A DNA stretch of 64,000 nt, from positions 4,913-68,912 of the IMG/VR virus record IMGVR_UViG_3300037067_002302, one strand, 5' to 3'. Below, one piece after another: positions 1 to 64,000 of this stretch. The notes below the pieces were generated by a model that saw only the letters and a program-made list of their open reading frames with translations, ran no database searches and was not told the DNA's origin. Numbering within the stretch: position 1 is the first letter of the stretch; the number at the start of each line of letters is the position of its first letter. This DNA comes from a virus. Its lineage: Duplodnaviria > Caudoviricetes. The translations under genes were made by a program, and so were the position numbers.

Positions 1-2
1 CA

Positions 3-86
3 TTTGTGGCACTTCACAAGAAATATAACCGCAAAGAGTATTTTAGCGTTCGGCCTATTGAGATTGAGGAAAGGAAAAAGAAATAA
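3..86 (+). CDS. 3' end of an upstream gene (partial, ...FVALHKKYNRKEYFSVRPIEIEERKKK*)
   Basis: Open frame from base 3 to TAA at 84-86, overlapping the ATG of the next gene (TAATG coupling). Confidence 0.5.
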   Translation, partial: FVALHKKYNRKEYFSVRPIEIEERKKK

Positions 87-682
87 TGAGAACAAAGAAA
101 ACGGAAGAAATGACGATAATTCTACCGCAGTTGTCCATTGAGACAATGGAACTAACGCTTACAGGAGACTCACCGCTTATCTGTCATAAATGGAGCGAAA
201 AGGCAAAGAAGGAAATGCTCGCCAAGCAAATGAAACAGCCACAGCAGGCAAAGGAAGCGAAAGACCCTCGACAGGACTATGAAGACTCGCTTTATAAACT
301 CCCTGATGGTGGTTACGGTTTCCCTGCTGTCGCGTTTAAGGCCGCTGCTGTTGATGCTTGCAGTCACATTGACGGCGTGACAAAGGTCACAGCTCGTGGA
401 GCATTTCACATTATCGGCGATATGGTCAAGATAGACGGCGAACCTTCAATGCGCGAAGATATGGTGCGAATAGGCATGGGTACGGCTGACATCCGGTATC
501 GTGGAGAGTTCCGTGAGTGGAGTGCTACATTCATAATTCGTTACAATAAAAACGTTATCTCGCCTGAGCAGATTGTGAACCTGTTCAACACGGCGGGATT
601 TGCTGTTGGAATTGGAGAATGGCGACCGCAGAAGGATGGGTCATTTGGTATGAACTCTGTTGCCAAGTGGAAGAAACTCTGA
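86..682 (+). CDS. Cas7/RAMP-like phage protein (putative Vipr-type RNA-binding effector)
   Basis: 198 aa. N-terminal LTLTGDSPLICHKW strand, GFPAVAFKAA helix motif (compare Cas7/Csm3 IPGSSxKG) and C-terminal glycine-rich loop GFAVGIGEWRPQKDGSFG. Directly followed by a GGY-NN array. Confidence 0.7.
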   Translation: MRTKKTEEMTIILPQLSIETMELTLTGDSPLICHKWSEKAKKEMLAKQMKQPQQAKEAKDPRQDYEDSLYKLPDGGYGFPAVAFKAAAVDACSHIDGVTKVTARGAFHIIGDMVKIDGEPSMREDMVRIGMGTADIRYRGEFREWSATFIIRYNKNVISPEQIVNLFNTAGFAVGIGEWRPQKDGSFGMNSVAKWKKL

Positions 683-694
683 CGAAGTGTGTAT

Positions 695-958
695 GGCAGG
701 CATGGCGCGTTATGTCCTGGTTCGGAGGGGTACGGTAAGGCAGGCGAGGCGAGGGTAGTACGGTGGGTCTAGTCCAGGTAAGTTATGGCAGGCATGGCGA
801 GTTGGGTTGTGGTGTGCTTGGATGGTTCTGGCAAGGCAGGCGGGGCGGGTTCCGGCATGGTCAGGGTGGCCGTAAGAGGCATGGTTTGGCAGGCTAGGCG
901 GGTCGGTATGGGGCGGGTCTTGGTCAGGTGGGGACGGTTCTGGTAGGACATGGCAGGC
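695..958 (+). repeat. GGY-NN pentamer array with six GGCAGGC delimiters (putative guide-RNA array)
   Basis: GGCAGGC at 695, 739, 787, 835, 888 and 952 (spacings 44, 48, 48, 53, 64). Between them is a 5-nt periodicity, e.g. GGC-AT GGC-GC GTT-AT GTC-CT GGT-TC GGA-GG GGT-AC GGT-AA. No credible + strand ORF. Confidence 0.85.
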
Positions 959-1075
959 GAGTCACAAGCGTAGGGTGCATAGTTAGTGCCTTTGCCCTCC
1001 AAAAATTCAGGTTGGCGAATTGCAACCGGTTTAACTAGCAAGATAGCAGATGGGACAGAAGGGAGTAGTTGGAGA

Positions 1076-1426
1076 ATGACGATTACAATATCAGAAGTGA
1101 AGCGTAAATGTATGATTCTGCCCGCTGACACGATTTATGATACATCAATCGGTAATCTTATAGCCGAGATGTTGCCAGCGTTGGAATATACACTTGCCGA
1201 TGCTTATCTATCGGATACAGGGAATCTGAATCTACAGGCGGCTCTCAATCTAGGTATGCTTGAGATTATATCGGGCGAATTCCTTCATCAATTGAGCAGG
1301 GAAATGCGTTGTGATAAAGAATTTTCAGTGGGCGGACTTGCCCTAGAAGAGATAGGTGAGCGTGGGCGGGAATTGATAAAGCAGGGAGCATCCAGGCTGG
1401 CTCCATTCCTAAGGACGGTTCGATAG
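1076..1426 (+). CDS. Head-tail connector/adaptor-like protein (gp6/gp15-like), orphan copy
   Basis: 116 aa from ATG 1076 (track ORF 986-1426). MTITISEVKRKCMILPADTIYDTSIGNLIAEM resembles the N-terminus of helical head-tail adaptors. Resemblance from memory only. Confidence 0.4.
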   Translation: MTITISEVKRKCMILPADTIYDTSIGNLIAEMLPALEYTLADAYLSDTGNLNLQAALNLGMLEIISGEFLHQLSREMRCDKEFSVGGLALEEIGERGRELIKQGASRLAPFLRTVR

Positions 1427-1428
1427 AC

Positions 1429-1503
1429 TTTGCCGCCCAATAAATAAACCCGCTGACGGCTCAGGGTGGCAAAACGGGAGGCTGGTTGGGCGACTGGCCT
1501 CCC
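1429..1503 (+). terminator. Two hairpins after the RAMP/array/connector unit
   Basis: TTTGCCGCCC/GGGTGGCAAA (1429-1473) and GGGAGGC/GCCTCCC (1476-1503). Confidence 0.4.
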
Positions 1504-1517
1504 AACTTAACAAAAAA

Positions 1518-1547
1518 TTGACAATCATACATTCCACCTGGTATAAT
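1518..1547 (+). promoter_or_regulatory. Sigma70-type promoter
   Basis: TTGACA-N18-TATAAT with extended -10 TG. Confidence 0.8.
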
Positions 1548-1554
1548 GGAACTA

Positions 1555-1707
1555 GCGAAAACAAGAACAGTTAAATGAGCGGCGCTTTTTTATTAGGTAG
1601 TCTTATAACGGCTGTCCATACCACTAAAACGGTCATGGACATAAATGGCGGGCTTGTACGGCTGTTCTTGTTTTCGCAAATAAGGCGCGGCTCAGTGCAG
1701 GCCCGCC
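1555..1707 (+). ncRNA. C4-like antisense RNA cassette 1 plus downstream target sites
   Basis: Perfect 16-bp closing stem 1555-1570/1662-1677. Internal TGAGCGGCGC and GGCGGGCTTGTAC are complementary to downstream GCGCGGCTCA (1685-1694) and GTGCAGGCCCGCC (1695-1707). Confidence 0.7.
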
Positions 1708-1726
1708 GTTTTATGTACAGAGGTAG

Positions 1727-2470
1727 ATGTTATGCCATATAAGGACAAGGAAAAAACGCCGCGAACATGATAAACAGTGGAGAGACAACAATCGTGAAAA
1801 GATAAGGAAATATCAAAAGAAATATAGAGATAATAATCCCGATAAAATAAAAGAGAGGTTGAGGGTTTACCGAGATACTCACTTACAAGAAATGCGGGAA
1901 TATTCAAAACGTTGTCGGGAAGCACATCTAGATTGCATCAAAGAACGCCAGAGGTGTTATCGCGAGGCAAATCGTGAACGCATAAATGAATCGCGAAAAC
2001 GTTGGCGCAAGTTACATTCCGAACAATATAATAAAAAACATTGCGAAGAATCGAAATGTTACCGGAAGGCACACCCAGAACAAAATAAGCTCTGGCGCAA
2101 GGCACATCCAGAGCGAATTAAAGAATATACGAGGCGTTATCATGAGTCGCATCCTAATAATTATCGCAATTGGCAAAAGGCAAACGCTGATATATGCCGA
2201 GCAAACAATCATCGCAGGCGGGCCAGGTTCACAGAAGTAGAAAATACTCTTACTGTCAAAGAATGGCAAATCATAAAAGATACTTATAAGCACAAGTGTG
2301 TCTACTGCGGCAAGAAGCTGAAGAACCTGACGATGGATCATGTCATACCAATCTCGAAAGGTGGAGGGCATACCAAGGAGAATGTAGTGCCCGCTTGTAA
2401 GTCATGTAATTCTCGTAAGCGAGATCGTGAAGCACCCGCATTTCAGAGAGCGTTATTATACGCTGAATAA
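1727..2470 (+). CDS. HNH endonuclease with long charged helical-repeat N-terminus
   Basis: C-terminal CVYCG...TMDHVIPISKGGGHTKENVVPACKSCNSRK. N-terminal W/YRxxNxE repeats. Confidence 0.85.
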   Translation: MLCHIRTRKKRREHDKQWRDNNREKIRKYQKKYRDNNPDKIKERLRVYRDTHLQEMREYSKRCREAHLDCIKERQRCYREANRERINESRKRWRKLHSEQYNKKHCEESKCYRKAHPEQNKLWRKAHPERIKEYTRRYHESHPNNYRNWQKANADICRANNHRRRARFTEVENTLTVKEWQIIKDTYKHKCVYCGKKLKNLTMDHVIPISKGGGHTKENVVPACKSCNSRKRDREAPAFQRALLYAE

Positions 2471-2481
2471 GGAGTGGAAAT

Positions 2482-2724
2482 ATGAGATGTAAAACTTGTG
2501 AAAACACCATCCAGAATGTACCGGCGCACCTGCGGGATGCTGCGACCTGGATATGCCATCGGTGCTCGTGCAGCGACCATACGACTGTAGTTGCCGCAAT
2601 GGTCAGGGCGGATGAGATAGAGGCCGACAAGCATCGCCACAATGGCAAAAAGCGCGGCAAGCCGATAACTATTGCGCCGAGAGGTGCAGGGATACCGACG
2701 TGTAGGCCGAGAGGAAAGGTATGA
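2482..2724 (+). CDS. Hypothetical Zn-binding protein
   Basis: CxxC...CxxC; RBS GGAG; operon packing. Confidence 0.55.
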   Translation: MRCKTCENTIQNVPAHLRDAATWICHRCSCSDHTTVVAAMVRADEIEADKHRHNGKKRGKPITIAPRGAGIPTCRPRGKV

Positions 2725-2921
2725 AATATACAAAAGCAAAACTTGAGAGGATGTTGTCACTCCTACTTGATCGTTCGGTATTCATACCTTGTAAGCATTG
2801 TATTTGCAGCGATGACAAAGGTCACTGTGAATATCTTTTTGCTGGGTCTTGCCCGCAGTCTATTTGCGCCAAACTTGAAAGACTGGCTGATGAAGCGGCG
2901 AAGAAAGGTGGTGTGAAATAG
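2721..2921 (+). CDS. Hypothetical Cys-rich protein
   Basis: ATGA overlap; RBS GAGGAAAGG. Confidence 0.6.
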   Translation: MKYTKAKLERMLSLLLDRSVFIPCKHCICSDDKGHCEYLFAGSCPQSICAKLERLADEAAKKGGVK

Positions 2922-2922
2922 A

Positions 2923-3147
2923 ATGCGAATCGTTATAGATGGCACAGAGATTGGTTTTGCCATACAGACGAAAGATGATCTCGTGAAGTGTATCGAAGAG
3001 TGTAAAGATAGGGTTGTGAATGAGATATATAGCAATCTCTCAAACGAAGAAATACGTGACGTTCTCGTATCGAGCGAATACCGTGTGGGAGAACGCTTGA
3101 TAATGGAAGCAGGCAATAGATTAATGGAAGGTGGTGTGAAAAAGTGA
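2923..3147 (+). CDS. Hypothetical protein
   Basis: Operon packing; ends GGVKK like the previous gene (GGVK). Confidence 0.6.
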   Translation: MRIVIDGTEIGFAIQTKDDLVKCIEECKDRVVNEIYSNLSNEEIRDVLVSSEYRVGERLIMEAGNRLMEGGVKK

Positions 3148-3323
3148 GCATTAAGGAAAGAGGCTTTGCCTCAATGGACGCGGATAAGCAGCGCGAGATA
3201 GCGCGTAAGGGCGGTCGATCCGCGCATGAGAAGGGAACGGCCCATGAGTGGGACAGTGAGGAAGCCAAGGCAGCCGGACGTAAGGGCGGCGAAGCGAAGA
3301 GAGCCAAGAACGGTACGGCTTAA
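3144..3323 (+). CDS. KGG-repeat (general stress protein, YciG/Con-10-like) small protein
   Basis: 59 aa from GTG, not in track: MSIKERGFASMDADKQREIARKGGRSAHEKGTAHEWDSEEAKAAGRKGGEAKRAKNGTA. Confidence 0.85.
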   Translation: MSIKERGFASMDADKQREIARKGGRSAHEKGTAHEWDSEEAKAAGRKGGEAKRAKNGTA

Positions 3324-3368
3324 TTTTTTTTGGCACTAAGGTTGAGGCTGTGGGTGTGGGTGTGGAAA

Positions 3369-3638
3369 ATGAGTGATTGTACGCGTTGTGGTAAATGTTG
3401 CCGCGAAGAAGTCTGTTTTATAGGGAGAATGGCATTGCTCTCAGATAAAACACCTTGCCCTGCGCTGTATCAGGAAGGTGACGGAAAATATTCATGCGCA
3501 TTTGTCTCTTTCGAGAGGGATATGGGAGTGGAGCCGTTAATAGCTGAAAGCCTTGGTATCGGTAAGGGATGCACCTACAATTGTGAGTTTGTAGAACTTG
3601 AGCAGCATGGACAAATAGCACTTAGTATTGATTGTTGA
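3369..3638 (+). CDS. Cys-rich protein (CxxCGxCC; YkgJ-like metal cluster)
   Basis: MSDCTRCGKCCREEVC...CPAL...CAF...GKGC. Confidence 0.55.
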   Translation: MSDCTRCGKCCREEVCFIGRMALLSDKTPCPALYQEGDGKYSCAFVSFERDMGVEPLIAESLGIGKGCTYNCEFVELEQHGQIALSIDC

Positions 3639-3665
3639 CGGGCGGCGGGAGCGGTCAGGAAATGC

Positions 3666-3695
3666 TTGACAGTTGAGCGCGGGATGCGCTAAAAT
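3666..3695 (+). promoter_or_regulatory. Sigma70-type promoter
   Basis: TTGACA-N18-TAAAAT. Confidence 0.7.
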
Positions 3696-3702
3696 ATATG
3701 TA

Positions 3703-3856
3703 GCGAATAGAAGGACGGTTTAAGGATGAGCCGCTTTTTTAATGTAAAATTTAATATTAGTCATGCCATTACACCTGAGATAGTAGTGGCATTCAATGGC
3801 GAGTTTGCAGAACCTCCTTCTATTCGCGTATTAGGGCGGCTCATTGCAGACTCGCC
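3703..3856 (+). ncRNA. C4-like antisense RNA cassette 2 plus downstream target sites
   Basis: Perfect 13-bp closing stem 3703-3715/3815-3827. Internal ATGAGCCGC (3726-3734) and GGCGAGTTTGCA (3798-3809) are complementary to GCGGCTCAT (3836-3844) and TGCAGACTCGCC (3845-3856). Confidence 0.7.
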
Positions 3857-3888
3857 TTTATTTATTGTACGGGTGTGGGGGTTAAGGG

Positions 3889-4734
3889 ATGGCTAGGAAA
3901 AGAATGATTGATCCTTCGATATGGGATGATGAGGATGTGGGATCGCTTTCAGATGGAGCATTTAGAGTTTTTGTTGCCTGCTTTTCAAATGCGGATGATG
4001 AGGGACGCTTAGAAGCATCCCCTCGGAGAATTAAGGGAATTGCATTTGGTTTTAAGGATTCAGTAACAATTGAGGATGTCGAGAATTATCTTTTGGAGTG
4101 TGCGAATGGTATCCGATCATTCGTCTACTATTCGTCGAATGATCGTCGAATAGTAGAATTACGAAACTGGCACACTTATCAAAAAATAGACCGTCCCCAA
4201 GCTTCAAAGTTACCTAAATACGATGAGAATTCGGTAATCGTCGAACGTTCGACGAATGATCGACGAATGATCGACGACCGTTCGTCTGTAATAGAAAAGA
4301 ATAGAATAGAACAGAATAGAAGTAGTAGAAGTGCCGCAATTGCTTTCGATGCTAGCGTACCAGGAGACCCGGACAACAACCCCCACTCTTGTTTTATACA
4401 ACTTATAAACATACACCCGACGGGAGCCGACACCCAAGGTATATCCACATGTATGAAACTTCACGGCAATGAGATAACCATCGAGGCCATCCGCGAAGGA
4501 GGATTACAAGGTAAAGACCGTTGGAGTTATATAGCAAAGGACATTCTGCCAGGGATTATTGAGGCGCATAAACAATCCGAACTCAATGATTATACCGCCG
4601 ATGGCACATACAAGCCGCGCAAACCGTCACCAGGCATGAAGTTAGTTGAAGCTAATTTAGAGTTAGAACGAAAGCATCTTGCGAGATTGGAGGCTAAACG
4701 TCTTGAGCAGCAAGAAAAACGCGACACCGAATGA
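3889..4734 (+). CDS. Phage replication initiator / replisome organiser
   Basis: MARKRMIDPSIW...ADDEGRL N-terminus typical of phage initiators; contains iterons; precedes DnaB. Confidence 0.75.
   Translation: MARKRMIDPSIWDDEDVGSLSDGAFRVFVACFSNADDEGRLEASPRRIKGIAFGFKDSVTIEDVENYLLECANGIRSFVYYSSNDRRIVELRNWHTYQKIDRPQASKLPKYDENSVIVERSTNDRRMIDDRSSVIEKNRIEQNRSSRSAAIAFDASVPGDPDNNPHSCFIQLINIHPTGADTQGISTCMKLHGNEITIEAIREGGLQGKDRWSYIAKDILPGIIEAHKQSELNDYTADGTYKPRKPSPGMKLVEANLELERKHLARLEAKRLEQQEKRDTE
4132..4331. repeat. Putative replication origin iterons inside the initiator gene
   Basis: 11-bp TCG(T/A)CGAAYGN-like units at 4132, 4143, 4238, 4249, 4260 and 4271, then an AATAG-rich purine tract at 4290-4331. 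Confidence 0.65.
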
Positions 4735-4744
4735 AATAGCCTCT

Positions 4745-6094
4745 ATGGGTTATGAACCTCCGAACAACATTGACGCGGAGCAATGCGTGCTTAGTGCAAT
4801 GATGCTTGATACGAAAGCCATACCCGTAGTTGCTTCAATGATCGGAAAGAATGATTTTTACAGGCCAGCTCATGGAGAAATATACGAGGCTATTTGGGCG
4901 CTATTTCAAGAGAAAAAGCCCGCCGACACAATTATGGTTCAGGAGGAGTTGAGAAAGCGCGGCATCCTCGATGAATGCGGCGGACAAGAATATCTCATGG
5001 CGATAATATATCAGCTTCCTTCTTCATCAAGGGCGGAATATTATGCTGAGATCGTTAAGGACAAGTCTGAACTGAGGGAACTTGCCAAGCTCGGTCGTGA
5101 AATACATGCCGATTGTTTCTTGACCAACACGACCGCCGCCGAATCGAGGGAAATGGCGATAACAAAACTACTGTCACTCAATAACAAAACAGCGCGTAGC
5201 GGACTCGTAAAAGTGGCTGAGGTCGTCACGGAGGTACATGAAGACATAGATAAAGCCGTCAGTGGTGAGAGTTTACCACTTGGACTAATGACCGGTATCA
5301 GGTCGGTTGATTCTATCACCACAGGCTTACAGGTCGGCTTGAATGTCATCGCGGCAAGGCCAAGCGCCGGTAAAACCGCGTTGATGCTTCAGATAGCGCG
5401 TAATAATAATGTCCCTATTGCATTCTTCAGCCTTGAAACTACCGCAAAGCAACTCGTAAGGAGGCTTATCACGGCGGGAACGGGTGTAAGTAATTATCAG
5501 ATGCGGCGCGGATTTCTCGACGAAGAAGAAATCAATATTGTTACCGACACCGTAAACACGATTTATAACATGCCATTCTATATTTACGATAAAGGATGCG
5601 ATATAAGCCGAATCATCGCTATGAGTAACCGCGCTAAACTCCAATATGGGATCGGCGCGGTAATGGTGGATTACTTACAACTCATCACGACAAGAGGCAA
5701 TTTCGGCTCGCGGGAACAGGAAGTGACCTATATAGCGCGTTCACTGCATGATTTGTCAATGCAGTTGGATATTCCAGTTATTGCCGCAAGTCAGTTAAAG
5801 CGACTACCCGAAGCGCGAAGAATGTCTAAACCATCCAAGGATGATTTACGCGAATCAGGTGAGATTGAAGCTGTTGCGTATTGTGTCATCCTACTGCACA
5901 ATCCTAAGCCTGAAATAGACGAAGGCAGTCCAAGGGATGCTTCTATTATAATCGCCAAATACAAAGACGGTACGACAAGCGATGTAGATGTTAAGTGGGA
6001 GGGCAAGCGGATAACATTTTACGATATTGAAACCAGACACGAGGAGGATCAATCGGATGCAGAAGACAAGCGAACCGCCTATTGGCGAAAATAG
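4745..6094 (+). CDS. dnaB: Replicative DNA helicase
   Basis: PPNNIDAEQCVL N-terminus, Walker A AARPSAGKT, VMVDYLQL, SQLKR, DLRESGEIE. Start may be upstream (track 4679). Confidence 0.95.
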   Translation: MGYEPPNNIDAEQCVLSAMMLDTKAIPVVASMIGKNDFYRPAHGEIYEAIWALFQEKKPADTIMVQEELRKRGILDECGGQEYLMAIIYQLPSSSRAEYYAEIVKDKSELRELAKLGREIHADCFLTNTTAAESREMAITKLLSLNNKTARSGLVKVAEVVTEVHEDIDKAVSGESLPLGLMTGIRSVDSITTGLQVGLNVIAARPSAGKTALMLQIARNNNVPIAFFSLETTAKQLVRRLITAGTGVSNYQMRRGFLDEEEINIVTDTVNTIYNMPFYIYDKGCDISRIIAMSNRAKLQYGIGAVMVDYLQLITTRGNFGSREQEVTYIARSLHDLSMQLDIPVIAASQLKRLPEARRMSKPSKDDLRESGEIEAVAYCVILLHNPKPEIDEGSPRDASIIIAKYKDGTTSDVDVKWEGKRITFYDIETRHEEDQSDAEDKRTAYWRK

Positions 6095-6245
6095 CACACT
6101 CAAGCTGGTTATCCATACGCAGTTTGGGTTGATAACATTCGAGACTGACGACAAGGATGAGATTAACGCCGCTATTACAGCAATAGCGGACTGTCGGAGG
6201 GAACGGCAGAAGGGTTTGGATAGCAGGAAAGAGCAGGCAGCGTGA
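6027..6245 (+). CDS. Hypothetical protein
   Basis: 72 aa overlapping the dnaB end; start uncertain. Confidence 0.4.
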   Translation: MKPDTRRINRMQKTSEPPIGENSTLKLVIHTQFGLITFETDDKDEINAAITAIADCRRERQKGLDSRKEQAA

Positions 6246-6261
6246 ATGAAAGGATTGAGAT

Positions 6262-6735
6262 ATGAATAAATTGCAATACAAGCGATGGAAAGAGTTTGCT
6301 ACCGGCATGGCAAAGAATTATCCGAATGCCACCGAGAGGCGTAGGCAAAGATTGCTGGCAGAGGTCAATAATTGGTTCGGTTGGCATGATGACGGTAGTT
6401 GGAAATATTACGTTTCTTGGGATGTAAGCCGCAAGATTCATAAGGATGATAGGTATAGTGCTAATTTGTGTTGTGACATCTTCAAAGAATCCTTCGAGAA
6501 ATACAATCATTACGATGAGGACTGCGATCGTTACGAAGAAGGTAAATTTTGGACTCAGTTGGCTTGTTGTATTCGCGCCGGATTGGATTGCGCCGCCGAG
6601 CCAAAAACAGGTGTTATTGGATTTACAATATCAGACCTAAAGAGTTTTTTCAATGAATCCATACCAAAGTGGATTTCAATATCGTTTGGCACAAATCTAA
6701 ATAAATGTGACCCAAGCGAGAGTATTTGGCTTTAA
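6262..6735 (+). CDS. Hypothetical protein
   Basis: 157 aa; operon context. Confidence 0.7.
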   Translation: MNKLQYKRWKEFATGMAKNYPNATERRRQRLLAEVNNWFGWHDDGSWKYYVSWDVSRKIHKDDRYSANLCCDIFKESFEKYNHYDEDCDRYEEGKFWTQLACCIRAGLDCAAEPKTGVIGFTISDLKSFFNESIPKWISISFGTNLNKCDPSESIWL

Positions 6736-6791
6736 TGATAGTGGTTCATTACGAGAAAATGAGCAGGCGGATAGAAAGGAATTGAGCAAAT

Positions 6792-7043
6792 ATGATCTAT
6801 GTGACACTAACGGACGCAGAAGGCCGGTTGGCTGGACGAATCACCTTATGGAATGACGGAACCGGCACGCCCGAAAAAGGAAACTACGTCTGCAAAATAA
6901 TACGTAAAAGTGGAGATTTTATCCAAGTAAATATTGAGGGATTTGATCGAGTCAATAACGACGCGATAGACCTGCTACGCGAGGCGTTAAACGCAGGCGG
7001 CGTGAGGTCGGTGAGGATTGAGGAGGAGAAGCAAGATGGGTAA
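6792..7043 (+). CDS. Hypothetical protein
   Basis: GRITLWNDGTGTPEKGNY motif reminiscent of small phage proteins. Confidence 0.65.
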   Translation: MIYVTLTDAEGRLAGRITLWNDGTGTPEKGNYVCKIIRKSGDFIQVNIEGFDRVNNDAIDLLREALNAGGVRSVRIEEEKQDG

Positions 7044-8022
7044 GACGAAAATCCCGTGGGTTAAGAACACTGATGGATCGCAAGGCGAAACGCTGAACGT
7101 TAATGTCGGATGCACACCGATAGCTTCAGGTTGTAGAAACTGTTGGAGTGAAGATTTGCATGAAAAGCGCCATAAAGCGTATCTCGCGGGTAAGCTCCAG
7201 AACTGCCCGCAGTATGCCAGGCCGTTCTCGACAATTCAGTTTTTTCCTGAGCGGCTGGAGATACCGCTTCGGCGCAGAAAGCCGACGACATACTTCATTA
7301 ATTCGGTCAGTGATCTGTTTCATCCTGACGTGCCGGATGAGTATATTGATGAAGTTCTAGCTCGCGTTTTACTTTGCCAGAGACATACGTTCATAGTTCT
7401 TACTAAAAGAGTTGCGCGTATGCAAGAATACCTCTCGGATACTGAACGTATGGGAATGGTCTACCAAGAAGCTGATGACCATGTTTGGAGTGAAGGGATA
7501 AATCCATCCGAACGAAATAAAATGATGATTGAGCATACGCCTGAATCTGAAATTGAATGGCAGGGTGATATGGCATTCGGACTTCGGGAGGTATGGCCAC
7601 TCCCGAACCTCATCCTCGGAACCTCGGTATCCACACAGCCCGAAGCAGACGAGAACATAAAATATCTACTCCAGATACCGGCTGCCTGCAGGATCGTGAG
7701 TATTGAACCGATGCTGGAGGCCGTGAATTTGATGAGGTTGGAAACAAGCACAGGATGGGTTAATGCATTATATGGTTTTTCGCAATATGTTAGCCGCGGC
7801 GAATCACTCGACGGAATCATTTGTGGCTGTGAAAGTGGCAAGAAACGCCGACCGTTCAATGAGGACTGGGCGCGTCGATTGCGTGATGAATGTCACGCGG
7901 CAGGCTGCGACTTCTTCTACAAACAGGGAATTCAAGGCGGCAAGCTGGTTCGCATGCCTCTTCTCGATGGAGTACTGCACGACTCGCTCCCGTGGGTGGC
8001 GAAGGCGGAGGTATCCAAGTGA
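7036..8022 (+). CDS. Phage Gp37/Gp68 (DUF5131) family protein
   Basis: KTKIPW, GCTPIASGCRNCW, FINSVSDLFHP, RHTFIVLTKR, PNLILGTSV, VSIEPML, IICGCESG, FFYKQ. Confidence 0.9.
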   Translation: MGKTKIPWVKNTDGSQGETLNVNVGCTPIASGCRNCWSEDLHEKRHKAYLAGKLQNCPQYARPFSTIQFFPERLEIPLRRRKPTTYFINSVSDLFHPDVPDEYIDEVLARVLLCQRHTFIVLTKRVARMQEYLSDTERMGMVYQEADDHVWSEGINPSERNKMMIEHTPESEIEWQGDMAFGLREVWPLPNLILGTSVSTQPEADENIKYLLQIPAACRIVSIEPMLEAVNLMRLETSTGWVNALYGFSQYVSRGESLDGIICGCESGKKRRPFNEDWARRLRDECHAAGCDFFYKQGIQGGKLVRMPLLDGVLHDSLPWVAKAEVSK

Positions 8023-8363
8023 AAAAAGATAAATTGGAATGGCTCGCCCGACATTGGGCGGCGAAAATCGGTGTAAAGGTAAATCCAATATCAATAGTCC
8101 CGATGCTTGGCAAGTGGGCATCAATATCCAGTCGTGGATTAAAACTAAATATTGATCTATTGAATACTCCGCGAAAATTATGCGAATTTGTGATTGTCTA
8201 TGAACTTGTGCGATCCATACATCCGCATAATAAATTATTCAATGCGTTCATGCTCACCTATATGCCTGATTGGGAACGCCGTAGGGATCAGCTTGATAAT
8301 ATCGGAGCACAATGCCCTGATAAGGTGGAGAAGGCGGAGGTAGTAAATCATGGCATGTGCTAA
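8019..8363 (+). CDS. YgjP/DUF45 (M48-like) family protein with degenerate metal motif
   Basis: GKWASISSRGLKLNIDLL...EFVIVYELVRSIHPHNKLFNAFMLTYMPDW; the canonical HELxH is here YELVR. Confidence 0.65.
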   Translation: MKKDKLEWLARHWAAKIGVKVNPISIVPMLGKWASISSRGLKLNIDLLNTPRKLCEFVIVYELVRSIHPHNKLFNAFMLTYMPDWERRRDQLDNIGAQCPDKVEKAEVVNHGMC

Positions 8364-8583
8364 GCGAGAGCGTACAGGTAGTTGCGGACATTATCAATGC
8401 CCATTTCCTGCAGTTAGTGGTTATGAATGTGTAGATATTTTCTGTGGCTATTGTGAGGTCGGTGAAGGTTGTGTTGATAAATGCGAGTGGAGCTGTGAAG
8501 CTGTAGATAGCGACAAAGCATTGGAAGCTGTTTATGAAGCATTTCCTGAATTGCGTGATGTTATACCGGAGGTAACCAAGTGA
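8350..8583 (+). CDS. Hypothetical Cys-rich protein
   Basis: Nine Cys; overlap with previous gene. Confidence 0.5.
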   Translation: MACAKRERTGSCGHYQCPFPAVSGYECVDIFCGYCEVGEGCVDKCEWSCEAVDSDKALEAVYEAFPELRDVIPEVTK

Positions 8584-8662
8584 AAACACAAATGACGTAC
8601 GCGCACGAACTGGCACTATGTGGTCTCCGCAGGATAGCAGAACGCGAAGGATGGAGAAAACA

Positions 8663-9067
8663 ATGTTGAGCAAGCGTAGCGACCGGCCCAAAATATCTGA
8701 GAATGCGTTCCAAGCGCAATTTATTGATCTAGCTCGTCAATTGGGTTGGAGGGTAGCGCACTTCAGGCCGTCGATAAATAGGCGCGGTAAGTGGTCAACC
8801 GCCGTGCAGGGTGATGGCGTCGGGTTTCCAGATAACATCCTCGTCAAAGGCAGTCGAATCATAGCAGCTGAATTAAAAAGTGAGGCTGGCAAACTCACAC
8901 CGGAGCAACTTATATGGCTCAATGTGTTCAGGCTTACTGATGCAGAAGTCTATGTATTTAAGCCGTCCGACTATGACAACATCGTTGAGATATTGAGGCA
9001 TAAGCCGGATAACCGAACAATCCCAGAAATGATGATGGACGCGGCGGCGAAGCGGGGGCAGATGTAA
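8663..9067 (+). CDS. VRR-NUC domain (PD-(D/E)xK) nuclease
   Basis: ISENAFQAQFIDLARQLGW...GFPDNILVK...AELKSEAGKLTPEQLIWL. Confidence 0.85.
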   Translation: MLSKRSDRPKISENAFQAQFIDLARQLGWRVAHFRPSINRRGKWSTAVQGDGVGFPDNILVKGSRIIAAELKSEAGKLTPEQLIWLNVFRLTDAEVYVFKPSDYDNIVEILRHKPDNRTIPEMMMDAAAKRGQM

Positions 9068-9348
9068 TGGATTTAATAGGCAACATATTGTTTGGTGTAA
9101 CCATAGTGTTTTTTATTCCAACCGTTGTCTTGATTTATATCTGGTTGCAAGATCGGAGGAGAATAACAACAGAGGCTGCTACTAAACTTACTTGCGAGTG
9201 TTGCAACTGCGGATGGATTGAGAGGCTCAATAGAGAATATGGGTTGAGTCTGGTTGGCACACAAGATTATATATGTCCACTATGCGGCAATAGGGGAGTT
9301 ATTACAGAGAATAGACCGGCTGCGAACGGCGGAGAGGGCGAAGTCTAA
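9067..9348 (+). CDS. Hypothetical membrane-anchored Zn-ribbon protein
   Basis: N-terminal TM segment; CCNCG...CPLCG. Confidence 0.6.
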   Translation: MDLIGNILFGVTIVFFIPTVVLIYIWLQDRRRITTEAATKLTCECCNCGWIERLNREYGLSLVGTQDYICPLCGNRGVITENRPAANGGEGEV

Positions 9349-9632
9349 TGAAGATCACTACACGGAAGGACTATGATTACGACAAACGCGGAAAACATGC
9401 CAACGGTAATTATGCGGCTACTATATGGGAGAAGGACTTAGGAAAAGATATAGAGCGTATTGGCGATACTCCAATTGATGCACTCACACAGCTTTATATT
9501 GCCGCTCAGGAGCGCAGGCAATATTATGATAATGCCATGAACGCTATCTTAAAGAAGCGATGGAGACTATGCACGGCGGCTGCTCGCGCCAAAAACCATG
9601 CCATTTCAAGCGTGGGCGAGAGGGACAGATGA
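9348..9632 (+). CDS. Hypothetical protein
   Basis: TAATG coupling. Confidence 0.6.
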   Translation: MKITTRKDYDYDKRGKHANGNYAATIWEKDLGKDIERIGDTPIDALTQLYIAAQERRQYYDNAMNAILKKRWRLCTAAARAKNHAISSVGERDR

Positions 9633-10486
9633 CACCATTTTACACTGATAACCTCGTGGAATTATATCAAGGTGATGCGTTAGAGTTATTGAGACAGATA
9701 CCTTCGGAATCCGTCCACATGGTTTGTACGAGTCCGCCTTATGACAATCTTCGCGTTTACAACGGCTTCACCTGGGACTTCGAGGCGACGGCGAAGGAAC
9801 TCTACCGTGTCCTCGTACCGGGCGGCGTCCTCTGTTGGAATGTCAATGATTCGGTAGTAAACGGGTCCGAAACGCTAACATCCTGCAAGCAAAAGATATT
9901 CTTCCGCGAGTAATGCGGTTTCAGTATTCACGACACGATGATATGGCATAAGCTAAACCATGCAAACCCGGAATTCACTCGCTACCATCAATTATTTGAA
10001 TACGTCTTTATTTTATCCAAAGGCAAGCCAAGATGCTTCAATCCAATAATGGACAAGCCGAATGCTCAAGCCGGGAAAATTGGCGCATTAGGGCAAAACA
10101 CCTATATGAAACGCGATGGTGCGAAGTCTACCAGGCACACCTATATGACCAAAAAACTCGGTATGCGCGGCAATGTATGGAGAGGCAAAACGGCAGGTCA
10201 AGAAGTTGTTTGTAAAAAGCTCTGGCATCCCGCAATGATGCCACTATGGTTGGCTAAAGACCTTATACGGTCGTGGAGCAATGAGGGCGATACGATCCTC
10301 GACCCGTTCGCGGGCAGTTGCACGAGCTTACTTGCGGCCAAGAGTCTTGGCCGTCGCGCTATCGGCATTGAGATAAGCGCGGAATATTGCCGTATGGCGG
10401 TTGATAGACGCCTTTTTGGTCAGATGACGATGGATAGCAACGAATGCCCGCGCTCAGTGGAGCTTGCAACGAAAGGAAAGGGATAA
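9629..10486 (+). pseudogene. Beta-class N4C/N6A DNA methyltransferase interrupted by one in-frame TAA (9911-9913)
   Basis: LYQGDALELL, TSPPY (motif IV), then FRE*CGFSIHDTMIW in frame, HPAMMP and ILDPFAGSCTS (motif I). Confidence 0.85.
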
Positions 10487-10878
10487 TGACAATCGAATCT
10501 TATGGCTTCCAAGAGGTCTTAAAAGTACTCGAGGCAGTTACCGGGGAACGTGACGATGACAATACCTGCGTCGTGTGTGGCTGCACTGATGACCGCGCCT
10601 GCCAGGAAGGATGTTTTTGGATCGCCCGGGGCCTGTGTAGCGCTTGCGTTGATAAAGCCATATTAACAGTCGCCCATGCAATCGAGAGGCAGTCAATATC
10701 AATTCCCTGCCAATATCGAGCCGGGCAGCCGGTCATGACGGATAAGGGACCCGGTAAGATCGAGATCGCTTTTGAGGATGACGGCGGGAACTGGTATCTC
10801 GTTGGGGTCATGGTCGATGGACTGCCGCTAAAGATGATTGTCGACGAACCGGATATCAGGATGATTGGAGATGAGTAA
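10486..10878 (+). CDS. Hypothetical protein with CxxCGCTDDRAC motif
   Basis: CVVCGCTDDRACQEGCFWIARGLCSAC. Confidence 0.7.
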   Translation: MTIESYGFQEVLKVLEAVTGERDDDNTCVVCGCTDDRACQEGCFWIARGLCSACVDKAILTVAHAIERQSISIPCQYRAGQPVMTDKGPGKIEIAFEDDGGNWYLVGVMVDGLPLKMIVDEPDIRMIGDE

Positions 10879-11377
10879 ACGGAGGCGAATGCCGGGAGCG
10901 TACCTGCCCGAAACGAAGCTCCATAAGGGACCGAATGGTCGCAACTTGTGCCGTTGGTGCTTGAAGGAAGTGCCCGTTGGTCGCCGAACCTATTGTAGTG
11001 CTGAATGTGTCCATGAGTGGCGTTGCCGAACTGATCCCGGTTATGTACGGGAAGAGGTACAAAAACGCGATAAAGCCCTATGTAGTCGTTGTGGGCAGCA
11101 ATGCCGAATAGTCACAAGCTTTCATGATGCTTATGTTGCGTTCCGAATGTTAGAGAGATTGTGCCGAGACTGTTTTCAGTATTTCCTCAGAAGGAATCGA
11201 GAACGCCCAACCTGGGAGGCTCATCATAAAGTGGCGGTTGCAGAGGGCGGCGGCGAATGCGGCCTGGATGGATACGAAACGCTATGCAGGGATTGCCATA
11301 AAGCCGAAACTTCCGCACTGAGGAAAAGATTATCTCGGCAAAATAAAAATACATCAGATCAAATGAGGTTGATATGA
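10871..11377 (+). CDS. HNH endonuclease
   Basis: CRWC...YCSAEC; VQKRDKALCSRCG; WEAHHKVAVAEGGGECGLDGYETLCRDCH. Confidence 0.85.
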   Translation: MSKRRRMPGAYLPETKLHKGPNGRNLCRWCLKEVPVGRRTYCSAECVHEWRCRTDPGYVREEVQKRDKALCSRCGQQCRIVTSFHDAYVAFRMLERLCRDCFQYFLRRNRERPTWEAHHKVAVAEGGGECGLDGYETLCRDCHKAETSALRKRLSRQNKNTSDQMRLI

Positions 11378-11637
11378 GTAAAAAATACTGGTTCGATGAA
11401 GATGGCAGCAAAATCACCATCACGATGAGCCTCGCGATAAAGTCGGGTGGAATGCGTAAATGTTTCTTTCCGTTCCTCTACTCGCCGGGATACAAGGGGA
11501 TTCTAACCGAACCTGACCTGACAAATTGCGCGACCCGCCTTGAGGCTGAAGAGATTGTGCAGCTCCACGCCGATAAGCACGGATGGAAGACGTTCGAGGA
11601 TGATGTCCAGGCGACGGAGGTATGTCATGTCAGTTAA
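11374..11637 (+). CDS. Hypothetical protein
   Basis: ATGA overlap. Confidence 0.6.
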   Translation: MSKKYWFDEDGSKITITMSLAIKSGGMRKCFFPFLYSPGYKGILTEPDLTNCATRLEAEEIVQLHADKHGWKTFEDDVQATEVCHVS

Positions 11638-12373
11638 ATTGAAGCCGATCTTATATACACCATCTGGTAGAGCTGGAGAATATGCTAATCACGGTTATGC
11701 GTTGAATCTTTATAACGGATGTCCTCATGGTTGTAAATACTGCTATGTGCCGGATATAAAGCATATAGACCGTGAGAAATTTCATTCATCCTGCACACCG
11801 CAGCCCAATATATTGGAGCGACTAAAGGCCGATCTTGATAGACTTGGTAAACTTGATGAGCCTATATTTCTCTGTTTTTCGTGTGATCCTTACCCGCTAG
11901 GTTATAACAATGTGCTTACAAGGGATGCAATCACTCTTATAAAATCCAGCGAGAATAACGTCAGGATTCTTACTAAGAACGGTGGCGATGCACGGTTTGA
12001 CTTTGATCTACTCGATCCAAATGATGAATTCGGAGTAACGCTAACAACCTTAAAAAAGCAATGGGAACCCTATGCTTCGACGCCATATCAACGGATCGAT
12101 GCCATTGTCAAAGCACATGTTCGAGGTATTAAAACCTGGATTAGCTTCGAGCCTGTTATTGATCCTGATGAGACTCTCAGTTTCATGGAACGCATGGCTC
12201 CGTATGCCAACATCTTCAAGATCGGCAAGTTAAATTATCATCCACTCGCTAAAACAATTGACTGGCGTAAGTTCGCAATCGAAGCGTCGACGCTTGCAAC
12301 AAAGCTCGGTGTGCCATTTATGTTGAAGGCCGATCTGAGGGCGTTTTTGAAGCCGGGGGATATTGACTTATAG
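11627..12373 (+). CDS. Radical SAM protein (SplB/Rv2578c-like)
   Basis: YALNLYNGCPHGCKYCY (CxxxCxxC), FSCDPYP, VRILTK, WISFEPVI. Confidence 0.85.
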   Translation: MSVKLKPILYTPSGRAGEYANHGYALNLYNGCPHGCKYCYVPDIKHIDREKFHSSCTPQPNILERLKADLDRLGKLDEPIFLCFSCDPYPLGYNNVLTRDAITLIKSSENNVRILTKNGGDARFDFDLLDPNDEFGVTLTTLKKQWEPYASTPYQRIDAIVKAHVRGIKTWISFEPVIDPDETLSFMERMAPYANIFKIGKLNYHPLAKTIDWRKFAIEASTLATKLGVPFMLKADLRAFLKPGDIDL

Positions 12374-12391
12374 CCGCCGATATGATAAAAT
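12363..12391 (+). promoter_or_regulatory. Sigma70-type promoter
   Basis: TTGACT-N17-TAAAAT. Confidence 0.7.
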
Positions 12392-12397
12392 AATATC

Positions 12398-12499
12398 GTC
12401 TAGGGAACGTGGTAAGACCGCTTCATATTGTGGTAAAATAAATCTGCACCCGATTCGGGCTACGTTCCCTAGACAAGAACGCGGTTCCTGAGTCGGGTG
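12398..12499 (+). ncRNA. Compact C4-like antisense RNA cassette 3 plus downstream target sites
   Basis: 15-bp stem 12398-12412/12460-12474 (one G-U). Internal GACCGC and CACCCGATTCGGG pair with downstream GCGGTT (12481-12486) and CCTGAGTCGGGTG (12487-12499). Confidence 0.65.
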
Positions 12500-12519
12500 T
12501 TTTGCATTTGGGGGATAGG

Positions 12520-12846
12520 ATGGACGACAAGGAAAAGCGACGGGATGACTATCCGGCACATTTACCGGATTCGCCGGAATGGTTGAAGAAGGGCGCGATC
12601 ACCAAATATGATGATGGCAAATCCAGGCCGTATAAGGCCCGTATTGTGGATAATCATAATGCCAATGGTTGTCTCACTATAAAAAATTTTCATAATACTT
12701 CGTGGCAAGATATGCTTGCTCACCCGGAGGAACTGTGGCCTTGGGGAGAACTGACTCGGACGATCTATAAACGCGATACCGCCGACAGCCGGATTGAGAT
12801 TATCTTCGTATCTCAGGGATCGGCGGCGAAGACGGTGGATGGATGA
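12520..12846 (+). CDS. Hypothetical protein
   Basis: ATG with GGGGATAGG RBS directly after cassette 3. Confidence 0.6.
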   Translation: MDDKEKRRDDYPAHLPDSPEWLKKGAITKYDDGKSRPYKARIVDNHNANGCLTIKNFHNTSWQDMLAHPEELWPWGELTRTIYKRDTADSRIEIIFVSQGSAAKTVDG

Positions 12847-13061
12847 CTGTCTATAAATCGCTTTTCGGTGGCCAGCATCGCATCAAATCACTGCCACTGC
12901 GCGATACCAGGATTGAGGCCCAGGCCGCGCTCGATGAATACGCCAAGAAGAAAAAATGGAGTAGGTACGGCGAATTCGACGAGAACGGCGAGATGCAGCT
13001 CGACCACATGAAGCCATATCGCGATGTAGTAAAAGCCGAAATGAATTACGAAAGGAGGTGA
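12843..13061 (+). CDS. Hypothetical protein
   Basis: ATGA overlap. Confidence 0.6.
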   Translation: MTVYKSLFGGQHRIKSLPLRDTRIEAQAALDEYAKKKKWSRYGEFDENGEMQLDHMKPYRDVVKAEMNYERR

Positions 13062-13065
13062 TACC

Positions 13066-13278
13066 TTGCCAGACGTATCAGACATCGAAAAACGTTTCAC
13101 TGATCATCCGCCGAAGGATGATCAGCCGCAGCGATACACGGAAATCAGGGATAAGGCAAAAGAGTTAGCAAAGCTCATAAATGGCCATTGTCCCGAAAGC
13201 CGTGAGAAGTCGCTGGCACTCACGAAGTTGCAGGAAGTTTCCATGTGGGCGAACGCGTCCATAGCCTGTAACGAATAA
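13066..13278 (+). CDS. Acb2/Tad1-hairpin-like protein (candidate cyclic-nucleotide sponge)
   Basis: RFTDHPPK...RYTEIRDKAKELA...CPESREKSLALTKLQEVSMWANASIA; strong RBS AGGAGG. Confidence 0.6.
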   Translation: MPDVSDIEKRFTDHPPKDDQPQRYTEIRDKAKELAKLINGHCPESREKSLALTKLQEVSMWANASIACNE

Positions 13279-13389
13279 ACCGTAGTGATGAAAACTGAAT
13301 AAAGCCAGGGGGCGGTGCTAAGCAAGCTAAAAATCAGTTATCAAGCCGCTCCCTGGTAGGTCAAAAGATTAGCTAGGAGTGATTATTAG

Positions 13390-13587
13390 ATGTCCAGAAA
13401 ACCGAAAAATCTTAAATGTCCAACCTGCGAAGGCGCAAAGCGGGGGAATTGCTGTAGTTGTGGAAAGCATATTCCTCTTGAGAAACAAAACTTATCTCCA
13501 AATCCATATAGCAATGAAATCAATGATGATGATCGGTTACATTTGATATGTGCGGATTGCTATGAGGATTTTCAAGGGGATATTTAA
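13390..13587 (+). CDS. Small Zn-finger protein
   Basis: CPTC...CCSCG...CADC. Confidence 0.55.
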   Translation: MSRKPKNLKCPTCEGAKRGNCCSCGKHIPLEKQNLSPNPYSNEINDDDRLHLICADCYEDFQGDI

Positions 13588-13646
13588 TAAAAATAGGCCC
13601 GATCCGTCGCCGAACCGAGCCAAGCATCACAAGGAGGTATCCAGAG

Positions 13647-13820
13647 TTGAGTGAAATATTAGCAAAAATCTTTATAACTTCTATTGTTCTTATGATAGTA
13701 AGTTTTGTCGGCGTAATGATAGAAGCTAGAACTGACGAGAAAATCTGGCTTACATTAATGATAATTTTTATAGTTATCGCCTCCATCAGCCTTATAGTTG
13801 GTATATGGGCGTATGGATAG
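13647..13820 (+). CDS. Small two-TM membrane protein (57 aa, not in track)
   Basis: RBS AGGAGG, TTG start: MSEILAKIFITSIVLMIVSFVGVMIEARTDEKIWLTLMIIFIVIASISLIVGIWAYG. Confidence 0.55.
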   Translation: MSEILAKIFITSIVLMIVSFVGVMIEARTDEKIWLTLMIIFIVIASISLIVGIWAYG

Positions 13821-13924
13821 AAAAGAAAAAGCGACTCCGTGATCCAGAGTCGCCATCAAGCACCAAACCATTAAAAACCTAACCATATTATAGCAAGCGA
13901 ACGAGTGAAAATCAACGGTGGAGG

Positions 13925-14491
13925 GTGCAAATGGCGGTTAATAGGGAATCATTTTTAGAGCAGCAGGCGGATGCGTTATTAGCGGGAACGCCTGGAGTTT
14001 ACCCGGAGGCGGAGCTTGTACGGAAAATGGCGGTTGAACGGACTGGGATCGACCTCGACCAGTTCAGCGCCACCGACAACTACAGCGTATGTCACCGCCA
14101 TGGCAATATCACAATAGCCTCTATTATGCGGATGGCGCGACTCACAAGGCCGCAACGGGATATGTTCAGGCTGATCGTCAATGCGCGGCGGAATGGCATT
14201 GCTAAAATCAGGCCGTCAGTCGCGGCGCGAGTTATTAATATCCACCCAAACAACGTCAATCGCATGATCAAGACGATAATATCACGAGTCACGCCCGTCA
14301 TCAATTCGCTGGATGGTGAGGCTGCAAACCATAGTCAAAGTATAGAGTGGCTATTCTGGAGGGAGAGTCGCTGTAAACTGGTACGCAAGCATTATATAAC
14401 GCATAAGCGTAAGACCGTATCGGATACCATGTTTTACATCGAGGATGGTCAGGTAAAGAGGACAAAGAGAATCCCACCGCTGGAGCGATGA
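13925..14491 (+). CDS. Hypothetical protein, possible sigma-region-4-like late regulator
   Basis: RLTRPQRDMFRL...SVAARVINIHPNNVNRMIK is HTH-like; last gene of the early rightward operon. Confidence 0.45.
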   Translation: MQMAVNRESFLEQQADALLAGTPGVYPEAELVRKMAVERTGIDLDQFSATDNYSVCHRHGNITIASIMRMARLTRPQRDMFRLIVNARRNGIAKIRPSVAARVINIHPNNVNRMIKTIISRVTPVINSLDGEAANHSQSIEWLFWRESRCKLVRKHYITHKRKTVSDTMFYIEDGQVKRTKRIPPLER

Positions 14492-14501
14492 CGGTGGGAT
14501 T
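14470..14501. terminator. Hairpin between convergent operons
   Basis: AATCCCACCG/CGGTGGGATT 10-bp stem. Confidence 0.55.
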
Positions 14502-14518
14502 GTGGTAATGGTTCAGTA

Positions 14519-14689
14519 TTAACAGGTGGCACCGCGCCGGTTGAGTTCGTTATATATTCGCTCCTGTTCAGCCTTGAAGCGTTCGCCACGTTCACCCTCG
14601 TATTCACCGAGTGGCATTTCCTCTAACCATTGCTGTATTTGACAATATCGGGACTGTAACTCTTCAACTGTCATTGTTTGTGTGCTCAT
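14519..14689 (-). CDS. Small hypothetical protein (56 aa, not in track)
   Basis: MSTQTMTVEELQSRYCQIQQWLEEMPLGEYEGERGERFKAEQERIYNELNRRGATC; RBS GGAGG. Confidence 0.6.
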   Translation of the reverse strand: MSTQTMTVEELQSRYCQIQQWLEEMPLGEYEGERGERFKAEQERIYNELNRRGATC

Positions 14690-14705
14690 TTCAATCCTCC
14701 TCTCC

Positions 14706-14909
14706 TCACGGCTGCCCTTCCGGGCGGGTTTTTAATTCTTCTGCTTCTTTCTGTGTCCAAATTCGTTTATTGCCTCTGCGTCGAGGCTCAGGGATTATTT
14801 TAGCTCTGAGTCTCGATATGAGAGTGCGACGATTGATGTTGAGATATTCCGCCAACTCGCCCGTCGATAGCTCGCCAGGTCTCGGAAAATGTTTAGGCAT
14901 GGCATTCAA
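14706..14909 (-). CDS. MerR/excisionase-like HTH DNA-binding protein
   Basis: LSTGELAEYLNINRRTLISRL...IIPEPRR.GNKRIWT. Confidence 0.75.
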   Translation of the reverse strand: MNAMPKHFPRPGELSTGELAEYLNINRRTLISRLRAKIIPEPRRRGNKRIWTQKEAEELKTRPEGQP

Positions 14910-15168
14910 CTACCGTTTCTCCACCCGGCCAGACTTCTAGTCCATTATAAGTTTTCGGGAGGTGCTCTGGAATGCTGATGAGATCAACATTGCGCATGAG
15001 AGAATAAAGATAACCATCAATTGGTTCAATGATGGCAAGAGTTTCACCGGCGCGGTCATTAGGATGTCGGTGTTTGTTGAATTCTCGACAGATAACTCGT
15101 GCCTCTTTAAGTGTTTCACAAGCTACCGTAACCAGCGTTTTTGAATCGTGTACGATCCATCGTTTCAT
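14893..15168 (-). CDS. Hypothetical protein
   Basis: MKRWIVHDSKT... start with AAGGAG RBS, within track ORF 14893-15336. Confidence 0.55.
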   Translation of the reverse strand: MKRWIVHDSKTLVTVACETLKEARVICREFNKHRHPNDRAGETLAIIEPIDGYLYSLMRNVDLISIPEHLPKTYNGLEVWPGGETVVECHA

Positions 15169-15169
15169 T

Positions 15170-15556
15170 TTAATAATTCTCCTTTTCTGGATTTCCCTTG
15201 CGACCACGCATAAATGTTTTCGTTTCGTGTAGCTGCTGGTAATCCGTATAGTCATAAATCTCTGTAAAACACCGTCTCCGTGCGGTGACATGCTCATATT
15301 CAAAATCAATCTCATCTGGGCCAAGACCGGTATCATCGCAGGTATATTCGATCACGTGAAATACCAATTTACCATCAGCGCAACGCGTTATCGCTAATTC
15401 TGCTGTTGAAACTATTGGGGCGTATGGATGATTGATCTCCTCATCCTCGAATCGCTGATATACTAATTTCAATGCCTCCCCTAGCGTTTTACAGTCAATG
15501 GGGTGGCCATCGGGTCCCCAGGCTCCACCGCAACCGCCGTGTTTAATTCGATACAT
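15170..15556 (-). CDS. Hypothetical protein
   Basis: RBS GAGGAGGAG. Confidence 0.65.
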   Translation of the reverse strand: MYRIKHGGCGGAWGPDGHPIDCKTLGEALKLVYQRFEDEEINHPYAPIVSTAELAITRCADGKLVFHVIEYTCDDTGLGPDEIDFEYEHVTARRRCFTEIYDYTDYQQLHETKTFMRGRKGNPEKENY

Positions 15557-15572
15557 TTCAATTCTCCTCCTC

Positions 15573-16010
15573 TCAAATATCCAAATGACCGCCCGCGTCG
15601 ATGCTGGCTTCCAACTCGTCTAGTTGTTGCTCCTGAACCTGTTTTGCATCCGAAGCCGTTCCAGGTATTACATGTATAGCTAAATCAGCTAAATGCACCC
15701 ACTGATTTGAACCATCGTTCAGTATCACGGATATATGGCCCTCATCCGGCCATATCACAATTGCGTGATCGCATGGTATACTGGCTGATATTCCAGGCCA
15801 TTCATGTACGAGCAGTAGGTTTGATAGATTCGTTACATCTATAACCTCTAGTCGCTGTAGTCCCTGCTGTAGTTTAATTTTACCTGTCAGTATGTATTTG
15901 CAGTCGCCCCACTCAACTACCGGATGACGACTGACCTCGGCATATGGTTTCCTTTCAGCTATAAATTCCTTCCAACCCTCTATGCTGTCTATCGATTTTG
16001 AATCAAACAT
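15573..16010 (-). CDS. Hypothetical protein
   Basis: RBS GGAGGAG. Confidence 0.65.
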   Translation of the reverse strand: MFDSKSIDSIEGWKEFIAERKPYAEVSRHPVVEWGDCKYILTGKIKLQQGLQRLEVIDVTNLSNLLLVHEWPGISASIPCDHAIVIWPDEGHISVILNDGSNQWVHLADLAIHVIPGTASDAKQVQEQQLDELEASIDAGGHLDI

Positions 16011-16064
16011 TTCAATCTCCTCCGTTTCGTTATTGCGGAGAGCTAACTGCCCTCCATCAATAGT

Positions 16065-16093
16065 ATAATACCCTAAATAATAACCTATGTCAA
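16065..16093 (-). promoter_or_regulatory. Leftward sigma70-type promoter for the reverse cassette
   Basis: TTGACA-N17-TATTAT on the minus strand. Confidence 0.7.
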
Positions 16094-16520
16094 CACCTAT
16101 TTAATAATTATTTGCTGGATTGTTCTGCAATTTTATCCGCAGAATTGTCTATATTTACCGACAAATCCGCCAATACCCAAAACCACAATTCGTGCGTAAA
16201 ATGATTGGCTTTACGCTCAAGCTCCGTATATAATTGGGTGAGCAAAATATTTTATTTCCGGCGTCACCTGCTTAGTGGTGAGAATGTCGAGCTGTCGACC
16301 GTTCACTTCTCCTTTCCTCGCAAGAGGGAGCCGGTGCAATGCTGGCTCCCTCGGTAAATAGACAGGGTAACAACAAAATAGGGCGCACTCATTGGTAATT
16401 GGGGAGTTCGGGTGTTACTATATACTACCAGAGATGACTTAACCTGCTCCCTGTAGTAGTATAAAATATACCCTAGGGGGTATTCAGTGAGCGTAAAAAC
16501 TGAGTTTTGAGATAACCCTC

Positions 16521-17048
16521 ATGAGAGTACCAAACGTAAAATGTAGAGCAAAATCAAAGCGAACAGGTGAGCGATGCAATGCGTGGGCTGTTACTGGCAA
16601 GGATTTATGTCAGAAACATGGCGGGGCTGACGGTTCCGGCGGAGACGGTCGCCCTATTGTCCACGGCCTCTATTCAAACTACGTACCTGACGACTGGAAA
16701 GCGGACTACGAGTATTTTAAGACAGACCCGCATATACTCTCGCTCAAAAGTGATATAGCAGTGGCGCGGGTGGCCTCATCTCGTTTCAGGCAAAAGATAG
16801 TCGGGCAGGCATTGACCGCTGAGCTATGTGACACACTGTTGGAGCATGGCATTAAAATTGGCAAACTGTGTGAGATACATAGTAAAATACAGTTTGGTGA
16901 GCGGGTGATCTACTCGCCGGAGACCTGGCAGGAAATGATGGGCAAGGTAGTGACAGCGCAGAACTCGGCGATTGATGCTGTTATAGCCGATCCAAAGCTG
17001 AGAGATAGACTAAAGGAGGCGATAGCGGAGAGGCTGGAGAAGAAGTAG
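16521..17048 (+). CDS. Terminase small subunit (HGGxSTG-type)
   Basis: KCRAKSKRTGERC...LCQKHGG...PIVHGLYS; upstream of TerL. Confidence 0.75.
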   Translation: MRVPNVKCRAKSKRTGERCNAWAVTGKDLCQKHGGADGSGGDGRPIVHGLYSNYVPDDWKADYEYFKTDPHILSLKSDIAVARVASSRFRQKIVGQALTAELCDTLLEHGIKIGKLCEIHSKIQFGERVIYSPETWQEMMGKVVTAQNSAIDAVIADPKLRDRLKEAIAERLEKK

Positions 17049-17192
17049 CCTTATGCCCTACTGGTGCGACAAGAAGGATTGTGACATACCATCCGGCAAG
17101 GCTTACGCCTACTGCCTGCTCCATGACTGCCCGTTTTTGCGAAGATGCACGAAGAGGGCGCTGGCGAAGCGTAAAGGGAGATTGGCAGGGAA

Positions 17193-17411
17193 ATGAGAGC
17201 CAGGGAGAAGACCGTTACGATGGCGGATATACGGTAATCGATCAACAAACTCATGCTTGATTGTCGGATGGGTGAGCATTTGGTCGCCAAAGGACGTGAA
17301 CCCGAATCCGCTGAGATAATTGACGCATCGCGCGATATATTATTAGCTCAGATTAAACAAATGGTATTTGAGGCAACTCCTCCGGTTGGTCGTGGGCCGT
17401 ACGGCGATTAG
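17193..17411 (+). pseudogene. Possible 72-codon gene interrupted by in-frame TAA (17235-17237)
   Basis: MRAREKTVTMADIR*SINKLMLDCRMGEHL...GPYGD*; fills an otherwise empty gap in the operon. Confidence 0.35.
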
Positions 17412-17421
17412 CAGATAAGAA

Positions 17422-17652
17422 ATGAAAGCAGCAATAAAAGGTAGTCTTACGGTAGAGGTTGAGGGTATATCTAACGGCTGCCTTATATTAAAATACCTTG
17501 ATTGTGGCAATAACCGTATTTCAATACCCGCTGATTTATTGCCATTCTTGCAGCCAGGCTCGATTGTCGAGTTATCCGTCAGGATACCCGATGTCGAGAT
17601 AGACCCGGCTGGGTGGAGTATCCGCTATTTAAATACCCTGGAGGGTAAATAA
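17422..17652 (+). CDS. Hypothetical protein
   Basis: 76 aa; operon context. Confidence 0.55.
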   Translation: MKAAIKGSLTVEVEGISNGCLILKYLDCGNNRISIPADLLPFLQPGSIVELSVRIPDVEIDPAGWSIRYLNTLEGK

Positions 17653-17864
17653 TGTGGTCTTGGAGACTGATAATCATTTTAATTGTTCTGATTTGTATTG
17701 CTTTGCTACTGGTAGCACTTGGTATTGGTGGCACGATGCTTATAGCATCCTCCAATAAGTCGTCTTTTGTGAAGGGTTTTTTAATTTGGCTACTCATGCT
17801 TAGTAACCTAAGCGGAGGTATTGCTGTTGGTATGTGTATTGCAAGAGTATTGATTAAGGGATAA
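17652..17864 (+). CDS. Small two-TM membrane protein
   Basis: Hydrophobic; TAATG coupling at both ends. Confidence 0.6.
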   Translation: MWSWRLIIILIVLICIALLLVALGIGGTMLIASSNKSSFVKGFLIWLLMLSNLSGGIAVGMCIARVLIKG

Positions 17865-18598
17865 TGAGAGTCAACAATGTCCCTGTCGTCGAGGACTCGT
17901 TGCGCAGGTTTGCCGAGTTAACTAGGCAGTCAACGTCTACCCATTCGCCATTCGTGGATGAGTGGGATTTCCTATCACGCGCCGTGTATACAAAGGATGA
18001 AGCAAAGGGTGAGATCAGACAATTCCCTCAATATACTTATCTCGAATACCTTACTCGCACACGTAGAGAGAATTATTTAACACCACCCATTCACGCGTAT
18101 GAAAAGAGCCGGAGAATGTTGATCTCCTGGTGGTTATTATCGCTTTATTTATACGATACACTCACTCAATATAATCATGCTAATTTTGTAGGTAGTAGAA
18201 AGCTAGAGGGTAGCGCATATTTTCTAGGCGAAGAACGCATATTGGGTGTCTATGAGAGGATACCAGCGGATGTATGGCCTAACAAACCTCAACTGATACA
18301 CGGTTCAAAGCGCGGCATGGGTTACGAGACATTGACCTGTCCCGAAACAGGATCGTTTTTGATGGCGATAGCATCAGGTGCGGATCAGTTACGGCAATAT
18401 ACAGCAAGCAATGTGTTTGGTGACGAAATAGCTTTCTGGCAGTGGTGGGGGCGGTCTTACAAAGCCATGCGACCATGTATTGATGGCGGCGGACATATTG
18501 ATCTTGTGACAACTGCCGATCTTGGTAGTGAGGCGGAGGAGGTATATTATCCTCGCCTTGGCAATACGCATGTGCTCAGAGAGGCAGTGAGCGAATAA
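17864..18598 (+). CDS. Terminase large subunit, ATPase half
   Basis: YEKSRRMLISW (Walker A-like), NVFGDEIAFW (Walker B), DLVTTA (coupling motif). Confidence 0.8.
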   Translation: MRVNNVPVVEDSLRRFAELTRQSTSTHSPFVDEWDFLSRAVYTKDEAKGEIRQFPQYTYLEYLTRTRRENYLTPPIHAYEKSRRMLISWWLLSLYLYDTLTQYNHANFVGSRKLEGSAYFLGEERILGVYERIPADVWPNKPQLIHGSKRGMGYETLTCPETGSFLMAIASGADQLRQYTASNVFGDEIAFWQWWGRSYKAMRPCIDGGGHIDLVTTADLGSEAEEVYYPRLGNTHVLREAVSE

Positions 18599-18600
18599 TA

Positions 18601-19458
18601 ATGCAGGGCATCGAAGAACGCTTAACTGAGACAGGTATTCGAGTAGTGCGTGTGCATTATACCGCAGATGAAGCCAAAAGAAGCGAAGAATGGAAGGCTA
18701 CCGCTAAGTCAGGTTACACAAATGATCGTGACTGGGAAAGGGAAATGGAGATCAACTGGTCAATAGCCAGTGGTTTACCTATCTTCGCCGATGAATTTGT
18801 AAGGGAATGGCACGTTGCTAAACAGATATTACGCCCGATACCTGGAAAGGTAATTGTAAGGGGCTGGGACTTTGGAAACACTCCAGCCTGTGTTTGGGCG
18901 CAGTTAGACCCTAATGGGCGTATATTAGTGCTGAATGAGCTTGCAACTTGGGATGGCAGGACTGACGAGCGCAGATGCTTCATTGAGACATTTGCACCTG
19001 CTGTTATACGGATGACAAATCAAGAATATCCTGGCTTCGAGTGCATAGACTTTGCTGACCCTGCTGGATGGTCTGCATCACAGACTGATGGCAAGAGTTG
19101 TGTTCAGTTGATGCAAAAGGAGGGTATACAGCCGCGAAAGGGGACAATAACGTGGACTGAGCGAAGGTCAGCGATTATTTATGCGTTGACCACTGCGTCA
19201 GGTGGTAGTCCATGCTTAGTAATATCGCCCAACTGCCACATGCTCATTGAGGGATTTCAGGGAGCGTATAGGTTTCAACAGATAGGTGAGACTGAGCGAT
19301 TCCGTAACGACCCTGAAAAAAACGCATGGTCTCATCCGATGGACGCGCTGGAGTATGTTGTCGGCGCGTTATTTACACCGAAGAAGCATCAACGAAACCG
19401 TGATGAGGACGACTATCGGCGCAAGGTGAGAAAAAAGGACAAAGTGACGGGATACTAG
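18601..19458 (+). CDS. Terminase large subunit, lid plus RNase H-like nuclease half
   Basis: RVHYTADE...WEREMEI, RGWDFGNTPACVW, FADPAG, WSHPMDALEY. Confidence 0.85.
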   Translation: MQGIEERLTETGIRVVRVHYTADEAKRSEEWKATAKSGYTNDRDWEREMEINWSIASGLPIFADEFVREWHVAKQILRPIPGKVIVRGWDFGNTPACVWAQLDPNGRILVLNELATWDGRTDERRCFIETFAPAVIRMTNQEYPGFECIDFADPAGWSASQTDGKSCVQLMQKEGIQPRKGTITWTERRSAIIYALTTASGGSPCLVISPNCHMLIEGFQGAYRFQQIGETERFRNDPEKNAWSHPMDALEYVVGALFTPKKHQRNRDEDDYRRKVRKKDKVTGY

Positions 19459-19459
19459 G

Positions 19460-19834
19460 ATGATAAATTACAACATAACACCACATCCGAGCGGCTTATT
19501 CTATATTGCAGTCGCAGAACAGGCAGAGCATTCGGGTTTATGGATACCGCCTTCGGCAAGAAAAGAACTGTCAGAGAAGGCATGTAGTAAGCCTGAATTG
19601 ACCGTTGAGGCATTACAGCAGTCGTATAACAGTCTTGGTCAATACCAAATACCAGTCAGGTGGTCTTATGGTATATCCGAATGGAGAGATATACCCTGGT
19701 TTGAAATACAAAAGCTAGCCACGACTGGCTTCGATGTTGAAGGCATTGGCGCTTCGCCGATACCCGAATGCTGGTCAAAAGAGTGGCATGAGGACGCGCC
19801 CGATTGGTGGCCGGAGGAGTGGCAATATGAATAA
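19460..19834 (+). CDS. Hypothetical protein
   Basis: Operon packing. Confidence 0.6.
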   Translation: MINYNITPHPSGLFYIAVAEQAEHSGLWIPPSARKELSEKACSKPELTVEALQQSYNSLGQYQIPVRWSYGISEWRDIPWFEIQKLATTGFDVEGIGASPIPECWSKEWHEDAPDWWPEEWQYE

Positions 19835-20057
19835 CAATGAAGATGATTATAATAATCATAGATACATACCTGGCACGAACAAAAAAGGTGACAGAGTTGC
19901 TATGACTGCGTCTATTGAGAAAATCATATCGCTGACCAGTCGCGGAGTATCCGACACAGAATATATGCACCTTGACCTTGATCGTATTATGATTGATTAT
20001 ATAGGTTGTAAGACATTGAATGATATTTTTGATAATTGGAACTTTTGGTGGGCGTAA
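19827..20057 (+). CDS. Hypothetical protein
   Basis: ATG with GGAGGAG RBS inside track ORF 19734-20057. Confidence 0.55.
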   Translation: MNNNEDDYNNHRYIPGTNKKGDRVAMTASIEKIISLTSRGVSDTEYMHLDLDRIMIDYIGCKTLNDIFDNWNFWWA

Positions 20058-20626
20058 TGAATAACCTCGACTTCGAGGCATATAAAACCGAGTTTGAACA
20101 CGAATATGCGAAGATAGAACATGGGCGAGTTGAGATTGCGTTAGTATCACCGTATGGTAAGTATGGTAAGGTGACTGCCAAGACTGACAATTGGGAGATC
20201 GCCGAGCCGATCAAAACCTATGCCGGTAAGTGGCCGTGGAGCAAGAGACCATCGGCAAAGAGGTTAGCGCAATCATGCAATGAATTGCTCAACTTGTTAT
20301 GTCTTGATGAACCTTCAACAGTTGCGCATTGGTTAAAGTTAGAGTGTGAGTATTACCCTAAGAATCCTACTCTATTAAAATACAGTGGCATGTTGTATGA
20401 TCCAACAAGCAAGATCGTCATCCGCATACCTTGGGAGTTAAGAATATTCAGAGCGCAATACATCGATCCACGAAGTGAACGATTCTGGTCTCATGTCGAC
20501 GTACCGGACGATCAATGGCATGGTGGTCACGTGATCCGTATTCGCGGCAGGTTTGCTGCAATACCGATGGAGTATGAAATCGTGGAACCTGAGCCGAAAT
20601 ATTTATATACTCCAATTGCGGAATGA
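20057..20626 (+). CDS. Hypothetical protein
   Basis: TAATG coupling. Confidence 0.65.
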   Translation: MNNLDFEAYKTEFEHEYAKIEHGRVEIALVSPYGKYGKVTAKTDNWEIAEPIKTYAGKWPWSKRPSAKRLAQSCNELLNLLCLDEPSTVAHWLKLECEYYPKNPTLLKYSGMLYDPTSKIVIRIPWELRIFRAQYIDPRSERFWSHVDVPDDQWHGGHVIRIRGRFAAIPMEYEIVEPEPKYLYTPIAE

Positions 20627-20658
20627 GTGAGGAGGGCAGATTGTGAGGAACATAAATA

Positions 20659-20895
20659 ATGTGGCCTAAGAAAAAGCGTAAAACACTTAATATGTATTCC
20701 GATCTCTACTATCCTCTCCCGCAGGGAACGCCGAGATGGATCATTAGGGCTATGGAGACGAACGAATACCCAATGTATTCACCACAAACAGGTAGGTATG
20801 AACGCAATTCAATGTTGAGTAAATTTTTTGCCAATGCAACCGTTAGGGCTATCCGCAATGGTGATTATAGGCCATCTACTGCGGACATGTGGTGA
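20659..20895 (+). CDS. Hypothetical protein
   Basis: RBS GAGG. Confidence 0.55.
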   Translation: MWPKKKRKTLNMYSDLYYPLPQGTPRWIIRAMETNEYPMYSPQTGRYERNSMLSKFFANATVRAIRNGDYRPSTADMW

Positions 20896-20921
20896 GACAA
20901 CCACGCGGGAAGGTATTATTA

Positions 20922-21890
20922 ATGAACAGAATAGACAAATTAACCAAGCGGATTGAGGCTATAGAAGCAAAACTCACGCCGAAGTTCAAGGCGGGCGACA
21001 ATGTAATAGTAAAAGAAAGTGAGATCGTCTGGACAATAGAAGAACCTCACAATATCGGCACTGAACCAGAAGCAACTTTATCACATCCTGATTATGCGTC
21101 AATAGTCAGACCTCTGAGTTGGTTGCATCTTGCTGAAAAACCAAAGTTCATAATAGGCAACCGGGTTATTATCAAGAATAGGAAAGGTGAATTGATATAC
21201 CTACCCTACATGGTTGTTAATCCAATTCCCGACAGTTTAGGTCATATAGAAATATTCAATAAGTATGAGGGACATTTAAGATACATAGAAGAATCTAATT
21301 GCGAACTTATAACAACTACTGCAAAACCCAAGCTCAAAAAGGGTGATTTGGTAATTGTGAATAAGGTATTAGATTCTTCGCTTGATCCTAATATTCGAGT
21401 GCCTTTCGCAGGTAGGGTTGTCGATGATTGGGAAATGCCTGGTAATCGAGAAGAATATATATTCATAGCGGATGATCTCAACAATGGATATATAGCAAAA
21501 GCGACTGAGTGCAAACTTATACCAGATGAACCAACCACACATACACCTATCAAGAAGGGCATTAAGGTTCTTGTGAAGGGCAAACCGTACACAGCACTCG
21601 TGACTTCAGAGCCAAGTATAACGGGTGAGGTTTGGGTTTGCAGTGATGACTACTTTTTTTACAGGAAGATCAGAGCGACTGACTGTGAGTTGATTCAACA
21701 ACCCGCTACCATAGGTCATAATACGAACTACACAGAGTTGTTTGACAACATCGAATCTCAGTTTGATCTTGTTAAAGCACTGTTGGATAAAGATATGATT
21801 GAAGAGGTTAGAGTCCAACTAAATGTATTGCAGAAGCTATTGGTAATCGCAATGACTCCAACAATGGTTTGCAGGAAGGATGTGGAGTGA
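20922..21890 (+). CDS. Protein with four tandem KOW/SH3-like domains
   Basis: PKFKAGDNVIVK, PKFIIGNRVIIK, PKLKKGDLVIVN and PIKKGIKVLVK, each domain ending L..A/I. Confidence 0.6.
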   Translation: MNRIDKLTKRIEAIEAKLTPKFKAGDNVIVKESEIVWTIEEPHNIGTEPEATLSHPDYASIVRPLSWLHLAEKPKFIIGNRVIIKNRKGELIYLPYMVVNPIPDSLGHIEIFNKYEGHLRYIEESNCELITTTAKPKLKKGDLVIVNKVLDSSLDPNIRVPFAGRVVDDWEMPGNREEYIFIADDLNNGYIAKATECKLIPDEPTTHTPIKKGIKVLVKGKPYTALVTSEPSITGEVWVCSDDYFFYRKIRATDCELIQQPATIGHNTNYTELFDNIESQFDLVKALLDKDMIEEVRVQLNVLQKLLVIAMTPTMVCRKDVE

Positions 21891-21898
21891 TGGGATAT

Positions 21899-21987
21899 GG
21901 AGCGATGGCAGAGTCAGGTAATTGCAACAGTTTGCTAAACTGTAGGGCTTAACCGCCCCGTAGGTTCAAATCCTACTCGCTCCGCCA
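21899..21987 (+). tRNA. tRNA-Ser(GCT)
   Basis: Acceptor GGAGCGA/TCGCTCC, discriminator G plus encoded CCA, anticodon arm ACAGT-TTGCTAA-ACTGT, long variable arm, T arm GTAGG-TTCAAAT-CCTAC. Confidence 0.92.
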
Positions 21988-22018
21988 TAATGAGACTCTA
22001 CTATAGGAAGGACGCGAA

Positions 22019-22330
22019 ATGAATGAGGTATCATAACCTGAACCAGATATTGTAAATGTCACAGAAGAACGCAGGACATTTAGACCCGAAGATCAAGGTA
22101 TACCGCATGGATGGATTCAATGGAAAGGCAGTACTGCTTGTATGGATGTTACCTGCAAATGCGGCGCATCATTCCATATTGACGCTGAATTTGCTTATTA
22201 TGTTAAATGCCCTGATTGTGGCTTGATTCTCAGCTGTTCGGGTCACATAGAATTGATACCGTTGACTGCGGAGGAAATGGATGCCGTCAAGGATAATCTT
22301 ACCATAGCCGAAGCCATTGGAGAGTATTAG
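22019..22330 (+). pseudogene. Zn-ribbon phage protein interrupted by in-frame TAA (22034-22036)
   Basis: RBS AGGAAGG then MNEVS*PEPDIV...HGWIQWKGSTACMDVTCKCG...CPDCG. The track ORF 22142-22330 starts inside the motif. Confidence 0.55.
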
Positions 22331-22360
22331 ATAGTTAATATAAATACAAAATCGTGCTTT

Positions 22361-22448
22361 ACCGTATATGTGGTGTCTTAGTATCTAAGCAAAATGGTTC
22401 AATTCCAGGTGGACTGGTGATTGTGGGAGTTCGATTCTCCGGTACGGT
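22361..22448 (+). other. Degenerate tRNA-like element
   Basis: ACCGTAT/GTACGGT acceptor-like pairing and GGAG-TTCGATT-CTCC T-arm; D and anticodon arms non-canonical. Confidence 0.3.
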
Positions 22449-22499
22449 TTAACTGATCCACTAAGGAGCACGATTAACAATATAACATAATTTAACAAA

Positions 22500-22603
22500 T
22501 GCCCGGTATGTGAGTGGGTTGCAAACCACGAATCATACTTTAGGATTCAATGACCCGGATACCTTGCAAGGGGGTATCCGGGTCATTTTTGCATTACCGG
22601 GCA
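22500..22603 (+). ncRNA. Nested stem-loop element upstream of the UDP-glucose dehydrogenase gene
   Basis: Outer TGCCCGGTA/TACCGGGCA stem enclosing the 15-bp AATGACCCGGATACC/GGTATCCGGGTCATT hairpin followed by a T-run. Confidence 0.4.
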
Positions 22604-22627
22604 GATCAAATTAGGAGCCATTAGAGA

Positions 22628-23434
22628 ATGAAAATTGGGATTATCGGTTGTGGAATGGTCGGAAACGCGCTGTACGCCTACTACGAGCGCGAACATGACG
22701 TATTCGCGTATGACCTGATACCAGAACGGTCAAGGTGTGGCATTGGCCTGCTGAACGCCAATGCAGAGGTCGTATTTATCTGCGTACCTACGCCGTACGC
22801 TGGCAACGGTAAGGGCTTGGATTGCTCGGCTGTGTATGACGCCGTGAGCTTGCTTACAGGTGATAAGACGGTCATTATAAAATCCACAGTCATGCCCGGT
22901 ACGACTGATAAACTTCAAGAGTTATACCCACAGCACAAGTTCTTTTTCGTACCGGAGTTTTTGAGTGAAGCGACGGCAGTTAAGGATTACGCAAATCCGA
23001 GAAGATCACATATAGTTGGTGTGCCACAAAAAGATTGGGACGAACCAGAAAAATATGGCGCAATTTACGGATCACATCGGATCGTAGAGAGCCTATTAAC
23101 AGGAGAATTAAGAAGATATTATCTACCAGCCCGACAAGCCGAACTCCTCAAGCTTGCGACGAATAGTTATTATGCGCTAAAGGTCACGTTTGCCAACATG
23201 CTCTATGATCTCGGCATGACGCAAGAGACGCTTGACGCTCTAGTAGCCGATCCGTGGATAGTGCCGAGTCACTTCCAAGTGCATTTTAGAGGCACTAGAG
23301 GCGTAAGGGGTGCCTGCTTGCCCAAGGATACACAGGCTTTGATGGACTACGCGGGTGAAGAATATTTGGGTAGCCTGCTTGATATTGCCACCGAATACAA
23401 CAAGCGATTGATAGAAAGCAAGCAAGAGGATTAG
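22628..23434 (+). CDS. UDP-glucose/GDP-mannose dehydrogenase family protein (lacks C-terminal domain)
   Basis: IGIIGCGMVG, VFICVPTP, IIKSTVMPGTT, PEFLSE, ELLKLATN, GACLPKD. Confidence 0.9.
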   Translation: MKIGIIGCGMVGNALYAYYEREHDVFAYDLIPERSRCGIGLLNANAEVVFICVPTPYAGNGKGLDCSAVYDAVSLLTGDKTVIIKSTVMPGTTDKLQELYPQHKFFFVPEFLSEATAVKDYANPRRSHIVGVPQKDWDEPEKYGAIYGSHRIVESLLTGELRRYYLPARQAELLKLATNSYYALKVTFANMLYDLGMTQETLDALVADPWIVPSHFQVHFRGTRGVRGACLPKDTQALMDYAGEEYLGSLLDIATEYNKRLIESKQED

Positions 23435-23438
23435 ATAC

Positions 23439-25400
23439 ATGCCACTACCTGTGATGCCTGATATTAAAGTTAATATAGACGAAGCCGAACGTGTGAAACT
23501 TGGCGCGGAATTACTGGAGAAAATAGAGTCATCGCGCAATGGCATGAAAAAGCTCCTTGATAATATCAAAACGTGGGAACGGTTCTTCGAGTCGGACTTG
23601 CCGGAGAAAAATGATCCTTGGGAGAAGTGCTCTAATATCAACGTTCCGATCATTCAGCCGGATGTCGATACATTCCACTCGAATATAAACGGCGTTGTAT
23701 TGGGTGTATCTCCTATTGTCAACGTAGTGCCTCCGCCATTCGCAGCCGACGCGACGCTCAAGCAGGTAGCTCAACGCGTAGAAGCCGCTATTGAGACTGT
23801 TCAGACAGCAATAATGAATTATGCGCAGGCAGCGGATCAGTGGCACTTAACGGCACTCATGCATCCGTCAGCGGTCATAAAGCTACCCTGGCGCGAAGAA
23901 TACAGGACGGTAAAACGCCAGCAGGTCGATAAAAAAGGCACTAATGCGCTTATAGATGTGCAGGAGATCAAATACCGCGGCCCTCGCATTGAGACGGTCG
24001 ATATAAACAACTTTGTCATATACCCATTGACGGCAAAGAGCATTGAAGATGCTTATCTCGTAGGCGACAGGTTTGTGCTTACCGAGGATGAAGTAAACAG
24101 GCGCGTTAAGGACGGTTATTTCGACGCGGTTCCCGCAAAAGAGGTAATGAAGCGACCAGAGAACGAACTGACAAGCTCTCTACAAGATTTTAGTAATGAT
24201 GAGCGCAACGACCAGGTTGGTATCGAGAATGTGGATATTGAACAGTATTATTTTTGGGAGGTCATTGCGCCTTATGATGTAAATAAAGACGGGCTTATGG
24301 AGGAGTGCGTATTCGTACTCGAGGCTACAACGGGAACGATAGTTCGCGCCACGCAGTTCCCGTATTTCCACGGCAGGCGTTATTACGTCAGCATGGCTCC
24401 GTTCTTGAAAAGCGTCAAGATGTTCTTTAAGCGCTGCCTGCCTCAGATACTTGAGCACATGCAACGCGAAGCGAACGCGATACACAACCAGCGCGCGGAT
24501 GCTACTACGCAGGCAATTAACAAAGCATTCAAGGTTCGTAAAGGATCGCTTGATAACCCAGACTCGATAGATATATCGCCTGGTGGCGTGACCGAACTTG
24601 ATGACATAAACGATCTTGTAGAGTTTACACTATCGCCTGTTATACCAGGCGTTGATCTTCAAGAAATGAACCGCAGCAACTCTGAACGCGCCTCTGGGAT
24701 AAACGACATGACTACGGGTAGGCAGTCTGAGGGCAACAAGACGCTCGGTGAACTTCAGATGGTCATGGCGAAGGCCGGCAGCAGGTTTGAAGATGTCATA
24801 AGGCGCGTTCAGGGCGCGCATGTAGAAGTCGCAAAGCAGATCGCGGGACTGATGTATCAGTTCATGACAGATGATGAGCTTAAAATGCTCAATATAGAGC
24901 GTGAAATGCTCATCTTCCCTTGGGATTTCATCCCACATGGTTCTGTCGGCACGGTTGACAAAAATATGGAGTTTCAGCGAGCAAGTAATGTGTATAAGAC
25001 CATGATCACCGACAAGAACCCACTTGTGGTCAGCAACCCACTTCATATTTACCGTTTAACACGGGATTATTTGCAGTCACTCGGCACAACGGATGTCGAG
25101 TCGTATATCGGCACTGAACAGGAAATCCAGTTGCAGATAAAACAGGCGCAGATGCAACAGCAGGCGCAGGCGGTTGCGATGGGTATGGCGCAGGCTCCGC
25201 AGTTCGATGATCCGCAGGAGGCGCAGGCATTTGAACAGATGGTAGCAGAAGCCCGGAACGCAATCGCCATGCAACAGGAGCAAGGGCAGTCGCAACAGCA
25301 ATTAGAACAGGCCAAACTACAACATCAATCGGCTGAGAATCAGGCCGATAGGGAAGCGAAGTTGCAGTTGGAATCCATGCGACAAGGCAGGAGATTGTAG
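23439..25400 (+). CDS. Portal protein (P22-like)
   Basis: 653 aa after terminase; WEKCSNINVPII, SERASGINDMTTG, TLGELQMV; Gln-rich C-terminus. Confidence 0.8.
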   Translation: MPLPVMPDIKVNIDEAERVKLGAELLEKIESSRNGMKKLLDNIKTWERFFESDLPEKNDPWEKCSNINVPIIQPDVDTFHSNINGVVLGVSPIVNVVPPPFAADATLKQVAQRVEAAIETVQTAIMNYAQAADQWHLTALMHPSAVIKLPWREEYRTVKRQQVDKKGTNALIDVQEIKYRGPRIETVDINNFVIYPLTAKSIEDAYLVGDRFVLTEDEVNRRVKDGYFDAVPAKEVMKRPENELTSSLQDFSNDERNDQVGIENVDIEQYYFWEVIAPYDVNKDGLMEECVFVLEATTGTIVRATQFPYFHGRRYYVSMAPFLKSVKMFFKRCLPQILEHMQREANAIHNQRADATTQAINKAFKVRKGSLDNPDSIDISPGGVTELDDINDLVEFTLSPVIPGVDLQEMNRSNSERASGINDMTTGRQSEGNKTLGELQMVMAKAGSRFEDVIRRVQGAHVEVAKQIAGLMYQFMTDDELKMLNIEREMLIFPWDFIPHGSVGTVDKNMEFQRASNVYKTMITDKNPLVVSNPLHIYRLTRDYLQSLGTTDVESYIGTEQEIQLQIKQAQMQQQAQAVAMGMAQAPQFDDPQEAQAFEQMVAEARNAIAMQQEQGQSQQQLEQAKLQHQSAENQADREAKLQLESMRQGRRL

Positions 25401-25640
25401 TTGTCCACTGAATCGAGAGAAGAAGAACTAGAGTTTTGGGAAGGCATTGCGCGAGCATGGCCTTATATCGGCAGGATAATATCAGATAAGATCGCCGGTA
25501 TAACCGACAAGATGATCCAGCACGGCACAATTAAAACACTTGAAGATTTATCTTATGAACAAGGCAGGATTGATGCTTATAAAACAATCCTCAGACTGCC
25601 TGAAGAACAATCGCGAATATTAAGAAAGAAGGGGAAATAA
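25401..25640 (+). CDS. Small conserved head-module protein
   Basis: YEQGRIDAYKTILRLPE motif after the portal. Confidence 0.65.
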   Translation: MSTESREEELEFWEGIARAWPYIGRIISDKIAGITDKMIQHGTIKTLEDLSYEQGRIDAYKTILRLPEEQSRILRKKGK

Positions 25641-26497
25641 TGCCACCAAAGACAGACGACAAACTGGAACTCGGCAATCCCGTTGAGGGATCGGGACAGT
25701 CCGTTACACCACCAATCGAAGGCGAGCTAACTACTCCGCCAGCCGACAAAACGAAATTGCCTGAACAGTTCAAGTCGGTTGAGGCTCTGATAGAATCCTA
25801 CAAAGAACTAGAGCGAAAACATACAACAACAAGTCAAGAGCGGGCAGCACTTGAGAAAGAACGACAGAAACTCCTTAAAGCTGTGGATGCCGTTAAGCAA
25901 AACGGACAATGGGAACTAGACGAGGAGGGTAATTGGGTGCAAGTAAATCCGCCCGCCGAACAACCGGTAACGACAACAACTACAACAAGTGGCAATCCCG
26001 CCGCCGAGGACTTCAGGACAAAATTCAGCGATGAGTTCTACGAAGACCCTTTAGGTACGCTGAATAGGTATACGCAGGGCATAAAACAGCTAGAGAAAGC
26101 TGCTACGGCCAACAGGGAACGCGCGATGAGCAAATTCAAGAATGATCCGCTTTACCAACTGGTAGAGGGTGAATTCAAGGCTTCGTTGGTAGAACTGGAT
26201 GATACCCAGATGGCTAATCCTCAACAGGCCGCGTACTTGGCCGAACAGGTCTATAACAACGTTACCGGTAGATATGCTCGCCAGGAATTGACCAAAGCCG
26301 GAGATAATCCAGAGGAACGGTTGAAGGTATTGAGGCATCTTGGCATAGAGGAGCCACAACCGACTCCAAGCAGCGGCATTGATAATCTATATCCCGCATC
26401 GCAAATAGGGAAAGTGCAGAACGGTTTGGGATTAAGCGAGGAACAAATAAAACGGGCAAAGGAAAGAGCGGAAAAGCTGGAAAAAGGTGAGATGTAA
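25640..26497 (+). CDS. Capsid scaffolding protein
   Basis: LPEQFKSVEALIESYKELERK; acidic and helical; position in head module. Confidence 0.7.
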   Translation: MPPKTDDKLELGNPVEGSGQSVTPPIEGELTTPPADKTKLPEQFKSVEALIESYKELERKHTTTSQERAALEKERQKLLKAVDAVKQNGQWELDEEGNWVQVNPPAEQPVTTTTTTSGNPAAEDFRTKFSDEFYEDPLGTLNRYTQGIKQLEKAATANRERAMSKFKNDPLYQLVEGEFKASLVELDDTQMANPQQAAYLAEQVYNNVTGRYARQELTKAGDNPEERLKVLRHLGIEEPQPTPSSGIDNLYPASQIGKVQNGLGLSEEQIKRAKERAEKLEKGEM

Positions 26498-27126
26498 TGG
26501 TAGATAAGAAATCAAGAAAGAAAAGAACTCCGAAGTCGGATGAATCAAGAACAGCCGGTTCTTTTGTAATTCCTCCTATTGCCACACCGGATGAGGCTAT
26601 CGCTCCTGTTGCTGGAGTGGCGAAGGATAACGACATGATGAATCCTGATCCCATTCCCGATACCGCAACCGTAAAAACTACTGGCACTGAGGCGGAGGTA
26701 TGGGAAGCTCCTGTCATGGAGCGGGTGAAAGTCAAAAAGGACGGGCGCAACCGGCGCGACTTCGCATTACCGAAAAACCCTGGACTCAACACGTTTCTTG
26801 TAGAGAATACAGAGGAAGGACGCAATAAAATGCGTCGCCTCGGTTATAAAGAGATACCGGCGTCCGAGATTGCTGAAACCGATGGCGTTGTGATGCATGA
26901 CAACAGGCTCGGACACGATGTAGTTATCCATAGAGATCGCGTAGTCATGGCTTGCCGAAAAGAATACGCTGTGGAGCGTGATCGTGAAAACATAGAAGCG
27001 CATAAGGAAATGAATGCAAAACGAGATCGCCAATCCGATGAAGAAGGATTGCATAGATACGACGACGACGGTGAGACCACGACGGGCAGGATGTTCAATA
27101 TTCCGTTAGATATAAGTGGGAGATAA
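26497..27126 (+). CDS. Hypothetical head-module protein
   Basis: 209 aa between scaffold and capsid genes. Confidence 0.65.
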   Translation: MVDKKSRKKRTPKSDESRTAGSFVIPPIATPDEAIAPVAGVAKDNDMMNPDPIPDTATVKTTGTEAEVWEAPVMERVKVKKDGRNRRDFALPKNPGLNTFLVENTEEGRNKMRRLGYKEIPASEIAETDGVVMHDNRLGHDVVIHRDRVVMACRKEYAVERDRENIEAHKEMNAKRDRQSDEEGLHRYDDDGETTTGRMFNIPLDISGR

Positions 27127-27134
27127 ACGACTAA

Positions 27135-27476
27135 ATGGACGATAAACCTTACGGATTCCCAGTTGATAAAGTCAAGATATTTGCTGATGATTATAATGTC
27201 ATTTGGGAAAACGCAGATTGGGAAATAGGTCAAAAATTATTCGGTCAATGCGTTCCTGATACCTGCGAAATACATATTACAACACGAATTAGTGGTTATA
27301 AATTAGCTTGTGTGTTTTTACATGAAGTGGCACATGCTCTCGCTGCTTGGGATGGGTGCTACAGTAGTGCTGATGGTGAGCAGGTTGCTAATTTAGCTAG
27401 TTACGATATGGTAAATTTCTGGCGGGATAACCCTGAAGTATTTGATTGGTGGATTGGTATTGTCAAGAATAATTGA
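27135..27476 (+). CDS. Small HExxH metallopeptidase-like protein
   Basis: LFGQC...IHI...VFLHEVAHA. Confidence 0.7.
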   Translation: MDDKPYGFPVDKVKIFADDYNVIWENADWEIGQKLFGQCVPDTCEIHITTRISGYKLACVFLHEVAHALAAWDGCYSSADGEQVANLASYDMVNFWRDNPEVFDWWIGIVKNN

Positions 27477-27502
27477 ATTGGATTGCGACCGAAAAACCCG
27501 AA

Positions 27503-27531
27503 TTGACAAGTTAGCACATTCATGATATATA
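27503..27531 (+). promoter_or_regulatory. Promoter upstream of capsid genes
   Basis: TTGACA-N17-TATATA. Confidence 0.55.
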
Positions 27532-27534
27532 AAA

Positions 27535-27710
27535 GGTGATAACTACTACAACAATAATGATGGTAGTTATCACCGCACAACAATTGTGACTTCGGCCTCG
27601 ACGAAACAATCACATTGTTGTACTTGGCGGATAGTCTCCCAAAGACTGCAATCCGCAGGTTCAAAGGCGGACAGCCAGTTATATCGCTATTTGCAATATA
27701 AACAGTGGCT
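27535..27710 (+). ncRNA. Four-hairpin structured leader upstream of capsid genes
   Basis: GGTGATAACTAC/GTAGTTATCACC (12 bp), ACAACAATTGTGA/TCACATTGTTGT, GCGGAT-AGTCT/AGACT-ATCCGC and AGCCA/TGGCT stems. Confidence 0.4.
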
Positions 27711-27771
27711 ACAATCCTCTAGTTAAAAGAACCATCAGTAAAAACACAACTAAATTCTGGAGGCAACCACT

Positions 27772-28269
27772 ATGGCTAGAGAATACGCCGGGTTCCTGCC
27801 AGTACGTAGTGAAACTGGTGGGCCACCGCCTATCAAGAACTACCCGCTGGTGTCGGGAACCTATTATGAAGGTTCTATCCTTAGACTCAGCGCGACAACG
27901 GGTTCAGCCACCAAGTTTGCAGATGGTGGGACAAGTGTGCTCGGTGTTTGCGCGGCTTATGTGTCTACGGCGGATTCCACGACAGGTAAATATCCTGTTT
28001 ATCTCCCAGTGCCGACTACAGAGTTTGAAGCCAAGATGCTCGGTTCGTTTGCGCCGCAAGCGAAGGTGGGCGACAAGGTTCCAATTCTAGTAGGCACGAC
28101 TTTCAATTATAGACTGAGAGGAACAGTTGCGGGAACAGCATCGCTTGAAGTATGCGCTATATCGGGATTCCATCCTGATGAATCATTATCCGCGCATACA
28201 GGTAATAAGTTCCGCGTCAAGTTCAGCAGGTCTATCTTCGCGCAGACTAAATCGCGAGTAGATGACTAG
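27772..28269 (+). CDS. Capsid decoration/minor capsid protein
   Basis: 165 aa, beta-rich, directly before the MCP. Confidence 0.6.
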   Translation: MAREYAGFLPVRSETGGPPPIKNYPLVSGTYYEGSILRLSATTGSATKFADGGTSVLGVCAAYVSTADSTTGKYPVYLPVPTTEFEAKMLGSFAPQAKVGDKVPILVGTTFNYRLRGTVAGTASLEVCAISGFHPDESLSAHTGNKFRVKFSRSIFAQTKSRVDD

Positions 28270-28287
28270 GATTAGGAGGGAAATCAA

Positions 28288-29187
28288 ATGACTATGACAA
28301 GAACAGGCTTCACTCCTCTCCTGGCAGAAGGACTGCGTGAAGTCTATTTCGACGCATTAAGATTGAACACGCTTGTATATCCAGAGATATTCGATATACA
28401 AAAGAGCACCAAGAGGTCTGAAACCGATCACTCGGTTACAGGTATCGGTATGCTCACTGAAAAACAAGAAGGCGAAGCCACGGAGTACGAGGACTTCGTA
28501 GATGGATTTGACACTGTTTATACACACAAAACCTTCTCTAGAGGCATTCGCATAACCCAAGAGTTGATAGAAGACGACCAGTACGGTGTCATGAAGAACC
28601 GGACAAAGGCGCTTGCCAACGCGACAAGGTATAGGATGGAGTACGATCACTTCTCTCTGTTTGTCAACGCGGCAGGCACTACGGTATTTACCGGTGGTGA
28701 CGGTGAGGCGCTTGCGTCTACCGCTCATCCGCTTATCGGTGTCAATGGGACGACAATAGGCAACTATGTATCGAGCAACCTGACGCTTGGCGCGTTGGAA
28801 ACAGCATTTGCGCATTTCAGGAACATGAAAAACGATCAAAACCTGTTCGTTTACACTGAACCTAGTGTGCTGTTGGTTCCGCCCGCACTTGAGTTCGATG
28901 CATGGGAGATACTCAACTCGACCGGTAAGCCAGGGACGGCAAACAATGACGACAACTATTTCAAGGCCAAGTTGAAGTTGGTTGTCAGTCCGTTCTTGAC
29001 TGACACAAACTGCTGGGCGATTCTTGCCGACAAGGTATATGGCGCGCCGATTTCCTTTAACAGAGTGCCGGTATCGTTCAAAAACGATGGCGACTTCGAC
29101 ACAGACGACGCAAAAATGAAGGCTCGTGTCCGTTACTCGTATGGCGCGAGTGACTGGAGATGGTTGTACTGGTCGGCGGGTGCTTAG
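28288..29187 (+). CDS. Major capsid protein (HK97 fold, Mu gpT-like)
   Basis: EKQEGEATEYE, YTHKTFSRGIRITQELIEDDQY, LLVPPALE, VVSPFLTD, FDTDDAKMKARVRY. Confidence 0.9.
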   Translation: MTMTRTGFTPLLAEGLREVYFDALRLNTLVYPEIFDIQKSTKRSETDHSVTGIGMLTEKQEGEATEYEDFVDGFDTVYTHKTFSRGIRITQELIEDDQYGVMKNRTKALANATRYRMEYDHFSLFVNAAGTTVFTGGDGEALASTAHPLIGVNGTTIGNYVSSNLTLGALETAFAHFRNMKNDQNLFVYTEPSVLLVPPALEFDAWEILNSTGKPGTANNDDNYFKAKLKLVVSPFLTDTNCWAILADKVYGAPISFNRVPVSFKNDGDFDTDDAKMKARVRYSYGASDWRWLYWSAGA

Positions 29188-29201
29188 GAAGGAGCCGATA
29201 A

Positions 29202-29669
29202 ATGGGAACTACAAATCTCGACAAATTGGAGCTTTCCGGCGTTGAAAGAGGCGGCACTACACTTAACGTTACTGGTACTTCTGCTTTCACCGGCGATATA
29301 TCATTGACCGGCAATATAACGCAAACTGGCGACCTCGGAGTTACTGGCGCAATATCCGCGTCTGGAGATACGACAATAGCCCGGATGGTAGTAGCATCAG
29401 CGGCGAACGCGATGGCTGGGTTGAAAACCATAGCCGCTCCCAGTGCCGGATCGGGTGTTGTTGCTACGACTAAGGTTAAAGCCTCATCGCGGGTCATACT
29501 GACTCCGATCAGAGGCACTGCTTACGGCAATGCCAATTTGGGCGTAGGTGCTGTCATATCGACCATAGCATCAGGTACATCGTTTACCGTGAGACTATGG
29601 CGCTGTCAAACGGCGGGAACGCTTGCTACGGCAAGTGGGCGTGTCGCATGGCAGATTATCAACAAATAG
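29202..29669 (+). CDS. Virion structural protein (head fibre/decoration)
   Basis: Gly/Thr/Ala-rich; follows the MCP. Confidence 0.55.
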   Translation: MGTTNLDKLELSGVERGGTTLNVTGTSAFTGDISLTGNITQTGDLGVTGAISASGDTTIARMVVASAANAMAGLKTIAAPSAGSGVVATTKVKASSRVILTPIRGTAYGNANLGVGAVISTIASGTSFTVRLWRCQTAGTLATASGRVAWQIINK

Positions 29670-29678
29670 GCGTTTAGC

Positions 29679-29710
29679 TTGAAGGGAGAGTGTTAACACT
29701 CTCCCTTCAA
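29679..29710. terminator. Perfect 32-bp palindrome
   Basis: TTGAAGGGAGAGTGTT|AACACTCTCCCTTCAA. Confidence 0.6.
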
Positions 29711-29723
29711 TGTATGCGGGAGT

Positions 29724-30743
29724 TTGAAATTGAATCCATTCAATAACTGGAAGATTTTACGAAATCCAGAGAGGCTTGTAGAGTGGTTGAGGAAAGGCAC
29801 TACGGATGCGCCCATAGGTTTTGACCTCGACCTTACAAATATATGCCCTCACAGGTGTCCTCGATGCTTAGGGTGTTGGACTGAGAATGTCACTGCGGAA
29901 ACGGAGACTGATAAGGCAATTGCAATCATAGACGAGATGTGGTCGCTGGGATGCAAGGCGGTCAATTTTACGGGTGGCGGCGAACCATTAGCTCACCCGG
30001 ATGCGGTAAACATAATCAAATATGCGTCAGAGAAGGGACTATCCGTAGGACTCATCACAAACGGTTCTTTATTGACTCCAGAGGGAGCAATTATTCTCGC
30101 CGACAGTTGCGCGTGGATACGTATATCGCTGGATGCGGCAGACCCATTACGATTTTCACTTGTTCATGGCGTAGAACCATCTGAATACGATATTGTGCTT
30201 GAAAATATAAAATATTTGGCTGGGATTAAAGACCGTAAGGCGGTCGTTGGCGTTGGAATATTAACTGAAGAAGCAATGAGAAACGATATTGTCAAGTCGG
30301 CGGGGATTGTCAAGAGTTTGGGTTGTGATTATGTCCAGTTCAGGCCGTTCGATACCTCAAGGGATGATGTAAGTAAAGAGATCGAGACGGCGAAAAGGCT
30401 TTATGAAAGTAACTCATTCTCGGTAAACAGCAATCTTTATCGTTATGCGAACCTTACGAATAATATCAAAAGAACTCATTCCACCTGCTACGCGCAAAAC
30501 TTCTGGACGATCATAAATGCCCAAGGGTATGTGCAGATATGTTGCGACCAAAGACTCGATAATGGCAGGATTGGCGACCTGAATAAACAGACATTCAGCG
30601 AGGTGTGGCATGGCGATAGACGAAAAGCTGTTATCGAAAGCATCGATTGTATGCGCGACTGTCCGCCTGACTGTCGAATGAATGCACACAACGTAATGTT
30701 AGAACACTTTGCGGAACCTATATGCCACGAGGCGCACCTTTGA
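29724..30743 (+). CDS. Radical SAM protein with SPASM/twitch domain
   Basis: DLTNICPHRCPRC, FTGGGEPL, ITNG, IRISLDA, C-terminal C..INAQGYVQICC...IGDL...C...C. Confidence 0.9.
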   Translation: MKLNPFNNWKILRNPERLVEWLRKGTTDAPIGFDLDLTNICPHRCPRCLGCWTENVTAETETDKAIAIIDEMWSLGCKAVNFTGGGEPLAHPDAVNIIKYASEKGLSVGLITNGSLLTPEGAIILADSCAWIRISLDAADPLRFSLVHGVEPSEYDIVLENIKYLAGIKDRKAVVGVGILTEEAMRNDIVKSAGIVKSLGCDYVQFRPFDTSRDDVSKEIETAKRLYESNSFSVNSNLYRYANLTNNIKRTHSTCYAQNFWTIINAQGYVQICCDQRLDNGRIGDLNKQTFSEVWHGDRRKAVIESIDCMRDCPPDCRMNAHNVMLEHFAEPICHEAHL

Positions 30744-31438
30744 TAGATGTGAGCATCGTAGAGATAGTGCCAAGCCCTAAACTGTCTATCGTAGTTGCCA
30801 CCGACACTGAGCATGTGAACGGAATATATGAACCGATGGATAAGCTGTCGGTTGCTGATAACGCGGCGGTTAGTTATTCGGTATCAGTTGAAGATGAAAT
30901 ATTTAACCAGGCCGATGGGTGGAACGTGGCAGCCGAGTTAGTTGACACTCCATACATAGCGTTTTCATGCACCGGTGTGTTCATATCTTCACGGATCATA
31001 ATGGATACAGTGGACACACTGAAGCAATATCCCGATGCAATAGTCATCGCGCATAGGACTGACGAACAGAAGGACGGTTCAACCAGGTTCAATCCTTATG
31101 CGGCTGGAGATTGGATGGCTATGTCTAAAGCTACCTTCATGGAAAGCGCGGGATTTGATCTAAAGATCGGGTACGGCGGTTATATCGAGTTCGACCTGTT
31201 ATGTGATTTCGTGCTGCAAAAGCGACCTTTATTCGTGTTATCGGATACGGTAATGCATAAATATCATCCCGTGCCTGATCCTGAGAGATATAAAGAAATT
31301 AACGCGAAGAATACGCTCTATTCGATGAGCAAGGGCAAACCGCAACTATGGTGGAACTGGCCGAATGTATGTTTACAGAGCGATGGCAGGATGTTCCCGC
31401 TAGGAATAACAATCCAAGAAGAGGAGATCGCGTGTTAA
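30722..31438 (+). CDS. Glycosyltransferase-like protein (GT-A/GT2-like remnant)
   Basis: AAGDWMAMSKATFMESAGFD...YGGYIEFDL...MHKYH; start may be TTG 30740. Confidence 0.5.
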   Translation: MPRGAPLIDVSIVEIVPSPKLSIVVATDTEHVNGIYEPMDKLSVADNAAVSYSVSVEDEIFNQADGWNVAAELVDTPYIAFSCTGVFISSRIIMDTVDTLKQYPDAIVIAHRTDEQKDGSTRFNPYAAGDWMAMSKATFMESAGFDLKIGYGGYIEFDLLCDFVLQKRPLFVLSDTVMHKYHPVPDPERYKEINAKNTLYSMSKGKPQLWWNWPNVCLQSDGRMFPLGITIQEEEIAC

Positions 31439-34400
31439 AACTTACTGTTTACTGCATAGCTAAAAACGAAGAAATGAGTTTGCCTGTGATGCTCGACTCA
31501 GTGAAGGATATAGCAGATGAGATCGTAGTGTGCGATACCGGCAGCACGGACAGGACAATTGAGGTTGCAAAACGATATACCGACAAGGTGTATTCGATAC
31601 CCTGGGAAGATTCATTCGCCAAAGCTCGCAATCTGGCGCTTGAGAAATGCACGGGCGACTGGATTCTATCGATGGACTGCGATGAGGTTCTGACCGAAGA
31701 AACGGCTAAGAATCTTAAACCTGTGCTTCGGAAAATACCTGATAATATCCATCTTATTTTAGTCACTATGCGGATGCTCAAGGATGACGGGTCGCTTCAC
31801 CAGTCTTTTTTAGCTGAAAGAGTCATAAGAAATCATGTAGGCGTAAGATTTGAAGGCGATATGCACAACTGGGTAGAGACCGCGCCTGGTTATGACCGCA
31901 TTGGAATACCGGAACTTACCATAGACCATAACCGCGCTCCCAAGTCAAAAGAGAGCCGGATGGACAGATGTTTGCAGCGACTCCAGATGTCGGAGAATAT
32001 ATTTCTGCCGAAGATCGAGGCCGACCCGAACGACCGCCGAAGCATATTTTATCTTGCCGGGACGTATTTTGACAGCGGGATGCATGAGAAGGCTATCAAT
32101 TGGTATGAGCGACACTTAACGATAAGTAAATGGAATGAAGAAAATTATCAATCATCTTACCTACTCGCGCAGGCTTATGCGAGTGTCGGCAGGCCGGAAG
32201 ATGCTCGCAACGTGTTAGCCGCCCATTGCATAGACAACTGGCGGCGCGGTGAAGGCATTCTGATGCTCGGCGAATTGGCTTACATCAAAGGCGATTACGA
32301 AGAAGCGGAGTTCTGGATGAAGACGGCAAGTTTGAAACCTATGCCAGTCGATCCGTTCTTCGTCGAAGCTGACGCATATACCTGGCGACCTCATCATGGA
32401 CTGTGGCTAGTCTATAGGAAAACCGGCAATACAGAGCAGGCGATAAAGCATGGGCGCATTGCTATCGAACAAGGCACTCCTTATTGGAAAGAGATTATCG
32501 GTTATGAAAAAGACCATACCGATTATCCGTGTGACAGGATCGCATTCCTGGTAGATCGTGGGCAAATGGATTTCTTACAGTCGGTAGTAGACCATTTCAT
32601 AAATATTGGCAAGGACGTTCAGATTTCCTCCGATATAAACCAAGTCGAACAGATTGCGGAAGAATCGGACTGTGTGTTTTGCGAATGGGCTGGCGACCTT
32701 GCCATAAAACTTACCAACCTCGAAAAGAAGGGTCGTATTATTGTAAGAATCCACGGATACGAGACGCACAGCGGCCACTTACAACAGGTGAATTGGCGAG
32801 TGGTAGACGACGTTATTTTTGTCGCGCAATATCTAAAGGATTTGGCCTGTGAACAAGTGCCTGGACTCGACCAGATGTGTAAATGCCATGTAGTTCCTGG
32901 CGGGATTGAGGTAGATAAGTTCTCTATTGCGCCTTCATTAGATACCGAATATGAACCCGGCAAGTTCTTGACGATTGAGGATGAGAAGTTGCCCGTCAAG
33001 AATTACGAGAAGATGCTTACAAGTCCTACTGGCAAGGAATGGTGGTCGAGGCCGTATGAATACGCGTGGATTCTCAATCATTTGAACAAAGGCGAGAAGG
33101 TTCTCGACTTTGGCGCGGGTTACAGCGGGTTTGCCGAACTCATGGCCGAGAAAGGTTGTAATGTTGCGCGGCAGGATGTCGATGCTGAAGCAATGCGAAA
33201 AGAGTCAGAGCGCAACCCGAATATTCCCGTAGTTATCGGTTCGGATATAGGACAGAACGTATATGACGCCATCGTATCATGCAGCGTTCTTGAGCATCTA
33301 AATGATATATCTGGTGTCCTGAAGAATTGTTATAACGCGCTTCGTCCTGGCGGCAGGTTGGTTATGACCTATGACGTGCCAAGGGTGAAAGTAGACGCAT
33401 TATCAAAGATACTTCGTTCGATAGGGTTTGTTATTGGAGATACACCGGCAAACGTTCCATCCGGCGCAATTGGAGGCACTTGGAAAGACGGATGGGAGAT
33501 AGATAACGAGCATGGACAGTTAAGGTGTTATGCGCTTGTGGCTACCAGGCCGGAGTATTTGAGCAAAACGGGCAAACGTATCGCGATGGCATGTTATGGG
33601 AATTACAAGAAAAACCTGCCGCTCGCATTGCAGATATTTGCCAAGTGTCCCGTGGATTACGAACTCCATATTGCAATTGATTGGCAGGATCACCGCACCT
33701 ATGGTTATGTGATGCACCTGATAGATGAACTAGGGTTGCGGGAACGGGTGTTTTTCTATCCCTGGCAGGCTGATCTTAACACTTTCTATGCGGACAAAGA
33801 CTATTATTTGTCAACTTCTATTGAGGAATCTTTTTGTTATTCATTAGCGCAGGGCATGGCGGCGGGACTAAAGCCGGTCATTCACTCTTGGCTGTCCGCA
33901 AGAGATTTCTACAAGCCCGAATGGATATTCAAAACGATTGACGAAGCCGTCCAGATGCTTACGTGCGAGTGTAACCCAGAACAGTACAGGCAGTATGCTA
34001 TAGATCATCTGAATATCTCGAAGAACCTGAAGCGAATACACAGGATCGTCACTCGACCTAATATAGCCATTATCGACGACGAGGGTGGTGTCAATCCATA
34101 CGGGTTTGCCAACAAGCTAGCCGTTACCCTGAATGATATGGGTTACAGTACGGAAGCGGGTAAGCCGGATTTAGTTATCCTGACCGGGCATGAACCAAAG
34201 ATACCGGATGACATGAAGGGTATTAAGTCCGTTTTATGGCACTGTGAACAGGTTGGTATAAGCGATGAACATAGTCGCAATCGACTTGGGAAAATTGCTC
34301 AATTGATACCGAGCGTCGATCTGGTGGTTACTCATAATCCACTTGATGTACCGATATACAAAGAATTCGGCGCAAGACGGGTTGAATTCGTCAGTTGCGC

Positions 34401-34869
34401 TTGCGCTAGTCCTCCGTTCGGCAAGGCAGCAGTCGAAAAGATATATGATGTTGGATTCTCCGGCTGTTTATCTAATCACAGAAAAGCAATAATTGGCGCG
34501 TTATGCAAATCCGAGAAGTTCAAAGTCACGGTTTTCGAGGATTGCAACCATGAGGCATTGAACGAGTTTTACAACAGGTGCAAGATTGTCTTGAACCTGC
34601 ATATATCGGCGGATGGACTCAATATCGAGTCAAGACTCGGAGAAGCGATGGCGGCAGGCGCGTTCGTTATATCCGAACCATTGCCTGAAGGATACAAGAT
34701 ACCGTTCATTATCGAGACCGAGGCTGCTAATATTGAGCCTGAGATTATCAAATGGCTTGATAATACCGATAGAGAAAAACTGGCAAACGCGGGACATTCA
34801 TGGATATGGTCTAATCAGACGCTCACGGGACAACTTGAGAAGATATTGGAGTTAGCTGATGCGATCTAA
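31432..34869 (+). CDS. Multidomain glycosyltransferase: GT2 + TPR + GT-B (with inserted class I SAM methyltransferase) + CgeB/GT1-like domain
   Basis: YCIAKNEE, VVCDTGSTD, WILSMDCDE; TPR helices; VLDFGAGYSG and CSVLEHL; STSIEESFCYSLAQGMAAG; YDVGFSG...KIVLNLH...ESRLGEAMAAG. Confidence 0.9.
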   Translation: MLKLTVYCIAKNEEMSLPVMLDSVKDIADEIVVCDTGSTDRTIEVAKRYTDKVYSIPWEDSFAKARNLALEKCTGDWILSMDCDEVLTEETAKNLKPVLRKIPDNIHLILVTMRMLKDDGSLHQSFLAERVIRNHVGVRFEGDMHNWVETAPGYDRIGIPELTIDHNRAPKSKESRMDRCLQRLQMSENIFLPKIEADPNDRRSIFYLAGTYFDSGMHEKAINWYERHLTISKWNEENYQSSYLLAQAYASVGRPEDARNVLAAHCIDNWRRGEGILMLGELAYIKGDYEEAEFWMKTASLKPMPVDPFFVEADAYTWRPHHGLWLVYRKTGNTEQAIKHGRIAIEQGTPYWKEIIGYEKDHTDYPCDRIAFLVDRGQMDFLQSVVDHFINIGKDVQISSDINQVEQIAEESDCVFCEWAGDLAIKLTNLEKKGRIIVRIHGYETHSGHLQQVNWRVVDDVIFVAQYLKDLACEQVPGLDQMCKCHVVPGGIEVDKFSIAPSLDTEYEPGKFLTIEDEKLPVKNYEKMLTSPTGKEWWSRPYEYAWILNHLNKGEKVLDFGAGYSGFAELMAEKGCNVARQDVDAEAMRKESERNPNIPVVIGSDIGQNVYDAIVSCSVLEHLNDISGVLKNCYNALRPGGRLVMTYDVPRVKVDALSKILRSIGFVIGDTPANVPSGAIGGTWKDGWEIDNEHGQLRCYALVATRPEYLSKTGKRIAMACYGNYKKNLPLALQIFAKCPVDYELHIAIDWQDHRTYGYVMHLIDELGLRERVFFYPWQADLNTFYADKDYYLSTSIEESFCYSLAQGMAAGLKPVIHSWLSARDFYKPEWIFKTIDEAVQMLTCECNPEQYRQYAIDHLNISKNLKRIHRIVTRPNIAIIDDEGGVNPYGFANKLAVTLNDMGYSTEAGKPDLVILTGHEPKIPDDMKGIKSVLWHCEQVGISDEHSRNRLGKIAQLIPSVDLVVTHNPLDVPIYKEFGARRVEFVSCACASPPFGKAAVEKIYDVGFSGCLSNHRKAIIGALCKSEKFKVTVFEDCNHEALNEFYNRCKIVLNLHISADGLNIESRLGEAMAAGAFVISEPLPEGYKIPFIIETEAANIEPEIIKWLDNTDREKLANAGHSWIWSNQTLTGQLEKILELADAI

Positions 34870-35818
34870 CTATACAGGACAACATGCGGTGGTGACAGGC
34901 GGAGCGGGCTTTATCGGTTCCCACCTGGCAGACGAGTTATTGCGTATTGGCATGAAGGTCACAATCATAGATAACCTTCTAACCGGCACTCGCAAGAATA
35001 TCCCGCTTGGAGTTCAGTTCATAGAAGCGGATGTTTGTATCGTCAAACTACCGTATATGCCGACAGATTATGTATTTCATCTGGCGAGTCCGGCAAGCCC
35101 GATTGATTATGCCGAGTATCCCATCGAAACGCTACTTGTGGGTTCGGCAGGTACGCTCAATATGCTGAATTACGCTAAATCATCGGGAGCAAAGTTCATA
35201 CTTGCGTCCACGAGTGAGGTATACGGGTGCGCCGAAATAAACCCACAGCCGGAGAGTTATTGGGGCAGCGTGAATTCCGTCGGCCCTCGCAGTATGTATG
35301 ATGAAGCCAAAAGGTTCGCTGAAGCGGCAACTATGGCTTATCACGACGCGTGTGGACTGGATACGCGTATCGCCAGGATATTCAATAGTTACGGGCCGAG
35401 AATGCGCCCTACAGACGGGCGCGTGGTGTCTAACTTCATCAGGTGCGCGATTGAAGGTTTACCCGTTGAGATAACAGGTGATGGATCGCAGACCAGGAGC
35501 TTCTGTTATGTCGCGGATACCGTGGACGGACTGATAAAACTGGCTTTGTCCGATTATCATCTGCCGGTGAATATAGGGAACCCGAATGAGATAACGATAC
35601 GCACGCTTGCGGAAAAGATAATGAAACTATTCGATAGCGTTTGCCAGGTTAGGTATTTGGAATCTCGGATCGATGAACCGTATAACCGCAGGCCAGATAT
35701 AACGATTGCAAAACAGGTTCTTGGTTGGGAGCCTAAAGTCAACCTTGCCGATGGACTGAATAAAACCTATGGTTGGATGAAGGGCGAGTTAGATGTGCGC
35801 GAAAAATATCAAACTTAA
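34859..35818 (+). CDS. UDP-glucuronate decarboxylase (UDP-xylose synthase)-like SDR
   Basis: VTGGAGFIGSHL, HLASPASP, ASTSEVYG, GPRSMYDEAKRFAE, RIFNSYGPRM, QTRSFCYV. Confidence 0.9.
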   Translation: MRSNYTGQHAVVTGGAGFIGSHLADELLRIGMKVTIIDNLLTGTRKNIPLGVQFIEADVCIVKLPYMPTDYVFHLASPASPIDYAEYPIETLLVGSAGTLNMLNYAKSSGAKFILASTSEVYGCAEINPQPESYWGSVNSVGPRSMYDEAKRFAEAATMAYHDACGLDTRIARIFNSYGPRMRPTDGRVVSNFIRCAIEGLPVEITGDGSQTRSFCYVADTVDGLIKLALSDYHLPVNIGNPNEITIRTLAEKIMKLFDSVCQVRYLESRIDEPYNRRPDITIAKQVLGWEPKVNLADGLNKTYGWMKGELDVREKYQT

Positions 35819-35946
35819 ACGTGAGCAAAGGAAAGTAGACTGCGACAGGTGCGGGTTTACATTCAACAAGCGTGATCTCTCACGAGTTCACGGGATGCTT
35901 GTATGTAAGACATGCCGAGACGAGCCTTCGTATAAGGAGCCTGAAG

Positions 35947-36795
35947 ATGGATAGATCGGCTATTGCGACAGCAACAAGAGAACATTTGCATGAGCTTAAA
36001 GGTTCATACGTGACCGGTACGGTGCTTGTCAATGCTATCAACCGCTCGTGCAGGCGCATAAACAGGCTTACTAAGATAAACAAGGTTGAGGCGACTGTAG
36101 GTATACGCACGGGCGCAAGACAAATGTCACTCGGCACGGCCATCATGGACATTTACCGAGTCAGGTTGGGAACGGGCAGCCAACGCAAGCGGCTTATTCC
36201 TATAAGCATGGCGCGGCTCGACGTGGACGATGGTAGTTGGGAAGCTGCTACGGCGGGCACACCAAGTCAATATTACACGGACGGGTTAGTAATTGGATTC
36301 AATCCTAGGCCGCGTGTACGGGCATCCTGGGTGGCTGGAAGCGCGTATTCCGTAGGCGACCTAGTTGTTCCTACCGCCGCGAGCGAAAATGGGTTCTACT
36401 ATAAATGCACCGTTGCGGGAACAGCGTCAGGCACGGCTCCAACCTGGCCGACTACGATAAGCGGGACTGTATCGGATGGCGATGTTACTTGGCAGCAGGC
36501 GGGAAGTACTCGAGTATATCTGAAAGTGCTGGAAAGCCCTAGTCCACTGGCAAATGCAACAAGTTCGCCCGATTGGTGTCCCGTGGCTTATCAGGATTCG
36601 ATAGCAAAGGGCGCGGCGATAGACCTTGCGGGCGGTTTTTCGGCGGATATAGACAATAGCGCGATACGAAGAAGCGGATTATATCAGGAATACCTTGAAG
36701 AAGTGAACTCGCTGAAGGCACTCGGAATAAACAGATCACGCGAATACCAGGCCAGGATACGACCTACCGGATACGCGACTTTTAGGTCACGCTAG
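35947..36795 (+). CDS. Head-tail adaptor/neck protein with inserted carbohydrate-binding-like module; C-terminus altered by the IS
   Basis: Insert SWVAGSAYSVGDLVVP...YKCTVAGT...PTWPT...DGDVTW; last codons lie inside the IS. Confidence 0.6.
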   Translation: MDRSAIATATREHLHELKGSYVTGTVLVNAINRSCRRINRLTKINKVEATVGIRTGARQMSLGTAIMDIYRVRLGTGSQRKRLIPISMARLDVDDGSWEAATAGTPSQYYTDGLVIGFNPRPRVRASWVAGSAYSVGDLVVPTAASENGFYYKCTVAGTASGTAPTWPTTISGTVSDGDVTWQQAGSTRVYLKVLESPSPLANATSSPDWCPVAYQDSIAKGAAIDLAGGFSADIDNSAIRRSGLYQEYLEEVNSLKALGINRSREYQARIRPTGYATFRSR

Positions 36796-38015
36796 AGATA
36801 GTCGAAACTATCAGATTGTTCCTCTCAACTAAAAGTTGAGGAAACGATACGTCGGGTGACAACGGCGCATCGGAAGGGCATGTAGTCCAACCGACAAGGT
36901 ATTTATCTCGGATATTCTTAGAGGCATTGAGATCAGCATTATGCTTAAAACCACATTGACGACAAAGGAACTCGGATTGAGACTTACGGTTGCCGCGATA
37001 GGTGAACCCGCAGCGGTTGCACCTTTGCGATGTATGCCGAGGATCAATAGCGACAATTTGGCATCCTTTGGCTTCGGCCTTGTATTCGAGGAAGCCCTTG
37101 AGTTGCGCGAAGCTCCAGGAGTGAAGTCTGCGTTTGGCTTCTCCGCGAGAGGCTTTGCACCGAGTTCTAATGTTCGTAAGGTTTTCAACTACAACCGTAG
37201 TTCCTGGTTGAATATCCTTGAGAATAGAGGCGGAGATAACGTGATCGCAATCGCGTCGGAAACGTTGTTCACGTCCCGCAAGGCGTCGCAAGTGGCGTTT
37301 AGCCGACTTGGAACCGTTCGATTGAAGATCACGTTTGAGGCGGAAGGTTCGTTTGACAACCTCCTTCCAATGGCGTTTGCCGTGGAATCTGTTGTCGGAA
37401 GTAACGGCAGGTCTGGTAACGCCGAGATCAACACCTATTGCTTTACCGTTGTCGATAAAATCAACATCGGGCAATTTGACGACGACATGCAGGTAGAACC
37501 TACCTTTGCGTTTGATGAGGTCGGCGGTAGACGTAGGACAGTCAATAGCATATTTGGCATATTCAGGAATGGTAAAAGGAATTTTGAGCCTTCCGTTTGT
37601 AGACGACATGCTGATAAGTCCTTTATCCCAGTAGATTTTGAAGGTGTGTCGCTCATACCTTGGAGGACAAGATTTGGATTGTGGGCAGGATGTTTTCTTT
37701 TCTTTCTTAGAACGAGTTATAGTTGCCTTTATGGCCTCAGATGCCTTGTGAATTGCCTGAACATGCAGATCGGAAACAAGATCGGGAAGAGTATTTTTAC
37801 AACCGCGATAAACAATGTAATGAAGTTTGTAGGCGTTGCCCTCGCGCTTTTTCCAAGCTACGCGGCATATTGCGTTGAAGGACTCCGTGAATTGGCGGAT
37901 CGTTTCAATCAAGGCGTCGGACTGTTCGCAAGTCGGTATAAGTCTCAACCTAACCGTTCTATTCATGGTGATATTATACCATACAAATATGAGAATATGC
38001 AAATATAGATTTAGG
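36781..38015 (-). mobile_element. TnpB-only insertion sequence (IS200/IS605 or IS607 superfamily, non-autonomous)
   Basis: TTTAGG at both 36781-36786 and 38010-38015; removing one copy plus the interior restores ...GYATFRRD* and the AGGAGG RBS of the next gene. Right-end hairpins CTCAAC/GTTGAG and GATAGT/ACTATC. No tnpA. Confidence 0.8.
36782..37966 (-). CDS. tnpB: RNA-guided endonuclease TnpB
   Basis: RuvC motifs IGVDLGV, VVENL and NADLNAS; Zn finger CNRCG...CRQCG; own promoter TTGCAT-N18-TATAAT. Confidence 0.93.
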   Translation of the reverse strand: MNRTVRLRLIPTCEQSDALIETIRQFTESFNAICRVAWKKREGNAYKLHYIVYRGCKNTLPDLVSDLHVQAIHKASEAIKATITRSKKEKKTSCPQSKSCPPRYERHTFKIYWDKGLISMSSTNGRLKIPFTIPEYAKYAIDCPTSTADLIKRKGRFYLHVVVKLPDVDFIDNGKAIGVDLGVTRPAVTSDNRFHGKRHWKEVVKRTFRLKRDLQSNGSKSAKRHLRRLAGREQRFRRDCDHVISASILKDIQPGTTVVVENLTNIRTRCKASRGEAKRRLHSWSFAQLKGFLEYKAEAKGCQIVAIDPRHTSQRCNRCGFTYRGNRKSQSEFLCRQCGFKHNADLNASKNIRDKYLVGWTTCPSDAPLSPDVSFPQLLVERNNLIVSTISSVT

Positions 38016-38026
38016 AGGGATTAACA

Positions 38027-38368
38027 ATGGATACTTCAGGACTCAGGCAATTAAATAGCAAGAACGGCACTTTTGCCGCCGTATCGGGAACAGTGAACTG
38101 CGGCAATGCGCGTATTGTGTCGATGCAGGTAGTCTTGGATGGTAACAGCACTTACGAAGTAGCGGTAAGGGCGACCACGAGCGCAACCGGCACAGTCGGC
38201 AAGGACAGCATGGCGGCTTGCATTTCGGACAATGGAGTATGGGGAACGATACGGCCCTCCGGCGCTGGCGCGAACGACTGGTATCTTGCCTATAAGACGT
38301 ATAACGGCGCGACGGCGGCAACCGCAACCAGCGCGAATGATAAATACGCGGTCGAAAGGTGGGGCTGA
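38027..38368 (+). CDS. Hypothetical virion protein
   Basis: 113 aa, Ala/Thr/Gly-rich. Confidence 0.6.
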   Translation: MDTSGLRQLNSKNGTFAAVSGTVNCGNARIVSMQVVLDGNSTYEVAVRATTSATGTVGKDSMAACISDNGVWGTIRPSGAGANDWYLAYKTYNGATAATATSANDKYAVERWG

Positions 38369-38372
38369 TTAT

Positions 38373-38549
38373 ATGAAGAAGAAAACTCATCGCGGGTTTG
38401 AAACCGTGGCTAAGGAAATATCAAGGAAGCAAGGGATAGCTTTGGAAAATGCCCGCGCTATTTTGGCTAAATCGGGCAGGAACGCATCCGCCGCAGCCAA
38501 ACGAAAGAATCCGAGACTCCTGAAAATCAGTGGAGCGAAGAAGCATTAG
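38373..38549 (+). CDS. Small basic phage protein
   Basis: HRGFETVAKEISRKQG...AILAKSGRNASAAAKRKNPRL. Confidence 0.65.
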   Translation: MKKKTHRGFETVAKEISRKQGIALENARAILAKSGRNASAAAKRKNPRLLKISGAKKH

Positions 38550-38561
38550 GAGGGTTTTACG

Positions 38562-38765
38562 GTGGCAAAATCAAGACCTGTGTCTGTAGACGAAAAGAAA
38601 TGGCAGGTTGAAAGCGACTTGAACGCGCTTAAACAGGCTGAGGAGATACGGACGGATAGGAAGCGGCTTGCGGCAGTTCAAAAGCTGGCGAAACAGCAAC
38701 AATCAGCACTCAATCGCATCAATCCGCAAGTGCAGCAAGGGACGAAAAAAGGACGGAAGAAATAA
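38562..38765 (+). CDS. Small phage protein
   Basis: WQVESDLNALKQAEEI...KRLAAV; GTG start with GGAGG RBS. Confidence 0.65.
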   Translation: MAKSRPVSVDEKKWQVESDLNALKQAEEIRTDRKRLAAVQKLAKQQQSALNRINPQVQQGTKKGRKK

Positions 38766-38950
38766 TGAACGCATTGCTCATATTGTGCATGATCGTGGCT
38801 ATGATCGCAGGAGTATTACACGATTGGCGATTATTGGCATACGGATTATTGACATACGGCTGCGTAGTGACGCTTTGCACAACGATACAGGACGCTTTGG
38901 GCAAGATAACAGACGCGATAAAGGAGGCCACTTATGGTAAACAACGATAG
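38765..38950 (+). CDS. Small membrane protein
   Basis: Two hydrophobic segments; TAATG coupling. Confidence 0.55.
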   Translation: MNALLILCMIVAMIAGVLHDWRLLAYGLLTYGCVVTLCTTIQDALGKITDAIKEATYGKQR

Positions 38951-41378
38951 AGCACCGACCGGGCCGAGGGTGCTCGCGCTGGAGGCTGCCCGTGCTGTTC
39001 GTATTCGACACGACGATGGCACGTGGACTAATTATACTCCGACTGCGGATACAGACTTAGCTCGTGGAGCATGTCTTGAAGCTGCATTAGCAGCAGTCGC
39101 GTCGTGTGAAAGCATCTTCATCGCTCCGGGCAGGTTTCGCGGCGATTTTACCATACCGGAAACACTGAACGCCATTTCGATATTCGGATCAGGAAGAGAT
39201 TCGACGGTTCTATTGCCAGATACCAATGTCCTGCGCGGTACGGCAGTCCTGACGATTACTCAGGATGTAGGCGGAGTGAGCCATATTATAAAAGACTTTA
39301 CGCTAGGGCAGGATAGCGGGACACCGTTTAGAGCCTGCGCGTGCCTCAAGACTGATGTAACTCCTGCCAATACGGCGTATGGCCTCATCGTACGCGCTGA
39401 GAATATCAAGTATAGCTGGAAACATGGCGCGGCTGTAATTGGCGGGGCAATCGATCAGGTAAACCCTGAGATTTACGCATATAAAGATTTAGATACCGAC
39501 CCACCGCTTTACGCTAAGACAATACTTTCAGGAGAGGAAGCCGTCAATCTGTGGAGTGGTGGAGCCGGTTATTCCGCCGCCCTGAGTTATTCCTGCCCGA
39601 AGTGGAATACCGGTCATAAAATCAGTGTTCCCGACACGGCGACGACTGACGCGTATAAATTTACTCCCGCTAGTTTCCCAAGCGTACCGGTTACGGCGGA
39701 TGCTATCAAGCTTTTTATGTATGTCGGGGCTTGCAGCGGCCTTAAAGATGGTGACTGGGAACTCCAGGTGCAAACTTCGGACAATACCAAGATCGGCGAT
39801 TCAATCCCGCTTCCATCCCTAACACCTAGTTATGATACGACCTGGGTTCCGCTCATTCTGGCTTGGACGGGAACGAAAACAGGCACAGCGCATCATCTGG
39901 CGCTTGTCAAAGTTCGTAGTTGGGCGAATCCGGCTTTTGCTATTGGGTTTAATGACCTTCAGATGATCGACACCACGAGAGCCGATAACGATCAGATTTT
40001 TTATGACGGTTGGGACCCGACACAGGTCAAGCCAAAGGTAATGACCGAGGACAGTAGCGACCCTACCGTGCTCTATGGAACTGGCTCAAAAGGCCTCTGG
40101 GGTGGACGTTGGACGGGTGGAACCGCGTTGATGGCAGGAGTTGGGGCAGTGCCGAACACCGCATTACCGCGGTTTACGGTTGGTATCGTGCATATTGCAC
40201 CTTTACCCGGACTCGGCACTCTCCAATGGACAAACCCTATTGTTGAAATTCGATGTAGGGACAATGGTTGCGGTGAAGTATTCAAAGCTCTTGGGCATTC
40301 GTCTGCCGAGAGCAATATGGCGATAGTGGGCGCTCAGATTTATCCAGAGATGGGCGGCAGTACCGCCGAGTTTTGGTATATGCAGACGCTTTTCGGTTCC
40401 ATTTCCGCGCAAGGGATCGATATGAGCACCGTAAACGCTGAGTATCTGGCTCAAGTCCATCCCGTGCGTCAACTCCATGCCAATGTTATGTGGAATGGAA
40501 AGGTCTATAACAGCAACGATCTGGATATTGGCAGATATTGGGGTCATCGCACCGGTCTGAATAATCGGGTGCTCGATCTCGAATCCGGCATGTCCAAACA
40601 ACAGGACGATACGATCAAGGCATGGCTGACAGAGAACCCGCGACGGATTATAACTCCGGTCTTGGACGCCAAGGGTGCGGCCACATGGCGATACATAAAT
40701 GTCGTATATCTCACTACGAGGGCAATCAAGATCAAGGCCGCGCGTATCGTCTATACACAGGCCACAAACACAGCAAGTGGCGCGATTATTTGTATTGGTA
40801 AGCCTGGTGTGTCCGATACCTACTACGCGAACAATACCGCGCTTGAAAATGCAAAGGGCATAGGCGATTCCACTGCTATAGCACTTCTGAATGAGATTGT
40901 GTCCGATGGCAGCACTGTTGTAGTCGAGTTCAGACCGTCAGCTTCAACCGTGACCGGCAAGTTCTACGTTGAACTGGATTTCGATTATGTAACTCCATCA
41001 GCGATTCTCGGAGTTCCGACAATAACCGTAACCGGCGATGGTGAAGACGATAAAAACGTTGTCGTCCAACTGAAAGATGAGTTCGCAAATGACGTGATAG
41101 ACGGGATTTACCCTGTAGATTTGTGGCTGTCGGATACTGCCGGAGGCGCGGAGATAACTACAGCGCCTACATCGATCGCAATCAATTATGGCATTCAGTT
41201 GAAAGTGATAACGGCGGACAAACACTGGAGTTATCTCACCGACGTAGACCTCATACAACCCGGATGTATCGATTTCACGATCACGCATACGGATGCAGCC
41301 GCTAAAACATTATTTGTGAACATTGCGGCGGGTGGCAAAATATACAGTTCGGAAGCGATAGTATTCCCAGCGGCGTAG
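38934..41378 (+). CDS. Tail fibre/spike-like protein
   Basis: 814 aa, beta-rich; beta-helix-like start (LEAALAA...IFIAPGRF) and Ig-like C-terminus. Confidence 0.6.
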   Translation: MVNNDRAPTGPRVLALEAARAVRIRHDDGTWTNYTPTADTDLARGACLEAALAAVASCESIFIAPGRFRGDFTIPETLNAISIFGSGRDSTVLLPDTNVLRGTAVLTITQDVGGVSHIIKDFTLGQDSGTPFRACACLKTDVTPANTAYGLIVRAENIKYSWKHGAAVIGGAIDQVNPEIYAYKDLDTDPPLYAKTILSGEEAVNLWSGGAGYSAALSYSCPKWNTGHKISVPDTATTDAYKFTPASFPSVPVTADAIKLFMYVGACSGLKDGDWELQVQTSDNTKIGDSIPLPSLTPSYDTTWVPLILAWTGTKTGTAHHLALVKVRSWANPAFAIGFNDLQMIDTTRADNDQIFYDGWDPTQVKPKVMTEDSSDPTVLYGTGSKGLWGGRWTGGTALMAGVGAVPNTALPRFTVGIVHIAPLPGLGTLQWTNPIVEIRCRDNGCGEVFKALGHSSAESNMAIVGAQIYPEMGGSTAEFWYMQTLFGSISAQGIDMSTVNAEYLAQVHPVRQLHANVMWNGKVYNSNDLDIGRYWGHRTGLNNRVLDLESGMSKQQDDTIKAWLTENPRRIITPVLDAKGAATWRYINVVYLTTRAIKIKAARIVYTQATNTASGAIICIGKPGVSDTYYANNTALENAKGIGDSTAIALLNEIVSDGSTVVVEFRPSASTVTGKFYVELDFDYVTPSAILGVPTITVTGDGEDDKNVVVQLKDEFANDVIDGIYPVDLWLSDTAGGAEITTAPTSIAINYGIQLKVITADKHWSYLTDVDLIQPGCIDFTITHTDAAAKTLFVNIAAGGKIYSSEAIVFPAA

Positions 41379-41403
41379 GACGGAAGGCGTAAGGAACCCA
41401 CCA

Positions 41404-43107
41404 ATGTCATCATTTACTAACGAGCAGTGGCAAGCGGCGTTACGCAATATAGCCGACCCGAACCAGGGCGCGGCTTTGATCGGCTATATACGCGATGCCG
41501 TTGGCGCGGTCGGGCGAAGCCAGCATGATAAAGACGATGAAGAAGTCTCGATCATGGACTTCGGCGCGTACGGCGATGGCGTCCACGATGACACGCCCGC
41601 GTTTGTGGCCGCGCTTAATCATATTGTCAATTCGGGCAAGAGAGCGACGCTTAAATTGCCTGCGGTAACGGGTTGGAAGATAACTCAGCAGATAACCGTC
41701 GATATTTCCTACGTGGATATTGATTCAGAGCGCGCGCCTATCGACTGCTCGGCTATAACGTCCGGCGCGGCGTTTTATATAACCGGTTCGTCAGCAGATA
41801 AATATATGCAGCATGCGGCCAGAATACAGGGTGTGCATCTAAAAGGGTCATCCAGGTATTCATCGGTCATCGGCATGCAGTTTTCAGGCCCAGGTGATTC
41901 GCGCAAGTTGGGCGCGTCGTACGCGTCTATCGTCAACTGCATTGTGGAACTGTTCGGCACGGGTGTATCGCTTGAGAATTCCGCGTATCTCATCCAGTTC
42001 GACAAGACCGCCCTAATGCGGAACGGCATAGGTATAAGTTATCCATCCGGTTATGCGGACAACGGGGAAAATGTGACGTTCCATCTTGGTTCGATCTCTA
42101 ATAACGAGTGCGGTATATATATGCGGACTGGTGTTATTTCGATGTATGGGACATCGATAGATTATAATCACGATCACCTTACCGAAAAGATAACCAAACA
42201 GATAGACGTTTCATCCGCAATGCTTTTCATGTACGGATGTTATATGGAAAGCAAGTACCATGACGCAACCGCAGACGGCTATCAACCGCCGATAAAATGC
42301 GCGGGCAATGGCGGACTGGTTCACATGTTCGGCGGCGCGATCACATTTGCCGCGTCGGGTTTGATTCAGCCGGACTATCTTATCTCCTGCGAGCCTGACG
42401 CGTCCAGTAGTGCGGCGATGGTAGTGTTGGATGGAGTTCATATACACAATGTAATGCCTACGAGTAAAAAATATGCAATAACGACCGCTTACGGCACTGT
42501 GAGGATAATCAATAGGGCAGGACTCAATATAAGCGCGAGCGCTCACCTGATCGGCGATGGCGCGACTGAAAACTTCATCAAAGACGGCAGTTTCGAGGGC
42601 GCGACCATCACGAGCAATGTGTTCATCTCAGGCGATACAGCCGCGATAACCGACAGGCTGAACGGCACGAATATAGACCTCGTGCTCGATGCTACGCCAG
42701 GTATGGCGCGAACCGGGTCAAAATGCTTGAAGGCGACCACGGGCGCGGGAGCAACCGGCAAGTTCGCGTTTATATGTCCCGTCACTCCTGGAGGACTTGG
42801 AAACCACGAGCTTTATTATAAGAAGCCGGGCAGTGAAACAGGCGATATAACCATAAGCGGTTACTACGGCGTGATCGACTACAACGCGGACGGAGTGCCG
42901 ACGTATCTTACCCGCACCGCCGCGATACATACGGATAGCGTTACCTTCACATCGGCGGCGGTAGACTGGACGATCATCGAAGGGACTTACAACATAGCCG
43001 GCAAACGCGCACCCGCGTGGGCGACGCATTATATCGTAGAGATCGATATGGACGCGTTCCCTTCGGCTGATCTTTATATAGACGACGTGAACATGGCGGT
43101 GACTTGA
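41404..43107 (+). CDS. Tailspike with pectate-lyase-3-like beta-helix
   Basis: VSIMDFGAYGDGVHDDTPAFVAAL. Confidence 0.8.
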   Translation: MSSFTNEQWQAALRNIADPNQGAALIGYIRDAVGAVGRSQHDKDDEEVSIMDFGAYGDGVHDDTPAFVAALNHIVNSGKRATLKLPAVTGWKITQQITVDISYVDIDSERAPIDCSAITSGAAFYITGSSADKYMQHAARIQGVHLKGSSRYSSVIGMQFSGPGDSRKLGASYASIVNCIVELFGTGVSLENSAYLIQFDKTALMRNGIGISYPSGYADNGENVTFHLGSISNNECGIYMRTGVISMYGTSIDYNHDHLTEKITKQIDVSSAMLFMYGCYMESKYHDATADGYQPPIKCAGNGGLVHMFGGAITFAASGLIQPDYLISCEPDASSSAAMVVLDGVHIHNVMPTSKKYAITTAYGTVRIINRAGLNISASAHLIGDGATENFIKDGSFEGATITSNVFISGDTAAITDRLNGTNIDLVLDATPGMARTGSKCLKATTGAGATGKFAFICPVTPGGLGNHELYYKKPGSETGDITISGYYGVIDYNADGVPTYLTRTAAIHTDSVTFTSAAVDWTIIEGTYNIAGKRAPAWATHYIVEIDMDAFPSADLYIDDVNMAVT

Positions 43108-45950
43108 TGGCTGAACTTGTTGCAGCTTCAAATAATTTTAACGGCGGGAATAATCGAGCAGTACCGGAGCGCGTTGGCATGAATGAATCCAGTGTGCTTC
43201 AAAACCTCGTCCACGTTGGCGGGAATCTCACGTCCATTGACGGCAGGATAATAACCAATCCTGGCGGAATGCCTGGAACTGGCGCGATAACGTCACTTGA
43301 GCGCTTTTACAAATCCGGTCACAGGATAGACGATACCGCCGCGACAAGTAAAAAAGGATGGGCGCTTGCAAGCCGAGGCGCGTATGCATATCTCGCTTGT
43401 GAGGTTTACTGCACGCTTCAGTCGGCTGCGGCTACTACCGATGGCTATATAACCATCAGGACGGCGGACTCAGGCAATGAGGCGGGAATAAACAGGTTTC
43501 CTAACAGTAGTTATGTCCGCATTACACCGGCAAGCGGTGATACAACGCCGTATTTCTTATATTATACGGCTAAGACGGTGGCGACCGGCAGGTTGACATG
43601 CACTGTACCGCGCACTATCCCTAACGGTTCGCTTGTCGAATGCGTGGACTATAGACCGGTATTATATTCCGCTGGATATTCCGATCCCGCCGAGTATGCT
43701 TCCGCTAATGGGCGTTGTTATATTGCGTTCTACGGACTATATAGGTGGGATGGGTTTTATTACACTGTAGGTACAGTCGCTTGCACGGGCAACACGACGC
43801 TTACGGGAACAGGTACGACATGGAGCGGGTTCGTTCTTCCTGGCGATAAGGTTTACTACTGCAACCGCAACGGCGCGTCCACCGGCACGTGGTATGGGCC
43901 GTATATAGTGTCAGCAGTGGGTAGCGATACGTCTATAACACTGACAGGCAACGGGCAATCGACTGCGGCGTTCAATCCAGCAGACAAGGCCGATTATATC
44001 ATCGTGAGGATGAATAACGCGGGCATTGCGCCACCTACGACCGCACCGACATTAGCGGCGGCAACCGGAGGAACCAGCGCATTAGACACTGGTGCTGTTT
44101 ACAAATACCAATATCGCTATTTGCGTAAGATAAGCGGATTAACCAAGGCATCCGTTACCGCATCGCCACCAGTAACTACGGCAGTAACAGACGCGGGAGA
44201 CTATTTTACGGTTGGAGTGCCTATCAACTGGACGCCTTATTCGTCCGTATCCGGTGACTTCGGTATACGCATAGAACGTACCGAAGACGGAGGAACCGAT
44301 TTTCTTGTAGTTGCTGATTATTGGGATGGCTACGGGTTATACAGTCCTATGGGAAGCAATGTCTGGTATACCCACACTGATAAACTTATAGATACATCAC
44401 TCACGGCACTTGGAGCCACAAGCGCATTAGTCCCTAATCCCAACATAGCGCCTACGGTTACTGAATACGCGTCGGGTTCCAACTTGACTGCCGGAACACG
44501 AGATATGTATTTCACTCTTTATAATTCAGTAACAGGCACGGAGTCCAATCCTTCTCCGAAGGCGACCGTCACTACAACCGCAGGGCAACAGGTCACAATA
44601 ACGGCGGCACTCACGGGTGAGGATCGGCAGGCGGATTATATCCGGTTCTATTCGACGGCGACTGATGGCAGTTCGACGGCTTATCGCATAGCGCAGGTGG
44701 CTTGGGCTGCCGGGGCAACGACGGTAAGTTATATATACACGAGTGCCGATGCTGACCTTGATTCGACCAAGATAATGTCGAATGACTTTGATCCTCCTCC
44801 CGCATCGGTAAGTCATGTATGTTATAACAACGGAAAGATGTATGTTTGGGGCGATCCTAATTATCTGCACCGGGGCTATTTCTCGACCGTAGGCGATCCC
44901 GAACACTGGGCGCGTTACGAGTGGGGCGGCCCCGATGAACCGACTTATGAAGACCCGACACTGGGCGGTTATTTCACAATCGGGCATTCGGGAGATGAGA
45001 TTCTTGCAATAACTCCGAGCAATGATATGTCCATAGCAAGCCTGATTGTGCAGTCGAGATCGAAGACCTGGTATTGGATAGGCAGCAATTGGGTCGACCA
45101 TCAACTTATAGAAGCGTGGATGGATGGCACTTCAAGCGCGAGAGCATGGGCGAATTATAAGGGTGTATTGTTCGGATTATCAGCCGATACGGGAGTGCAG
45201 AGGAAATTACCGGGTGCGATGCCGGAGGGTGTATACGAGAAGATTTTCCCGTTAAATAGATACCCGTTCCGCGACCAGGTGACGGCAGGCGGGAGTTACG
45301 CGGATTATTTCGAGAAGTGTTCGGGGGCCTGCTGGAGGGATTATTATGTATTCGTATGGCCTCAATCTCCGAGTGCTTATTGCAATAAGATGATGATGTA
45401 TCACATACCGACAGGCACGTATTGCGAAATAGGTACGACATCGTATCCTGTCAACGCAAGTTGTCTATCCGTATGGAATGGCCCTGGCGATAATGGCGAA
45501 CTATATTACGGTAGCGCCGCTGATGGTTATATATACAGGCTTCATGCAAAAACGGGCGCATATACTCTCTGGAGTCAGGATGTTCCCGATCAGACAGGAA
45601 CGGGAGTCGAATGCGTATGGCGGTCGGGTGCTATACAGCATGGAAGCAATCCAGACAAGGAATTCAACGTAAAAAGCCCGGTCAGGATGTTCATGAATTT
45701 TCACCAGCCCGCAAGCGACCAATCAATAACGGTAAAAGCTTATACGCGTGGAGATGAAACGACGGCAGAATGGTCGGGTGTCTCGAAAACACTATCCGCT
45801 TCGGTAGATGGTGAACGTAACTACGTCGATGTTGCGCCATCGGCAAATGGGCCGTCGTTTATGATGGAATGGTCTGGCATATTCACAAAGCCAGTTGTTT
45901 TTGAGGGATATTCGTTGACTTATATAGAAAAGGGAAATCCCACGAGTTAG
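43107..45950 (+). CDS. Tail stabilisation / tubular protein B-like (P22 gp10-like)
   Basis: FNGGNN...VLQNLV start, IAPPTTAPT repeats, propeller-like C-terminal half (HVCYNNGKMYVW, YFSTVGDPEHW). Confidence 0.65.
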   Translation: MAELVAASNNFNGGNNRAVPERVGMNESSVLQNLVHVGGNLTSIDGRIITNPGGMPGTGAITSLERFYKSGHRIDDTAATSKKGWALASRGAYAYLACEVYCTLQSAAATTDGYITIRTADSGNEAGINRFPNSSYVRITPASGDTTPYFLYYTAKTVATGRLTCTVPRTIPNGSLVECVDYRPVLYSAGYSDPAEYASANGRCYIAFYGLYRWDGFYYTVGTVACTGNTTLTGTGTTWSGFVLPGDKVYYCNRNGASTGTWYGPYIVSAVGSDTSITLTGNGQSTAAFNPADKADYIIVRMNNAGIAPPTTAPTLAAATGGTSALDTGAVYKYQYRYLRKISGLTKASVTASPPVTTAVTDAGDYFTVGVPINWTPYSSVSGDFGIRIERTEDGGTDFLVVADYWDGYGLYSPMGSNVWYTHTDKLIDTSLTALGATSALVPNPNIAPTVTEYASGSNLTAGTRDMYFTLYNSVTGTESNPSPKATVTTTAGQQVTITAALTGEDRQADYIRFYSTATDGSSTAYRIAQVAWAAGATTVSYIYTSADADLDSTKIMSNDFDPPPASVSHVCYNNGKMYVWGDPNYLHRGYFSTVGDPEHWARYEWGGPDEPTYEDPTLGGYFTIGHSGDEILAITPSNDMSIASLIVQSRSKTWYWIGSNWVDHQLIEAWMDGTSSARAWANYKGVLFGLSADTGVQRKLPGAMPEGVYEKIFPLNRYPFRDQVTAGGSYADYFEKCSGACWRDYYVFVWPQSPSAYCNKMMMYHIPTGTYCEIGTTSYPVNASCLSVWNGPGDNGELYYGSAADGYIYRLHAKTGAYTLWSQDVPDQTGTGVECVWRSGAIQHGSNPDKEFNVKSPVRMFMNFHQPASDQSITVKAYTRGDETTAEWSGVSKTLSASVDGERNYVDVAPSANGPSFMMEWSGIFTKPVVFEGYSLTYIEKGNPTS

Positions 45951-45967
45951 TGTTTGGAGGTATTGAC

Positions 45968-46765
45968 ATGAGTACGTTTTCGGCAATAACAGGGCAGGAT
46001 GCAAGCCATAACGCTGGCAAGGCGGCAGGTCAGGCACAACAACAGATGGACTTGCAGCGACAACAGCAGGAGTGGCAGAGGCAGTTGTTCGATCAATGGA
46101 TAGCACCTTATATGCAGGCCGGACTCGCGCAACTTCCAGGACAGACGCAAAATTACAATACGCTCATGGGTTATATCCAAAATATGATGAGTGGTAATAA
46201 CGCGGGACTGCCTGCATACCTCCAACCTGCCGATACGTCAGGACTTGAAAAAGGGTTATCGACGTTATCGCGCCAGGGACTAGATCAGGCCACACAGGGT
46301 ATGCAGGGCAATATAGCGCAGTATTACGCACAGCGTGGAGTGCCGATTTCACAGCAGCAGACGAACCTTATACCGAGATTCCAGAACCAGTTCAATAACG
46401 CGCTTGCCACCGAGAATGCGAACAAGGCGACTACCATGTATGGCGTTAATCAGGCGAGTAAGGCAAACCAACTCGGCAATTTCTTCAACATGCTTGGCGC
46501 TGTGAACGGTATGGTTATCAATCCGTCACAATATGCCGGAGTCGGCATTAACATGGCAGGTAATAATATTAACCAGGCTGGCAATAACGCGAATTATTAT
46601 AACCAGTTAGCCCAGCAGTATGCGCAGCAGAGTGGCGGCATGATGGGCAACCTGGGCAGTATCATTGGGTCGCTTTGGGGCGATGCCAGCAGCACGAACG
46701 GTGTTAATATCTTAGGCGCAGGCAATACAGGTCTAAAAGGTAACAACTATTTATACGGAGGGTAA
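45968..46765 (+). CDS. DNA ejection/pilot protein
   Basis: AGKAAGQAQQQMDLQRQQQEWQRQLFDQWIAPYMQAG; Gln/Asn/Gly-rich. Confidence 0.65.
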   Translation: MSTFSAITGQDASHNAGKAAGQAQQQMDLQRQQQEWQRQLFDQWIAPYMQAGLAQLPGQTQNYNTLMGYIQNMMSGNNAGLPAYLQPADTSGLEKGLSTLSRQGLDQATQGMQGNIAQYYAQRGVPISQQQTNLIPRFQNQFNNALATENANKATTMYGVNQASKANQLGNFFNMLGAVNGMVINPSQYAGVGINMAGNNINQAGNNANYYNQLAQQYAQQSGGMMGNLGSIIGSLWGDASSTNGVNILGAGNTGLKGNNYLYGG

Positions 46766-46769
46766 TGAT

Positions 46770-48380
46770 ATGGCAGGAAATCCTTACGGCGGTATTGCGC
46801 CGAATATGTTTATATCCAACCTGTTTACCTCGCTCATCAATGAGAAGTTGAAGAAAAAGCAGGAGGAGCAACAGGCGGCACTACTCGCCAATGAGATAGC
46901 GCAACAGCAGTTTGCAAACCGCATGGCCGAAGATCAGGCGCGACGACAACAGCAGTCATTAGATTATCAACGCAAAACCCAACAGGAACAGCAGGATTAT
47001 GCTCGTCAGCAAAATGCGATGAAGGATTATTATGGTCTTGTCGACATGTCTGGCGATCCGAATATAACACCCGAAGCGTATGGCAGTGCCGCGAGTATGT
47101 TTGGTCAACAGTATCCACAATTCCTGGATAAGATACCAAGTTATCAGGTTCCGAGGCCAAAGCCGATGCCCGATGAAGACATGATGAAATTGTCCTTGGC
47201 AGCTTACGACACTGGTGGTGCTTCGGCGGGAAATCTGATAAATGCAAAATATGGACTTACCACACAACAACCAGTGCCTAATGCAAATATTTTATCGGCA
47301 CTGACTGGTGTTGGGCCATTACCAACCCAGAAAGTTCCTTTAGTATATCCTCCTAGCCTGAGTGAAAATGCCGCGACTACACGAACTCAGATTGCTACTG
47401 ATAAGCAATCAAGAACGGATTATGCCAAAATCCTCTCAACCGTAGCGGCCAGTTCATTCGGGAGATTAGACCCAAGACAGCAACAAACAATGTTGAGGGA
47501 ACTGGACAATAAACAGCAGGCTCTTGGTATGGCTCCGTGGCCTAAAGATTCAAGCGGAATGTATGTGCCACCTGAGCGCGTACCTAATTATGGAGCCTTG
47601 CAGTCGGCGGCGTTGATGATACAAGCCGGAGCCGATTCGGGTTCAGACTGGGTAACTCAACAGGGACTTGCACTGCTTGATAGGGTATGGCAAGACGCGG
47701 GTATGTCGCCATCGCCGGGTGTGCAGGTCGCTCCTGGCGGTGTTGCGCCTGCTCCCGTGACTAATTATCAACCTACCGGCCCGGGTACATTGCCGAGTTT
47801 CCCTAACCTTCAGCCTCCGAGTGGTGGATATAATATACCACCTTCACCCAAAGCTGTATTAGATAGAACCGGAAAGGTATTAGACATAACCAGTAAAGAG
47901 CAGGACATTGCCTTTGGTGCTGAAGATCAGGTAGCAAAAAGAGAAGCGTTAAGACAGGCGGAACTTCAAAGAAAAGCTAAGGTGAAAGCCGAGGCAGCCG
48001 CTAAACGTGATGACGCTTTTAAGCGTGTTACCGACCTGTATAGTAAAAGAACGGGTGCTAAATTAGCATTAGACGAAGCTACTACTGGTGAAAAACCCAA
48101 TCCAGTAGAAGCGCAACAGTTCAGACAGTTATTAAATCAATACGATGCTGAGATTGGAAGATTAGAAGACAGTCTTATTACATTCAGACTACCTTCAGCG
48201 CAGGGTGGGCCAATCAGGGATGCCATAATTGCCGAAGCTCGTAAAGGTACGCGTCCGGGTGTTGTAGGGCCGAAAGTGAGAACACTGCTTAAATCTTATG
48301 GTGTGTCTCCGCAAGATCAAGAGTTGATCTGGCGAAAATACGCAAGGTTATATTATTATCCTAACCAGAGGAAGAAATAA
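46770..48380 (+). CDS. Internal virion/ejection protein
   Basis: Gln-rich helical N-terminus; position. Confidence 0.55.
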   Translation: MAGNPYGGIAPNMFISNLFTSLINEKLKKKQEEQQAALLANEIAQQQFANRMAEDQARRQQQSLDYQRKTQQEQQDYARQQNAMKDYYGLVDMSGDPNITPEAYGSAASMFGQQYPQFLDKIPSYQVPRPKPMPDEDMMKLSLAAYDTGGASAGNLINAKYGLTTQQPVPNANILSALTGVGPLPTQKVPLVYPPSLSENAATTRTQIATDKQSRTDYAKILSTVAASSFGRLDPRQQQTMLRELDNKQQALGMAPWPKDSSGMYVPPERVPNYGALQSAALMIQAGADSGSDWVTQQGLALLDRVWQDAGMSPSPGVQVAPGGVAPAPVTNYQPTGPGTLPSFPNLQPPSGGYNIPPSPKAVLDRTGKVLDITSKEQDIAFGAEDQVAKREALRQAELQRKAKVKAEAAAKRDDAFKRVTDLYSKRTGAKLALDEATTGEKPNPVEAQQFRQLLNQYDAEIGRLEDSLITFRLPSAQGGPIRDAIIAEARKGTRPGVVGPKVRTLLKSYGVSPQDQELIWRKYARLYYYPNQRKK

Positions 48381-51300
48381 TGTCAAAGACATTAGATCAA
48401 TTGATAACCGAATCTAGGAGAGGCCCATCACAAACCTCTACCGGGAGGACTAAATCACTTGATGAACTCCTCAAGGAATCTAAGGGTGGTGGATCGATTG
48501 GTTCTTCCGCACTCCCGCGTCAACGTACCGAAACTACGCCTACGCCAAAGACTGGCCCGAAGGCAACCGACATCGGCAAATCGGGACTTACGAAGCTATA
48601 CGAAGGCACACTGCTTATGTGGCTAAATAATAACCATCCCGCCGACATCGGGAGTGCCATCAAAGGAATTAAGAAAGAGTTCCCTGGGCTTAGCAAATCA
48701 GATCCCGCGATAAGCAAGGTATATTCGATGTGGCGCAGGAATAACCAGCCCGTGCCATTGTCACAGCGTACCGCAACACAGGCGGAAAGAGAAATAGCAT
48801 CAGGCGCGCGTCCGTTATCCACTACTGAAAAGTTTATGGTTCAGACTACGCCGGGACAAAAACAGCGGATAGAAACAATTAAAAAAGCCGAGCATCTTGG
48901 CGAAGGTTATCAACCTACCGAAATGAGCAGTTTCGATACTTTGATGAATCTATTGTTTATGGTCGCGCCACTCGGTGAGGCCGGTAAAGCACTTGCGCCA
49001 AAGCTCGGTAAGCCCGCGCAGGTTGTGCAGGCGGTCGGTGAAAAGGTTGCTAAAGTTCCTGGTACTAAGGGTATTGCAGGACGCGCCGGTTATCGCGCTG
49101 TCACTGGTGGCGCTGAGTTTACGGCGTTGCAACCGATATTCGCCATACCGACACTCGCGCAACAAGGCCCGAAGGCTTATATCGACCAGATGATAGGCGG
49201 GTTACAGCAGGCCAATATCAATAATCCACTCATCCTGGGCGCATTCTTAAAGACCGTGCCTGCCGGAATACTTGACGTGCTGAATAAGCGCAAGGTAGGC
49301 ACTCCTGTAACTGCCGAAGAAATAGAAGCTGCCAAGAATATACATAAAGCTGTTAAGGAATACGTGAAGAAGGCGGAACCGGTTGAAGCAACACCAGAGC
49401 CTACACCTGCCACTCCCGCCGTTGTTGCGCCCAATCCTGAAGTTGCCGCCGCACGTGCACGTATACAGGCGAACAGGGCGAATGTTGAAGCTGAACCGGT
49501 AACGCCTGCTGTCGAGCCTGCACAGCCTCCGGCAGTCAAACCCACTCCTACCACCCCGGAGCCTGTGAAGCCCGTAGAGGCGAAGGCGGGAGCGAAAGAA
49601 CCGTGGGAGATGAAGTCCGACGAGTTTGCTAAGGGTGTAGACTCTTATCATGAAATGAGGACTGTGCTTGGTGATACTCCTTATAAGGCTGAAGGTGACT
49701 ATTCCGGTATGTCCCTTGAACAGGCAAAGGCTATACAGGAAATTGAATCTCGAAAATCTATTGACAGTGCAATGTGGAATAAAGCATACAATGAAGTGCA
49801 GGATGAACTACTCCAAAAGTACCCCGAATATGCCACAGAAATAAAATACGCACAAGTGGAAAGAACTGCCGATACACACCAATTGCTCGTCGAAAAAGCA
49901 TTGCGTGAAGGCAAGCGCGTACCCGATTCCGTAGTTGATGAATTCTTGGCTAATGGTGGCAAGTTACCTGAGAGCGGACTGCATCAAGAGATACAATCCA
50001 ATTACGCACCGACCGCCGCAAAACCAGTGCCGACACCCGCCGTGGCTGCTCCCGCGAAGCCGAACGTTGAGGTCGCGCCGACGCCTCGTGTCAAGACGCG
50101 GTTTACGGATGCTGCTGACGCTGCCAGGAAGCGGTTGTCTGAAATAGAGTCCGAAGCCAAGCGGAATATGCCCGAAGCCGCCAAGCGCAAGCCGGGGCAG
50201 TTGGGCGCGGTTCGCAAGATGACAAAAGAAGAATTCGACCTGCATGTTATTATTGCTGCCGACCATATAGCAAGGGGAGTCAAGACTGTCGCTGAACTGG
50301 CGAAGGTCATGGCTACTGAGGGTTATAAATTCAGCAAGGCGCAGGTGGACACTATATGGGAAGCATCGCACAAGGTTGCTAGAAGCGGAGGCGGTGCAAA
50401 CGTATCTATCAAGAATGCTACTATGGCCGAGAAGTCAAAAACACTGGGCTTAGGAGAATTGCCACAGCCTAAGAAGGTGACGGCGCAGGAACGTTCGCAG
50501 CAAGCCAGCCAACTGGTTAAAAGCGGGAAGGTGACTGGTAAGGCGTTAGTTGATGAACTCGAACAAAACATGCGACCGCTAGATAAGATCGAGGATGCTG
50601 TTGTACACGAATATCAGACGCGACTTGAAGAACAATTAGCCAAAGCGCGGGAGAGTCATGGCAATGATTCGCCGGAAATAACGGCATTGGTCAAAGAGTT
50701 TGATAGAGCAAGGCGTATTTACAAAGCTACCGGCACGGAACAAGCTCGCGCACTTCAAGCTAGATCGGTAACTACTACTCCCGAAACACTTGACCAATGG
50801 TTAGCTAAAGGGCGTGACAATCAGGGTGATGCGTTCAACAGTTCAAGACAGGATAAGGTTATAACGCTTCACGAGCGGCTTGAATCCGGTATGGCGAAGG
50901 AGAAGTCGTTAGAGCAGCAGATAAGACAGCCTAATAAACCGATGGTGGCTAAGTCTCCTGCTGACTTCAAGACTGGCACATGGGGCGCGAATAACTCTAC
51001 TATCACGGTTGCGATGCGTGATGCTGCAAGGGCGCGTAGATATGCCAAGATGACCAGTCAGTTAGGTTCTATTCCTGATCCCACAATAATAGCTGATTTA
51101 GCTATTGAGATAGGGTTTCATGTTGAGGCGGGCGTTAAGTTTACTACTGCTGCAATAAAAGCCTACCTGAAAGAGGAGTTTGCCGCAAGCGATAAAGACG
51201 TTGACGCGGCATTGGCTATAGTGAGAAAGCAGGTCGCAACCGAACGGTCGTTGGAACGCTCAATAGCTGGTAAAGAGGCTAAGTTGAGTGGAGAGTCTAA

Positions 51301-52999
51301 GCCGGTATCCGAAAAGCCTGAACTTATCACTACTCCTAAGATAGAAGCGTTAAAAGCCGAATCCACTCGGTTGAGCGAACAGATCAAGGCTATAAAAACT
51401 GCCGAACAAGAGGCTCGTAAGGCTGCCAGGGATGCAGAAAACGCTGTCTTGGCTGCACAAAAAGCCAAAGCCAAACACGTAGCCGATATTGAGAAGCAGG
51501 GGTTAAAGGCTACACAAAGAGAACTTGCGACTGAAACACGGCAGATTGCCACTCAATCCAGAATGTTGAGTGAAAAAGAGATCGAGGCGAGAAAGTATGC
51601 ACGACAGATAAAGGGAATGGAGACGCGGGCTACTAACATCAAGGCACAGATAGCGCGCGGTATGCCGAAAGAAAAGGCTGAACCCATCAGATGGACTAAC
51701 GAATGGGTGAAAGTGCATCAAGAGAATGTTAAGTTGCGGATGCAACTAGACAACATAACCTCACCTAATAAGTCACTGACACATAAATTGTGGGATGTGG
51801 CACTCGGTGTCCCGAACTCACTCATGGGAATATGGTCTGGGTTCGATGATAGCTTCCTAGGTAGACAGGGCTTGTCATTGTTATATCGCAATCCCAAAGC
51901 CTGGTTGAAGGGTTGGCCGGTTAGTCTGAAGGCCATGTTCTCTGAACGCAATACCTATACAATACATACTGCAATTACCGAAGACCCTAGATTTGCGAAG
52001 GCGCAACAAATGGGCGTAAGATACCAGTCGCCTGATGATATTCCTATGACTGGAGCAGTCGAAGAGAATGTTCGATATTTGAAATTTGCCGAAAGAATCC
52101 CATTGGCAGGAAGGTTGGTTCGACCTTGGGAAAGAGCTTATACAACAGCGGCCAACTACATCAGGCATGAAACTGCCTATGCTATCATTGACGCATTCGG
52201 AGATAGATTATCGGTAGCCGATGGTAAAGCCTGGGGTAGGCACATAAATATTTTATCCGGCTATGGAGATTTAGGCAGATTATCCTCATGGGCTCCATCG
52301 TTAAGAGGCTTGTTTGTTTCCGCAAGGAAGATGGCCGCTGACGTGCAAAGACTAACTACCTTGTTTGATCCTAATGTGCCATCTTTTATAAAGAAGGACA
52401 TGGCCAAAGTGCTCGCACGTGAAGCAGCCGCTATCACTACTATTGCATTACTGATAAACAATTCACCTTGGGGAAAACGCAAAGAGATTGAAGTTGGACT
52501 TGATATGGATTCTCCTGATTTTCTTCAGTTTAGGGTTGGCAATACTCGTTTCCCCATGACTTCGGGTGAAGCGCAAGTATTAAGGACAACATTCAAATTA
52601 TGGAAATATTCAGCAAGCTATACGCGATGGGGGACACATAAATATGGCAGTCCCCAGGCGCATGATGCACTGCTTCAGTTCCTTAGCTCGAAACAAGCTG
52701 GCGGGTTAGGTGTTGCCTCCAGATTCATCACAAAAACCGACTTCATGGGAAGACCAACTACCGACAAGGAAACATTGCGTCAAATGATAACACCGTGGAA
52801 CCTTGAGGGCGTAAGAGAAGCCTTCGTTGGAGAGGGTGCAGGAGTAGCAGCACTTGCAACAGCCACTCAATTTGTGGGCATAGGTGCGAATACCTATGCC
52901 GATACGCCGAAGAACCCGAAGAAAACGACGTTAGGTAAACCGTCAGTACCTACTCCCGCTTCATTCAAACGCAGTTTGATGCGGGGGTTACGACCATAA
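48380..52999 (+). CDS. Large internal virion/ejection protein
   Basis: 1539 aa, Ala/Lys/Glu-rich helical; last gene before lysis. Confidence 0.6.
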   Translation: MSKTLDQLITESRRGPSQTSTGRTKSLDELLKESKGGGSIGSSALPRQRTETTPTPKTGPKATDIGKSGLTKLYEGTLLMWLNNNHPADIGSAIKGIKKEFPGLSKSDPAISKVYSMWRRNNQPVPLSQRTATQAEREIASGARPLSTTEKFMVQTTPGQKQRIETIKKAEHLGEGYQPTEMSSFDTLMNLLFMVAPLGEAGKALAPKLGKPAQVVQAVGEKVAKVPGTKGIAGRAGYRAVTGGAEFTALQPIFAIPTLAQQGPKAYIDQMIGGLQQANINNPLILGAFLKTVPAGILDVLNKRKVGTPVTAEEIEAAKNIHKAVKEYVKKAEPVEATPEPTPATPAVVAPNPEVAAARARIQANRANVEAEPVTPAVEPAQPPAVKPTPTTPEPVKPVEAKAGAKEPWEMKSDEFAKGVDSYHEMRTVLGDTPYKAEGDYSGMSLEQAKAIQEIESRKSIDSAMWNKAYNEVQDELLQKYPEYATEIKYAQVERTADTHQLLVEKALREGKRVPDSVVDEFLANGGKLPESGLHQEIQSNYAPTAAKPVPTPAVAAPAKPNVEVAPTPRVKTRFTDAADAARKRLSEIESEAKRNMPEAAKRKPGQLGAVRKMTKEEFDLHVIIAADHIARGVKTVAELAKVMATEGYKFSKAQVDTIWEASHKVARSGGGANVSIKNATMAEKSKTLGLGELPQPKKVTAQERSQQASQLVKSGKVTGKALVDELEQNMRPLDKIEDAVVHEYQTRLEEQLAKARESHGNDSPEITALVKEFDRARRIYKATGTEQARALQARSVTTTPETLDQWLAKGRDNQGDAFNSSRQDKVITLHERLESGMAKEKSLEQQIRQPNKPMVAKSPADFKTGTWGANNSTITVAMRDAARARRYAKMTSQLGSIPDPTIIADLAIEIGFHVEAGVKFTTAAIKAYLKEEFAASDKDVDAALAIVRKQVATERSLERSIAGKEAKLSGESKPVSEKPELITTPKIEALKAESTRLSEQIKAIKTAEQEARKAARDAENAVLAAQKAKAKHVADIEKQGLKATQRELATETRQIATQSRMLSEKEIEARKYARQIKGMETRATNIKAQIARGMPKEKAEPIRWTNEWVKVHQENVKLRMQLDNITSPNKSLTHKLWDVALGVPNSLMGIWSGFDDSFLGRQGLSLLYRNPKAWLKGWPVSLKAMFSERNTYTIHTAITEDPRFAKAQQMGVRYQSPDDIPMTGAVEENVRYLKFAERIPLAGRLVRPWERAYTTAANYIRHETAYAIIDAFGDRLSVADGKAWGRHINILSGYGDLGRLSSWAPSLRGLFVSARKMAADVQRLTTLFDPNVPSFIKKDMAKVLAREAAAITTIALLINNSPWGKRKEIEVGLDMDSPDFLQFRVGNTRFPMTSGEAQVLRTTFKLWKYSASYTRWGTHKYGSPQAHDALLQFLSSKQAGGLGVASRFITKTDFMGRPTTDKETLRQMITPWNLEGVREAFVGEGAGVAALATATQFVGIGANTYADTPKNPKKTTLGKPSVPTPASFKRSLMRGLRP

Positions 53000-53005
53000 C
53001 GATAA

Positions 53006-53029
53006 ACTCTCCACGAAGGAGGGCTTTTT
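53006..53029 (+). terminator. Rho-independent terminator
   Basis: CTCTCC-ACGAA-GGAGGG followed by CTTTTT. Confidence 0.6.
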
Positions 53030-53055
53030 ATTAACTGTTACATGGAGGGACCGAT

Positions 53056-53247
53056 ATGGGTGATGATGATCTGAGGATGGGGCAAGTAATCCAGAAATGC
53101 ACAGACCTAGATACTCGGCTTACGAATATTGAGTGCAAGGTAGACAAGATACTTGCGATAGTGAACCAATGGAAAGGGATGATAGCCGTATATGGTGGGA
53201 TCGCCGCAATCGTAGTTACCGTAGCAATCAAGCTTATTTGGAAATAG
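53056..53247 (+). CDS. XhlA/holin-like small membrane protein
   Basis: Coiled coil (LDTRLTNIECKVDKI) plus C-terminal TM. Confidence 0.6.
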   Translation: MGDDDLRMGQVIQKCTDLDTRLTNIECKVDKILAIVNQWKGMIAVYGGIAAIVVTVAIKLIWK

Positions 53248-53259
53248 GAGGAAAATAAA

Positions 53260-54069
53260 ATGGACAAATGGACAATCGTCGGCTACGCAGTCGGTATTAT
53301 ATTCAATATCAGCTTCGTAGCAGTAATGCGGGCAAAGCTATATGATAGCACTGTCGAATTCTTAAAATCCGGCAGGTTTGCATGGTTTATCGTATTCCTG
53401 TTGAGCGCCATTGAAATGGCGATAACGGGAGGCATGGAAGCACTCAAAAAACCTGACGCTTTCATGGCATTGCTTCAGGCGGCGGCGGCTTATGCTACTA
53501 CCACGCAGGCGGCTTACGCTGCCGGTAAACCGGTGTGGACGGCGGCTGTAAAGTCTGGAAATGCAGTAAAATGCCTTATTTTAGTGCTTATAGCCGTTAT
53601 GATGACTGTTTTACCGACTACAGCGCACGCCGATATGACTACTGTATATCAGGCTCAGATCGGCATGACACAGGTATCGCTCGCGAGTGTTGAATCTGTG
53701 GGTCAGATCGAACTTAATATAATCCAACCTATTGCACAGATTGATACCAGCGATGGTGGGATTATCGAGAACGTTCAGGACTTTATAGACAAGTTCGGCG
53801 GGAAGATAATTTATCTACAGAGTTTCAAAACGAAGGAAAGTTGCGCCGCTGGGGATTTGTCTTTTAAGGTCTATCAACCTCAGAAATTGCCGACTTTCAC
53901 CTTCAATGCTGACGTGATCGCGCGATTCGATGACGGTATTAAACTGAATCCTGGCGCATCTATCAACATCAATCAGGGCAATGCGGTTGTGCAATTCGGA
54001 GTCGCTTATGTGCCTGATGAACGATACAGGACAAGTTGGTTTATAAAACTTGTGGAAGTTATCAAGTGA
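53260..54069 (+). CDS. Holin-like multi-TM protein with beta-rich C-terminal domain
   Basis: Several TM helices in the first half; amphipathic strands at the end. Confidence 0.45.
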   Translation: MDKWTIVGYAVGIIFNISFVAVMRAKLYDSTVEFLKSGRFAWFIVFLLSAIEMAITGGMEALKKPDAFMALLQAAAAYATTTQAAYAAGKPVWTAAVKSGNAVKCLILVLIAVMMTVLPTTAHADMTTVYQAQIGMTQVSLASVESVGQIELNIIQPIAQIDTSDGGIIENVQDFIDKFGGKIIYLQSFKTKESCAAGDLSFKVYQPQKLPTFTFNADVIARFDDGIKLNPGASININQGNAVVQFGVAYVPDERYRTSWFIKLVEVIK

Positions 54070-54140
54070 CCGAACTGTAGGGGCCGGATGGAGAGGTTTA
54101 CGCACTCCCTCGTAGACCTCTCCGTTTATAGAGGTGCAAC

Positions 54141-54362
54141 ATGCCAAATAATGATAGTGGAGTTACTCATTGCAGCGAATGTGGAGCCGTCTGTATTGTG
54201 GTCGACGGTAAACTGCAACCTGTCGGTGACACTGCTATGGCGCGGATGAATAATTATCTGCAGGAGGAAAACGGACGATTATTGAATGCGTTCGCTGAAG
54301 TCAGCAGGATAATTGATGAGCCGATAACAGGGGAGAGTTTGTTAGAGGAGTTGAGAAAATAA
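54141..54362 (+). CDS. Hypothetical protein
   Basis: CSECG; RBS GAGG. Confidence 0.55.
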   Translation: MPNNDSGVTHCSECGAVCIVVDGKLQPVGDTAMARMNNYLQEENGRLLNAFAEVSRIIDEPITGESLLEELRK

Positions 54363-54364
54363 TT

Positions 54365-55159
54365 ATGCCAACACCATTAGTAATTCATCACAATGATAAT
54401 GACGGGTTCTGTGCCGCCTGGTTAGCGAACAAGGCATTAACTCAAGGCGGATTAGTTCCCGAATTCTTTGAGACAAATTATGGACAGGAACCTCCAGAAG
54501 TCAAAGATCGAGATGTGTTCATACTCGACTTTTCTTACTCACGCGACGTGCTTTTGAAGCTCAAGGAGTATGCCAAGGCCTTATTGGTCATAGATCACCA
54601 CAAAACAGCTCAGGCAGCATTGGAAGGATTGGGCTTCTGCATCTTTGATATGAACAAAGCAGGTTGCCAACTGACTAGAGAATATTTCGGACTACCGCAA
54701 CATTGGATTGTTGATTATGTGGAAGATCGGGATTTGTGGAAATGGTGCTTGCCACAGTCGAAAGAAGTCAATGCGACACTCCATAGTTACCCGAAAACAT
54801 TCACTGGCTGGGATAAGATAGCATCTACTAAAATAAGTGAACTTGCTAAGGAGGGTATCGCTATACTACGTTATCAGAATAGGCTCATTGAACGCGCAAC
54901 TCTGTATCCTGAGACAATAAATATTGGTGGACATACTATACCTATAGTTAATTCCACGGTCTTGCAATCCGAGATAGCTCAAAAACTCGCTGAAGGTCAA
55001 CCGTTCAGTGCTGTGTATTCAGATAAAATTAATGGAGATCGAACATTTAGCCTACGTTCAACTGGAGACTTTGATGTATCTGAGATAGCAAAACAATTCG
55101 GCGGCGGCGGACATAAGAATGCTGCGGGATACACCATAACGCAGGTTCCAAACAGGTGA
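54365..55159 (+). CDS. DHH/DHHA1 family phosphoesterase
   Basis: HHNDNDGF, ILDFSY, VIDHHKTA, VEDRDLW, SLRS, FGGGGHKNAAG. Confidence 0.92.
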   Translation: MPTPLVIHHNDNDGFCAAWLANKALTQGGLVPEFFETNYGQEPPEVKDRDVFILDFSYSRDVLLKLKEYAKALLVIDHHKTAQAALEGLGFCIFDMNKAGCQLTREYFGLPQHWIVDYVEDRDLWKWCLPQSKEVNATLHSYPKTFTGWDKIASTKISELAKEGIAILRYQNRLIERATLYPETINIGGHTIPIVNSTVLQSEIAQKLAEGQPFSAVYSDKINGDRTFSLRSTGDFDVSEIAKQFGGGGHKNAAGYTITQVPNR

Positions 55160-55162
55160 AAT

Positions 55163-55615
55163 ATGAAAACAATACCAATCGATCGAGCCGAACTTGTCAG
55201 ACGGATGAATGCTTGCTTCGGCGTCGTAAAGTACCGACTCGGAAGCAAGCCGAATCTGTATCATCTTCCACCTGCGTTCAAGACTTCGGATTGCAGTGGG
55301 TTTGTACGCTGGCTGTTATTCCAAGCAAGCCATGAAACCGTCAAGATCGCGCCTGGATCGTGGTATCAGCAGGAATGGTGTAAGGCACAGGGATTCAAGA
55401 AGGTAGTGTATAAAGACGTAGCTGGACTTATGGACAGTCGTTTGCGGATAGCGTTTATTGACGGTGTCGGTAGTAAGGTGGGTCATGTTTGGTTGGTCTG
55501 TAATTCAATGACCATAGAGTGCTATGGCGGTCACGGATGCGGCAGGCGAGCGTGGGATACTCCCGTGCTGCTCAATAACGTGGATGCGACCTATGTGCTT
55601 ACTGATAAGATTTGA
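55163..55615 (+). CDS. NlpC/P60-like peptidoglycan endopeptidase (endolysin candidate)
   Basis: SDCSGFVRW (catalytic Cys) and GHVWLV (His). Confidence 0.75.
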   Translation: MKTIPIDRAELVRRMNACFGVVKYRLGSKPNLYHLPPAFKTSDCSGFVRWLLFQASHETVKIAPGSWYQQEWCKAQGFKKVVYKDVAGLMDSRLRIAFIDGVGSKVGHVWLVCNSMTIECYGGHGCGRRAWDTPVLLNNVDATYVLTDKI

Positions 55616-55629
55616 TTTAAGGAGTTGAT

Positions 55630-56100
55630 ATGTATACAGTAGACGAATTAAAAACAAATACAGAAACACAAAAGCATATTAACAATGTGGTAAGATTTAT
55701 GACCGAATTACTCGAAGAAATTAAGTTACGTTGCGCGGATCATGACAAGAGTAAATTCGAACGTCCAGAGGTAGAAATATTCACAGTGTATACACCCAAA
55801 TTAGCCGGTTGCACCTACGGCAGTGATGAATATAAGTCTTATCTATCAGGAATGAAACCCGCATTAGATCATCATTACAATCATAATAGGCATCATCCTG
55901 AGCATTTCGCAAATGGCATAGACGGCATGACATTGGTTGACTTGATAGAAATGCTATGCGACTGGAAAGCAGCAACCATGCGACACAATGACGGCAGTAT
56001 GGATCAATCACTGGAAATAAACAAAGCCCGCTTCGGGATGTCTGACCAGCTTGTGAGCATGCTACGCAATACTGTTGAGGGAATGGATTGGAGAAGTTAA
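55630..56100 (+). CDS. DUF5662 (HD-like) family protein
   Basis: KHINNV, HDKSK, HHYNHNRHHPEHF, LVDLIEMLCDWKAA. Confidence 0.8.
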   Translation: MYTVDELKTNTETQKHINNVVRFMTELLEEIKLRCADHDKSKFERPEVEIFTVYTPKLAGCTYGSDEYKSYLSGMKPALDHHYNHNRHHPEHFANGIDGMTLVDLIEMLCDWKAATMRHNDGSMDQSLEINKARFGMSDQLVSMLRNTVEGMDWRS

Positions 56101-56102
56101 AC

Positions 56103-56837
56103 ATGGAATCTATCTTTCTCCTTGTTTCGATCCTGCTTAAAGTTTTCGGCGATCCTACCGGCCAACCGCTCGCCTATACCGATACCATTGTCACTGACGC
56201 GGGCAGGACACAGGCGATATACCGGCATTGTAGCCCTTGTGAGATATTTCAGTTCAAGCCGTCCGGAAAACTCCTCTACCGATCCCTGCCAGTTGATGAC
56301 CATGAGCGGCGTTATTATCTACTTTCATCAACCGAGCAGCCATTTTTACAGGATGTGATGCGCCGAATACAACGTGACGATCAAGGCCGCGTCGACCATG
56401 TGCAGATCGACAACGACACCGCCTATGGCACAACGCCACCAAGCGAGGTCACGGGCTGGGAGTTTCATGCTTACGGACAAGGCATAGAAACCGTAACGGC
56501 GTTTGACGGCGCGGGAAACTGGACTGAATCCACACTGCGGACGCTGGATGCTCGCGGCCTGGTCACTAGGCAGTTGTCACTCACAAACGTCGGCGCGATA
56601 CAAAGCGATATCCGGTTTACGAGGGATGAGGCAGGCAGGGTTGGTGGTTTCACTTATAAGGGCGTTAGCTATACGGTTAAGTATACCGTAGACAGTAAGG
56701 GTAACTGGACGCTGGCCACCGTCACAGGCCAGCCACCAGTGATTCCGGTTGCAGCTCCGGCAGCCGCGCCGGTTCCTAAGTTGGTTGAAATACCAGGATC
56801 ATTTAGCATTCAGCGGAAGATCATCTACCCGGATTAA
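56103..56837 (+). CDS. Exported YD/RHS-repeat-like protein
   Basis: Hydrophobic N-terminus; RDDQGRV, LDARGLV, RDEAGRV and VDSKGNW repeats. Confidence 0.55.
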   Translation: MESIFLLVSILLKVFGDPTGQPLAYTDTIVTDAGRTQAIYRHCSPCEIFQFKPSGKLLYRSLPVDDHERRYYLLSSTEQPFLQDVMRRIQRDDQGRVDHVQIDNDTAYGTTPPSEVTGWEFHAYGQGIETVTAFDGAGNWTESTLRTLDARGLVTRQLSLTNVGAIQSDIRFTRDEAGRVGGFTYKGVSYTVKYTVDSKGNWTLATVTGQPPVIPVAAPAAAPVPKLVEIPGSFSIQRKIIYPD

Positions 56838-56983
56838 GCCTGCCGTCATTTCAGCCACAGCCGCATGGCCTGCTGGCTAGAATCCGTCTGTCGGGCAGCA
56901 AGCCACCACATAGACGCGGATTGAATGCTGAGGACGTAGAAAACGATTGTGGAGCGATTTATGAGGTTTGGCGGGTATGAATG

Positions 56984-57037
56984 AATGCTTGCATTATGCA
57001 CCGCACTAGCTCTTGAGGGCAACATAATACAAGCATT
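56984..57037. other. Candidate intact attP for the large serine integrase
   Basis: AATGCTTGCATTATG-N24-CATAATACAAGCATT (14/15 inverted match), centre CT at 57010-57011, 10 bp downstream of the integrase stop. Confidence 0.6.
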
Positions 57038-57046
57038 TGTGCCACA

Positions 57047-58504
57047 TTATCCGTTATCGGGTGTGGCACTTTGCTTTTTTGTCCCTCTACACTCTGGATA
57101 AACAACCCTGATCGGATTCAACGATAAATTGGAATATAGATCAATCCACAGTGGCTGTGCTCCTGTGTTGACCGTTATCCGAGCATTGATGATAGTCATC
57201 AGTTCCCGCTTGTCTTCATCCGACATTGTCGTCCAATTTTCTTCCAAGTTTTCAATCCACTCGGTTGCAAGTTTTAATGTAACCATGGATGCAACGTTGA
57301 CATTAGGAATACTCTTTATTTGATTTTCAATCTCATCCGTCCTTGCTGTAAACTCCGCAAGGTCGATATGTCCCGTGATATATAGGTTTTTAACGCGACT
57401 TTTCATTGCTTCGAGGTTTTTGCGCTTAGATGATCCGTTATAATGCTTCGGTTTTTTCTCGGTTGCCGCTTTCGCTATTTCTTTACGATATATCGACACG
57501 GCACTGGATACGGCCATGCCCATAAGCCGATCAATATACCTGTTCGATACGGATTGCCCTTTGCAGAGTTTATCAGCACGGCCTCTGCACATCCATCCGT
57601 CAATTCTCCTCTGACAATTATGAACCCAAAGTCGACCTCCGCAAAGACTACAGTAGAGGAATCCGCTAAAAGCAAGTTTGCGTGGTGAATTACGGCGATT
57701 GTTGTTATCTACTGGCATCAACAATGAATCGACCATATCGGTAAGTTCGACCGGCACAATACGCGGGATGAGTTCCGGCGCGTCGATTATGCGACCGTCA
57801 TATTTTAATTGCTGGCGGTAGACAGTAGATCGCAAGAGTGAGAATACTGTCTTATTGCGCCATGCATAACCATCTCGGCTGGGTATCCCTTCGGCATTCA
57901 ACATCCTTGCGGTCGCCGCCGCATTGCCGCCGTATCTGACAAACAACTCGAATACGCGGACGGCTTCACCGGCGCGGTCATTCGCGGTAACAAGTTTGGT
58001 CGCTTTGTCGTAAGTAAATCCGAGTGGAGGCAGTCCGGCAGGCCAGCGACCAGATAGAGCACGATCCAAGTTATGAGCATACACACGCTCTCCCGTATGT
58101 TCTCGGTCAAGAGCAGCTACGCCCATCATAATATGTAACATGAATCGACCCGAAGCACTATCCCGGTCTATCGTTTCAGTCACAGAGTAGAGAGTGCATT
58201 TCGCCTTGTCCAGAATCTCAAGCCATTTGTATTGTTCACTTGGATTGCGGAAGAGTCTGTCTAGCTTCCAGACTACAAGGCCATCGAAGCCTCTCTTCGA
58301 AGCATCCATTCGAAGCATACTTCGAATCTCGGCAAGCACCAGTCGGCGTTCTACGGATTTCGATCCTGATATTGGAATCTCGTGGTAGATGGCGACTAGT
58401 TCATGCCCTTCGCGCTCGCACCACTCACGGGCGAATCTCTCTTGGACGGCTTGCGAGTCCTCTTGTTCATCGGTCGACCGGCGGGTATAGGCTATCAGAT
58501 TCAT
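57047..58504 (-). CDS. Large serine recombinase (integrase)
   Basis: YTRRSTDEQ (catalytic Ser), VWKLDRLFR, GLPPLGFTY, recombinase domain, FSGFLYCSLCGG Zn ribbon, coiled coil. Confidence 0.95.
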   Translation of the reverse strand: MNLIAYTRRSTDEQEDSQAVQERFAREWCEREGHELVAIYHEIPISGSKSVERRLVLAEIRSMLRMDASKRGFDGLVVWKLDRLFRNPSEQYKWLEILDKAKCTLYSVTETIDRDSASGRFMLHIMMGVAALDREHTGERVYAHNLDRALSGRWPAGLPPLGFTYDKATKLVTANDRAGEAVRVFELFVRYGGNAAATARMLNAEGIPSRDGYAWRNKTVFSLLRSTVYRQQLKYDGRIIDAPELIPRIVPVELTDMVDSLLMPVDNNNRRNSPRKLAFSGFLYCSLCGGRLWVHNCQRRIDGWMCRGRADKLCKGQSVSNRYIDRLMGMAVSSAVSIYRKEIAKAATEKKPKHYNGSSKRKNLEAMKSRVKNLYITGHIDLAEFTARTDEIENQIKSIPNVNVASMVTLKLATEWIENLEENWTTMSDEDKRELMTIINARITVNTGAQPLWIDLYSNLSLNPIRVVYPECRGTKKQSATPDNG

Positions 58505-58510
58505 TTTCTT

Positions 58511-58894
58511 TTATTGTGATTTCAGCGTTTCAAATAACTGATCCAAGACTGTCTTATGGTCAACGATTTCTGTTATTGAGTAGATTGCGCAATCCGTTTC
58601 ACCGAGAAATCGAAGCCATGCAACCTGCTTCACGCAATCCCGAAACAGACGATCTAACCTTAAAACAATAAGCCCGTCAAAATCCTTTTTTTCACTTTGG
58701 AGCAATGATTGGATTTCTTTAAGCGCAGGTCGTTCATCGACACCCGTCAAGCCGGACATTGGAGCTTCATTATAGATACGAATTAGCTCATGCCCTTCGC
58801 GTTCGCACCATTCGCGGATCGAGCGTTCTTGGATAGCCTGCGACTTACCTTGCTCATCAACCGCCGATCTGGTATATCCGATAACTTTTGCCAT
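58511..58894 (-). CDS. Truncated, probably inactive serine-recombinase catalytic-domain paralogue
   Basis: YTRSAVDEQ (Ala at the catalytic Ser position), VLRLDRLFRD; ends before helix E; closely similar to integrase residues 1-110. Confidence 0.8.
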   Translation of the reverse strand: MAKVIGYTRSAVDEQGKSQAIQERSIREWCEREGHELIRIYNEAPMSGLTGVDERPALKEIQSLLQSEKKDFDGLIVLRLDRLFRDCVKQVAWLRFLGETDCAIYSITEIVDHKTVLDQLFETLKSQ

Positions 58895-58947
58895 TAGCTT
58901 GCCTCATTAGAAATTCACCGTATAGTAACTTTCGGTTCAATGATCCA

Positions 58948-59142
58948 TCAACCTCCTTTGCCGTTCCCATCCCGTGGGTATAGGAATGGCACTAGTATTC
59001 CATATAGTGTAAAAACCACGAATGCCCAAACCAATACAACTTTTGGTGCAAATATTACCACTATGAACGCTATTAATGTTATAAAGAATTCCTCTTTTTG
59101 CTCATTTTGTTTCACTTCCCTTTGCCACATCCTCCGCATCAT
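58948..59142 (-). CDS. Small membrane protein
   Basis: Two hydrophobic segments. Confidence 0.5.
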   Translation of the reverse strand: MMRRMWQREVKQNEQKEEFFITLIAFIVVIFAPKVVLVWAFVVFTLYGILVPFLYPRDGNGKGG

Positions 59143-60169
59143 AAGTAATACTATTTTTAATATTGGCTATAAACGGAACCATTATCAGGAAAGCTATAGG
59201 GTAGATTTCTAGGAAATCGCGCACTTCCGCGAGCCGACAGAACATAATCCACCCAGGTATTAAAAACACAAGTCCGGCAATGAGCGAATGACGGAGGAAA
59301 GCTGGCGCAGAAGCCCATCCTTTCTTGACAGGAATCCAGAAAATAATAAATATCGTGACTATGTATAAGAGGCTGATTTTGCTACTTTTTAAAATATTGT
59401 CCATCAAATGGTATTCGAGTGTCGATCCCGGGCTGAAGCGGAAATTCCATCTTATGGATGATTGTATTGCAACAATAAGCGCAATTTGGACAATTGTATG
59501 TAACGCAAGTTTACCCGGCCTCATCAACCTTAACTCATGCAGAAAAAAGAATACGGTCAATAGAAACGCTGTCTCCTTGTTGAGGAGTGCAAGCGCAAGA
59601 ACCGGATAGAAAATCATGAATCGGCGCTTGATTATCAAATATAATCCCAGGGTCATGAAAAAGAGTGTAGAAGGATCGTATATGTAACCCAGGCCGTAGA
59701 CAAATCCAAGTGTCAACAATAATAGGGCGACCACTGGCAGCAAATCGGCCATAAACTCAGGCAAATTGTGTATGGTCTTGATAAGACGTCTGATTATTAT
59801 GGCAAATCCGATCAAGCACATCCACTGCAAGATAATGACTATCAGATACATAGATAACCGGTGCGGATTCCATTTAAGCATCTTACAGGTGTCACTCAGC
59901 CTGTTATTGTATTTGCCTCTCGCGTCGGCAATAGAGTTAACGCGAGCACTTATGCCATGAGGCACGGCCCTTTCGACCAGCCTGGCGCACTTCGGTATCA
60001 GGGTGCGGTAGATGAACGGACGGTGTGCCGTGCCATCCACCATAGCAATAGTGTTTCGTCTCGAATCGGTATCTGTCCCAGGGCGCATCGTATACATATA
60101 AATGACCACGCCTGCTGTGAGCGAATACAGAAAGATTATTATGATTGTCTTTATGGCCAGATTATTCAA
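59102..60169 (-). CDS. Multi-pass membrane protein, GT-C-type glycosyltransferase-like
   Basis: About 9 TM segments; PFIYRTLIP, YIYDPSTLFF, LALLNKETAFLL, EVRDFLE. Confidence 0.55.
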   Translation of the reverse strand: MNNLAIKTIIIIFLYSLTAGVVIYMYTMRPGTDTDSRRNTIAMVDGTAHRPFIYRTLIPKCARLVERAVPHGISARVNSIADARGKYNNRLSDTCKMLKWNPHRLSMYLIVIILQWMCLIGFAIIIRRLIKTIHNLPEFMADLLPVVALLLLTLGFVYGLGYIYDPSTLFFMTLGLYLIIKRRFMIFYPVLALALLNKETAFLLTVFFFLHELRLMRPGKLALHTIVQIALIVAIQSSIRWNFRFSPGSTLEYHLMDNILKSSKISLLYIVTIFIIFWIPVKKGWASAPAFLRHSLIAGLVFLIPGWIMFCRLAEVRDFLEIYPIAFLIMVPFIANIKNSITYDAEDVAKGSETK

Positions 60170-60693
60170 TCCGTCAACCTCAATTCTACAATCCGTTTGT
60201 GCATTATTTCTTCACCAATATTGAATCTTTCGGCGAGTATTTGTAAGCGGAACTCATGGTTATATTGAAGCTCGTCATGCCACTTTATAACCAAGCTTTG
60301 CGGCATGAGTAATTCTTCCGCGAATCGGTCACACTTATGTTCAACCTCTTCGTCATCTACCATGCCCAAGCCTGATCTCAATATGCATATCCTGCCATGA
60401 ACAGGAAGATTATTGAGCAGGATATGGTGGTAGATTTCATGCGCCATGCTAAACCGCTGCTTCCATAACGAATCCACGACGTTGACCAGGATAATAGCGC
60501 GGTGACCGTTTTTGATATACGCCGCTGATATATCCTGAGTCAGTTCGGGAATATCGCGCCTTAGAATGCTGACTCCTAATTGGTCACAGATGAGGTGTAG
60601 ATCAACCGGAGCTTCGAGTCCGAGGCCAGTCCAGAGTGCTCTTGCTTTCTCAATCTCCCGCTTTGCTCGCATCGGTTCGTACCTCCTATCCAT
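60166..60693 (-). CDS. ImmA/IrrE family metallopeptidase (anti-repressor)
   Basis: PVDLHLIC..LGV, IILVN, QRFSMAHEIYH, CDRFAEELLMP. Confidence 0.9.
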   Translation of the reverse strand: MDRRYEPMRAKREIEKARALWTGLGLEAPVDLHLICDQLGVSILRRDIPELTQDISAAYIKNGHRAIILVNVVDSLWKQRFSMAHEIYHHILLNNLPVHGRICILRSGLGMVDDEEVEHKCDRFAEELLMPQSLVIKWHDELQYNHEFRLQILAERFNIGEEIMHKRIVELRLTD

Positions 60694-60754
60694 CGAAGGT
60701 AACTGAATACCCGGTGCTCACTTCTTAACTGCCTCATCTATATTATTCCCTGTT

Positions 60755-61144
60755 TTAAATCTCCTTTCTTATATAATTATCAATCTCTGTGCGTTTTTCT
60801 TCTGATATATCGCGTTTTTTATTCAGAGCGAAAGTAATTATGTTCTTTATCTCAGAATCGGATAACTCCCTATCCTTGAGGGCGTTATCAAGGATTTCGA
60901 CGGGATCGGATGGCTGTTCAAAGCCGGCGGCGATTAGTAGATTAATACCTCGTTTGGAGTCTTCGGCACCAAGTCCTTTAACGAATTTCCGTAGTGTTGT
61001 TTCTGAAACCTTGTCACCACGGAAAATATCGTATATAACCGTGCGATGCAATTCTGATTGCATCGCAGCCTTACGAACATCCATCCCACTATCTTTTAAT
61101 AACTCTTTTGCTTGATTTGCAACTTCTTCTGAATGATAGGGCAT
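60755..61144 (-). CDS. Immunity repressor (XRE/ImmR-like HTH)
   Basis: MDVRKAAMQSELHRTVIYDIFRG...SETTLRKF; upstream of ImmA, divergent from cro. Confidence 0.7.
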   Translation of the reverse strand: MPYHSEEVANQAKELLKDSGMDVRKAAMQSELHRTVIYDIFRGDKVSETTLRKFVKGLGAEDSKRGINLLIAAGFEQPSDPVEILDNALKDRELSDSEIKNIITFALNKKRDISEEKRTEIDNYIRKEI

Positions 61145-61168
61145 AAGCCAATTCCTTATTTCCGTTGT

Positions 61169-61284
61169 ATTCTATCCTACTAATCCAGATATGTCAACAC
61201 AAAAATATCTTAATAATATCTCAGTTTTGTAGTTGTATTTTATTCTACAACTGCCTATAATACTAATGTAGTAGCATCTACTAC
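61169..61284. promoter_or_regulatory. Divergent lysis/lysogeny promoters with operator-like palindromes
   Basis: Minus TTGACA-N17-TAGAAT (61197-61169); plus TTGTAT-N17-TATAAT (61233-61261); AGTTGTA/TACAACT and GTAGTAG/CTACTAC inverted repeats. Confidence 0.75.
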
Positions 61285-61286
61285 TA

Positions 61287-61553
61287 ATGGAGGATTATAT
61301 GCGACGTTCTTTACCTCCCAGAAACCAGAGACTCTTGAACGTGAGAATCAAAAAGGTTTATGGGCGCAAATATAAAGATTGGTACGATTACGCTCTTGAG
61401 CTTGAGAAGGAAGGTAAGAGGCGGGATGAGATAACAGCCGCTCTAAATGAATTACTCTTACCAATCGGCAAACAACTCAGCGAATCTACCGTATCAATCT
61501 GGATGATACGACGAATGAGATTAGAGGAGCGTAAAACGGAAACAGTCGCCTAA
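61287..61553 (+). CDS. Cro-like early DNA-binding protein
   Basis: RRDEITAALNE...LSESTVSIWM; first gene of the rightward promoter. Confidence 0.55.
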   Translation: MEDYMRRSLPPRNQRLLNVRIKKVYGRKYKDWYDYALELEKEGKRRDEITAALNELLLPIGKQLSESTVSIWMIRRMRLEERKTETVA

Positions 61554-61625
61554 CATTTTCATTCATAGCAGGCAAACACACGCTTGTCTAGCTAGCAAAA
61601 ATACGGGTTTTTAATGGAGTAACGA

Positions 61626-62822
61626 ATGACAGAGATAAACGACGAGATTTACATACCGGAGTTTGAGGAACACGAGCTATCTGCTGAGTTGGATGTGGTA
61701 GACGGTGGCAATGCTCTTGCCGATCCAGTATGGCGGCATGTCCGACTCAAGCCGAACTCAATGGAGTTTGTGACCAATCCCACGTACGAGGAGTGGGAGA
61801 GGTTGGGAGAACGGCTGAAATATATCAATGGCTCCGTCCAGTTTTGGATTGGCGACTGGGTGAACTATGGAGAGAACCGATACGGCGATAAGTACGCACA
61901 AGCCATAGATGCTACGGATTATGATTACGGTACTCTTGCCAATGCCCGTTATGTTGCAGAGAAAGTTGAATTTTCACGACGTCGTGAAAATCTACCCTTC
62001 TCGCACCATCAAGAGGTTGCATCACTCCCACCAGAAGATCAGGAAATGCTTCTCTCTAAAGCAGAGGAGGAACATTTATCACTTGCAGCCTTACGAGAGT
62101 TGACCCGTAGTTACAAGCGTGAACTAGCGATTCAGTCCATAGAGCCATTGAAGGGCGTCAAGCCTCAATTATATAGAAAAGACGCTATCGAATGGCTCAG
62201 GGATATGGACGATGGCGTAGCCGATCTCTTACTCACCGACCCGCCGTATATGACCGATGTGTCCAACATCCATGAGTTTGCGGAGTTATGGTTGCCGCTC
62301 GCGCTTGCGAAGCTGAAAGACAGCGGTCAGGCTTATATCTGCATAGGCGCGTATCCTGATGAACTGTGGGCATATCTTCGGGCAGCGAGCATGACGCAAA
62401 AAAGGTTCACGGTTGAAAATGTGCTCGTGTGGACGTACCGCAATACGCTTGGCGTTCAGCCCGCCGAATCCTACATACAGAACTGGCAAGCTATCCTCTA
62501 TCTTCGTGGGCTGGACGCTCCCGCGCTCAATTGTCCACGTGCCGTAGAGCAGTTCGCGGTTCAGGACATTAATGCTCCCGACGGGCGGATAGGCGACCGC
62601 TATCACAAATGGCAAAAGCCTGATGAATTGGCCGACAGGTTCATACTCCACAGCACCGAGCCTGAAGCCCTGGTTATCGACCCGTTCGCGGGTAGTGGCA
62701 CGTTTTTAGTCAGAGCCGCTGCCCTAAAGCGTGTGGGAGTCGGTTGCGATATAGACGAAGAATCATTGCGAATAGCTGAGAAGAGAGGATGTGTGATCTT
62801 TGGTAACTCAATGGCAAGTTGA
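61626..62822 (+). CDS. Beta-class N6-adenine DNA methyltransferase with N-terminal helical DNA-binding-like domain
   Basis: LLTDPPY, HKWQKP, VIDPFAGSGT; N-terminal FWIGDWVNYGE...LPFSHHQEVA domain. Confidence 0.85.
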   Translation: MTEINDEIYIPEFEEHELSAELDVVDGGNALADPVWRHVRLKPNSMEFVTNPTYEEWERLGERLKYINGSVQFWIGDWVNYGENRYGDKYAQAIDATDYDYGTLANARYVAEKVEFSRRRENLPFSHHQEVASLPPEDQEMLLSKAEEEHLSLAALRELTRSYKRELAIQSIEPLKGVKPQLYRKDAIEWLRDMDDGVADLLLTDPPYMTDVSNIHEFAELWLPLALAKLKDSGQAYICIGAYPDELWAYLRAASMTQKRFTVENVLVWTYRNTLGVQPAESYIQNWQAILYLRGLDAPALNCPRAVEQFAVQDINAPDGRIGDRYHKWQKPDELADRFILHSTEPEALVIDPFAGSGTFLVRAAALKRVGVGCDIDEESLRIAEKRGCVIFGNSMAS

Positions 62823-63405
62823 TCTCAAATGGAGTGCGGCGGCATTCATTAAATCAATATGGCCTGCAATCAGCTTGAATGTGGGTGGCGGTAATCTCAT
62901 ACCCGTAGAGGATACCACTGACAATAAGGATTTTATGCGGACGTTAGACCAAGAGGCAGGTATAGACGCTTGGCAAGTTATAAAGGACAAGGGTGTTGTC
63001 AGAGGTATAGCAAGCCGTGTGCAAAAAATTGAGCGTAACCGCGATGGGATATATAAGCCATTCAACTCTTTTACTATTCGCTATCGACGAACAAGTGGCT
63101 CGAAAACAGAATATGAGAAACGGCTTTATGCGATAACTCATAAATCCAGTGGCAATCTATTCCCTGGTTTTACAGTGCAGGGATACATAAATGCCGACAC
63201 CGGGCAGTTAATATCGGCTGCTATAGTCAAGACCTTCGATCTATTCAAGCATATAGAGCAGGGCATTGAAGGCAAAGACAAAGACTACATAATCCAGTCC
63301 AATGGTTCAGACGGCAACGAGTTTATTGTTGTCTACTGGTCAAAGTTGGTAGAAGCAGGTCGCAATATCAAAATCGTGCAGCAAAGAGTTGGAGTAACGC
63401 CATGA
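62800..63405 (+). CDS. Hypothetical protein (possible nuclease fold; often downstream of MTases)
   Basis: LDQEAGIDAW, IASRVQ, FTIRYRRTSGSKTEYEKR. Confidence 0.6.
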   Translation: MVTQWQVDLKWSAAAFIKSIWPAISLNVGGGNLIPVEDTTDNKDFMRTLDQEAGIDAWQVIKDKGVVRGIASRVQKIERNRDGIYKPFNSFTIRYRRTSGSKTEYEKRLYAITHKSSGNLFPGFTVQGYINADTGQLISAAIVKTFDLFKHIEQGIEGKDKDYIIQSNGSDGNEFIVVYWSKLVEAGRNIKIVQQRVGVTP

Positions 63406-63476
63406 CCAACACAGCATTCATCACTACACCGTCCGGCAAGGGACGACTTACAAATAAAGGAGAGGAGATATAAATT

Positions 63477-64000
63477 ATGTGTCAACCAGCATCGGGAGTA
63501 TTGACGAAAGACCATGCCTTTTGGTCTAAAAAAACCGAGTCGCACTCGGAGATCATACAGGAATTCAACCTACATGCGGACGGCGTTGGTGGGCCGAATG
63601 TCCTGCAATTCGAGATAACACCGCCTAATGGCGACTTTACGAAACCGTTAGAGGAGTGGAGATACAGGGTCGATCAGGATGTAACGCCGGAGTGGTACGA
63701 TCCCGCGAAGGATGAAACAAGAGCGCGGAGTATATTACAGGACTGGATAGCCGCGAAGGTCGTGTTGCCTGGTCAAATACGAGTTGTCAATCGAGGCGAA
63801 ATGGTAATTGCTTGTTACGGCACGGTGCAGTATGTCAACCAGGGCGGCACGGTGCAGGATGTCAACCAGGGCGGCACGGTGCAGGATGTCAACCAGGGCG
63901 GCATGGTGCAGTATGTCAACCAGGGCGGCACGGTGCAGTATGTCAACCAGGGCGGCACGGTGCAGTATGTCAACGGCACGGTGCAGTATGTCAACGGCAC
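63477..64000 (+). CDS. Beta-solenoid repeat protein (partial; runs off the window; not in track)
   Basis: MCQPASGVLT...SHSEII... then GTVQ(Y/D)VNQG repeats; RBS AGGAGAGGAG. Confidence 0.75.
   Translation, partial: MCQPASGVLTKDHAFWSKKTESHSEIIQEFNLHADGVGGPNVLQFEITPPNGDFTKPLEEWRYRVDQDVTPEWYDPAKDETRARSILQDWIAAKVVLPGQIRVVNRGEMVIACYGTVQYVNQGGTVQDVNQGGTVQDVNQGGMVQYVNQGGTVQYVNQGGTVQYVNGTVQYVNG
63819..64000 (+). repeat. In-frame tandem repeat: 5 x 27 bp, then 2 x 21 bp, then a partial unit
   Basis: GGCACGGTGCAG(T/G)ATGTCAACCAGGGC units at 63819, 63846, 63873, 63900 and 63927; 21-bp units at 63954 and 63975. Confidence 0.9.

Follow-up and report, generated by a model that had tools for sequence, protein, structure and literature searches.

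[quoted passage not shown] Their protein component, Vipr, a minimal RAMP known chiefly from phages and prophages, polymerises along vrRNAs of 9-16 YNNGG repeats that have been sequenced experimentally and are noted to be frequently degenerate internally. One protomer is added per repeat, and two neighbouring protomers jointly hold each GGY triplet. The NN bases of the repeats pair with DNA, with one target base skipped per repeat, and competing mobile elements are silenced at the level of transcription as a result. VIPR has also been put forward as a possible ancestor of CRISPR RAMPs. Seven types with variable array layouts are distinguished, including 'staggered' arrays, for which the figure legend describing them gives vrRNAs that overlap by 1 nt. 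An accessory gene, vap, is 'typically' present next to vipr; the published vap proteins include HNH-domain proteins, and types III-V bear nucleases. In Escherichia phage SUSP1, vap1 enhances defence, and silencing is abolished by loss of either vipr or the vrRNA. A run of at least four YNNGG units has been used as a criterion in searching for arrays, but the preprint describes it as a low-threshold heuristic and reports that degenerate arrays were found by other means.

The DNA analysed here is a 64-kb stretch of a viral genome, which we refer to as the window. It belongs to a temperate phage, with genes for a portal, a major head protein (capsid), a tailspike, a serine integrase, a replication initiator and DnaB. 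The initial annotation had named VIPR as the system that a short gene and pentamer array near the start of the window resemble. VIPR is indeed a real, published system, and the locus is very likely a phage-borne member of it, in which vipr and a tail-less vrRNA array share one strand (Table 1). It adds one further VIPR system to those published. Among the observations that the initial annotation had listed as grounds for refutation, those open to computation (the fold, the arrays of homologues and the variability of NN) all turned out to speak for it. Every VIPR-defining feature of the protein, the array and their linkage that can be checked in silico was found in the locus, and the features that it lacks (a four-unit run under the strict YNNGG heuristic, an accessory gene and a type II tail) are not essential ones.

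Table 1. Coordinates of the vipr gene, the vrRNA array and the flanking non-coding segments in the window.
Feature	Position	Strand	Description and evidence
vipr gene	86..682	+	198-aa ORF; phrog_4652, AF2 fold, Foldseek, 36pp profile match, hhalign
Spacer, vipr stop codon to first delimiter	683..694	+	12 nt, from sequence
vrRNA unit 1	695..738	+	44 nt; GGC-A step, then 8 in-register pentamers
vrRNA unit 2	739..786	+	48 nt; 9 repeats; one internal 4-nt slip at 758
vrRNA unit 3	787..834	+	48 nt; 9 repeats; one internal 4-nt slip at 816
vrRNA unit 4	835..887	+	53 nt; 10 repeats; one internal 4-nt slip at 864
vrRNA unit 5	888..951	+	64 nt; 12 in-register pentamers
Array end	952..965	+	Terminal GGCAGGC plus two degenerate pentamers
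Non-coding trailer after array	966..1075	+	Fold z-score +0.21; without the structured type II (SUSP1) 3' tail

The window protein is a single-domain, Cas7-like RAMP, and its homology to SUSP1 Vipr, whose structure is solved, can be detected from sequence. Its ORF includes FPAVAFK and the Gly-rich loop GIGEWRPQKDGSFG, features from which the initial annotation had proposed a RAMP/Cas7 assignment that structure prediction has since borne out. An AlphaFold2 model (pLDDT 96.3 with a 67-sequence alignment) predicts an RRM core of beta-alpha-beta-beta-alpha-beta topology, together with a helical insertion at residues ~38-68, a thumb beta-hairpin at ~120-142 and a G-loop at 175-188. The top Foldseek matches of this model in the PDB were all Csm3/Cas7 RAMPs from type III and type VII CRISPR systems, with E-values down to 3.5e-7, TM scores of 0.5-0.6 and identities of 8-14%. 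A Pfam search with the protein gave no match, and in PHROGs it was assigned to phrog_4652 (E 4e-32), the function of which is unassigned there. Two family alignments were prepared, one diverse (A1) and the other made of close relatives (A2). The A1 profile matched PDB 36pp_D, 'SUSP1 Vipr protein', at E 3e-14 (profile 22-196, chain 3-189), and hhalign against the Vipr of the SUSP1-like Escherichia coli Felixounavirus ESCO50 gave a probability of 98.1% (E 1.3e-13). The residues that contact GGY in SUSP1 Vipr, namely H17, R138, D177, W178 and R179 (structural VIPR preprint, bioRxiv 2026), align to H34, R139, E178 (D to E), W179 and R180 of the window protein. Of these, R139 and R180 are invariant in both alignments, and H34, E178 and W179 in that of close relatives (A2). 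The family is large, comprising ~4,000 clusters at 50% identity (4,026 representatives with E <= 0.001) and 7,595 clusters at 90% identity.

As the initial annotation had described, the 198-aa gene with its Gly-rich loop is followed 12 bp later by an array that six GGCAGGC motifs, starting at 695, 739, 787, 835, 888 and 952, set off into five units. Dinucleotide shuffles of positions 690-960 held a mean of 0.20 copies of this motif and a maximum of 3, and six copies were reached in 0 of 5000 shuffles. The motif thus expected some 0.2 times does mark unit boundaries, but the description of it as a simple divider needed amendment: GGC-A-GGC is a 4-nt step that moves the pentamer register, and additional slips of the same size lie inside units 2, 3 and 4. 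With a period of 5, the array cannot encode a repeated peptide. Its overall period-5 Fourier power is low and uninformative because the register shifts between units at the delimiter. A detector based on dynamic programming for G-K-Y triplets spaced 5 nt found a chain of 55 units at 699-965 with a score of 29, the sole segment on both strands of the window (128 kb); chains in shuffled sequences scored 3.0 on average and 8.8 at most.

The proposed alternation of a near-constant GGY-like triplet with a variable dinucleotide holds as far as the conserved triplet and the variable NN are concerned, but the triplet is better written G-[G/T]-[C/T]. G-K-Y accounts for 44 of the 54 array triplets (81%; 21 GGC, 11 GGT, 7 GTT and 5 GTC), leaving 19% off this consensus, and strict GGY for just 32 of 54 (59%). 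By position, G occupies the first place in 44 of 46 cases, G (31) or T (12) the second and C (22) or T (19) the third; the NN positions carry ~0.1 bit and, as had been anticipated, are far more variable than the triplets. The longest strict YNNGG runs, at 851-865 and 919-933, comprise three units each, so the array falls short of the published search heuristic of at least four consecutive units. The two units that keep their register throughout read AT GC AT CT TC GG AC AA (unit 1) and TA GG GG GG GG TT CA GG CG CT AG AT (unit 5) at their NN positions. Three particulars of this locus are the absence of an accessory gene, the frequent U at position 2 of the triplet and the register slips in three of the units.

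RNA folding of the array and of the trailer was no better than that of shuffled sequences (z -0.07 and +0.21, respectively), and an Rfam search of window positions 1-2000 returned no match and no hammerhead, from which we conclude that the locus has neither a type II-style tail nor a ribozyme. A promoter scan of 683-694 gave nothing convincing. With no separate promoter apparent in this interval, the array is therefore probably co-transcribed with vipr.

The pairing of gene and array is a property of the wider family. Using the closer alignment, we assembled 148 loci encoding homologues, drawn from viral contigs, species-representative genomes and the window's own bin, and 137 of them have an array on the same strand adjoining vipr, as the initial annotation would lead one to expect of homologous loci. 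The array comes after one intervening gene in 91 of the 137, directly downstream as in the window in 35, directly upstream in 9 and further off, upstream or downstream, in 2. Locus L070 was left out of the 137; its array lies directly at the vipr end and received the script label 'overlap'. Ten loci had no array, and in six of these the sequence open to inspection reached less than 1 kb beyond vipr on its downstream side. On the strand opposite vipr, just two small matches were seen. As a positive control, the detector recovered the published SUSP1-type layout in phage ESCO50, with short arrays on both sides of vipr-vap, and the homologues in Gordonia phage Ecliptus, Mycobacterium phage Brocalys and Pseudomonas phage LESphi2 likewise proved to have arrays next to them.

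A sequence logo built from detector output is partly circular at positions 1-3, whereas one anchored on the delimiter is free of this circularity. The delimiter-anchored logo, made from 554 GGCAGGY sites in 123 distinct arrays, displays a 5-nt rhythm of G (0.8-0.9), G/T and C/T, with 0.0-0.1 bits at the NN positions. GGC-A-GGY is the recurrent unit boundary among the related arrays. Unit lengths in the family peak at 44, 49, 54, 59 and 64 nt, such that 70% are 4 mod 5; another 19% are 3 mod 5 and have one internal slip, like the window's units of 48, 48 and 53 nt. Between phages with identical Vipr proteins, arrays vary by the gain, loss and reshuffling of whole units. The window's units resemble those of other arrays at the scaffold level only (62-73%), and we therefore regard its guides as its own, which agrees with the earlier suggestion that this is a new instance of the system.

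Guides of the related loci gave us access to the targeting rule. A set of 474 uninterrupted guides was searched against the fetched DNA, with arrays masked and with 0-3 bases skipped per repeat. Nine matches of at least 90% were obtained with a skip of 1, whereas a skip of 0 gave 2, a skip of 2 gave 3 and a skip of 3 gave none. Against 131 distinct vipr genes, only a skip of 1 on the sense strand yielded guides at 0.9 or above (n=3), with six at 0.85 or above; the controls (the other skips and five sets with shuffled order) yielded 0 guides at the higher threshold and 0-1 at the lower. The MLDKQMKK region of two other vipr genes is matched at 23 of 24 bases by a 12-NN guide of one relative. 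Of two 10-NN guides, one matches the DMVKVGMGTA motif in many vipr genes at 18-19 of 20 bases, and the other matches MGTADLRYRG of vipr at 18 of 20. In these matches to rival vipr genes the NN bases always fall at codon positions 1-2 and the skipped base at the wobble position. Three guides of relatives also match the window's own vipr, at 458-504, to 80-85%. These data support a computational extension of the published 1-nt-skip rule to the window's clade.

For the five guides of the window itself, no natural target stood out above chance in its bin, in 33 family and 400 class genomes, in IMG/VR or in JGI metagenomes. Searches of the window's own 4.85-Mb bin (a MAG) with skips of 0-3 gave no match above chance, the perfect skip-3 matches being the array itself, and the guides of a second array in the same bin, on contig C100, found no target there either. 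All fetched loci were likewise searched with the window guides under the 1-nt-skip rule, and no target was found. Unit 5 had 0 exact matches in IMG/VR and the JGI metagenomes and, with up to 3 mismatches, 0 matches in the 33 family genomes and one in the 400 class genomes (21/24, against ~0.4 expected), at a site across which no sense-strand reading frame is open. The single exact match of unit 4 in IMG/VR (~0.05 such matches expected) lies in a 472-aa ORF of unassigned function on a low-GC contig, with the skip at codon position 1; we judged it a chance occurrence and rejected it as a target. Unit 1 had 14 exact matches in IMG/VR, the chance level for 16 specified bases, and these were also set aside, as they fall in unrelated proteins and in mixed phases. 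Two Brocalys guides had 0 exact matches in IMG/VR.

The neighbourhood of the locus bears on how complete the system is. The checked neighbours of vipr are phage replication and HNH genes, and the window's neighbour genes are unconserved next to the array in related loci. The accessory gene of the clade is phrog_15946-like, carries an HxxFEWxD motif and is present in 133 of the 148 loci in three gene orders; a fold search with its protein gave nothing below E 0.6, with faint winged-helix-type rows only. No homologue of it was found within the window. The ORF at 1076-1426 was considered as the missing accessory gene and rejected, with an hhalign value of 0.35% and homologues in capsid-gene clusters that lack vipr; these homologues are few and sit in Mu-gpT-like capsid clusters of MAGs, at least one of them annotated as Armatimonadota. 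One could read the absence of the vap-like gene, together with the internal slips of units 2-4, the 19% of off-consensus triplets and the lack of a target for the window guides in the genomes and databases searched, as the signature of a decaying or partly disabled VIPR that silences nothing or in which only units 1 and 5 still work. We think this improbable. The ORF is intact and retains all of the contact residues, and a public sequencing run, as assembled in Logan, contains a locus identical to that of the window. Fourteen other loci are also without the accessory gene, units with one slip are common in the family, and published vrRNAs are themselves often internally degenerate. Moreover, vap1 acts in SUSP1 as an enhancer of defence, and it is vipr and the vrRNA whose loss ended silencing.

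The initial annotation had stated that no nuclease gene is adjacent, and here it was only partly right, since an HNH endonuclease gene (PF01844, E 2.5e-14) lies at 1727-2470, on the same strand as vipr and two genes downstream. If its product were an accessory nuclease, as in published types III-V, the locus would destroy its targets, and the occurrence of HNH-domain proteins among published vap proteins lends this idea some appeal. However, an unrelated ORF separates the array from the HNH gene, which is preceded by its own sigma-70-type promoter with a 12/12 match to consensus and a TG extension, and a homologue of the HNH protein occurs within 2.5 kb of vipr in none of the 148 related loci. 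Free-standing HNH genes are frequent in phage genomes. With its association with vipr unconserved in the 148 loci, the HNH gene was rejected as a vipr accessory gene, and we consider a target-destroying system very improbable here. The repeat tract might, on the other hand, have been a cis-acting DNA element, namely iterons or an origin serving the replication module nearby, or a G-rich structure-forming tract: it lies ~3 kb upstream of the replication initiator and DnaB, and its strand is 46% G. Yet the array follows vipr, always on the strand of the gene, into neighbourhoods as unlike as the tail module of Ecliptus and the immunity region of Brocalys, and the genes beside it in the window are not conserved there. 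Its 5-nt scaffold with variable NN matches experimentally sequenced vrRNAs, and the guides of relatives match coding sequences under an RNA-guide rule, such that a purely cis-acting role seems to us exceedingly improbable.

We thus return to a functional VIPR as the preferred reading. By analogy with the published systems, we infer that the locus is transcribed, that the transcript is processed at GGCAGGC, that Vipr binds the RNA and assembles with it into an RNP, and that this RNP silences. Homology to the SUSP1 system suggests that the array would be transcribed together with vipr, after which Vipr protomers would polymerise along each unit, one per 5-nt repeat. H34, R139, E178, W179 and R180 would sequester the G-K-Y triplet and leave the two N bases on display. 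The initial annotation had one protomer gripping each triplet, and the stoichiometry of one protomer per repeat agrees with the published structure, but there each GGY is held by two neighbouring protomers. The resulting filament would be expected to pair with double-stranded DNA reading xNN xNN and so on, passing over one target base at each repeat, and to keep the bound gene from being transcribed. The target would most probably reside in a competing phage, a satellite or a rival VIPR. According to this model, the 4-nt register break of GGC-A-GGC would mark where one guide, of 8-12 repeats, gives way to the next.

One more speculative possibility joins three features of the locus, namely its tail-less arrays with register breaks, a tunable position 2 in the triplet and a self-sufficient core of Vipr and array. 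We offer this combined reading tentatively and think it unlikely to be right as a whole. If it were, the clade would build its vrRNA arrays in a manner of its own, with guides set apart by the single 4-nt GGC-A-GGY break and by neither a structured tail nor a ribozyme. This break would end one Vipr filament and start another, and protein phasing would thereby set the guide boundaries with no dedicated handle. Position 2, which is G or U in the window and belongs to an almost pure GUC triplet in the bin's other system, would then be a tunable specificity letter that lets two VIPR systems coexist without sharing guides. The accessory-less locus would, in turn, indicate that Vipr and its array form a self-sufficient core.

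A single locus of this kind will not surprise the specialist. What the window contributes is a compact system, lacking both a vrRNA tail and an accessory gene, that an uncultured temperate phage carries with five guides absent from 122 other arrays. The analysis of its clade provides independent computational support for the 1-nt-skip rule, with guides of relatives matching conserved motifs of rival vipr genes. Within the set examined, no cultured systems stand nearer to this clade than those of the Gordonia and Mycobacterium phages.

Set against known systems, the window has the fold alone in common with class 1 CRISPR-Cas, and Tandem Repeats Finder detected no CRISPR-like repeat-spacer array in the window. 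The resemblance to the Cas7 RAMPs of type III and type VII systems (Csm3, Cmr4 and the Cas7-11 domains) extends to the RRM core, the thumb hairpin, the G-loop and the principle of polymerisation on guide RNA at a fixed step. Those proteins, however, advance in 6-nt steps with 5 read bases and cleave RNA, whereas VIPR advances in 5-nt steps with 2 read bases and has been published as silencing dsDNA. Type II VIPR (Escherichia phage SUSP1, a P. fulva prophage; PDB 36pp) is closer: the protein is homologous with its GGY-contact residues kept, the 8-12 pentamers per guide of the window are within or near the published 9-16, and 1-nt-skip, wobble-aligned matches occur in the window's clade too. Nonetheless, the SUSP1 vrRNAs are ~100 nt long, have an invariant 3' tail with a pseudoknot and lie both upstream and downstream of vipr-vap1, unlike the GGCAGGC-delimited, tail-less units of 44-64 nt in the window, which has no vap.

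The window array is probably of the published 'staggered' kind, as far as the fig. S18 legend of 10.64898/2026.04.26.720920 describes it. Both combine a phage-encoded, stand-alone Vipr RAMP with a same-strand array of GGY/NN pentamers, and in both the guides abut without a structured spacer, the 4-nt GGC-A-GGC step of the window, through which adjacent guides share or overlap by one base of register, being the likely counterpart of the '1 nt overlapping positions' in the legend; the identity of delimiter and type is drawn from that legend description. Relative to the staggered systems as the legend presents them, the window is without the accessory gene usual in its clade and often has U at position 2 of the triplet. 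Cultured actinophages also encode phrog_4652 proteins, among them gp19 of Gordonia phage Ecliptus, gp45 of Mycobacterium phage Brocalys and relatives, which are annotated only as hypothetical proteins and are 41-44% identical to the window protein over 92-94% of its length. They differ from the window in host phylum, in genome neighbourhood and in the side on which the array lies, but they too have a GGC-NN array with GGCAGG delimiters right beside the gene.

The arrays of three relatives of the window's VIPR locus (L046, L116 and L130) contain guides that agree with conserved motifs in other vipr genes: 18/20 to 23/24 NN bases match when one target base is skipped per repeat, and the skipped base in these matches is the wobble base of the codon. 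The targets of the three sets lie in L012/L087, in many loci and in L094. Judged from these sequence matches, the three relatives apparently carry anti-VIPR guides. An 80-85% match to such guides is also present in the window's own vipr gene, at positions 458-504.

Directly after the window's array lies a short ORF (Table) whose homologues are 141-144 aa long, begin with the same MxITI motif and have a C-terminus longer by about 26 residues. These homologues sit 3' of Mu-gpT-like capsid genes in metagenome-assembled genomes, at least one of which is annotated as Armatimonadota, and vipr never adjoins them. Further downstream, a perfect promoter with a TG extension stands upstream of an HNH endonuclease gene, the N-terminal two-thirds of whose product is a basic, repetitive region. 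At the other end of the window, a 27-nt tandem repeat (63818-64000; 6.8 copies, 92% matches) reaches the end of both window and contig.

Most of the related loci (133/148) carry a conserved phrog_15946-like accessory gene, found in three gene orders; no such gene was found in the window. Its product (alignment A3) is a protein of about 150-180 aa that has an HxxFEWxD motif and belongs to no Pfam family. Its AF2 model has a pLDDT of 90, and a fold search with that model returned just faint winged-helix-type rows (E > 0.6).

Coordinates of features in the window and in related loci
Feature	Sequence	Position	Remark
ORF, 116 aa	window	1076-1426	directly after array
Promoter, TTGACA-18-TATAAT	window	1518-1547	upstream of HNH gene
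HNH endonuclease, 247 aa	window	1727-2470	
Accessory gene	L001	3600-4112	in A3
Accessory gene	L116	921-1370	in A3
Array	L004	1215-1450	upstream of vipr
vipr	L004	1477-2103	
Accessory gene	L004	2106-2657	2106-2654 as listed for A3

The bin that holds the window (G000) consists of 295 contigs totalling 4.85 Mb, and its contamination is 6.4%; listed genomes of the same genus and family span 0.9-2.0 Mb and 0.7-2.6 Mb, respectively. The bin may be mixed, which makes it unsafe to assign the phage a host from it. G000 also carries a second VIPR system, L004 (contig C100: 1169-4717), whose Vipr is 47% identical to that of the window. GTC accounts for 41 of the 47 triplets in its array, with U nearly always at triplet position 2 and AAGGCAGTC as the delimiter. 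This GTC-rich make-up is unique among the 123 arrays compared, and the repeat type may function only with its own Vipr.

Among cultured phages, the pentamer arrays of Mycobacterium phage Brocalys and Gordonia phage Ecliptus are without annotation. The annotated CDS of Brocalys gp45 (NC_031262.1, L153) starts at locus position 1345, within the array (1124-1356), and its Vipr homology starts at 1501; on this comparison, the start codon in the deposited record probably lies upstream of the true one. Pseudomonas phage LESphi2 (L154), which the Liverpool epidemic strain carries as a prophage, has three GGC-NN repeat blocks upstream of P21_9, adjoining its CI repressor region. The non-repeat stretches between these blocks look like tails, and the layout resembles that of type II VIPR.

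Follow-up and report, generated by a model that had tools for sequence, protein, structure and literature searches.

VIPR (Viral Interference Programmable Repeat) systems have been described in 2026 preprints, the available portions of which present them as combinations of a small RAMP protein, Vipr, with vrRNAs consisting of 9–16 GGY/NN repeats. Pairing with DNA is made by the NN bases, one base being skipped in each repeat, and guiding of DNA binding by vrRNAs through these bases has been shown experimentally for SUSP1 and for a P. fulva prophage (bioRxiv 10.64898/2026.04.26.720920). The legend of Fig. S18 of the same preprint also introduces "staggered arrays", in which the vrRNAs arise from positions that overlap by 1 nt. 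The Escherichia phage SUSP1 carries a type II VIPR comprising Vipr, vap1, and four vrRNAs, with the structure deposited as PDB 36pp; residues H17, R138, D177, W178, and R179 of its Vipr make the contacts to the GGY triplet (G1, G2, and Y3) (bioRxiv 10.64898/2026.04.26.720927). As far as the available text describes them, the vrRNAs of SUSP1 are ~100 nt long, with 9–16 repeats and a conserved 3′ pseudoknot tail of ~40 nt. A later survey reports, in its accessible part, Vipr-linked 5-nt arrays with triplets other than GGY, for example GAC, CAC, WGT, and TGH (bioRxiv 10.64898/2026.10.21.760802). The RAMP fold is shared with the backbone of class 1 CRISPR complexes, formed by Cas7/Csm3 on crRNA, and Vipr is likewise thought to polymerise along its guide RNA with periodic flipping of bases. 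The period is nevertheless different, since each 5-nt step of VIPR exposes two bases for reading and hides the other three, whereas CRISPR has a 6-nt step with one base flipped, and the target of VIPR is read with gaps.

The locus described here is very probably a VIPR locus, consisting of vipr and a vrRNA guide array; it represents a kind already in print in the 2026 preprints, of which it is a tail-less, staggered example. It is found in a 64,000-nt stretch of DNA of a phage (Caudoviricetes; IMG/VR record IMGVR_UViG_3300037067_002302, positions 4,913–68,912), referred to below as the window, and lies within the early-gene region of the phage, beside the genes of an Erf/Rad52-like annealing protein, an HNH endonuclease, a replication initiator, and DnaB. 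The non-coding interval 683–1075 that contains the array is bordered on the left by an ORF of 198 residues (86–682) and on the right by an ORF of 116 residues (1076–1426), both on the + strand. Positions 1–1500 of the window were found only in DNA metagenome runs, from landfill and groundwater, no RNA dataset being listed for them, and a blastn search with positions 1–3000 gave no match among GenBank phages. The assembly that includes the contig of the window (G000) has 295 contigs, which total 4.85 Mb, and a contamination of 6.4%; the other 33 genomes of its family measure 0.7–2.6 Mb. The bin may contain foreign contigs, so the host of the phage is not fixed by the binning. Two sets of repeats are located elsewhere in the window. 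Inside the replication-initiator gene (3889–4734), positions 4237–4321 carry a tandem 11-nt repeat (3.7 copies) together with 5/15-nt repeats, which are probably origin iterons. At the other end, a 27-nt tandem repeat (63818–64000, 6.8 copies, 92% matches) reaches the end of the window and may be a coding repeat or a terminal feature.

The gene vipr (86–682, + strand) encodes a Cas7-like RAMP protein of 198 residues, identified through homology to chain D of PDB 36pp, its fold, and its contact residues. A phmmer search with the protein of the window matched 36pp_D, named "SUSP1 Vipr protein", with E 6.2e-7, and a profile built from 66 sequences of the family matched the same chain with E 6.3e-14 over nearly its full length (profile positions 24–197, chain residues 4–189). 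The AlphaFold2 model of the protein (pLDDT 96.4, pTM 0.89) was compared by Foldseek with the PDB, where the top matches were Csm3, type VII Cas7, and Cas7-11, with Cmr4 also present (best E 2e-7; 134 chains with E ≤ 0.001). In the alignment with SUSP1 Vipr, residues H34, R139, E178, W179, and R180 of the window protein correspond to H17, R138, D177, W178, and R179, so that the residues contacting G1, G2, and Y3 are kept, the only difference being the replacement of D177 by the likewise acidic E178. R139 and R180 are invariant in all 66 aligned members of the family. In the PHROG classification the protein is assigned to phrog_4652, of unknown function, and no Pfam or PADLOC family matched it. 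The family as a whole is large, with 7,595 of 7,637 candidates matching at E ≤ 0.001 when counted in 90% clusters, and 4,026 clusters at 50% identity. Unlike a class 1 CRISPR locus, the window lacks CRISPR repeats and spacers, and this single RAMP-like gene is not accompanied by other cas genes; the tandem-repeat listing holds no repeat-spacer array, and none of the three proteins tested belongs to a Pfam or PADLOC family. Once the homology of Vipr had been recognised, several earlier ideas about the tract were given up: a binding site of a TRAP-like ring protein (a triplet with a 2-nt spacer), an R-loop tract rich in G, a site where Rho would load on the opposite strand, and a terminase or centromere repeat.

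The array (695–965, + strand) starts 12 nt after the end of vipr and comprises five full units followed by a short terminal one. Positions 685–965 contain 46.1% G and 16.1% C, with 27–28% G in the flanks, and the autocorrelation of GG in the tract has its maxima at lags 4–5 and 9–10; in the other G-rich stretches of the assembly, which are mostly coding, the maxima are found at lags 3, 6, and 12. The tract is built of 5-nt units, each with a fixed G-G/T-Y triplet and two free bases (NN). It was parsed by dynamic programming, in which a 5-nt step was rewarded when it opened with G-G-Y and steps of 4 or 6 nt were charged. The score of the array was 71, compared with 16.6 ± 7.7 (maximum 44) for 500 first-order Markov surrogates, corresponding to a z of 7.1, and with 15.1 ± 5.1 for 500 mononucleotide shuffles. 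The triplet is GGY in 26 of the 46 pentamers (57%) and G[GT]Y in 38 (83%), GTY alone accounting for 26%. Two approaches do not report the array: Tandem Repeats Finder (score ≥ 30) has no entry over 695–965, and a strict fixed-register caller that demands at least 6 units with at least 70% GGY does not call it.

Each unit opens with GGCA. Unit 1 (695–738, + strand) continues with eight pentamers (699–738), the NN bases of which are AT GC AT CT TC GG AC AA, and unit 5 (888–951, + strand) with twelve (892–951), although the register of its first third becomes ambiguous when the slip penalty is low. The three units between them, all on the + strand, are each interrupted by one internal 4-nt step. 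In unit 2 (739–786), with eight pentamers, this step can be placed at 753–756 or 758–761 in equal readings; in unit 3 (787–834), also with eight pentamers, it is located at 811–814, and in unit 4 (835–887), with nine pentamers, at 864–867. The number of pentamers between GGCA boundaries is thus 8, 8, 8, 9, and 12. The array ends with a terminal piece (952–965, + strand) consisting of GGCA and two pentamers. The original prediction had read unit 1 and unit 5 in exactly this way and had assigned units 2–4 one 4-nt slip each, with lengths of 48, 48, and 53 nt (4+5n+4), all of which was reproduced by the parse. The grammar that it described stands as well, but the true starts of the units lie 4 nt earlier than it had placed them, at GGCA, with a span of ~695–965. 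Its statement that the ends of the units keep GGC or GGT is correct for their beginnings, where the first pentamer after GGCA has GGC in six of six cases and the second in five of six, and not for their last pentamers, only three of five of which have GGY.

The boundaries between the units correspond to the staggered architecture. GGCAGGC starts at 695, 739, 787, 835, 888, and 952, with spacings of 44, 48, 48, 53, and 64 nt, and at each of these points the pentamer GGCAG and the following GGCNN have one G in common. Nine relatives of the clade, parsed in the same manner, contain 49 steps of 4 nt, 40 of them GGCA, and only 3 steps of 6 nt, with mostly 9–13 repeats between steps. In a logo of 41 GGCA/G(G/T)Y boundaries, the bases immediately preceding the boundary are rich in A and both of the following pentamers have GGC. 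Since the GGCA step is conserved in the relatives and fits the legend describing staggered arrays, the boundary slip is a conserved architecture that has already been described. The likeness to those arrays, as the available text presents them, extends to the small Vipr RAMP gene beside GGY/NN pentamers, the phage context, and the absence of spacers or tails between units that overlap by 1 nt (GGCA/GGC in the window). The window differs from them in its mixture of GGY with GTY (57% and 26%), in that no vap gene was found, and in the extra internal 4-nt step in three of its units, a feature outside the description given in the accessible part of the preprint. From type II of SUSP1 the window differs in that its units are 44–64 nt long, leave no room between them, and have no detectable tail or fold.

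Relatives of the Vipr of the window, found in IMG/VR and in JGI metagenomes, have much cleaner GGC-NN arrays adjoining the gene on the same strand. The position of the array in them varies: it directly follows vipr in locus L145, as it does in the window, it comes after one extra ORF in L002, L003, L144, and L150, and it is located upstream in L148, L151, and L153. The pattern (GGCNN)6GGC is present in an estimated ~2,400 stretches of the viral collection (at least 138 listed), compared with ~240 (at least 121 listed) for the same pattern written backwards as a control. Among the matches listed, the Vipr profile matched (E ≤ 0.001) within the 2.5-kb flanks at 60 of the 80 loci fetched, or 50 of 70 per distinct contig, 10 of the 80 loci being second views of the same contigs. 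All 60 of these matches are encoded by the strand that is G-rich in the array. The 20 loci that lack a match include plain microsatellites (L027 and L040) and may include more distant Viprs. In the fetched loci, 326 tracts run uninterrupted for 8 repeats or more, with lengths clustering at 8–16 and 10 as the commonest, and all 16 dinucleotides are used at their NN positions, each with a frequency of 3.0–10.8%. Identical unit content in distant relatives would be at odds with a reading of the units as individual guides; their NN content is in fact completely different between relatives. The phages of L002 and L003, which are near-identical, are distinguished only by changes at the positions NN, Y, and G2 and by the presence of one extra unit.

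One of the few differences between L002 and L003 is a change of GGC to GTC, and the same substitution is the rule in a second VIPR locus of the same assembly, located outside the window on contig C100 (2374–3825). The order there is the array, followed by vipr (~2645–3274), the product of which is 47% identical to the Vipr of the window, and then by an ORF (3274–3825) similar to phrog_15946. The array of C100 has four full units of 8, 9, 10, and 9 pentamers, with GGCA between the units as in the window, and its fixed triplet is GTC in 35 of the 36 pentamers of the units. Taken together, the window and C100 suggest that position 2 of the triplet can be either G or T. The original prediction had described triplets that degrade, mostly in the middle of the units. 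Twenty triplets of the window are indeed not GGY, but 12 of them are GTY, and since G[GT]Y reaches 83% in the window and GTC is nearly universal in C100, the GTT and GTC triplets are probably a tolerated scaffold and not the product of decay. The GTC-NN array of C100 and the GTY triplets of the window are departures of the same kind as the non-canonical scaffolds of the survey; GTC/NN is not among the triplets named in its available part, and two triplets occur side by side in one and the same unit of the window, whereas the arrays of the survey use one throughout. Nine GGY/GTY-NN pentamers, with NN rich in A/T, form an isolated run on another contig (C98, 4060–4104, − strand), where there is no Vipr match; the run could be a solo vrRNA or a product of chance.

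The internal 4-nt steps of units 2–4 have a different character from the boundaries. They are stable at slip penalties of 1.5–6 and under three ways of scoring T at position 2 of the triplet, and they read GGGT or GTAC in unit 2, GGTG in unit 3, and GGGT in unit 4, none of them GGCA. They follow 2–3, 4, and 5 pentamers, respectively, so their position differs from unit to unit. Counted over 695–956, three of the seven 4-nt steps of the window are of this non-GGCA kind and lie inside units, compared with 9 of 49 in the relatives. The recurring slip, suggested to be possibly functional, is thus of two kinds: the boundary slip, which is conserved and belongs to a published architecture, and the slips in the middle of the units, which may have arisen as 1-nt deletions, represent irregularities that are tolerated, or mark additional boundaries.

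No structure resembling the tail of the SUSP1 vrRNAs was detected in the window. The predicted RNA fold of 683–1075 was not above shuffles (z +1.22) and the 3′ flank (948–1075) had no significant fold (z +0.36); as the array and this flank fold no better than shuffles, the locus has no SUSP1-like tail. Rfam gave nothing at E ≤ 1 for positions 1–3000 and, in the window, only a tRNA away from the array; for six loci with clean arrays it returned one sub-threshold match, to SECIS_4. A weak sigma-70-like site (58–87, + strand, 10 of 12 consensus matches) precedes vipr, although the three such sites of the region are no more than the 2.1 ± 1.6 found in shuffles. There is no sigma-70-like site between vipr and the array, and the array would for this reason be co-transcribed with the gene. 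Further to the right, positions 1518–1547 carry a perfect sigma-70 consensus (TTGACA, 18 nt, TATAAT with TG), 3′ of which lies a long inverted repeat with 16-nt arms at ~1556–1571 and 1662–1677 (within 1518–1690); it has no Rfam match at E ≤ 1 and may represent a small RNA or a hairpin with a regulatory role.

The neighbouring genes differ between the window and its relatives. In many loci vipr is directly followed by a phrog_15946-like ORF of ~170–180 residues, of unknown function, with the conserved sequence "LHPIFEWND". It is located at 3600–4115 in L002, and its homologs are found in L003, L144, L148, L150, L022, L044, C100, and others. Its presence in 29 of the fetched loci makes it a candidate accessory gene (vap) of the clade. 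A tblastn search (E ≤ 0.01) showed that this gene is absent from the contig of the window and that, within the assembly, C100 alone carries a match to it. No vap1-like neighbour accompanies the vipr of the window either, in contrast to SUSP1; an accessory gene next to vipr is usual in VIPR systems but not obligatory. The ORF of 116 residues that follows the array (1076–1426) belongs to no Pfam, PHROG, or PADLOC family, and its homolog in one fetched relative comes after the genes of a protease, a decoration protein, and a major head protein.

Since one repeat is expected to be bound per protomer, as in SUSP1, the code with a 1-nt skip presumably applies in the window as well. Targets were sought as gapped NN strings with shuffled controls, the method used in the preprints too. 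The enrichment of gapped matches that would have been expected from the original prediction was absent from the assembly with gaps of 0–3, and patterns with a gap of 1 were not enriched in IMG/VR viral contigs either. When units 1 and 5 were compared with the assembly (4.85 Mb, including other phage-like contigs) with skips of 0–2, the best matches, 15 of 18 and 19–20 of 26 NN bases, respectively, equalled those of shuffled guides; with a skip of 3, the matches above shuffles were the copies of the array itself and a single match of 16 of 18 for unit 1. Units 2–4, bridged with gaps of 0–4, also gave results equal to shuffles in the assembly. With the 1-nt skip rule, unit 1 had 14 exact matches in IMG/VR viral contigs, compared with 34 for the backwards control, and these 14 are unrelated sequences except for the pairs L157/L159, near-identical, and L162/L166, 82% alike. 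Unit 5 had no exact match in IMG/VR under the same rule and, with up to 3 mismatches, none in the 34 genomes of the family of the bin or in a sample of 401 genomes of the phylum.

The guides of other loci behaved similarly. The 255 tracts of 9–20 repeats (out of the 326) were compared with the assembly and the loci, and the distributions of their best matches were the same as for shuffled guides at every skip. The only match with one mismatch at skip 1 is located on the contig of the window itself (C7:55456) and is within chance, about 2 such matches being expected, by estimate, over the 255 guides. The guides of C100 matched nothing in the assembly above shuffles, and thus do not indicate cross-targeting of the phage of the window; one clean C100 guide with 9 NN had 2 matches in IMG/VR, the level expected by chance when scaled from the backwards control. 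The lack of self-targets agrees with the control reported in the available part of the discovery preprint (bioRxiv 10.64898/2026.04.26.720920). The lack of foreign targets is uninformative, because the scans of the collection were for exact matches only and because the competitors of an uncultured phage may be unsequenced.

The description of the units as distinct guides of variable length rather than a microsatellite is therefore upheld in kind, as the array follows vipr, has the GGY/NN grammar of proven vrRNAs, and varies in content, but it gained nothing from target enrichment for these particular units. Together with the decoding proposed for it, this description anticipates the published mechanism of VIPR. 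That all five units are active guides as parsed we consider only somewhat better than an even bet, a more cautious figure than that for the locus itself owing to the extra register step in units 2–4 and the absence of a target.

A VIPR array in decay would account for part of the same observations and is, in our judgement, an unlikely explanation that still carries appreciable weight. According to it, vipr is intact, while the guides have suffered 1-nt deletions, seen as the mid-unit steps, and substitutions in the scaffold, the accessory gene has been lost, and the array has ceased to direct any useful silencing. The fraction of GGY, 57% in the window compared with 74–84% in L002, L003, L145, L148, and L149, could be taken in this sense, but L144, L151, and L153 are equally low (56, 59, and 60%), and with G[GT]Y as the criterion the window reaches 83%, GTC being the triplet of 35 of the 36 unit pentamers of C100. 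The higher share of non-GGCA steps (3 of 7, against 9 of 49), the contig devoid of the phrog_15946-like gene, and the failure of the strict caller to recognise the array also point towards decay; on the other hand, the reading frame of Vipr and its contact residues are intact, and the available text of the discovery preprint notes frequent internal degeneracy of vrRNAs (bioRxiv 10.64898/2026.04.26.720920). The missing target would fit as well, except that target databases are thin for uncultured environmental phages.

The mid-unit steps could alternatively be given a positive role. In one such proposal, the Vipr of the clade reads a relaxed G-(G/T)-Y triplet and the internal non-GGCA steps are functional register shifts, which either delimit very short guides or join half-guides into a two-part site; we regard this combination as quite improbable. 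A related explanation, which we rate as very improbable, treats every 4-nt step as a boundary, so that the array would hold not five guides but eight or nine very short vrRNAs (2–12 repeats) or two-part guides. All of the 4-nt steps do have the same geometry, with flanking pentamers overlapping by a single G, and non-GGCA steps of the form GGYN/GGY also occur in the relatives (9 of 49). However, pieces of 2–6 repeats would be far below the 9–16 repeats of the characterised vrRNAs, as given in the accessible text (bioRxiv 10.64898/2026.04.26.720920), and below the tract lengths seen here (mostly 8–16, commonest 10), and the internal steps have neither the conserved GGCA nor the A-rich stretch that precedes it, and their position varies from unit to unit. 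It is scarcely credible that there is no guide array at all and that the tract is a G-rich element of the DNA or transcript (an R-loop-prone tract, protein-binding iterons, an opposite-strand Rho-loading site, a decayed pentanucleotide microsatellite, or an odd coding region), as its composition of 46% G and 16% C over ~270 nt in an early/replication gene neighbourhood and the short overlapping ORFs of 44, 53, and 120 residues might suggest, because this would leave the combination of fixed triplets and free dinucleotides, the conservation of GGCA at the boundaries, and the strand-specific linkage to Vipr (60 of 80 loci) unexplained, while the ORFs match no family in Pfam and PHROG searches, the 5-nt period is not that of codons, Tandem Repeats Finder shows no array, and the probable origin iterons are elsewhere (4237–4321).

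For a functional vrRNA array, the mode of action can be outlined by analogy with SUSP1. The array would be transcribed with vipr or just behind it, and Vipr protomers would bind the RNA, one per 5-nt repeat. Neighbouring pairs of protomers may then grip the fixed G-G/T-Y triplet, leaving the two free bases exposed, and the exposed NN string would pair with double-stranded DNA bearing the same dinucleotides, with one base skipped after each (NNxNNx...). The bound filament might in this way repress transcription of a competing phage or of another mobile element.

VIPR is a recently reported, CRISPR-related means by which phages aim a protein filament at DNA with a gapped RNA code, and the present locus adds one natural example from an uncultured environmental phage, an instance, within a large clade (4,026 clusters at 50% identity), of the "staggered" architecture without tails. 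It is mildly interesting for its scaffold of mixed G and T, for the interruption of three of its units, and for the lack of the accessory gene. A relaxed scaffold and functional register shifts, if true, would widen the VIPR code as published, in which a single NNx string is read without interruption, and the three natural guides that contain a register step could be used to probe how strict the rule of one protomer per five bases is.

Follow-up and report, generated by a model that had tools for sequence, protein, structure and literature searches.

A temperate phage of about 69 kb carries three cassettes in which a promoter is followed by a folded RNA and then by sites complementary to that RNA, placed in front of nuclease, replication and anti-defence genes, respectively. 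The cassettes are organised like the c4 and CI immunity RNAs but are RNA families absent from catalogues, and we put at about even the chance that they are self-encoded antisense RNAs, shutting off their own operons after an early pulse. The original prediction for the window (the whole 64,000-nucleotide stretch analysed) had given each cassette a near-consensus promoter, a closing stem, two internal segments (here a' and b'), two downstream sites complementary to them (a2 and b2) and a gene, and both this layout and the coordinates were as described. So were the genes named as gated, i.e., an HNH nuclease, a replication initiator together with DnaB, and a cluster that includes an Acb2/Tad1-domain gene. 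The features are as follows.

Cassette 1 (1518-1716):
1518-1547, plus strand: promoter, with -35 TTGACA at 1518-1523, an 18 nt spacer and -10 TATAAT at 1542-1547, preceded by TGg (12/12 consensus, the best in 16 kb)
1555-1677, plus strand: RNA, with stem 1555-1572/1660-1677, a' 1576-1591, central hairpin at about 1614-1642 and b' 1643-1659 (MFE -50.9 kcal/mol, z -7.4)
1679-1714, plus strand: target, with a2 1679-1694 abutting b2 1695-1711 and a U-run at 1709-1714
1727-2470, plus strand: HNH endonuclease gene behind the cassette (Pfam HNH, 2.5e-14)

Cassette 2 (3666-3866):
3666-3695, plus strand: promoter, with -35 TTGACA at 3666-3671, an 18 nt spacer and -10 TAAAAT at 3690-3695 (11/12)
3703-3827, plus strand: RNA, with stem 3703-3715/3815-3827, extended 4-5 pairs by 3717-3721/3810-3814, a' 3725-3737, central hairpin at about 3763-3792 and b' 3796-3810 (MFE -46.9 kcal/mol for 3703-3827; -43.7 kcal/mol, z -5.9, for 3703-3826)
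3828-3866, plus strand: target, with a2 3833-3845 and b2 3844-3858, then a U-rich run
3889-4734, plus strand: replication initiator gene (rep) behind the cassette (PHROG replication initiation protein, 1.9e-17), with iteron-like repeats at 4114-4273
4679-6094, plus strand: DnaB helicase gene, behind the cassette after the initiator (DnaB_C, 5.7e-63)

Cassette 3 (12363-12503):
12363-12391, plus strand: promoter, with -35 TTGACT at 12363-12368, a 17 nt spacer and -10 TAAAAT at 12386-12391, preceded by TGa (10/12 plus TG)
12398-12480, plus strand: RNA, with stem 12398-12412/12460-12474, a weak a' 12416-12421, b' 12446-12459 and the conserved linker AAGAAC at 12475-12480 (MFE -35.7 kcal/mol for 12398-12474; -31.2 kcal/mol, z -5.0, for 12398-12472)
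12481-12503, plus strand: target, with a weak a2 12481-12486 and b2 12487-12500, then a U-run; downstream of it are a Shine-Dalgarno (SD) sequence GGGGGA at 12510-12515 and an ATG at 12520
12520-13278, plus strand: accessory genes behind the cassette, including the Acb2/Tad1 hairpin-domain gene at 13066-13278 (Pfam PF24729, 1.1e-23)

The promoters of the cassettes are the three best sigma-70 matches on the plus strand within 16 kb. Each -10 is separated by 6-7 nt from a closing stem of 13-18 bp, the target begins 0-6 nt downstream of the RNA, and cassette 2 stands directly upstream of rep and dnaB. RNAduplex predictions for whole RNAs gave uninformative long-range pairings, and segment scoring was used instead. 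Two-segment complementarity in the same order reached the observed value in 0 (cassette 1), 3 (cassette 2) and 1 (cassette 3) of 1000 shuffles. The pairings a':a2 and b':b2 come to -20 to -33 kcal/mol, against only -6 to -15 for a':b', a2:b2, a':b2 and b':a2. Pairing of the inner segments with the target depends on position; it is far above shuffles for cassettes 1 and 2 and is convincing for cassette 3 only at b':b2 together with its context; there, a':a2 amounts to just 6 bp, and no site in the entire 69-kb phage contig suits b' better than b2. The a' segments considered by themselves do not rise above the genome background. A finder based on the design returned only the three cassettes from the 64-kb window, plus iteron repeats within rep. 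Its scores for cassettes 1 and 2 (66 and 60) are the highest in a 4.85-Mb genome except for one repeat locus, and its score for cassette 3 (45) is at genome background.

Cassettes 1 and 2 are clear paralogues, with 82% column identity and three double compensating changes in the closing stem. As a result, the claim in the original prediction that the primary sequences differ is true only of cassette 3 against the other two. The idea of three orthogonal switches likewise stands for cassette 3 and fails for cassettes 1 and 2, whose cross-pairing is nearly as strong as pairing with their own sites: non-cognate a' pairing reaches -17.6 and -16.7 kcal/mol versus -20.4 and -21.7 kcal/mol on own sites, and b' of cassette 2 pairs with b2 of cassette 1 at -20.0 versus -22.9 kcal/mol for the cognate pair. 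Within both cassettes, a' is similar to b2 and b' to a2, so all four arms are related. The predicted free RNAs of the two have a' and b' partly paired together and not in exposed loops, which counts against the antisense reading.

The same layout is found in related IMG/VR contigs, in front of Rep homologues as well as on a common scaffold. The segments of these related cassettes (L008, L010, L023, L060, L131, L192, L193, L194, L195, L318, L347, L358 and L368) differ, yet they match their own targets. When 12 cassettes were compared with the finder and a matrix of cognate and non-cognate pairs, the mean RNA/target score was 56 for cognate pairs versus 35 +/- 5.7 for non-cognate ones, and the cognate pair ranked first in 10 of the 12 rows. 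With strand-neutral scoring, the mismatches within the helices were G·T in 26 cases, A·C in one and other in 8; the excess of G·T over A·C therefore points to selection on the plus-strand RNA. Pairing is thus kept by compensating changes and by G·U, as had been proposed from the three copies. In L192 and L318, however, a' and b' are contiguous, so that the two helices could not both form fully in one 1:1 complex, which again counts against an antisense role. One MAFFT alignment misaligned the stem of L010. Searching IMG/VR with the pattern TGAGCSGC...GCGGCTCW gave about 120 loci, none of which has the closing stem beyond those already known, and a 7.9-kb blastn query had no match among cultured phage records. 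A relative of Rep at 73% identity (P0002) was found; it is absent in 33 genomes of the same family.

Cassette 3 has a different scaffold and is not homologous to cassettes 1 and 2. Its scaffold is common to 9 further distinct IMG/VR cassettes, in which changes to the closing stem and the AAGAA linker are either absent or compensated, with 92.7% of cells pairing. Five pairs of the stem are altered on both sides, and the covariation score was reached in 0 of 500 shuffles. The antisense and target segments, in turn, are unrelated from one member to another. A fixed scaffold with unrelated segments is the pattern expected from diversifying specificity, such as that of heteroimmune phages, and speaks for action in trans. 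The pattern CTAGGGAA...TTCCCTAG gave 84 matches, mostly 8-bp chance stems in coding DNA, and four new cassette types were kept from them; blastn of the scaffold at E<=10 returned chance matches only.

The cassettes had been likened to the C4 RNAs of P1 and P7. The arrangement stands, in that a closing stem is followed within a few nucleotides by sites in the same transcript and then by a gene, but family membership does not. Covariance models of the Rfam C4 clan (C4, c4-2 and c4-a1b1) had no match in the window at gathering threshold, in 12 kb or in the 181 nt around cassette 1 at E<=10, or in L008, L010, L060 and L131 at E<=1. The P1 control worked, with c4 scoring 68.8 bits where the gathering score of C4 (RF01695) is 45 bits, and the P1 c4-a1b1 (RF03163) scoring 51 bits. 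The cassettes are therefore not members of any of the three families. Weak matches to SpF39 and miRNA models were due to chance. Retron ncRNA, HEARO/omega RNA, riboswitch and ribozyme were dropped as candidates, there being no Rfam match and no reverse transcriptase or IscB among the examined genes behind the cassettes.

The cassettes share with P1/P7 c4 (RF01695; closing stem of about 17 bp) a structured RNA co-transcribed with its targets, two recognition segments, two target sites directly 3' of the RNA, and specificity re-keyed through compensating changes; by analogy, they would also control the operon behind the RNA. The spacing is similar as well: a2 begins 2-6 nt past the stem in the cassettes and 4 nt past c4 in P1, where c4 is at 48343-48419 and a2 at 48423-48429. 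The placement of the segments differs. In P1 c4, where a long closing stem encloses two hairpins, the loop of the second hairpin carries b' and the 3' junction carries a', whereas in the cassettes a' lies beside the stem's 5' strand and b' abuts its 3' strand. The P1 order is nested (b'..a' with a2..b2) and that of the cassettes crossed (a'..b' with a2-b2), which predicts a three-way junction with the target, and a2 and b2 abut, unlike in P1. The genes behind P1 c4 are icd-ant, in contrast to the nuclease, replication and anti-defence genes here. In P1/P7 immI, b2 covers the ribosome binding site of the first ORF; in cassettes 1 to 3, it does not cover the SD but ends 8, about 17 and 10 nt from it, respectively. 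Among the related cassettes, b2 covers the SD in L060, L193 and L195 and both SD and AUG in L131, and it ends 2-4 nt upstream of the SD in L192, L318, L347 and L368, all of which corresponds to the P1 c4 mode.

The mature RNAs of P1 c4 and P4 CI are processed from a longer transcript, with the 5' end made by RNase P. The upstream a1/b1 sites of P1/P7 (c4-a1b1, RF03163) were not found in the cassettes, since transcription would begin at the stem, and no 5' processing should then be needed. The start placed at the stem from the sequence, together with the absence of ACC/CCA after the stem, argues against a need for RNase P-type 5' processing.

Direct gating of replication genes had been called unusual, but the P4 CI RNA already does this: it is an antisense RNA from the leader of the replication operon that it controls, acts by premature termination and provides RNA-based immunity, making it a precedent for a processed leader antisense RNA controlling replication genes (PMC4825925). 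P4 CI, with its seqB, the upstream target seqA and the downstream target seqC (and the related SeqA/IsrK RNAs), has one segment and targets on both sides, whereas the cassettes have two segments and targets only downstream; there is no sequence or model similarity, and three cassettes are present per genome here. In the antisense-RNA-induced attenuation of plasmids pT181 and pIP501, an antisense RNA from the opposite strand induces a terminator hairpin inside the target, and Yarnell and Roberts reportedly induced termination in 1999 with oligonucleotides paired upstream of a U-tract. The putative b':b2 helix would similarly be a duplex on nascent RNA just upstream of a U-run, making intrinsic-type termination possible. 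The cassette regulator differs from that of pT181 and pIP501 in lying upstream on the target's own strand, and one arm of the helix would come from the regulator itself.

In the antisense reading that we favour, the strong constitutive promoter would start transcription at the first base of the closing stem, so that a structured, stable RNA of about 77-125 nt would form the beginning of the primary transcript. Its a', immediately interior to the stem's 5' strand, and its b', abutting the 3' strand, would pair with the abutting sites in the 5' UTR of the next gene, b' bearing essentially all of the pairing in cassette 3, and the complex would be a three-way junction of closing stem, a':a2 and b':b2. 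As the RNA accumulates, it would act in trans on later transcripts of its own operon, by analogy with P1 c4 and P4 CI. With repression as the presumed sign, the HNH operon, the rep/dnaB operon and the anti-defence cluster would be off after the early pulse and in lysogens. The output would probably be premature termination at the U-run, which directly follows b2 in all three cassettes and in L008, L010 and L023, and/or blocked ribosome access to the SD, which lies another 8-17 nt downstream, and the remainder of the operon would be affected through polarity. This reading builds on structures, pairing, conservation by compensation, strand and promoter context, which are observed. Counting against it, the phage has an ImmA/HTH module, so that lysogeny does not depend on RNA immunity.

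Should the mechanism be correct, self-encoded antisense immunity RNAs, which to our knowledge have been known experimentally only from P1/P7 and P4, would be far commoner and structurally more varied than the proteobacterial C4 families of Rfam imply. A single phage would run several channels, each over a different early operon, with replication and an Acb2/Tad1-type anti-defence gene among the functions covered. The scaffold of cassette 3, a candidate new RNA family with an invariant stem and exchangeable guide and target, would then offer a compact programmable repressor design of natural origin. Structurally, the crossed geometry with its three-way junction sets the cassettes apart from c4 in a testable way. 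We regard as an unlikely further step the proposal that these are modular, re-keyable phage RNA regulators, in which the scaffold offers two guides across the base of the stem, the target threads a three-way junction, and the junction itself is the signal (e.g., as a bimolecular terminator ahead of the U-run or as the substrate of a nuclease recognising the invariant UCUAGGGAA/UUCCCUAGA stem and AAGAA linker), with three channels timing nuclease, replication and anti-defence independently.

Doubtful, though the best placed of the alternatives, is a purely cis-acting leader, in which a three-way-junction pseudoknot of stem, a':a2 and b':b2 makes a terminator helix before the U-run or blocks an a2:b2 terminator hairpin, modulated by a protein or condition with no trans RNA. 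Since a2 begins only 0-6 nt past the stem, and the extended a':a2 helix of cassettes 1 and 2 and L010 (16-19 nt) is as long as the closing stem (15-19 bp), side-by-side helices could be joined at both ends, making such a fold sterically conceivable and counting against the antisense reading. The targets of cassettes 1 and 2 fold alone into an a2:b2 hairpin with U-run (-13.0 and -9.9 kcal/mol), and no further target sites for a' or b' stand out across the 69-kb phage contig, both of which suit a cis leader. Nevertheless, a constitutive cis fold by itself yields no regulation, three helices crossing one another are a rare fold, and the a2:b2 hairpin of cassette 3 is unconvincing (-5.5 kcal/mol). 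An invariant scaffold with fully replaced pairing segments is also hard to explain without selection on specificity.

It is improbable that the cassettes are translated leaders, in which a 55-59-codon frame running from an ATG inside a' to a stop at or just after the next start codon couples or attenuates expression and the pairings only tune access to the AUG. Such a frame is open in cassettes 1 and 2 and L010, where the other two frames have 1-6 stops and 3-15% of shuffles are open over the span, and its stop overlaps the start of the downstream gene. Yet these open frames are partly shared by descent and so not independent, an SD is not consistently present, all predicted states have the AUG paired, the peptides are not conserved, with 1-2 nt indels shifting the frame between cassettes 1 and 2, and cassettes of the third type have no such frame. 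The relatedness of all arms in cassettes 1 and 2 and the background-level score of cassette 3 would fit small-RNA genes or leader hairpins of an ordinary kind, each with a terminator of its own, whose complementarity would be incidental to the duplication of G+C-rich hairpin arms or to protein-bound inverted repeats in the DNA, but we find this very improbable: hairpin duplication predicts a':b2 and b':a2, and the observed a':a2 and b':b2 are stronger by 6-22 kcal/mol; with G·T outnumbering A·C by 26:1, a constraint on the DNA or on the minus strand is ruled out; and cognate pairs outscore non-cognate ones across the 12 cassettes.

The original prediction held that three units share one design, and this layout is present, on the plus strand: each unit consists of a promoter, an RNA closed by a stem, two target sites 3' of that RNA and a gene. 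The genes behind the cassettes are likewise those first named, namely an HNH gene for cassette 1, the replication initiator and DnaB for cassette 2, and a gene for an Acb2/Tad1 hairpin-domain protein for cassette 3. The elements, in window coordinates, are as follows.

1518-1523 and 1542-1547, plus strand, cassette 1 promoter, -35 and -10 (12/12 match to the sigma-70 consensus)
1555-1572/1660-1677, plus strand, cassette 1 closing stem
3666-3671 and 3690-3695, plus strand, cassette 2 promoter, -35 and -10 (11/12 match to the sigma-70 consensus)
3703-3715/3815-3827, plus strand, cassette 2 closing stem, with 4-5 further pairs
12363-12368 and 12386-12391, plus strand, cassette 3 promoter, -35 and -10 (10/12 match to the sigma-70 consensus)
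12398-12412/12460-12474, plus strand, cassette 3 closing stem
13066-13278, Acb2/Tad1 hairpin-domain protein of 70 aa (PF24729, E 1.1e-23), in the cluster downstream of cassette 3

Within the first 16 kb these promoters rank first to third among plus-strand matches to the sigma-70 consensus, and two have an extended -10; the closing stem follows the end of the -10 by 6-7 nt in every cassette. The enclosed RNAs have fold z-scores against shuffles of -7.4, -5.9 and -5.0 for cassettes 1, 2 and 3. Inside the stem, one segment (a') adjoins the 5' strand and another (b') abuts the 3' strand, and they are complementary to two mutually abutting target sites (a2 and b2) that start 2-6 nt 3' of the closing stem. 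Two-segment complementarity in the same order was matched by 0, 3 and 1 per 1000 shuffles, respectively. A finder specific to this design, run on both strands of the whole window, returned only the three cassettes and iteron-like repeats within the replication initiator gene, and cassettes 1 and 2 were its best non-repeat matches across the 4.85-Mb assembly. Cassette 3 scored 45, no higher than some 36 background matches in that assembly. Its a':a2 helix of 6 bp is within chance expectation, and the case for it is made by b':b2, the promoter, the stem and its homologues. A G+C-rich hairpin (GGGAGGC...GCCTCCC, 1466-1506) lies immediately upstream of the cassette 1 promoter, and because a U-run follows it on the minus strand only, it looks like a terminator of leftward transcription or a weak insulator ahead of cassette 1.

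The pairing itself appears to be what is maintained. Scored in a mismatch-neutral way, the helices contain 307 Watson-Crick pairs, 26 G·T, 1 A·C and 8 others, and this asymmetry between G·T and A·C places the constraint on RNA read from the plus strand, which rules out a DNA repeat or a minus-strand transcript as its source. The a':a2 and b':b2 helices of cassettes 1 and 2 (-20 to -33 kcal/mol) are far stronger than a':b', a2:b2, a':b2 and b':a2, a pattern that a duplicated hairpin would not yield. Cassettes 1 and 2 are paralogues by sequence, with 82% column identity; their closing stems differ by three double changes that compensate each other, and a central hairpin shows further ones.

The same layout is present in related IMG/VR loci, which were reached through homologues of the Rep protein (190 further loci), with additional loci from DNA patterns. 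Locus L010 carries a homologue of cassette 1 upstream of an HNH gene and rep, and L008, L060 and L131 have scaffolds of their own, each upstream of rep. The scaffold of cassette 3, (G)UCUAGGGAA...UUCCCUAGA(C) followed by AAGAA, recurs in nine further distinct IMG/VR cassettes (L023, L192, L193, L194, L195, L318, L347, L358 and L368), and a -10 element lies 5-7 nt 5' of all these relatives. Within the cassette 3 type the stem base and linker are invariant and the adjacent pairs covary, with 92.7% of cells paired (pairs 3-10 were set by the search pattern and are uninformative on conservation), double-sided changes at five pairs and a covariation score attained by 0 of 500 shuffles. The scaffold defined by the invariant UCUAGGGAA/UUCCCUAGA stem base and AAGAA linker is common to phages of many metagenomes (L023, L192-L197, L318, L329, L347, L358, L363 and L368), each copy having its own antisense loop and a matching site close to the RBS of the downstream gene; it was not found in Rfam 15 or in cultured phage records.

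When the two best segments were sought with order unconstrained, the order was a' then b' in the RNA and a2-b2 in the target in all cases. With a' beside the 5' stem strand, b' beside the 3' strand and a2-b2 continuous, this geometry suggests that the RNA-target complex would be a three-way junction whose helices are the closing stem, a':a2 and b':b2. Since a' directly adjoins b' in L192 and L318, a single complex there could not complete both helices at the same time. The b2 site leads directly into a U-run in cassettes 1-3, L008, L010 and L023; it covers the SD in L060, L193 and L195 and both SD and AUG in L131, and it ends 2-4 nt upstream of the SD in L192, L318, L347 and L368. Given these positions at a U-run or SD, we read each cassette as encoding an antisense RNA that would repress the operon to which it belongs, a plausible mechanism. 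The RNAs are predicted to begin at 1555, 3703 and 12398 and to end either in the linker (about 1678, 3828 and 12475-12480) or at the U-runs (about 1712, 3862 and 12503). The output of cassettes 1-3 would be termination at the U-run after b2, and/or a ribosome kept off an SD at a distance of 8-17 nt, with polar effects on the remainder of the operon.

Such an RNA could instead be a leader that folds in cis only, a reading that we consider less likely. It would fit the target lying immediately adjacent to the RNA, an extended a':a2 helix equal in length to the closing stem (cassettes 1 and 2 and L010), and an isolated a2:b2 that forms a hairpin followed by a U-run in cassettes 1 (-13.0 kcal/mol) and 2 (-9.9 kcal/mol). 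Among cassette 3-type members, however, antisense and target segments are unrelated, but each fits its own target. In a comparison across 12 cassettes the cognate score averages 56, versus 35 +/- 5.7 for non-cognate combinations, and the cognate partner came first in 10 of 12 rows. An invariant scaffold with wholly replaced specificity segments fits selection for distinct specificities, which argues for an RNA that acts in trans, its specificities diversifying as between heteroimmune phages. A translated leader is unlikely: an open frame of 55-59 codons does run from an ATG inside a' to a stop overlapping the start of the next gene (1575-1742 in cassette 1, 3726-3896 in cassette 2, 3552-3731 in L010), and just 3-15% of shuffles are open across the same span, but the frame lacks an SD, its start codon is paired and the encoded peptides share no conserved sequence.

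As to the kind of regulator, putative antisense RNA switches, the original prediction of three orthogonal C4-like switches is borne out; family membership, orthogonality and the point held to be unusual did not stand. No Rfam C4-clan model (C4, c4-2, c4-a1b1) matched the window cassettes (E<=10) or the relatives L008, L010, L060 and L131 (E<=1), whereas the phage P1 control gave 68.8 bits for C4 and 51 bits for c4-a1b1. The overall plan is shared with P1 c4, where by annotation a2 begins 4 nt 3' of c4 and b2 lies at the icd RBS. In contrast to P1 c4, the window cassettes place their recognition segments differently, cross the segment order, have abutting a2/b2 targets and lack a1/b1; their transcription is predicted to start at the stem, so 5' processing would be unnecessary. 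We regard the cassettes as variants of the established self-encoded antisense plan, built on at least two new scaffolds and with a predicted junction geometry of their own. Direct gating of replication genes has a precedent in P4 CI, which gates a replication operon through termination (PMC4825925), the same logic as proposed for cassette 2. As for orthogonality, cassette 3 is orthogonal to the other two, but the cassette 2 RNA is predicted to pair with the cassette 1 target nearly as well as with its own, a' of cassette 1 is predicted to pair with a2 of cassette 2, and b2 of cassette 1 is the second-best site for b' of cassette 2 across the whole phage.

The window is the final 64 kb of a 68.9-kb contig, both ends of which (window 63800-64000 and contig positions 1-250) lie within the same 27/21-nt tandem repeat of GGTGCAGTATGTCAACCAGGGCGGCAC units. 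The contig is thus likely to be an entire phage genome, either circular or terminally redundant, that was broken inside a repeat-coding gene, and not an integrated prophage. Its assembly (4.85 Mb) has 6.4% contamination and three RpoB-like loci, and four genomes of the same genus span 0.9-2.0 Mb; the bin is probably chimeric, so the phage host cannot be read from it. The phage also has a lysogeny module.

57047-61144, minus strand, lysogeny module
57047-58504, minus strand, large serine recombinase
60166-60693, minus strand, ImmA/IrrE metallopeptidase
60755-61144, minus strand, XRE-type HTH protein (weak match)

From the serine recombinase and the ImmA/HTH pair, a protein repressor probably coexists with the RNAs, as in P1. 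The interval separating cassettes 1 and 2 encodes, at 3144-3323, a small protein that carries two KGG stress-induced repeat motifs (PF10685, E 5.9e-15). The replication initiator gene contains iteron-like direct and inverted repeats of the CGAATGATCGTCGA type at 4114-4273, probably the replication origin, and the relative L186 has a similar repeat block at 3890-4100.
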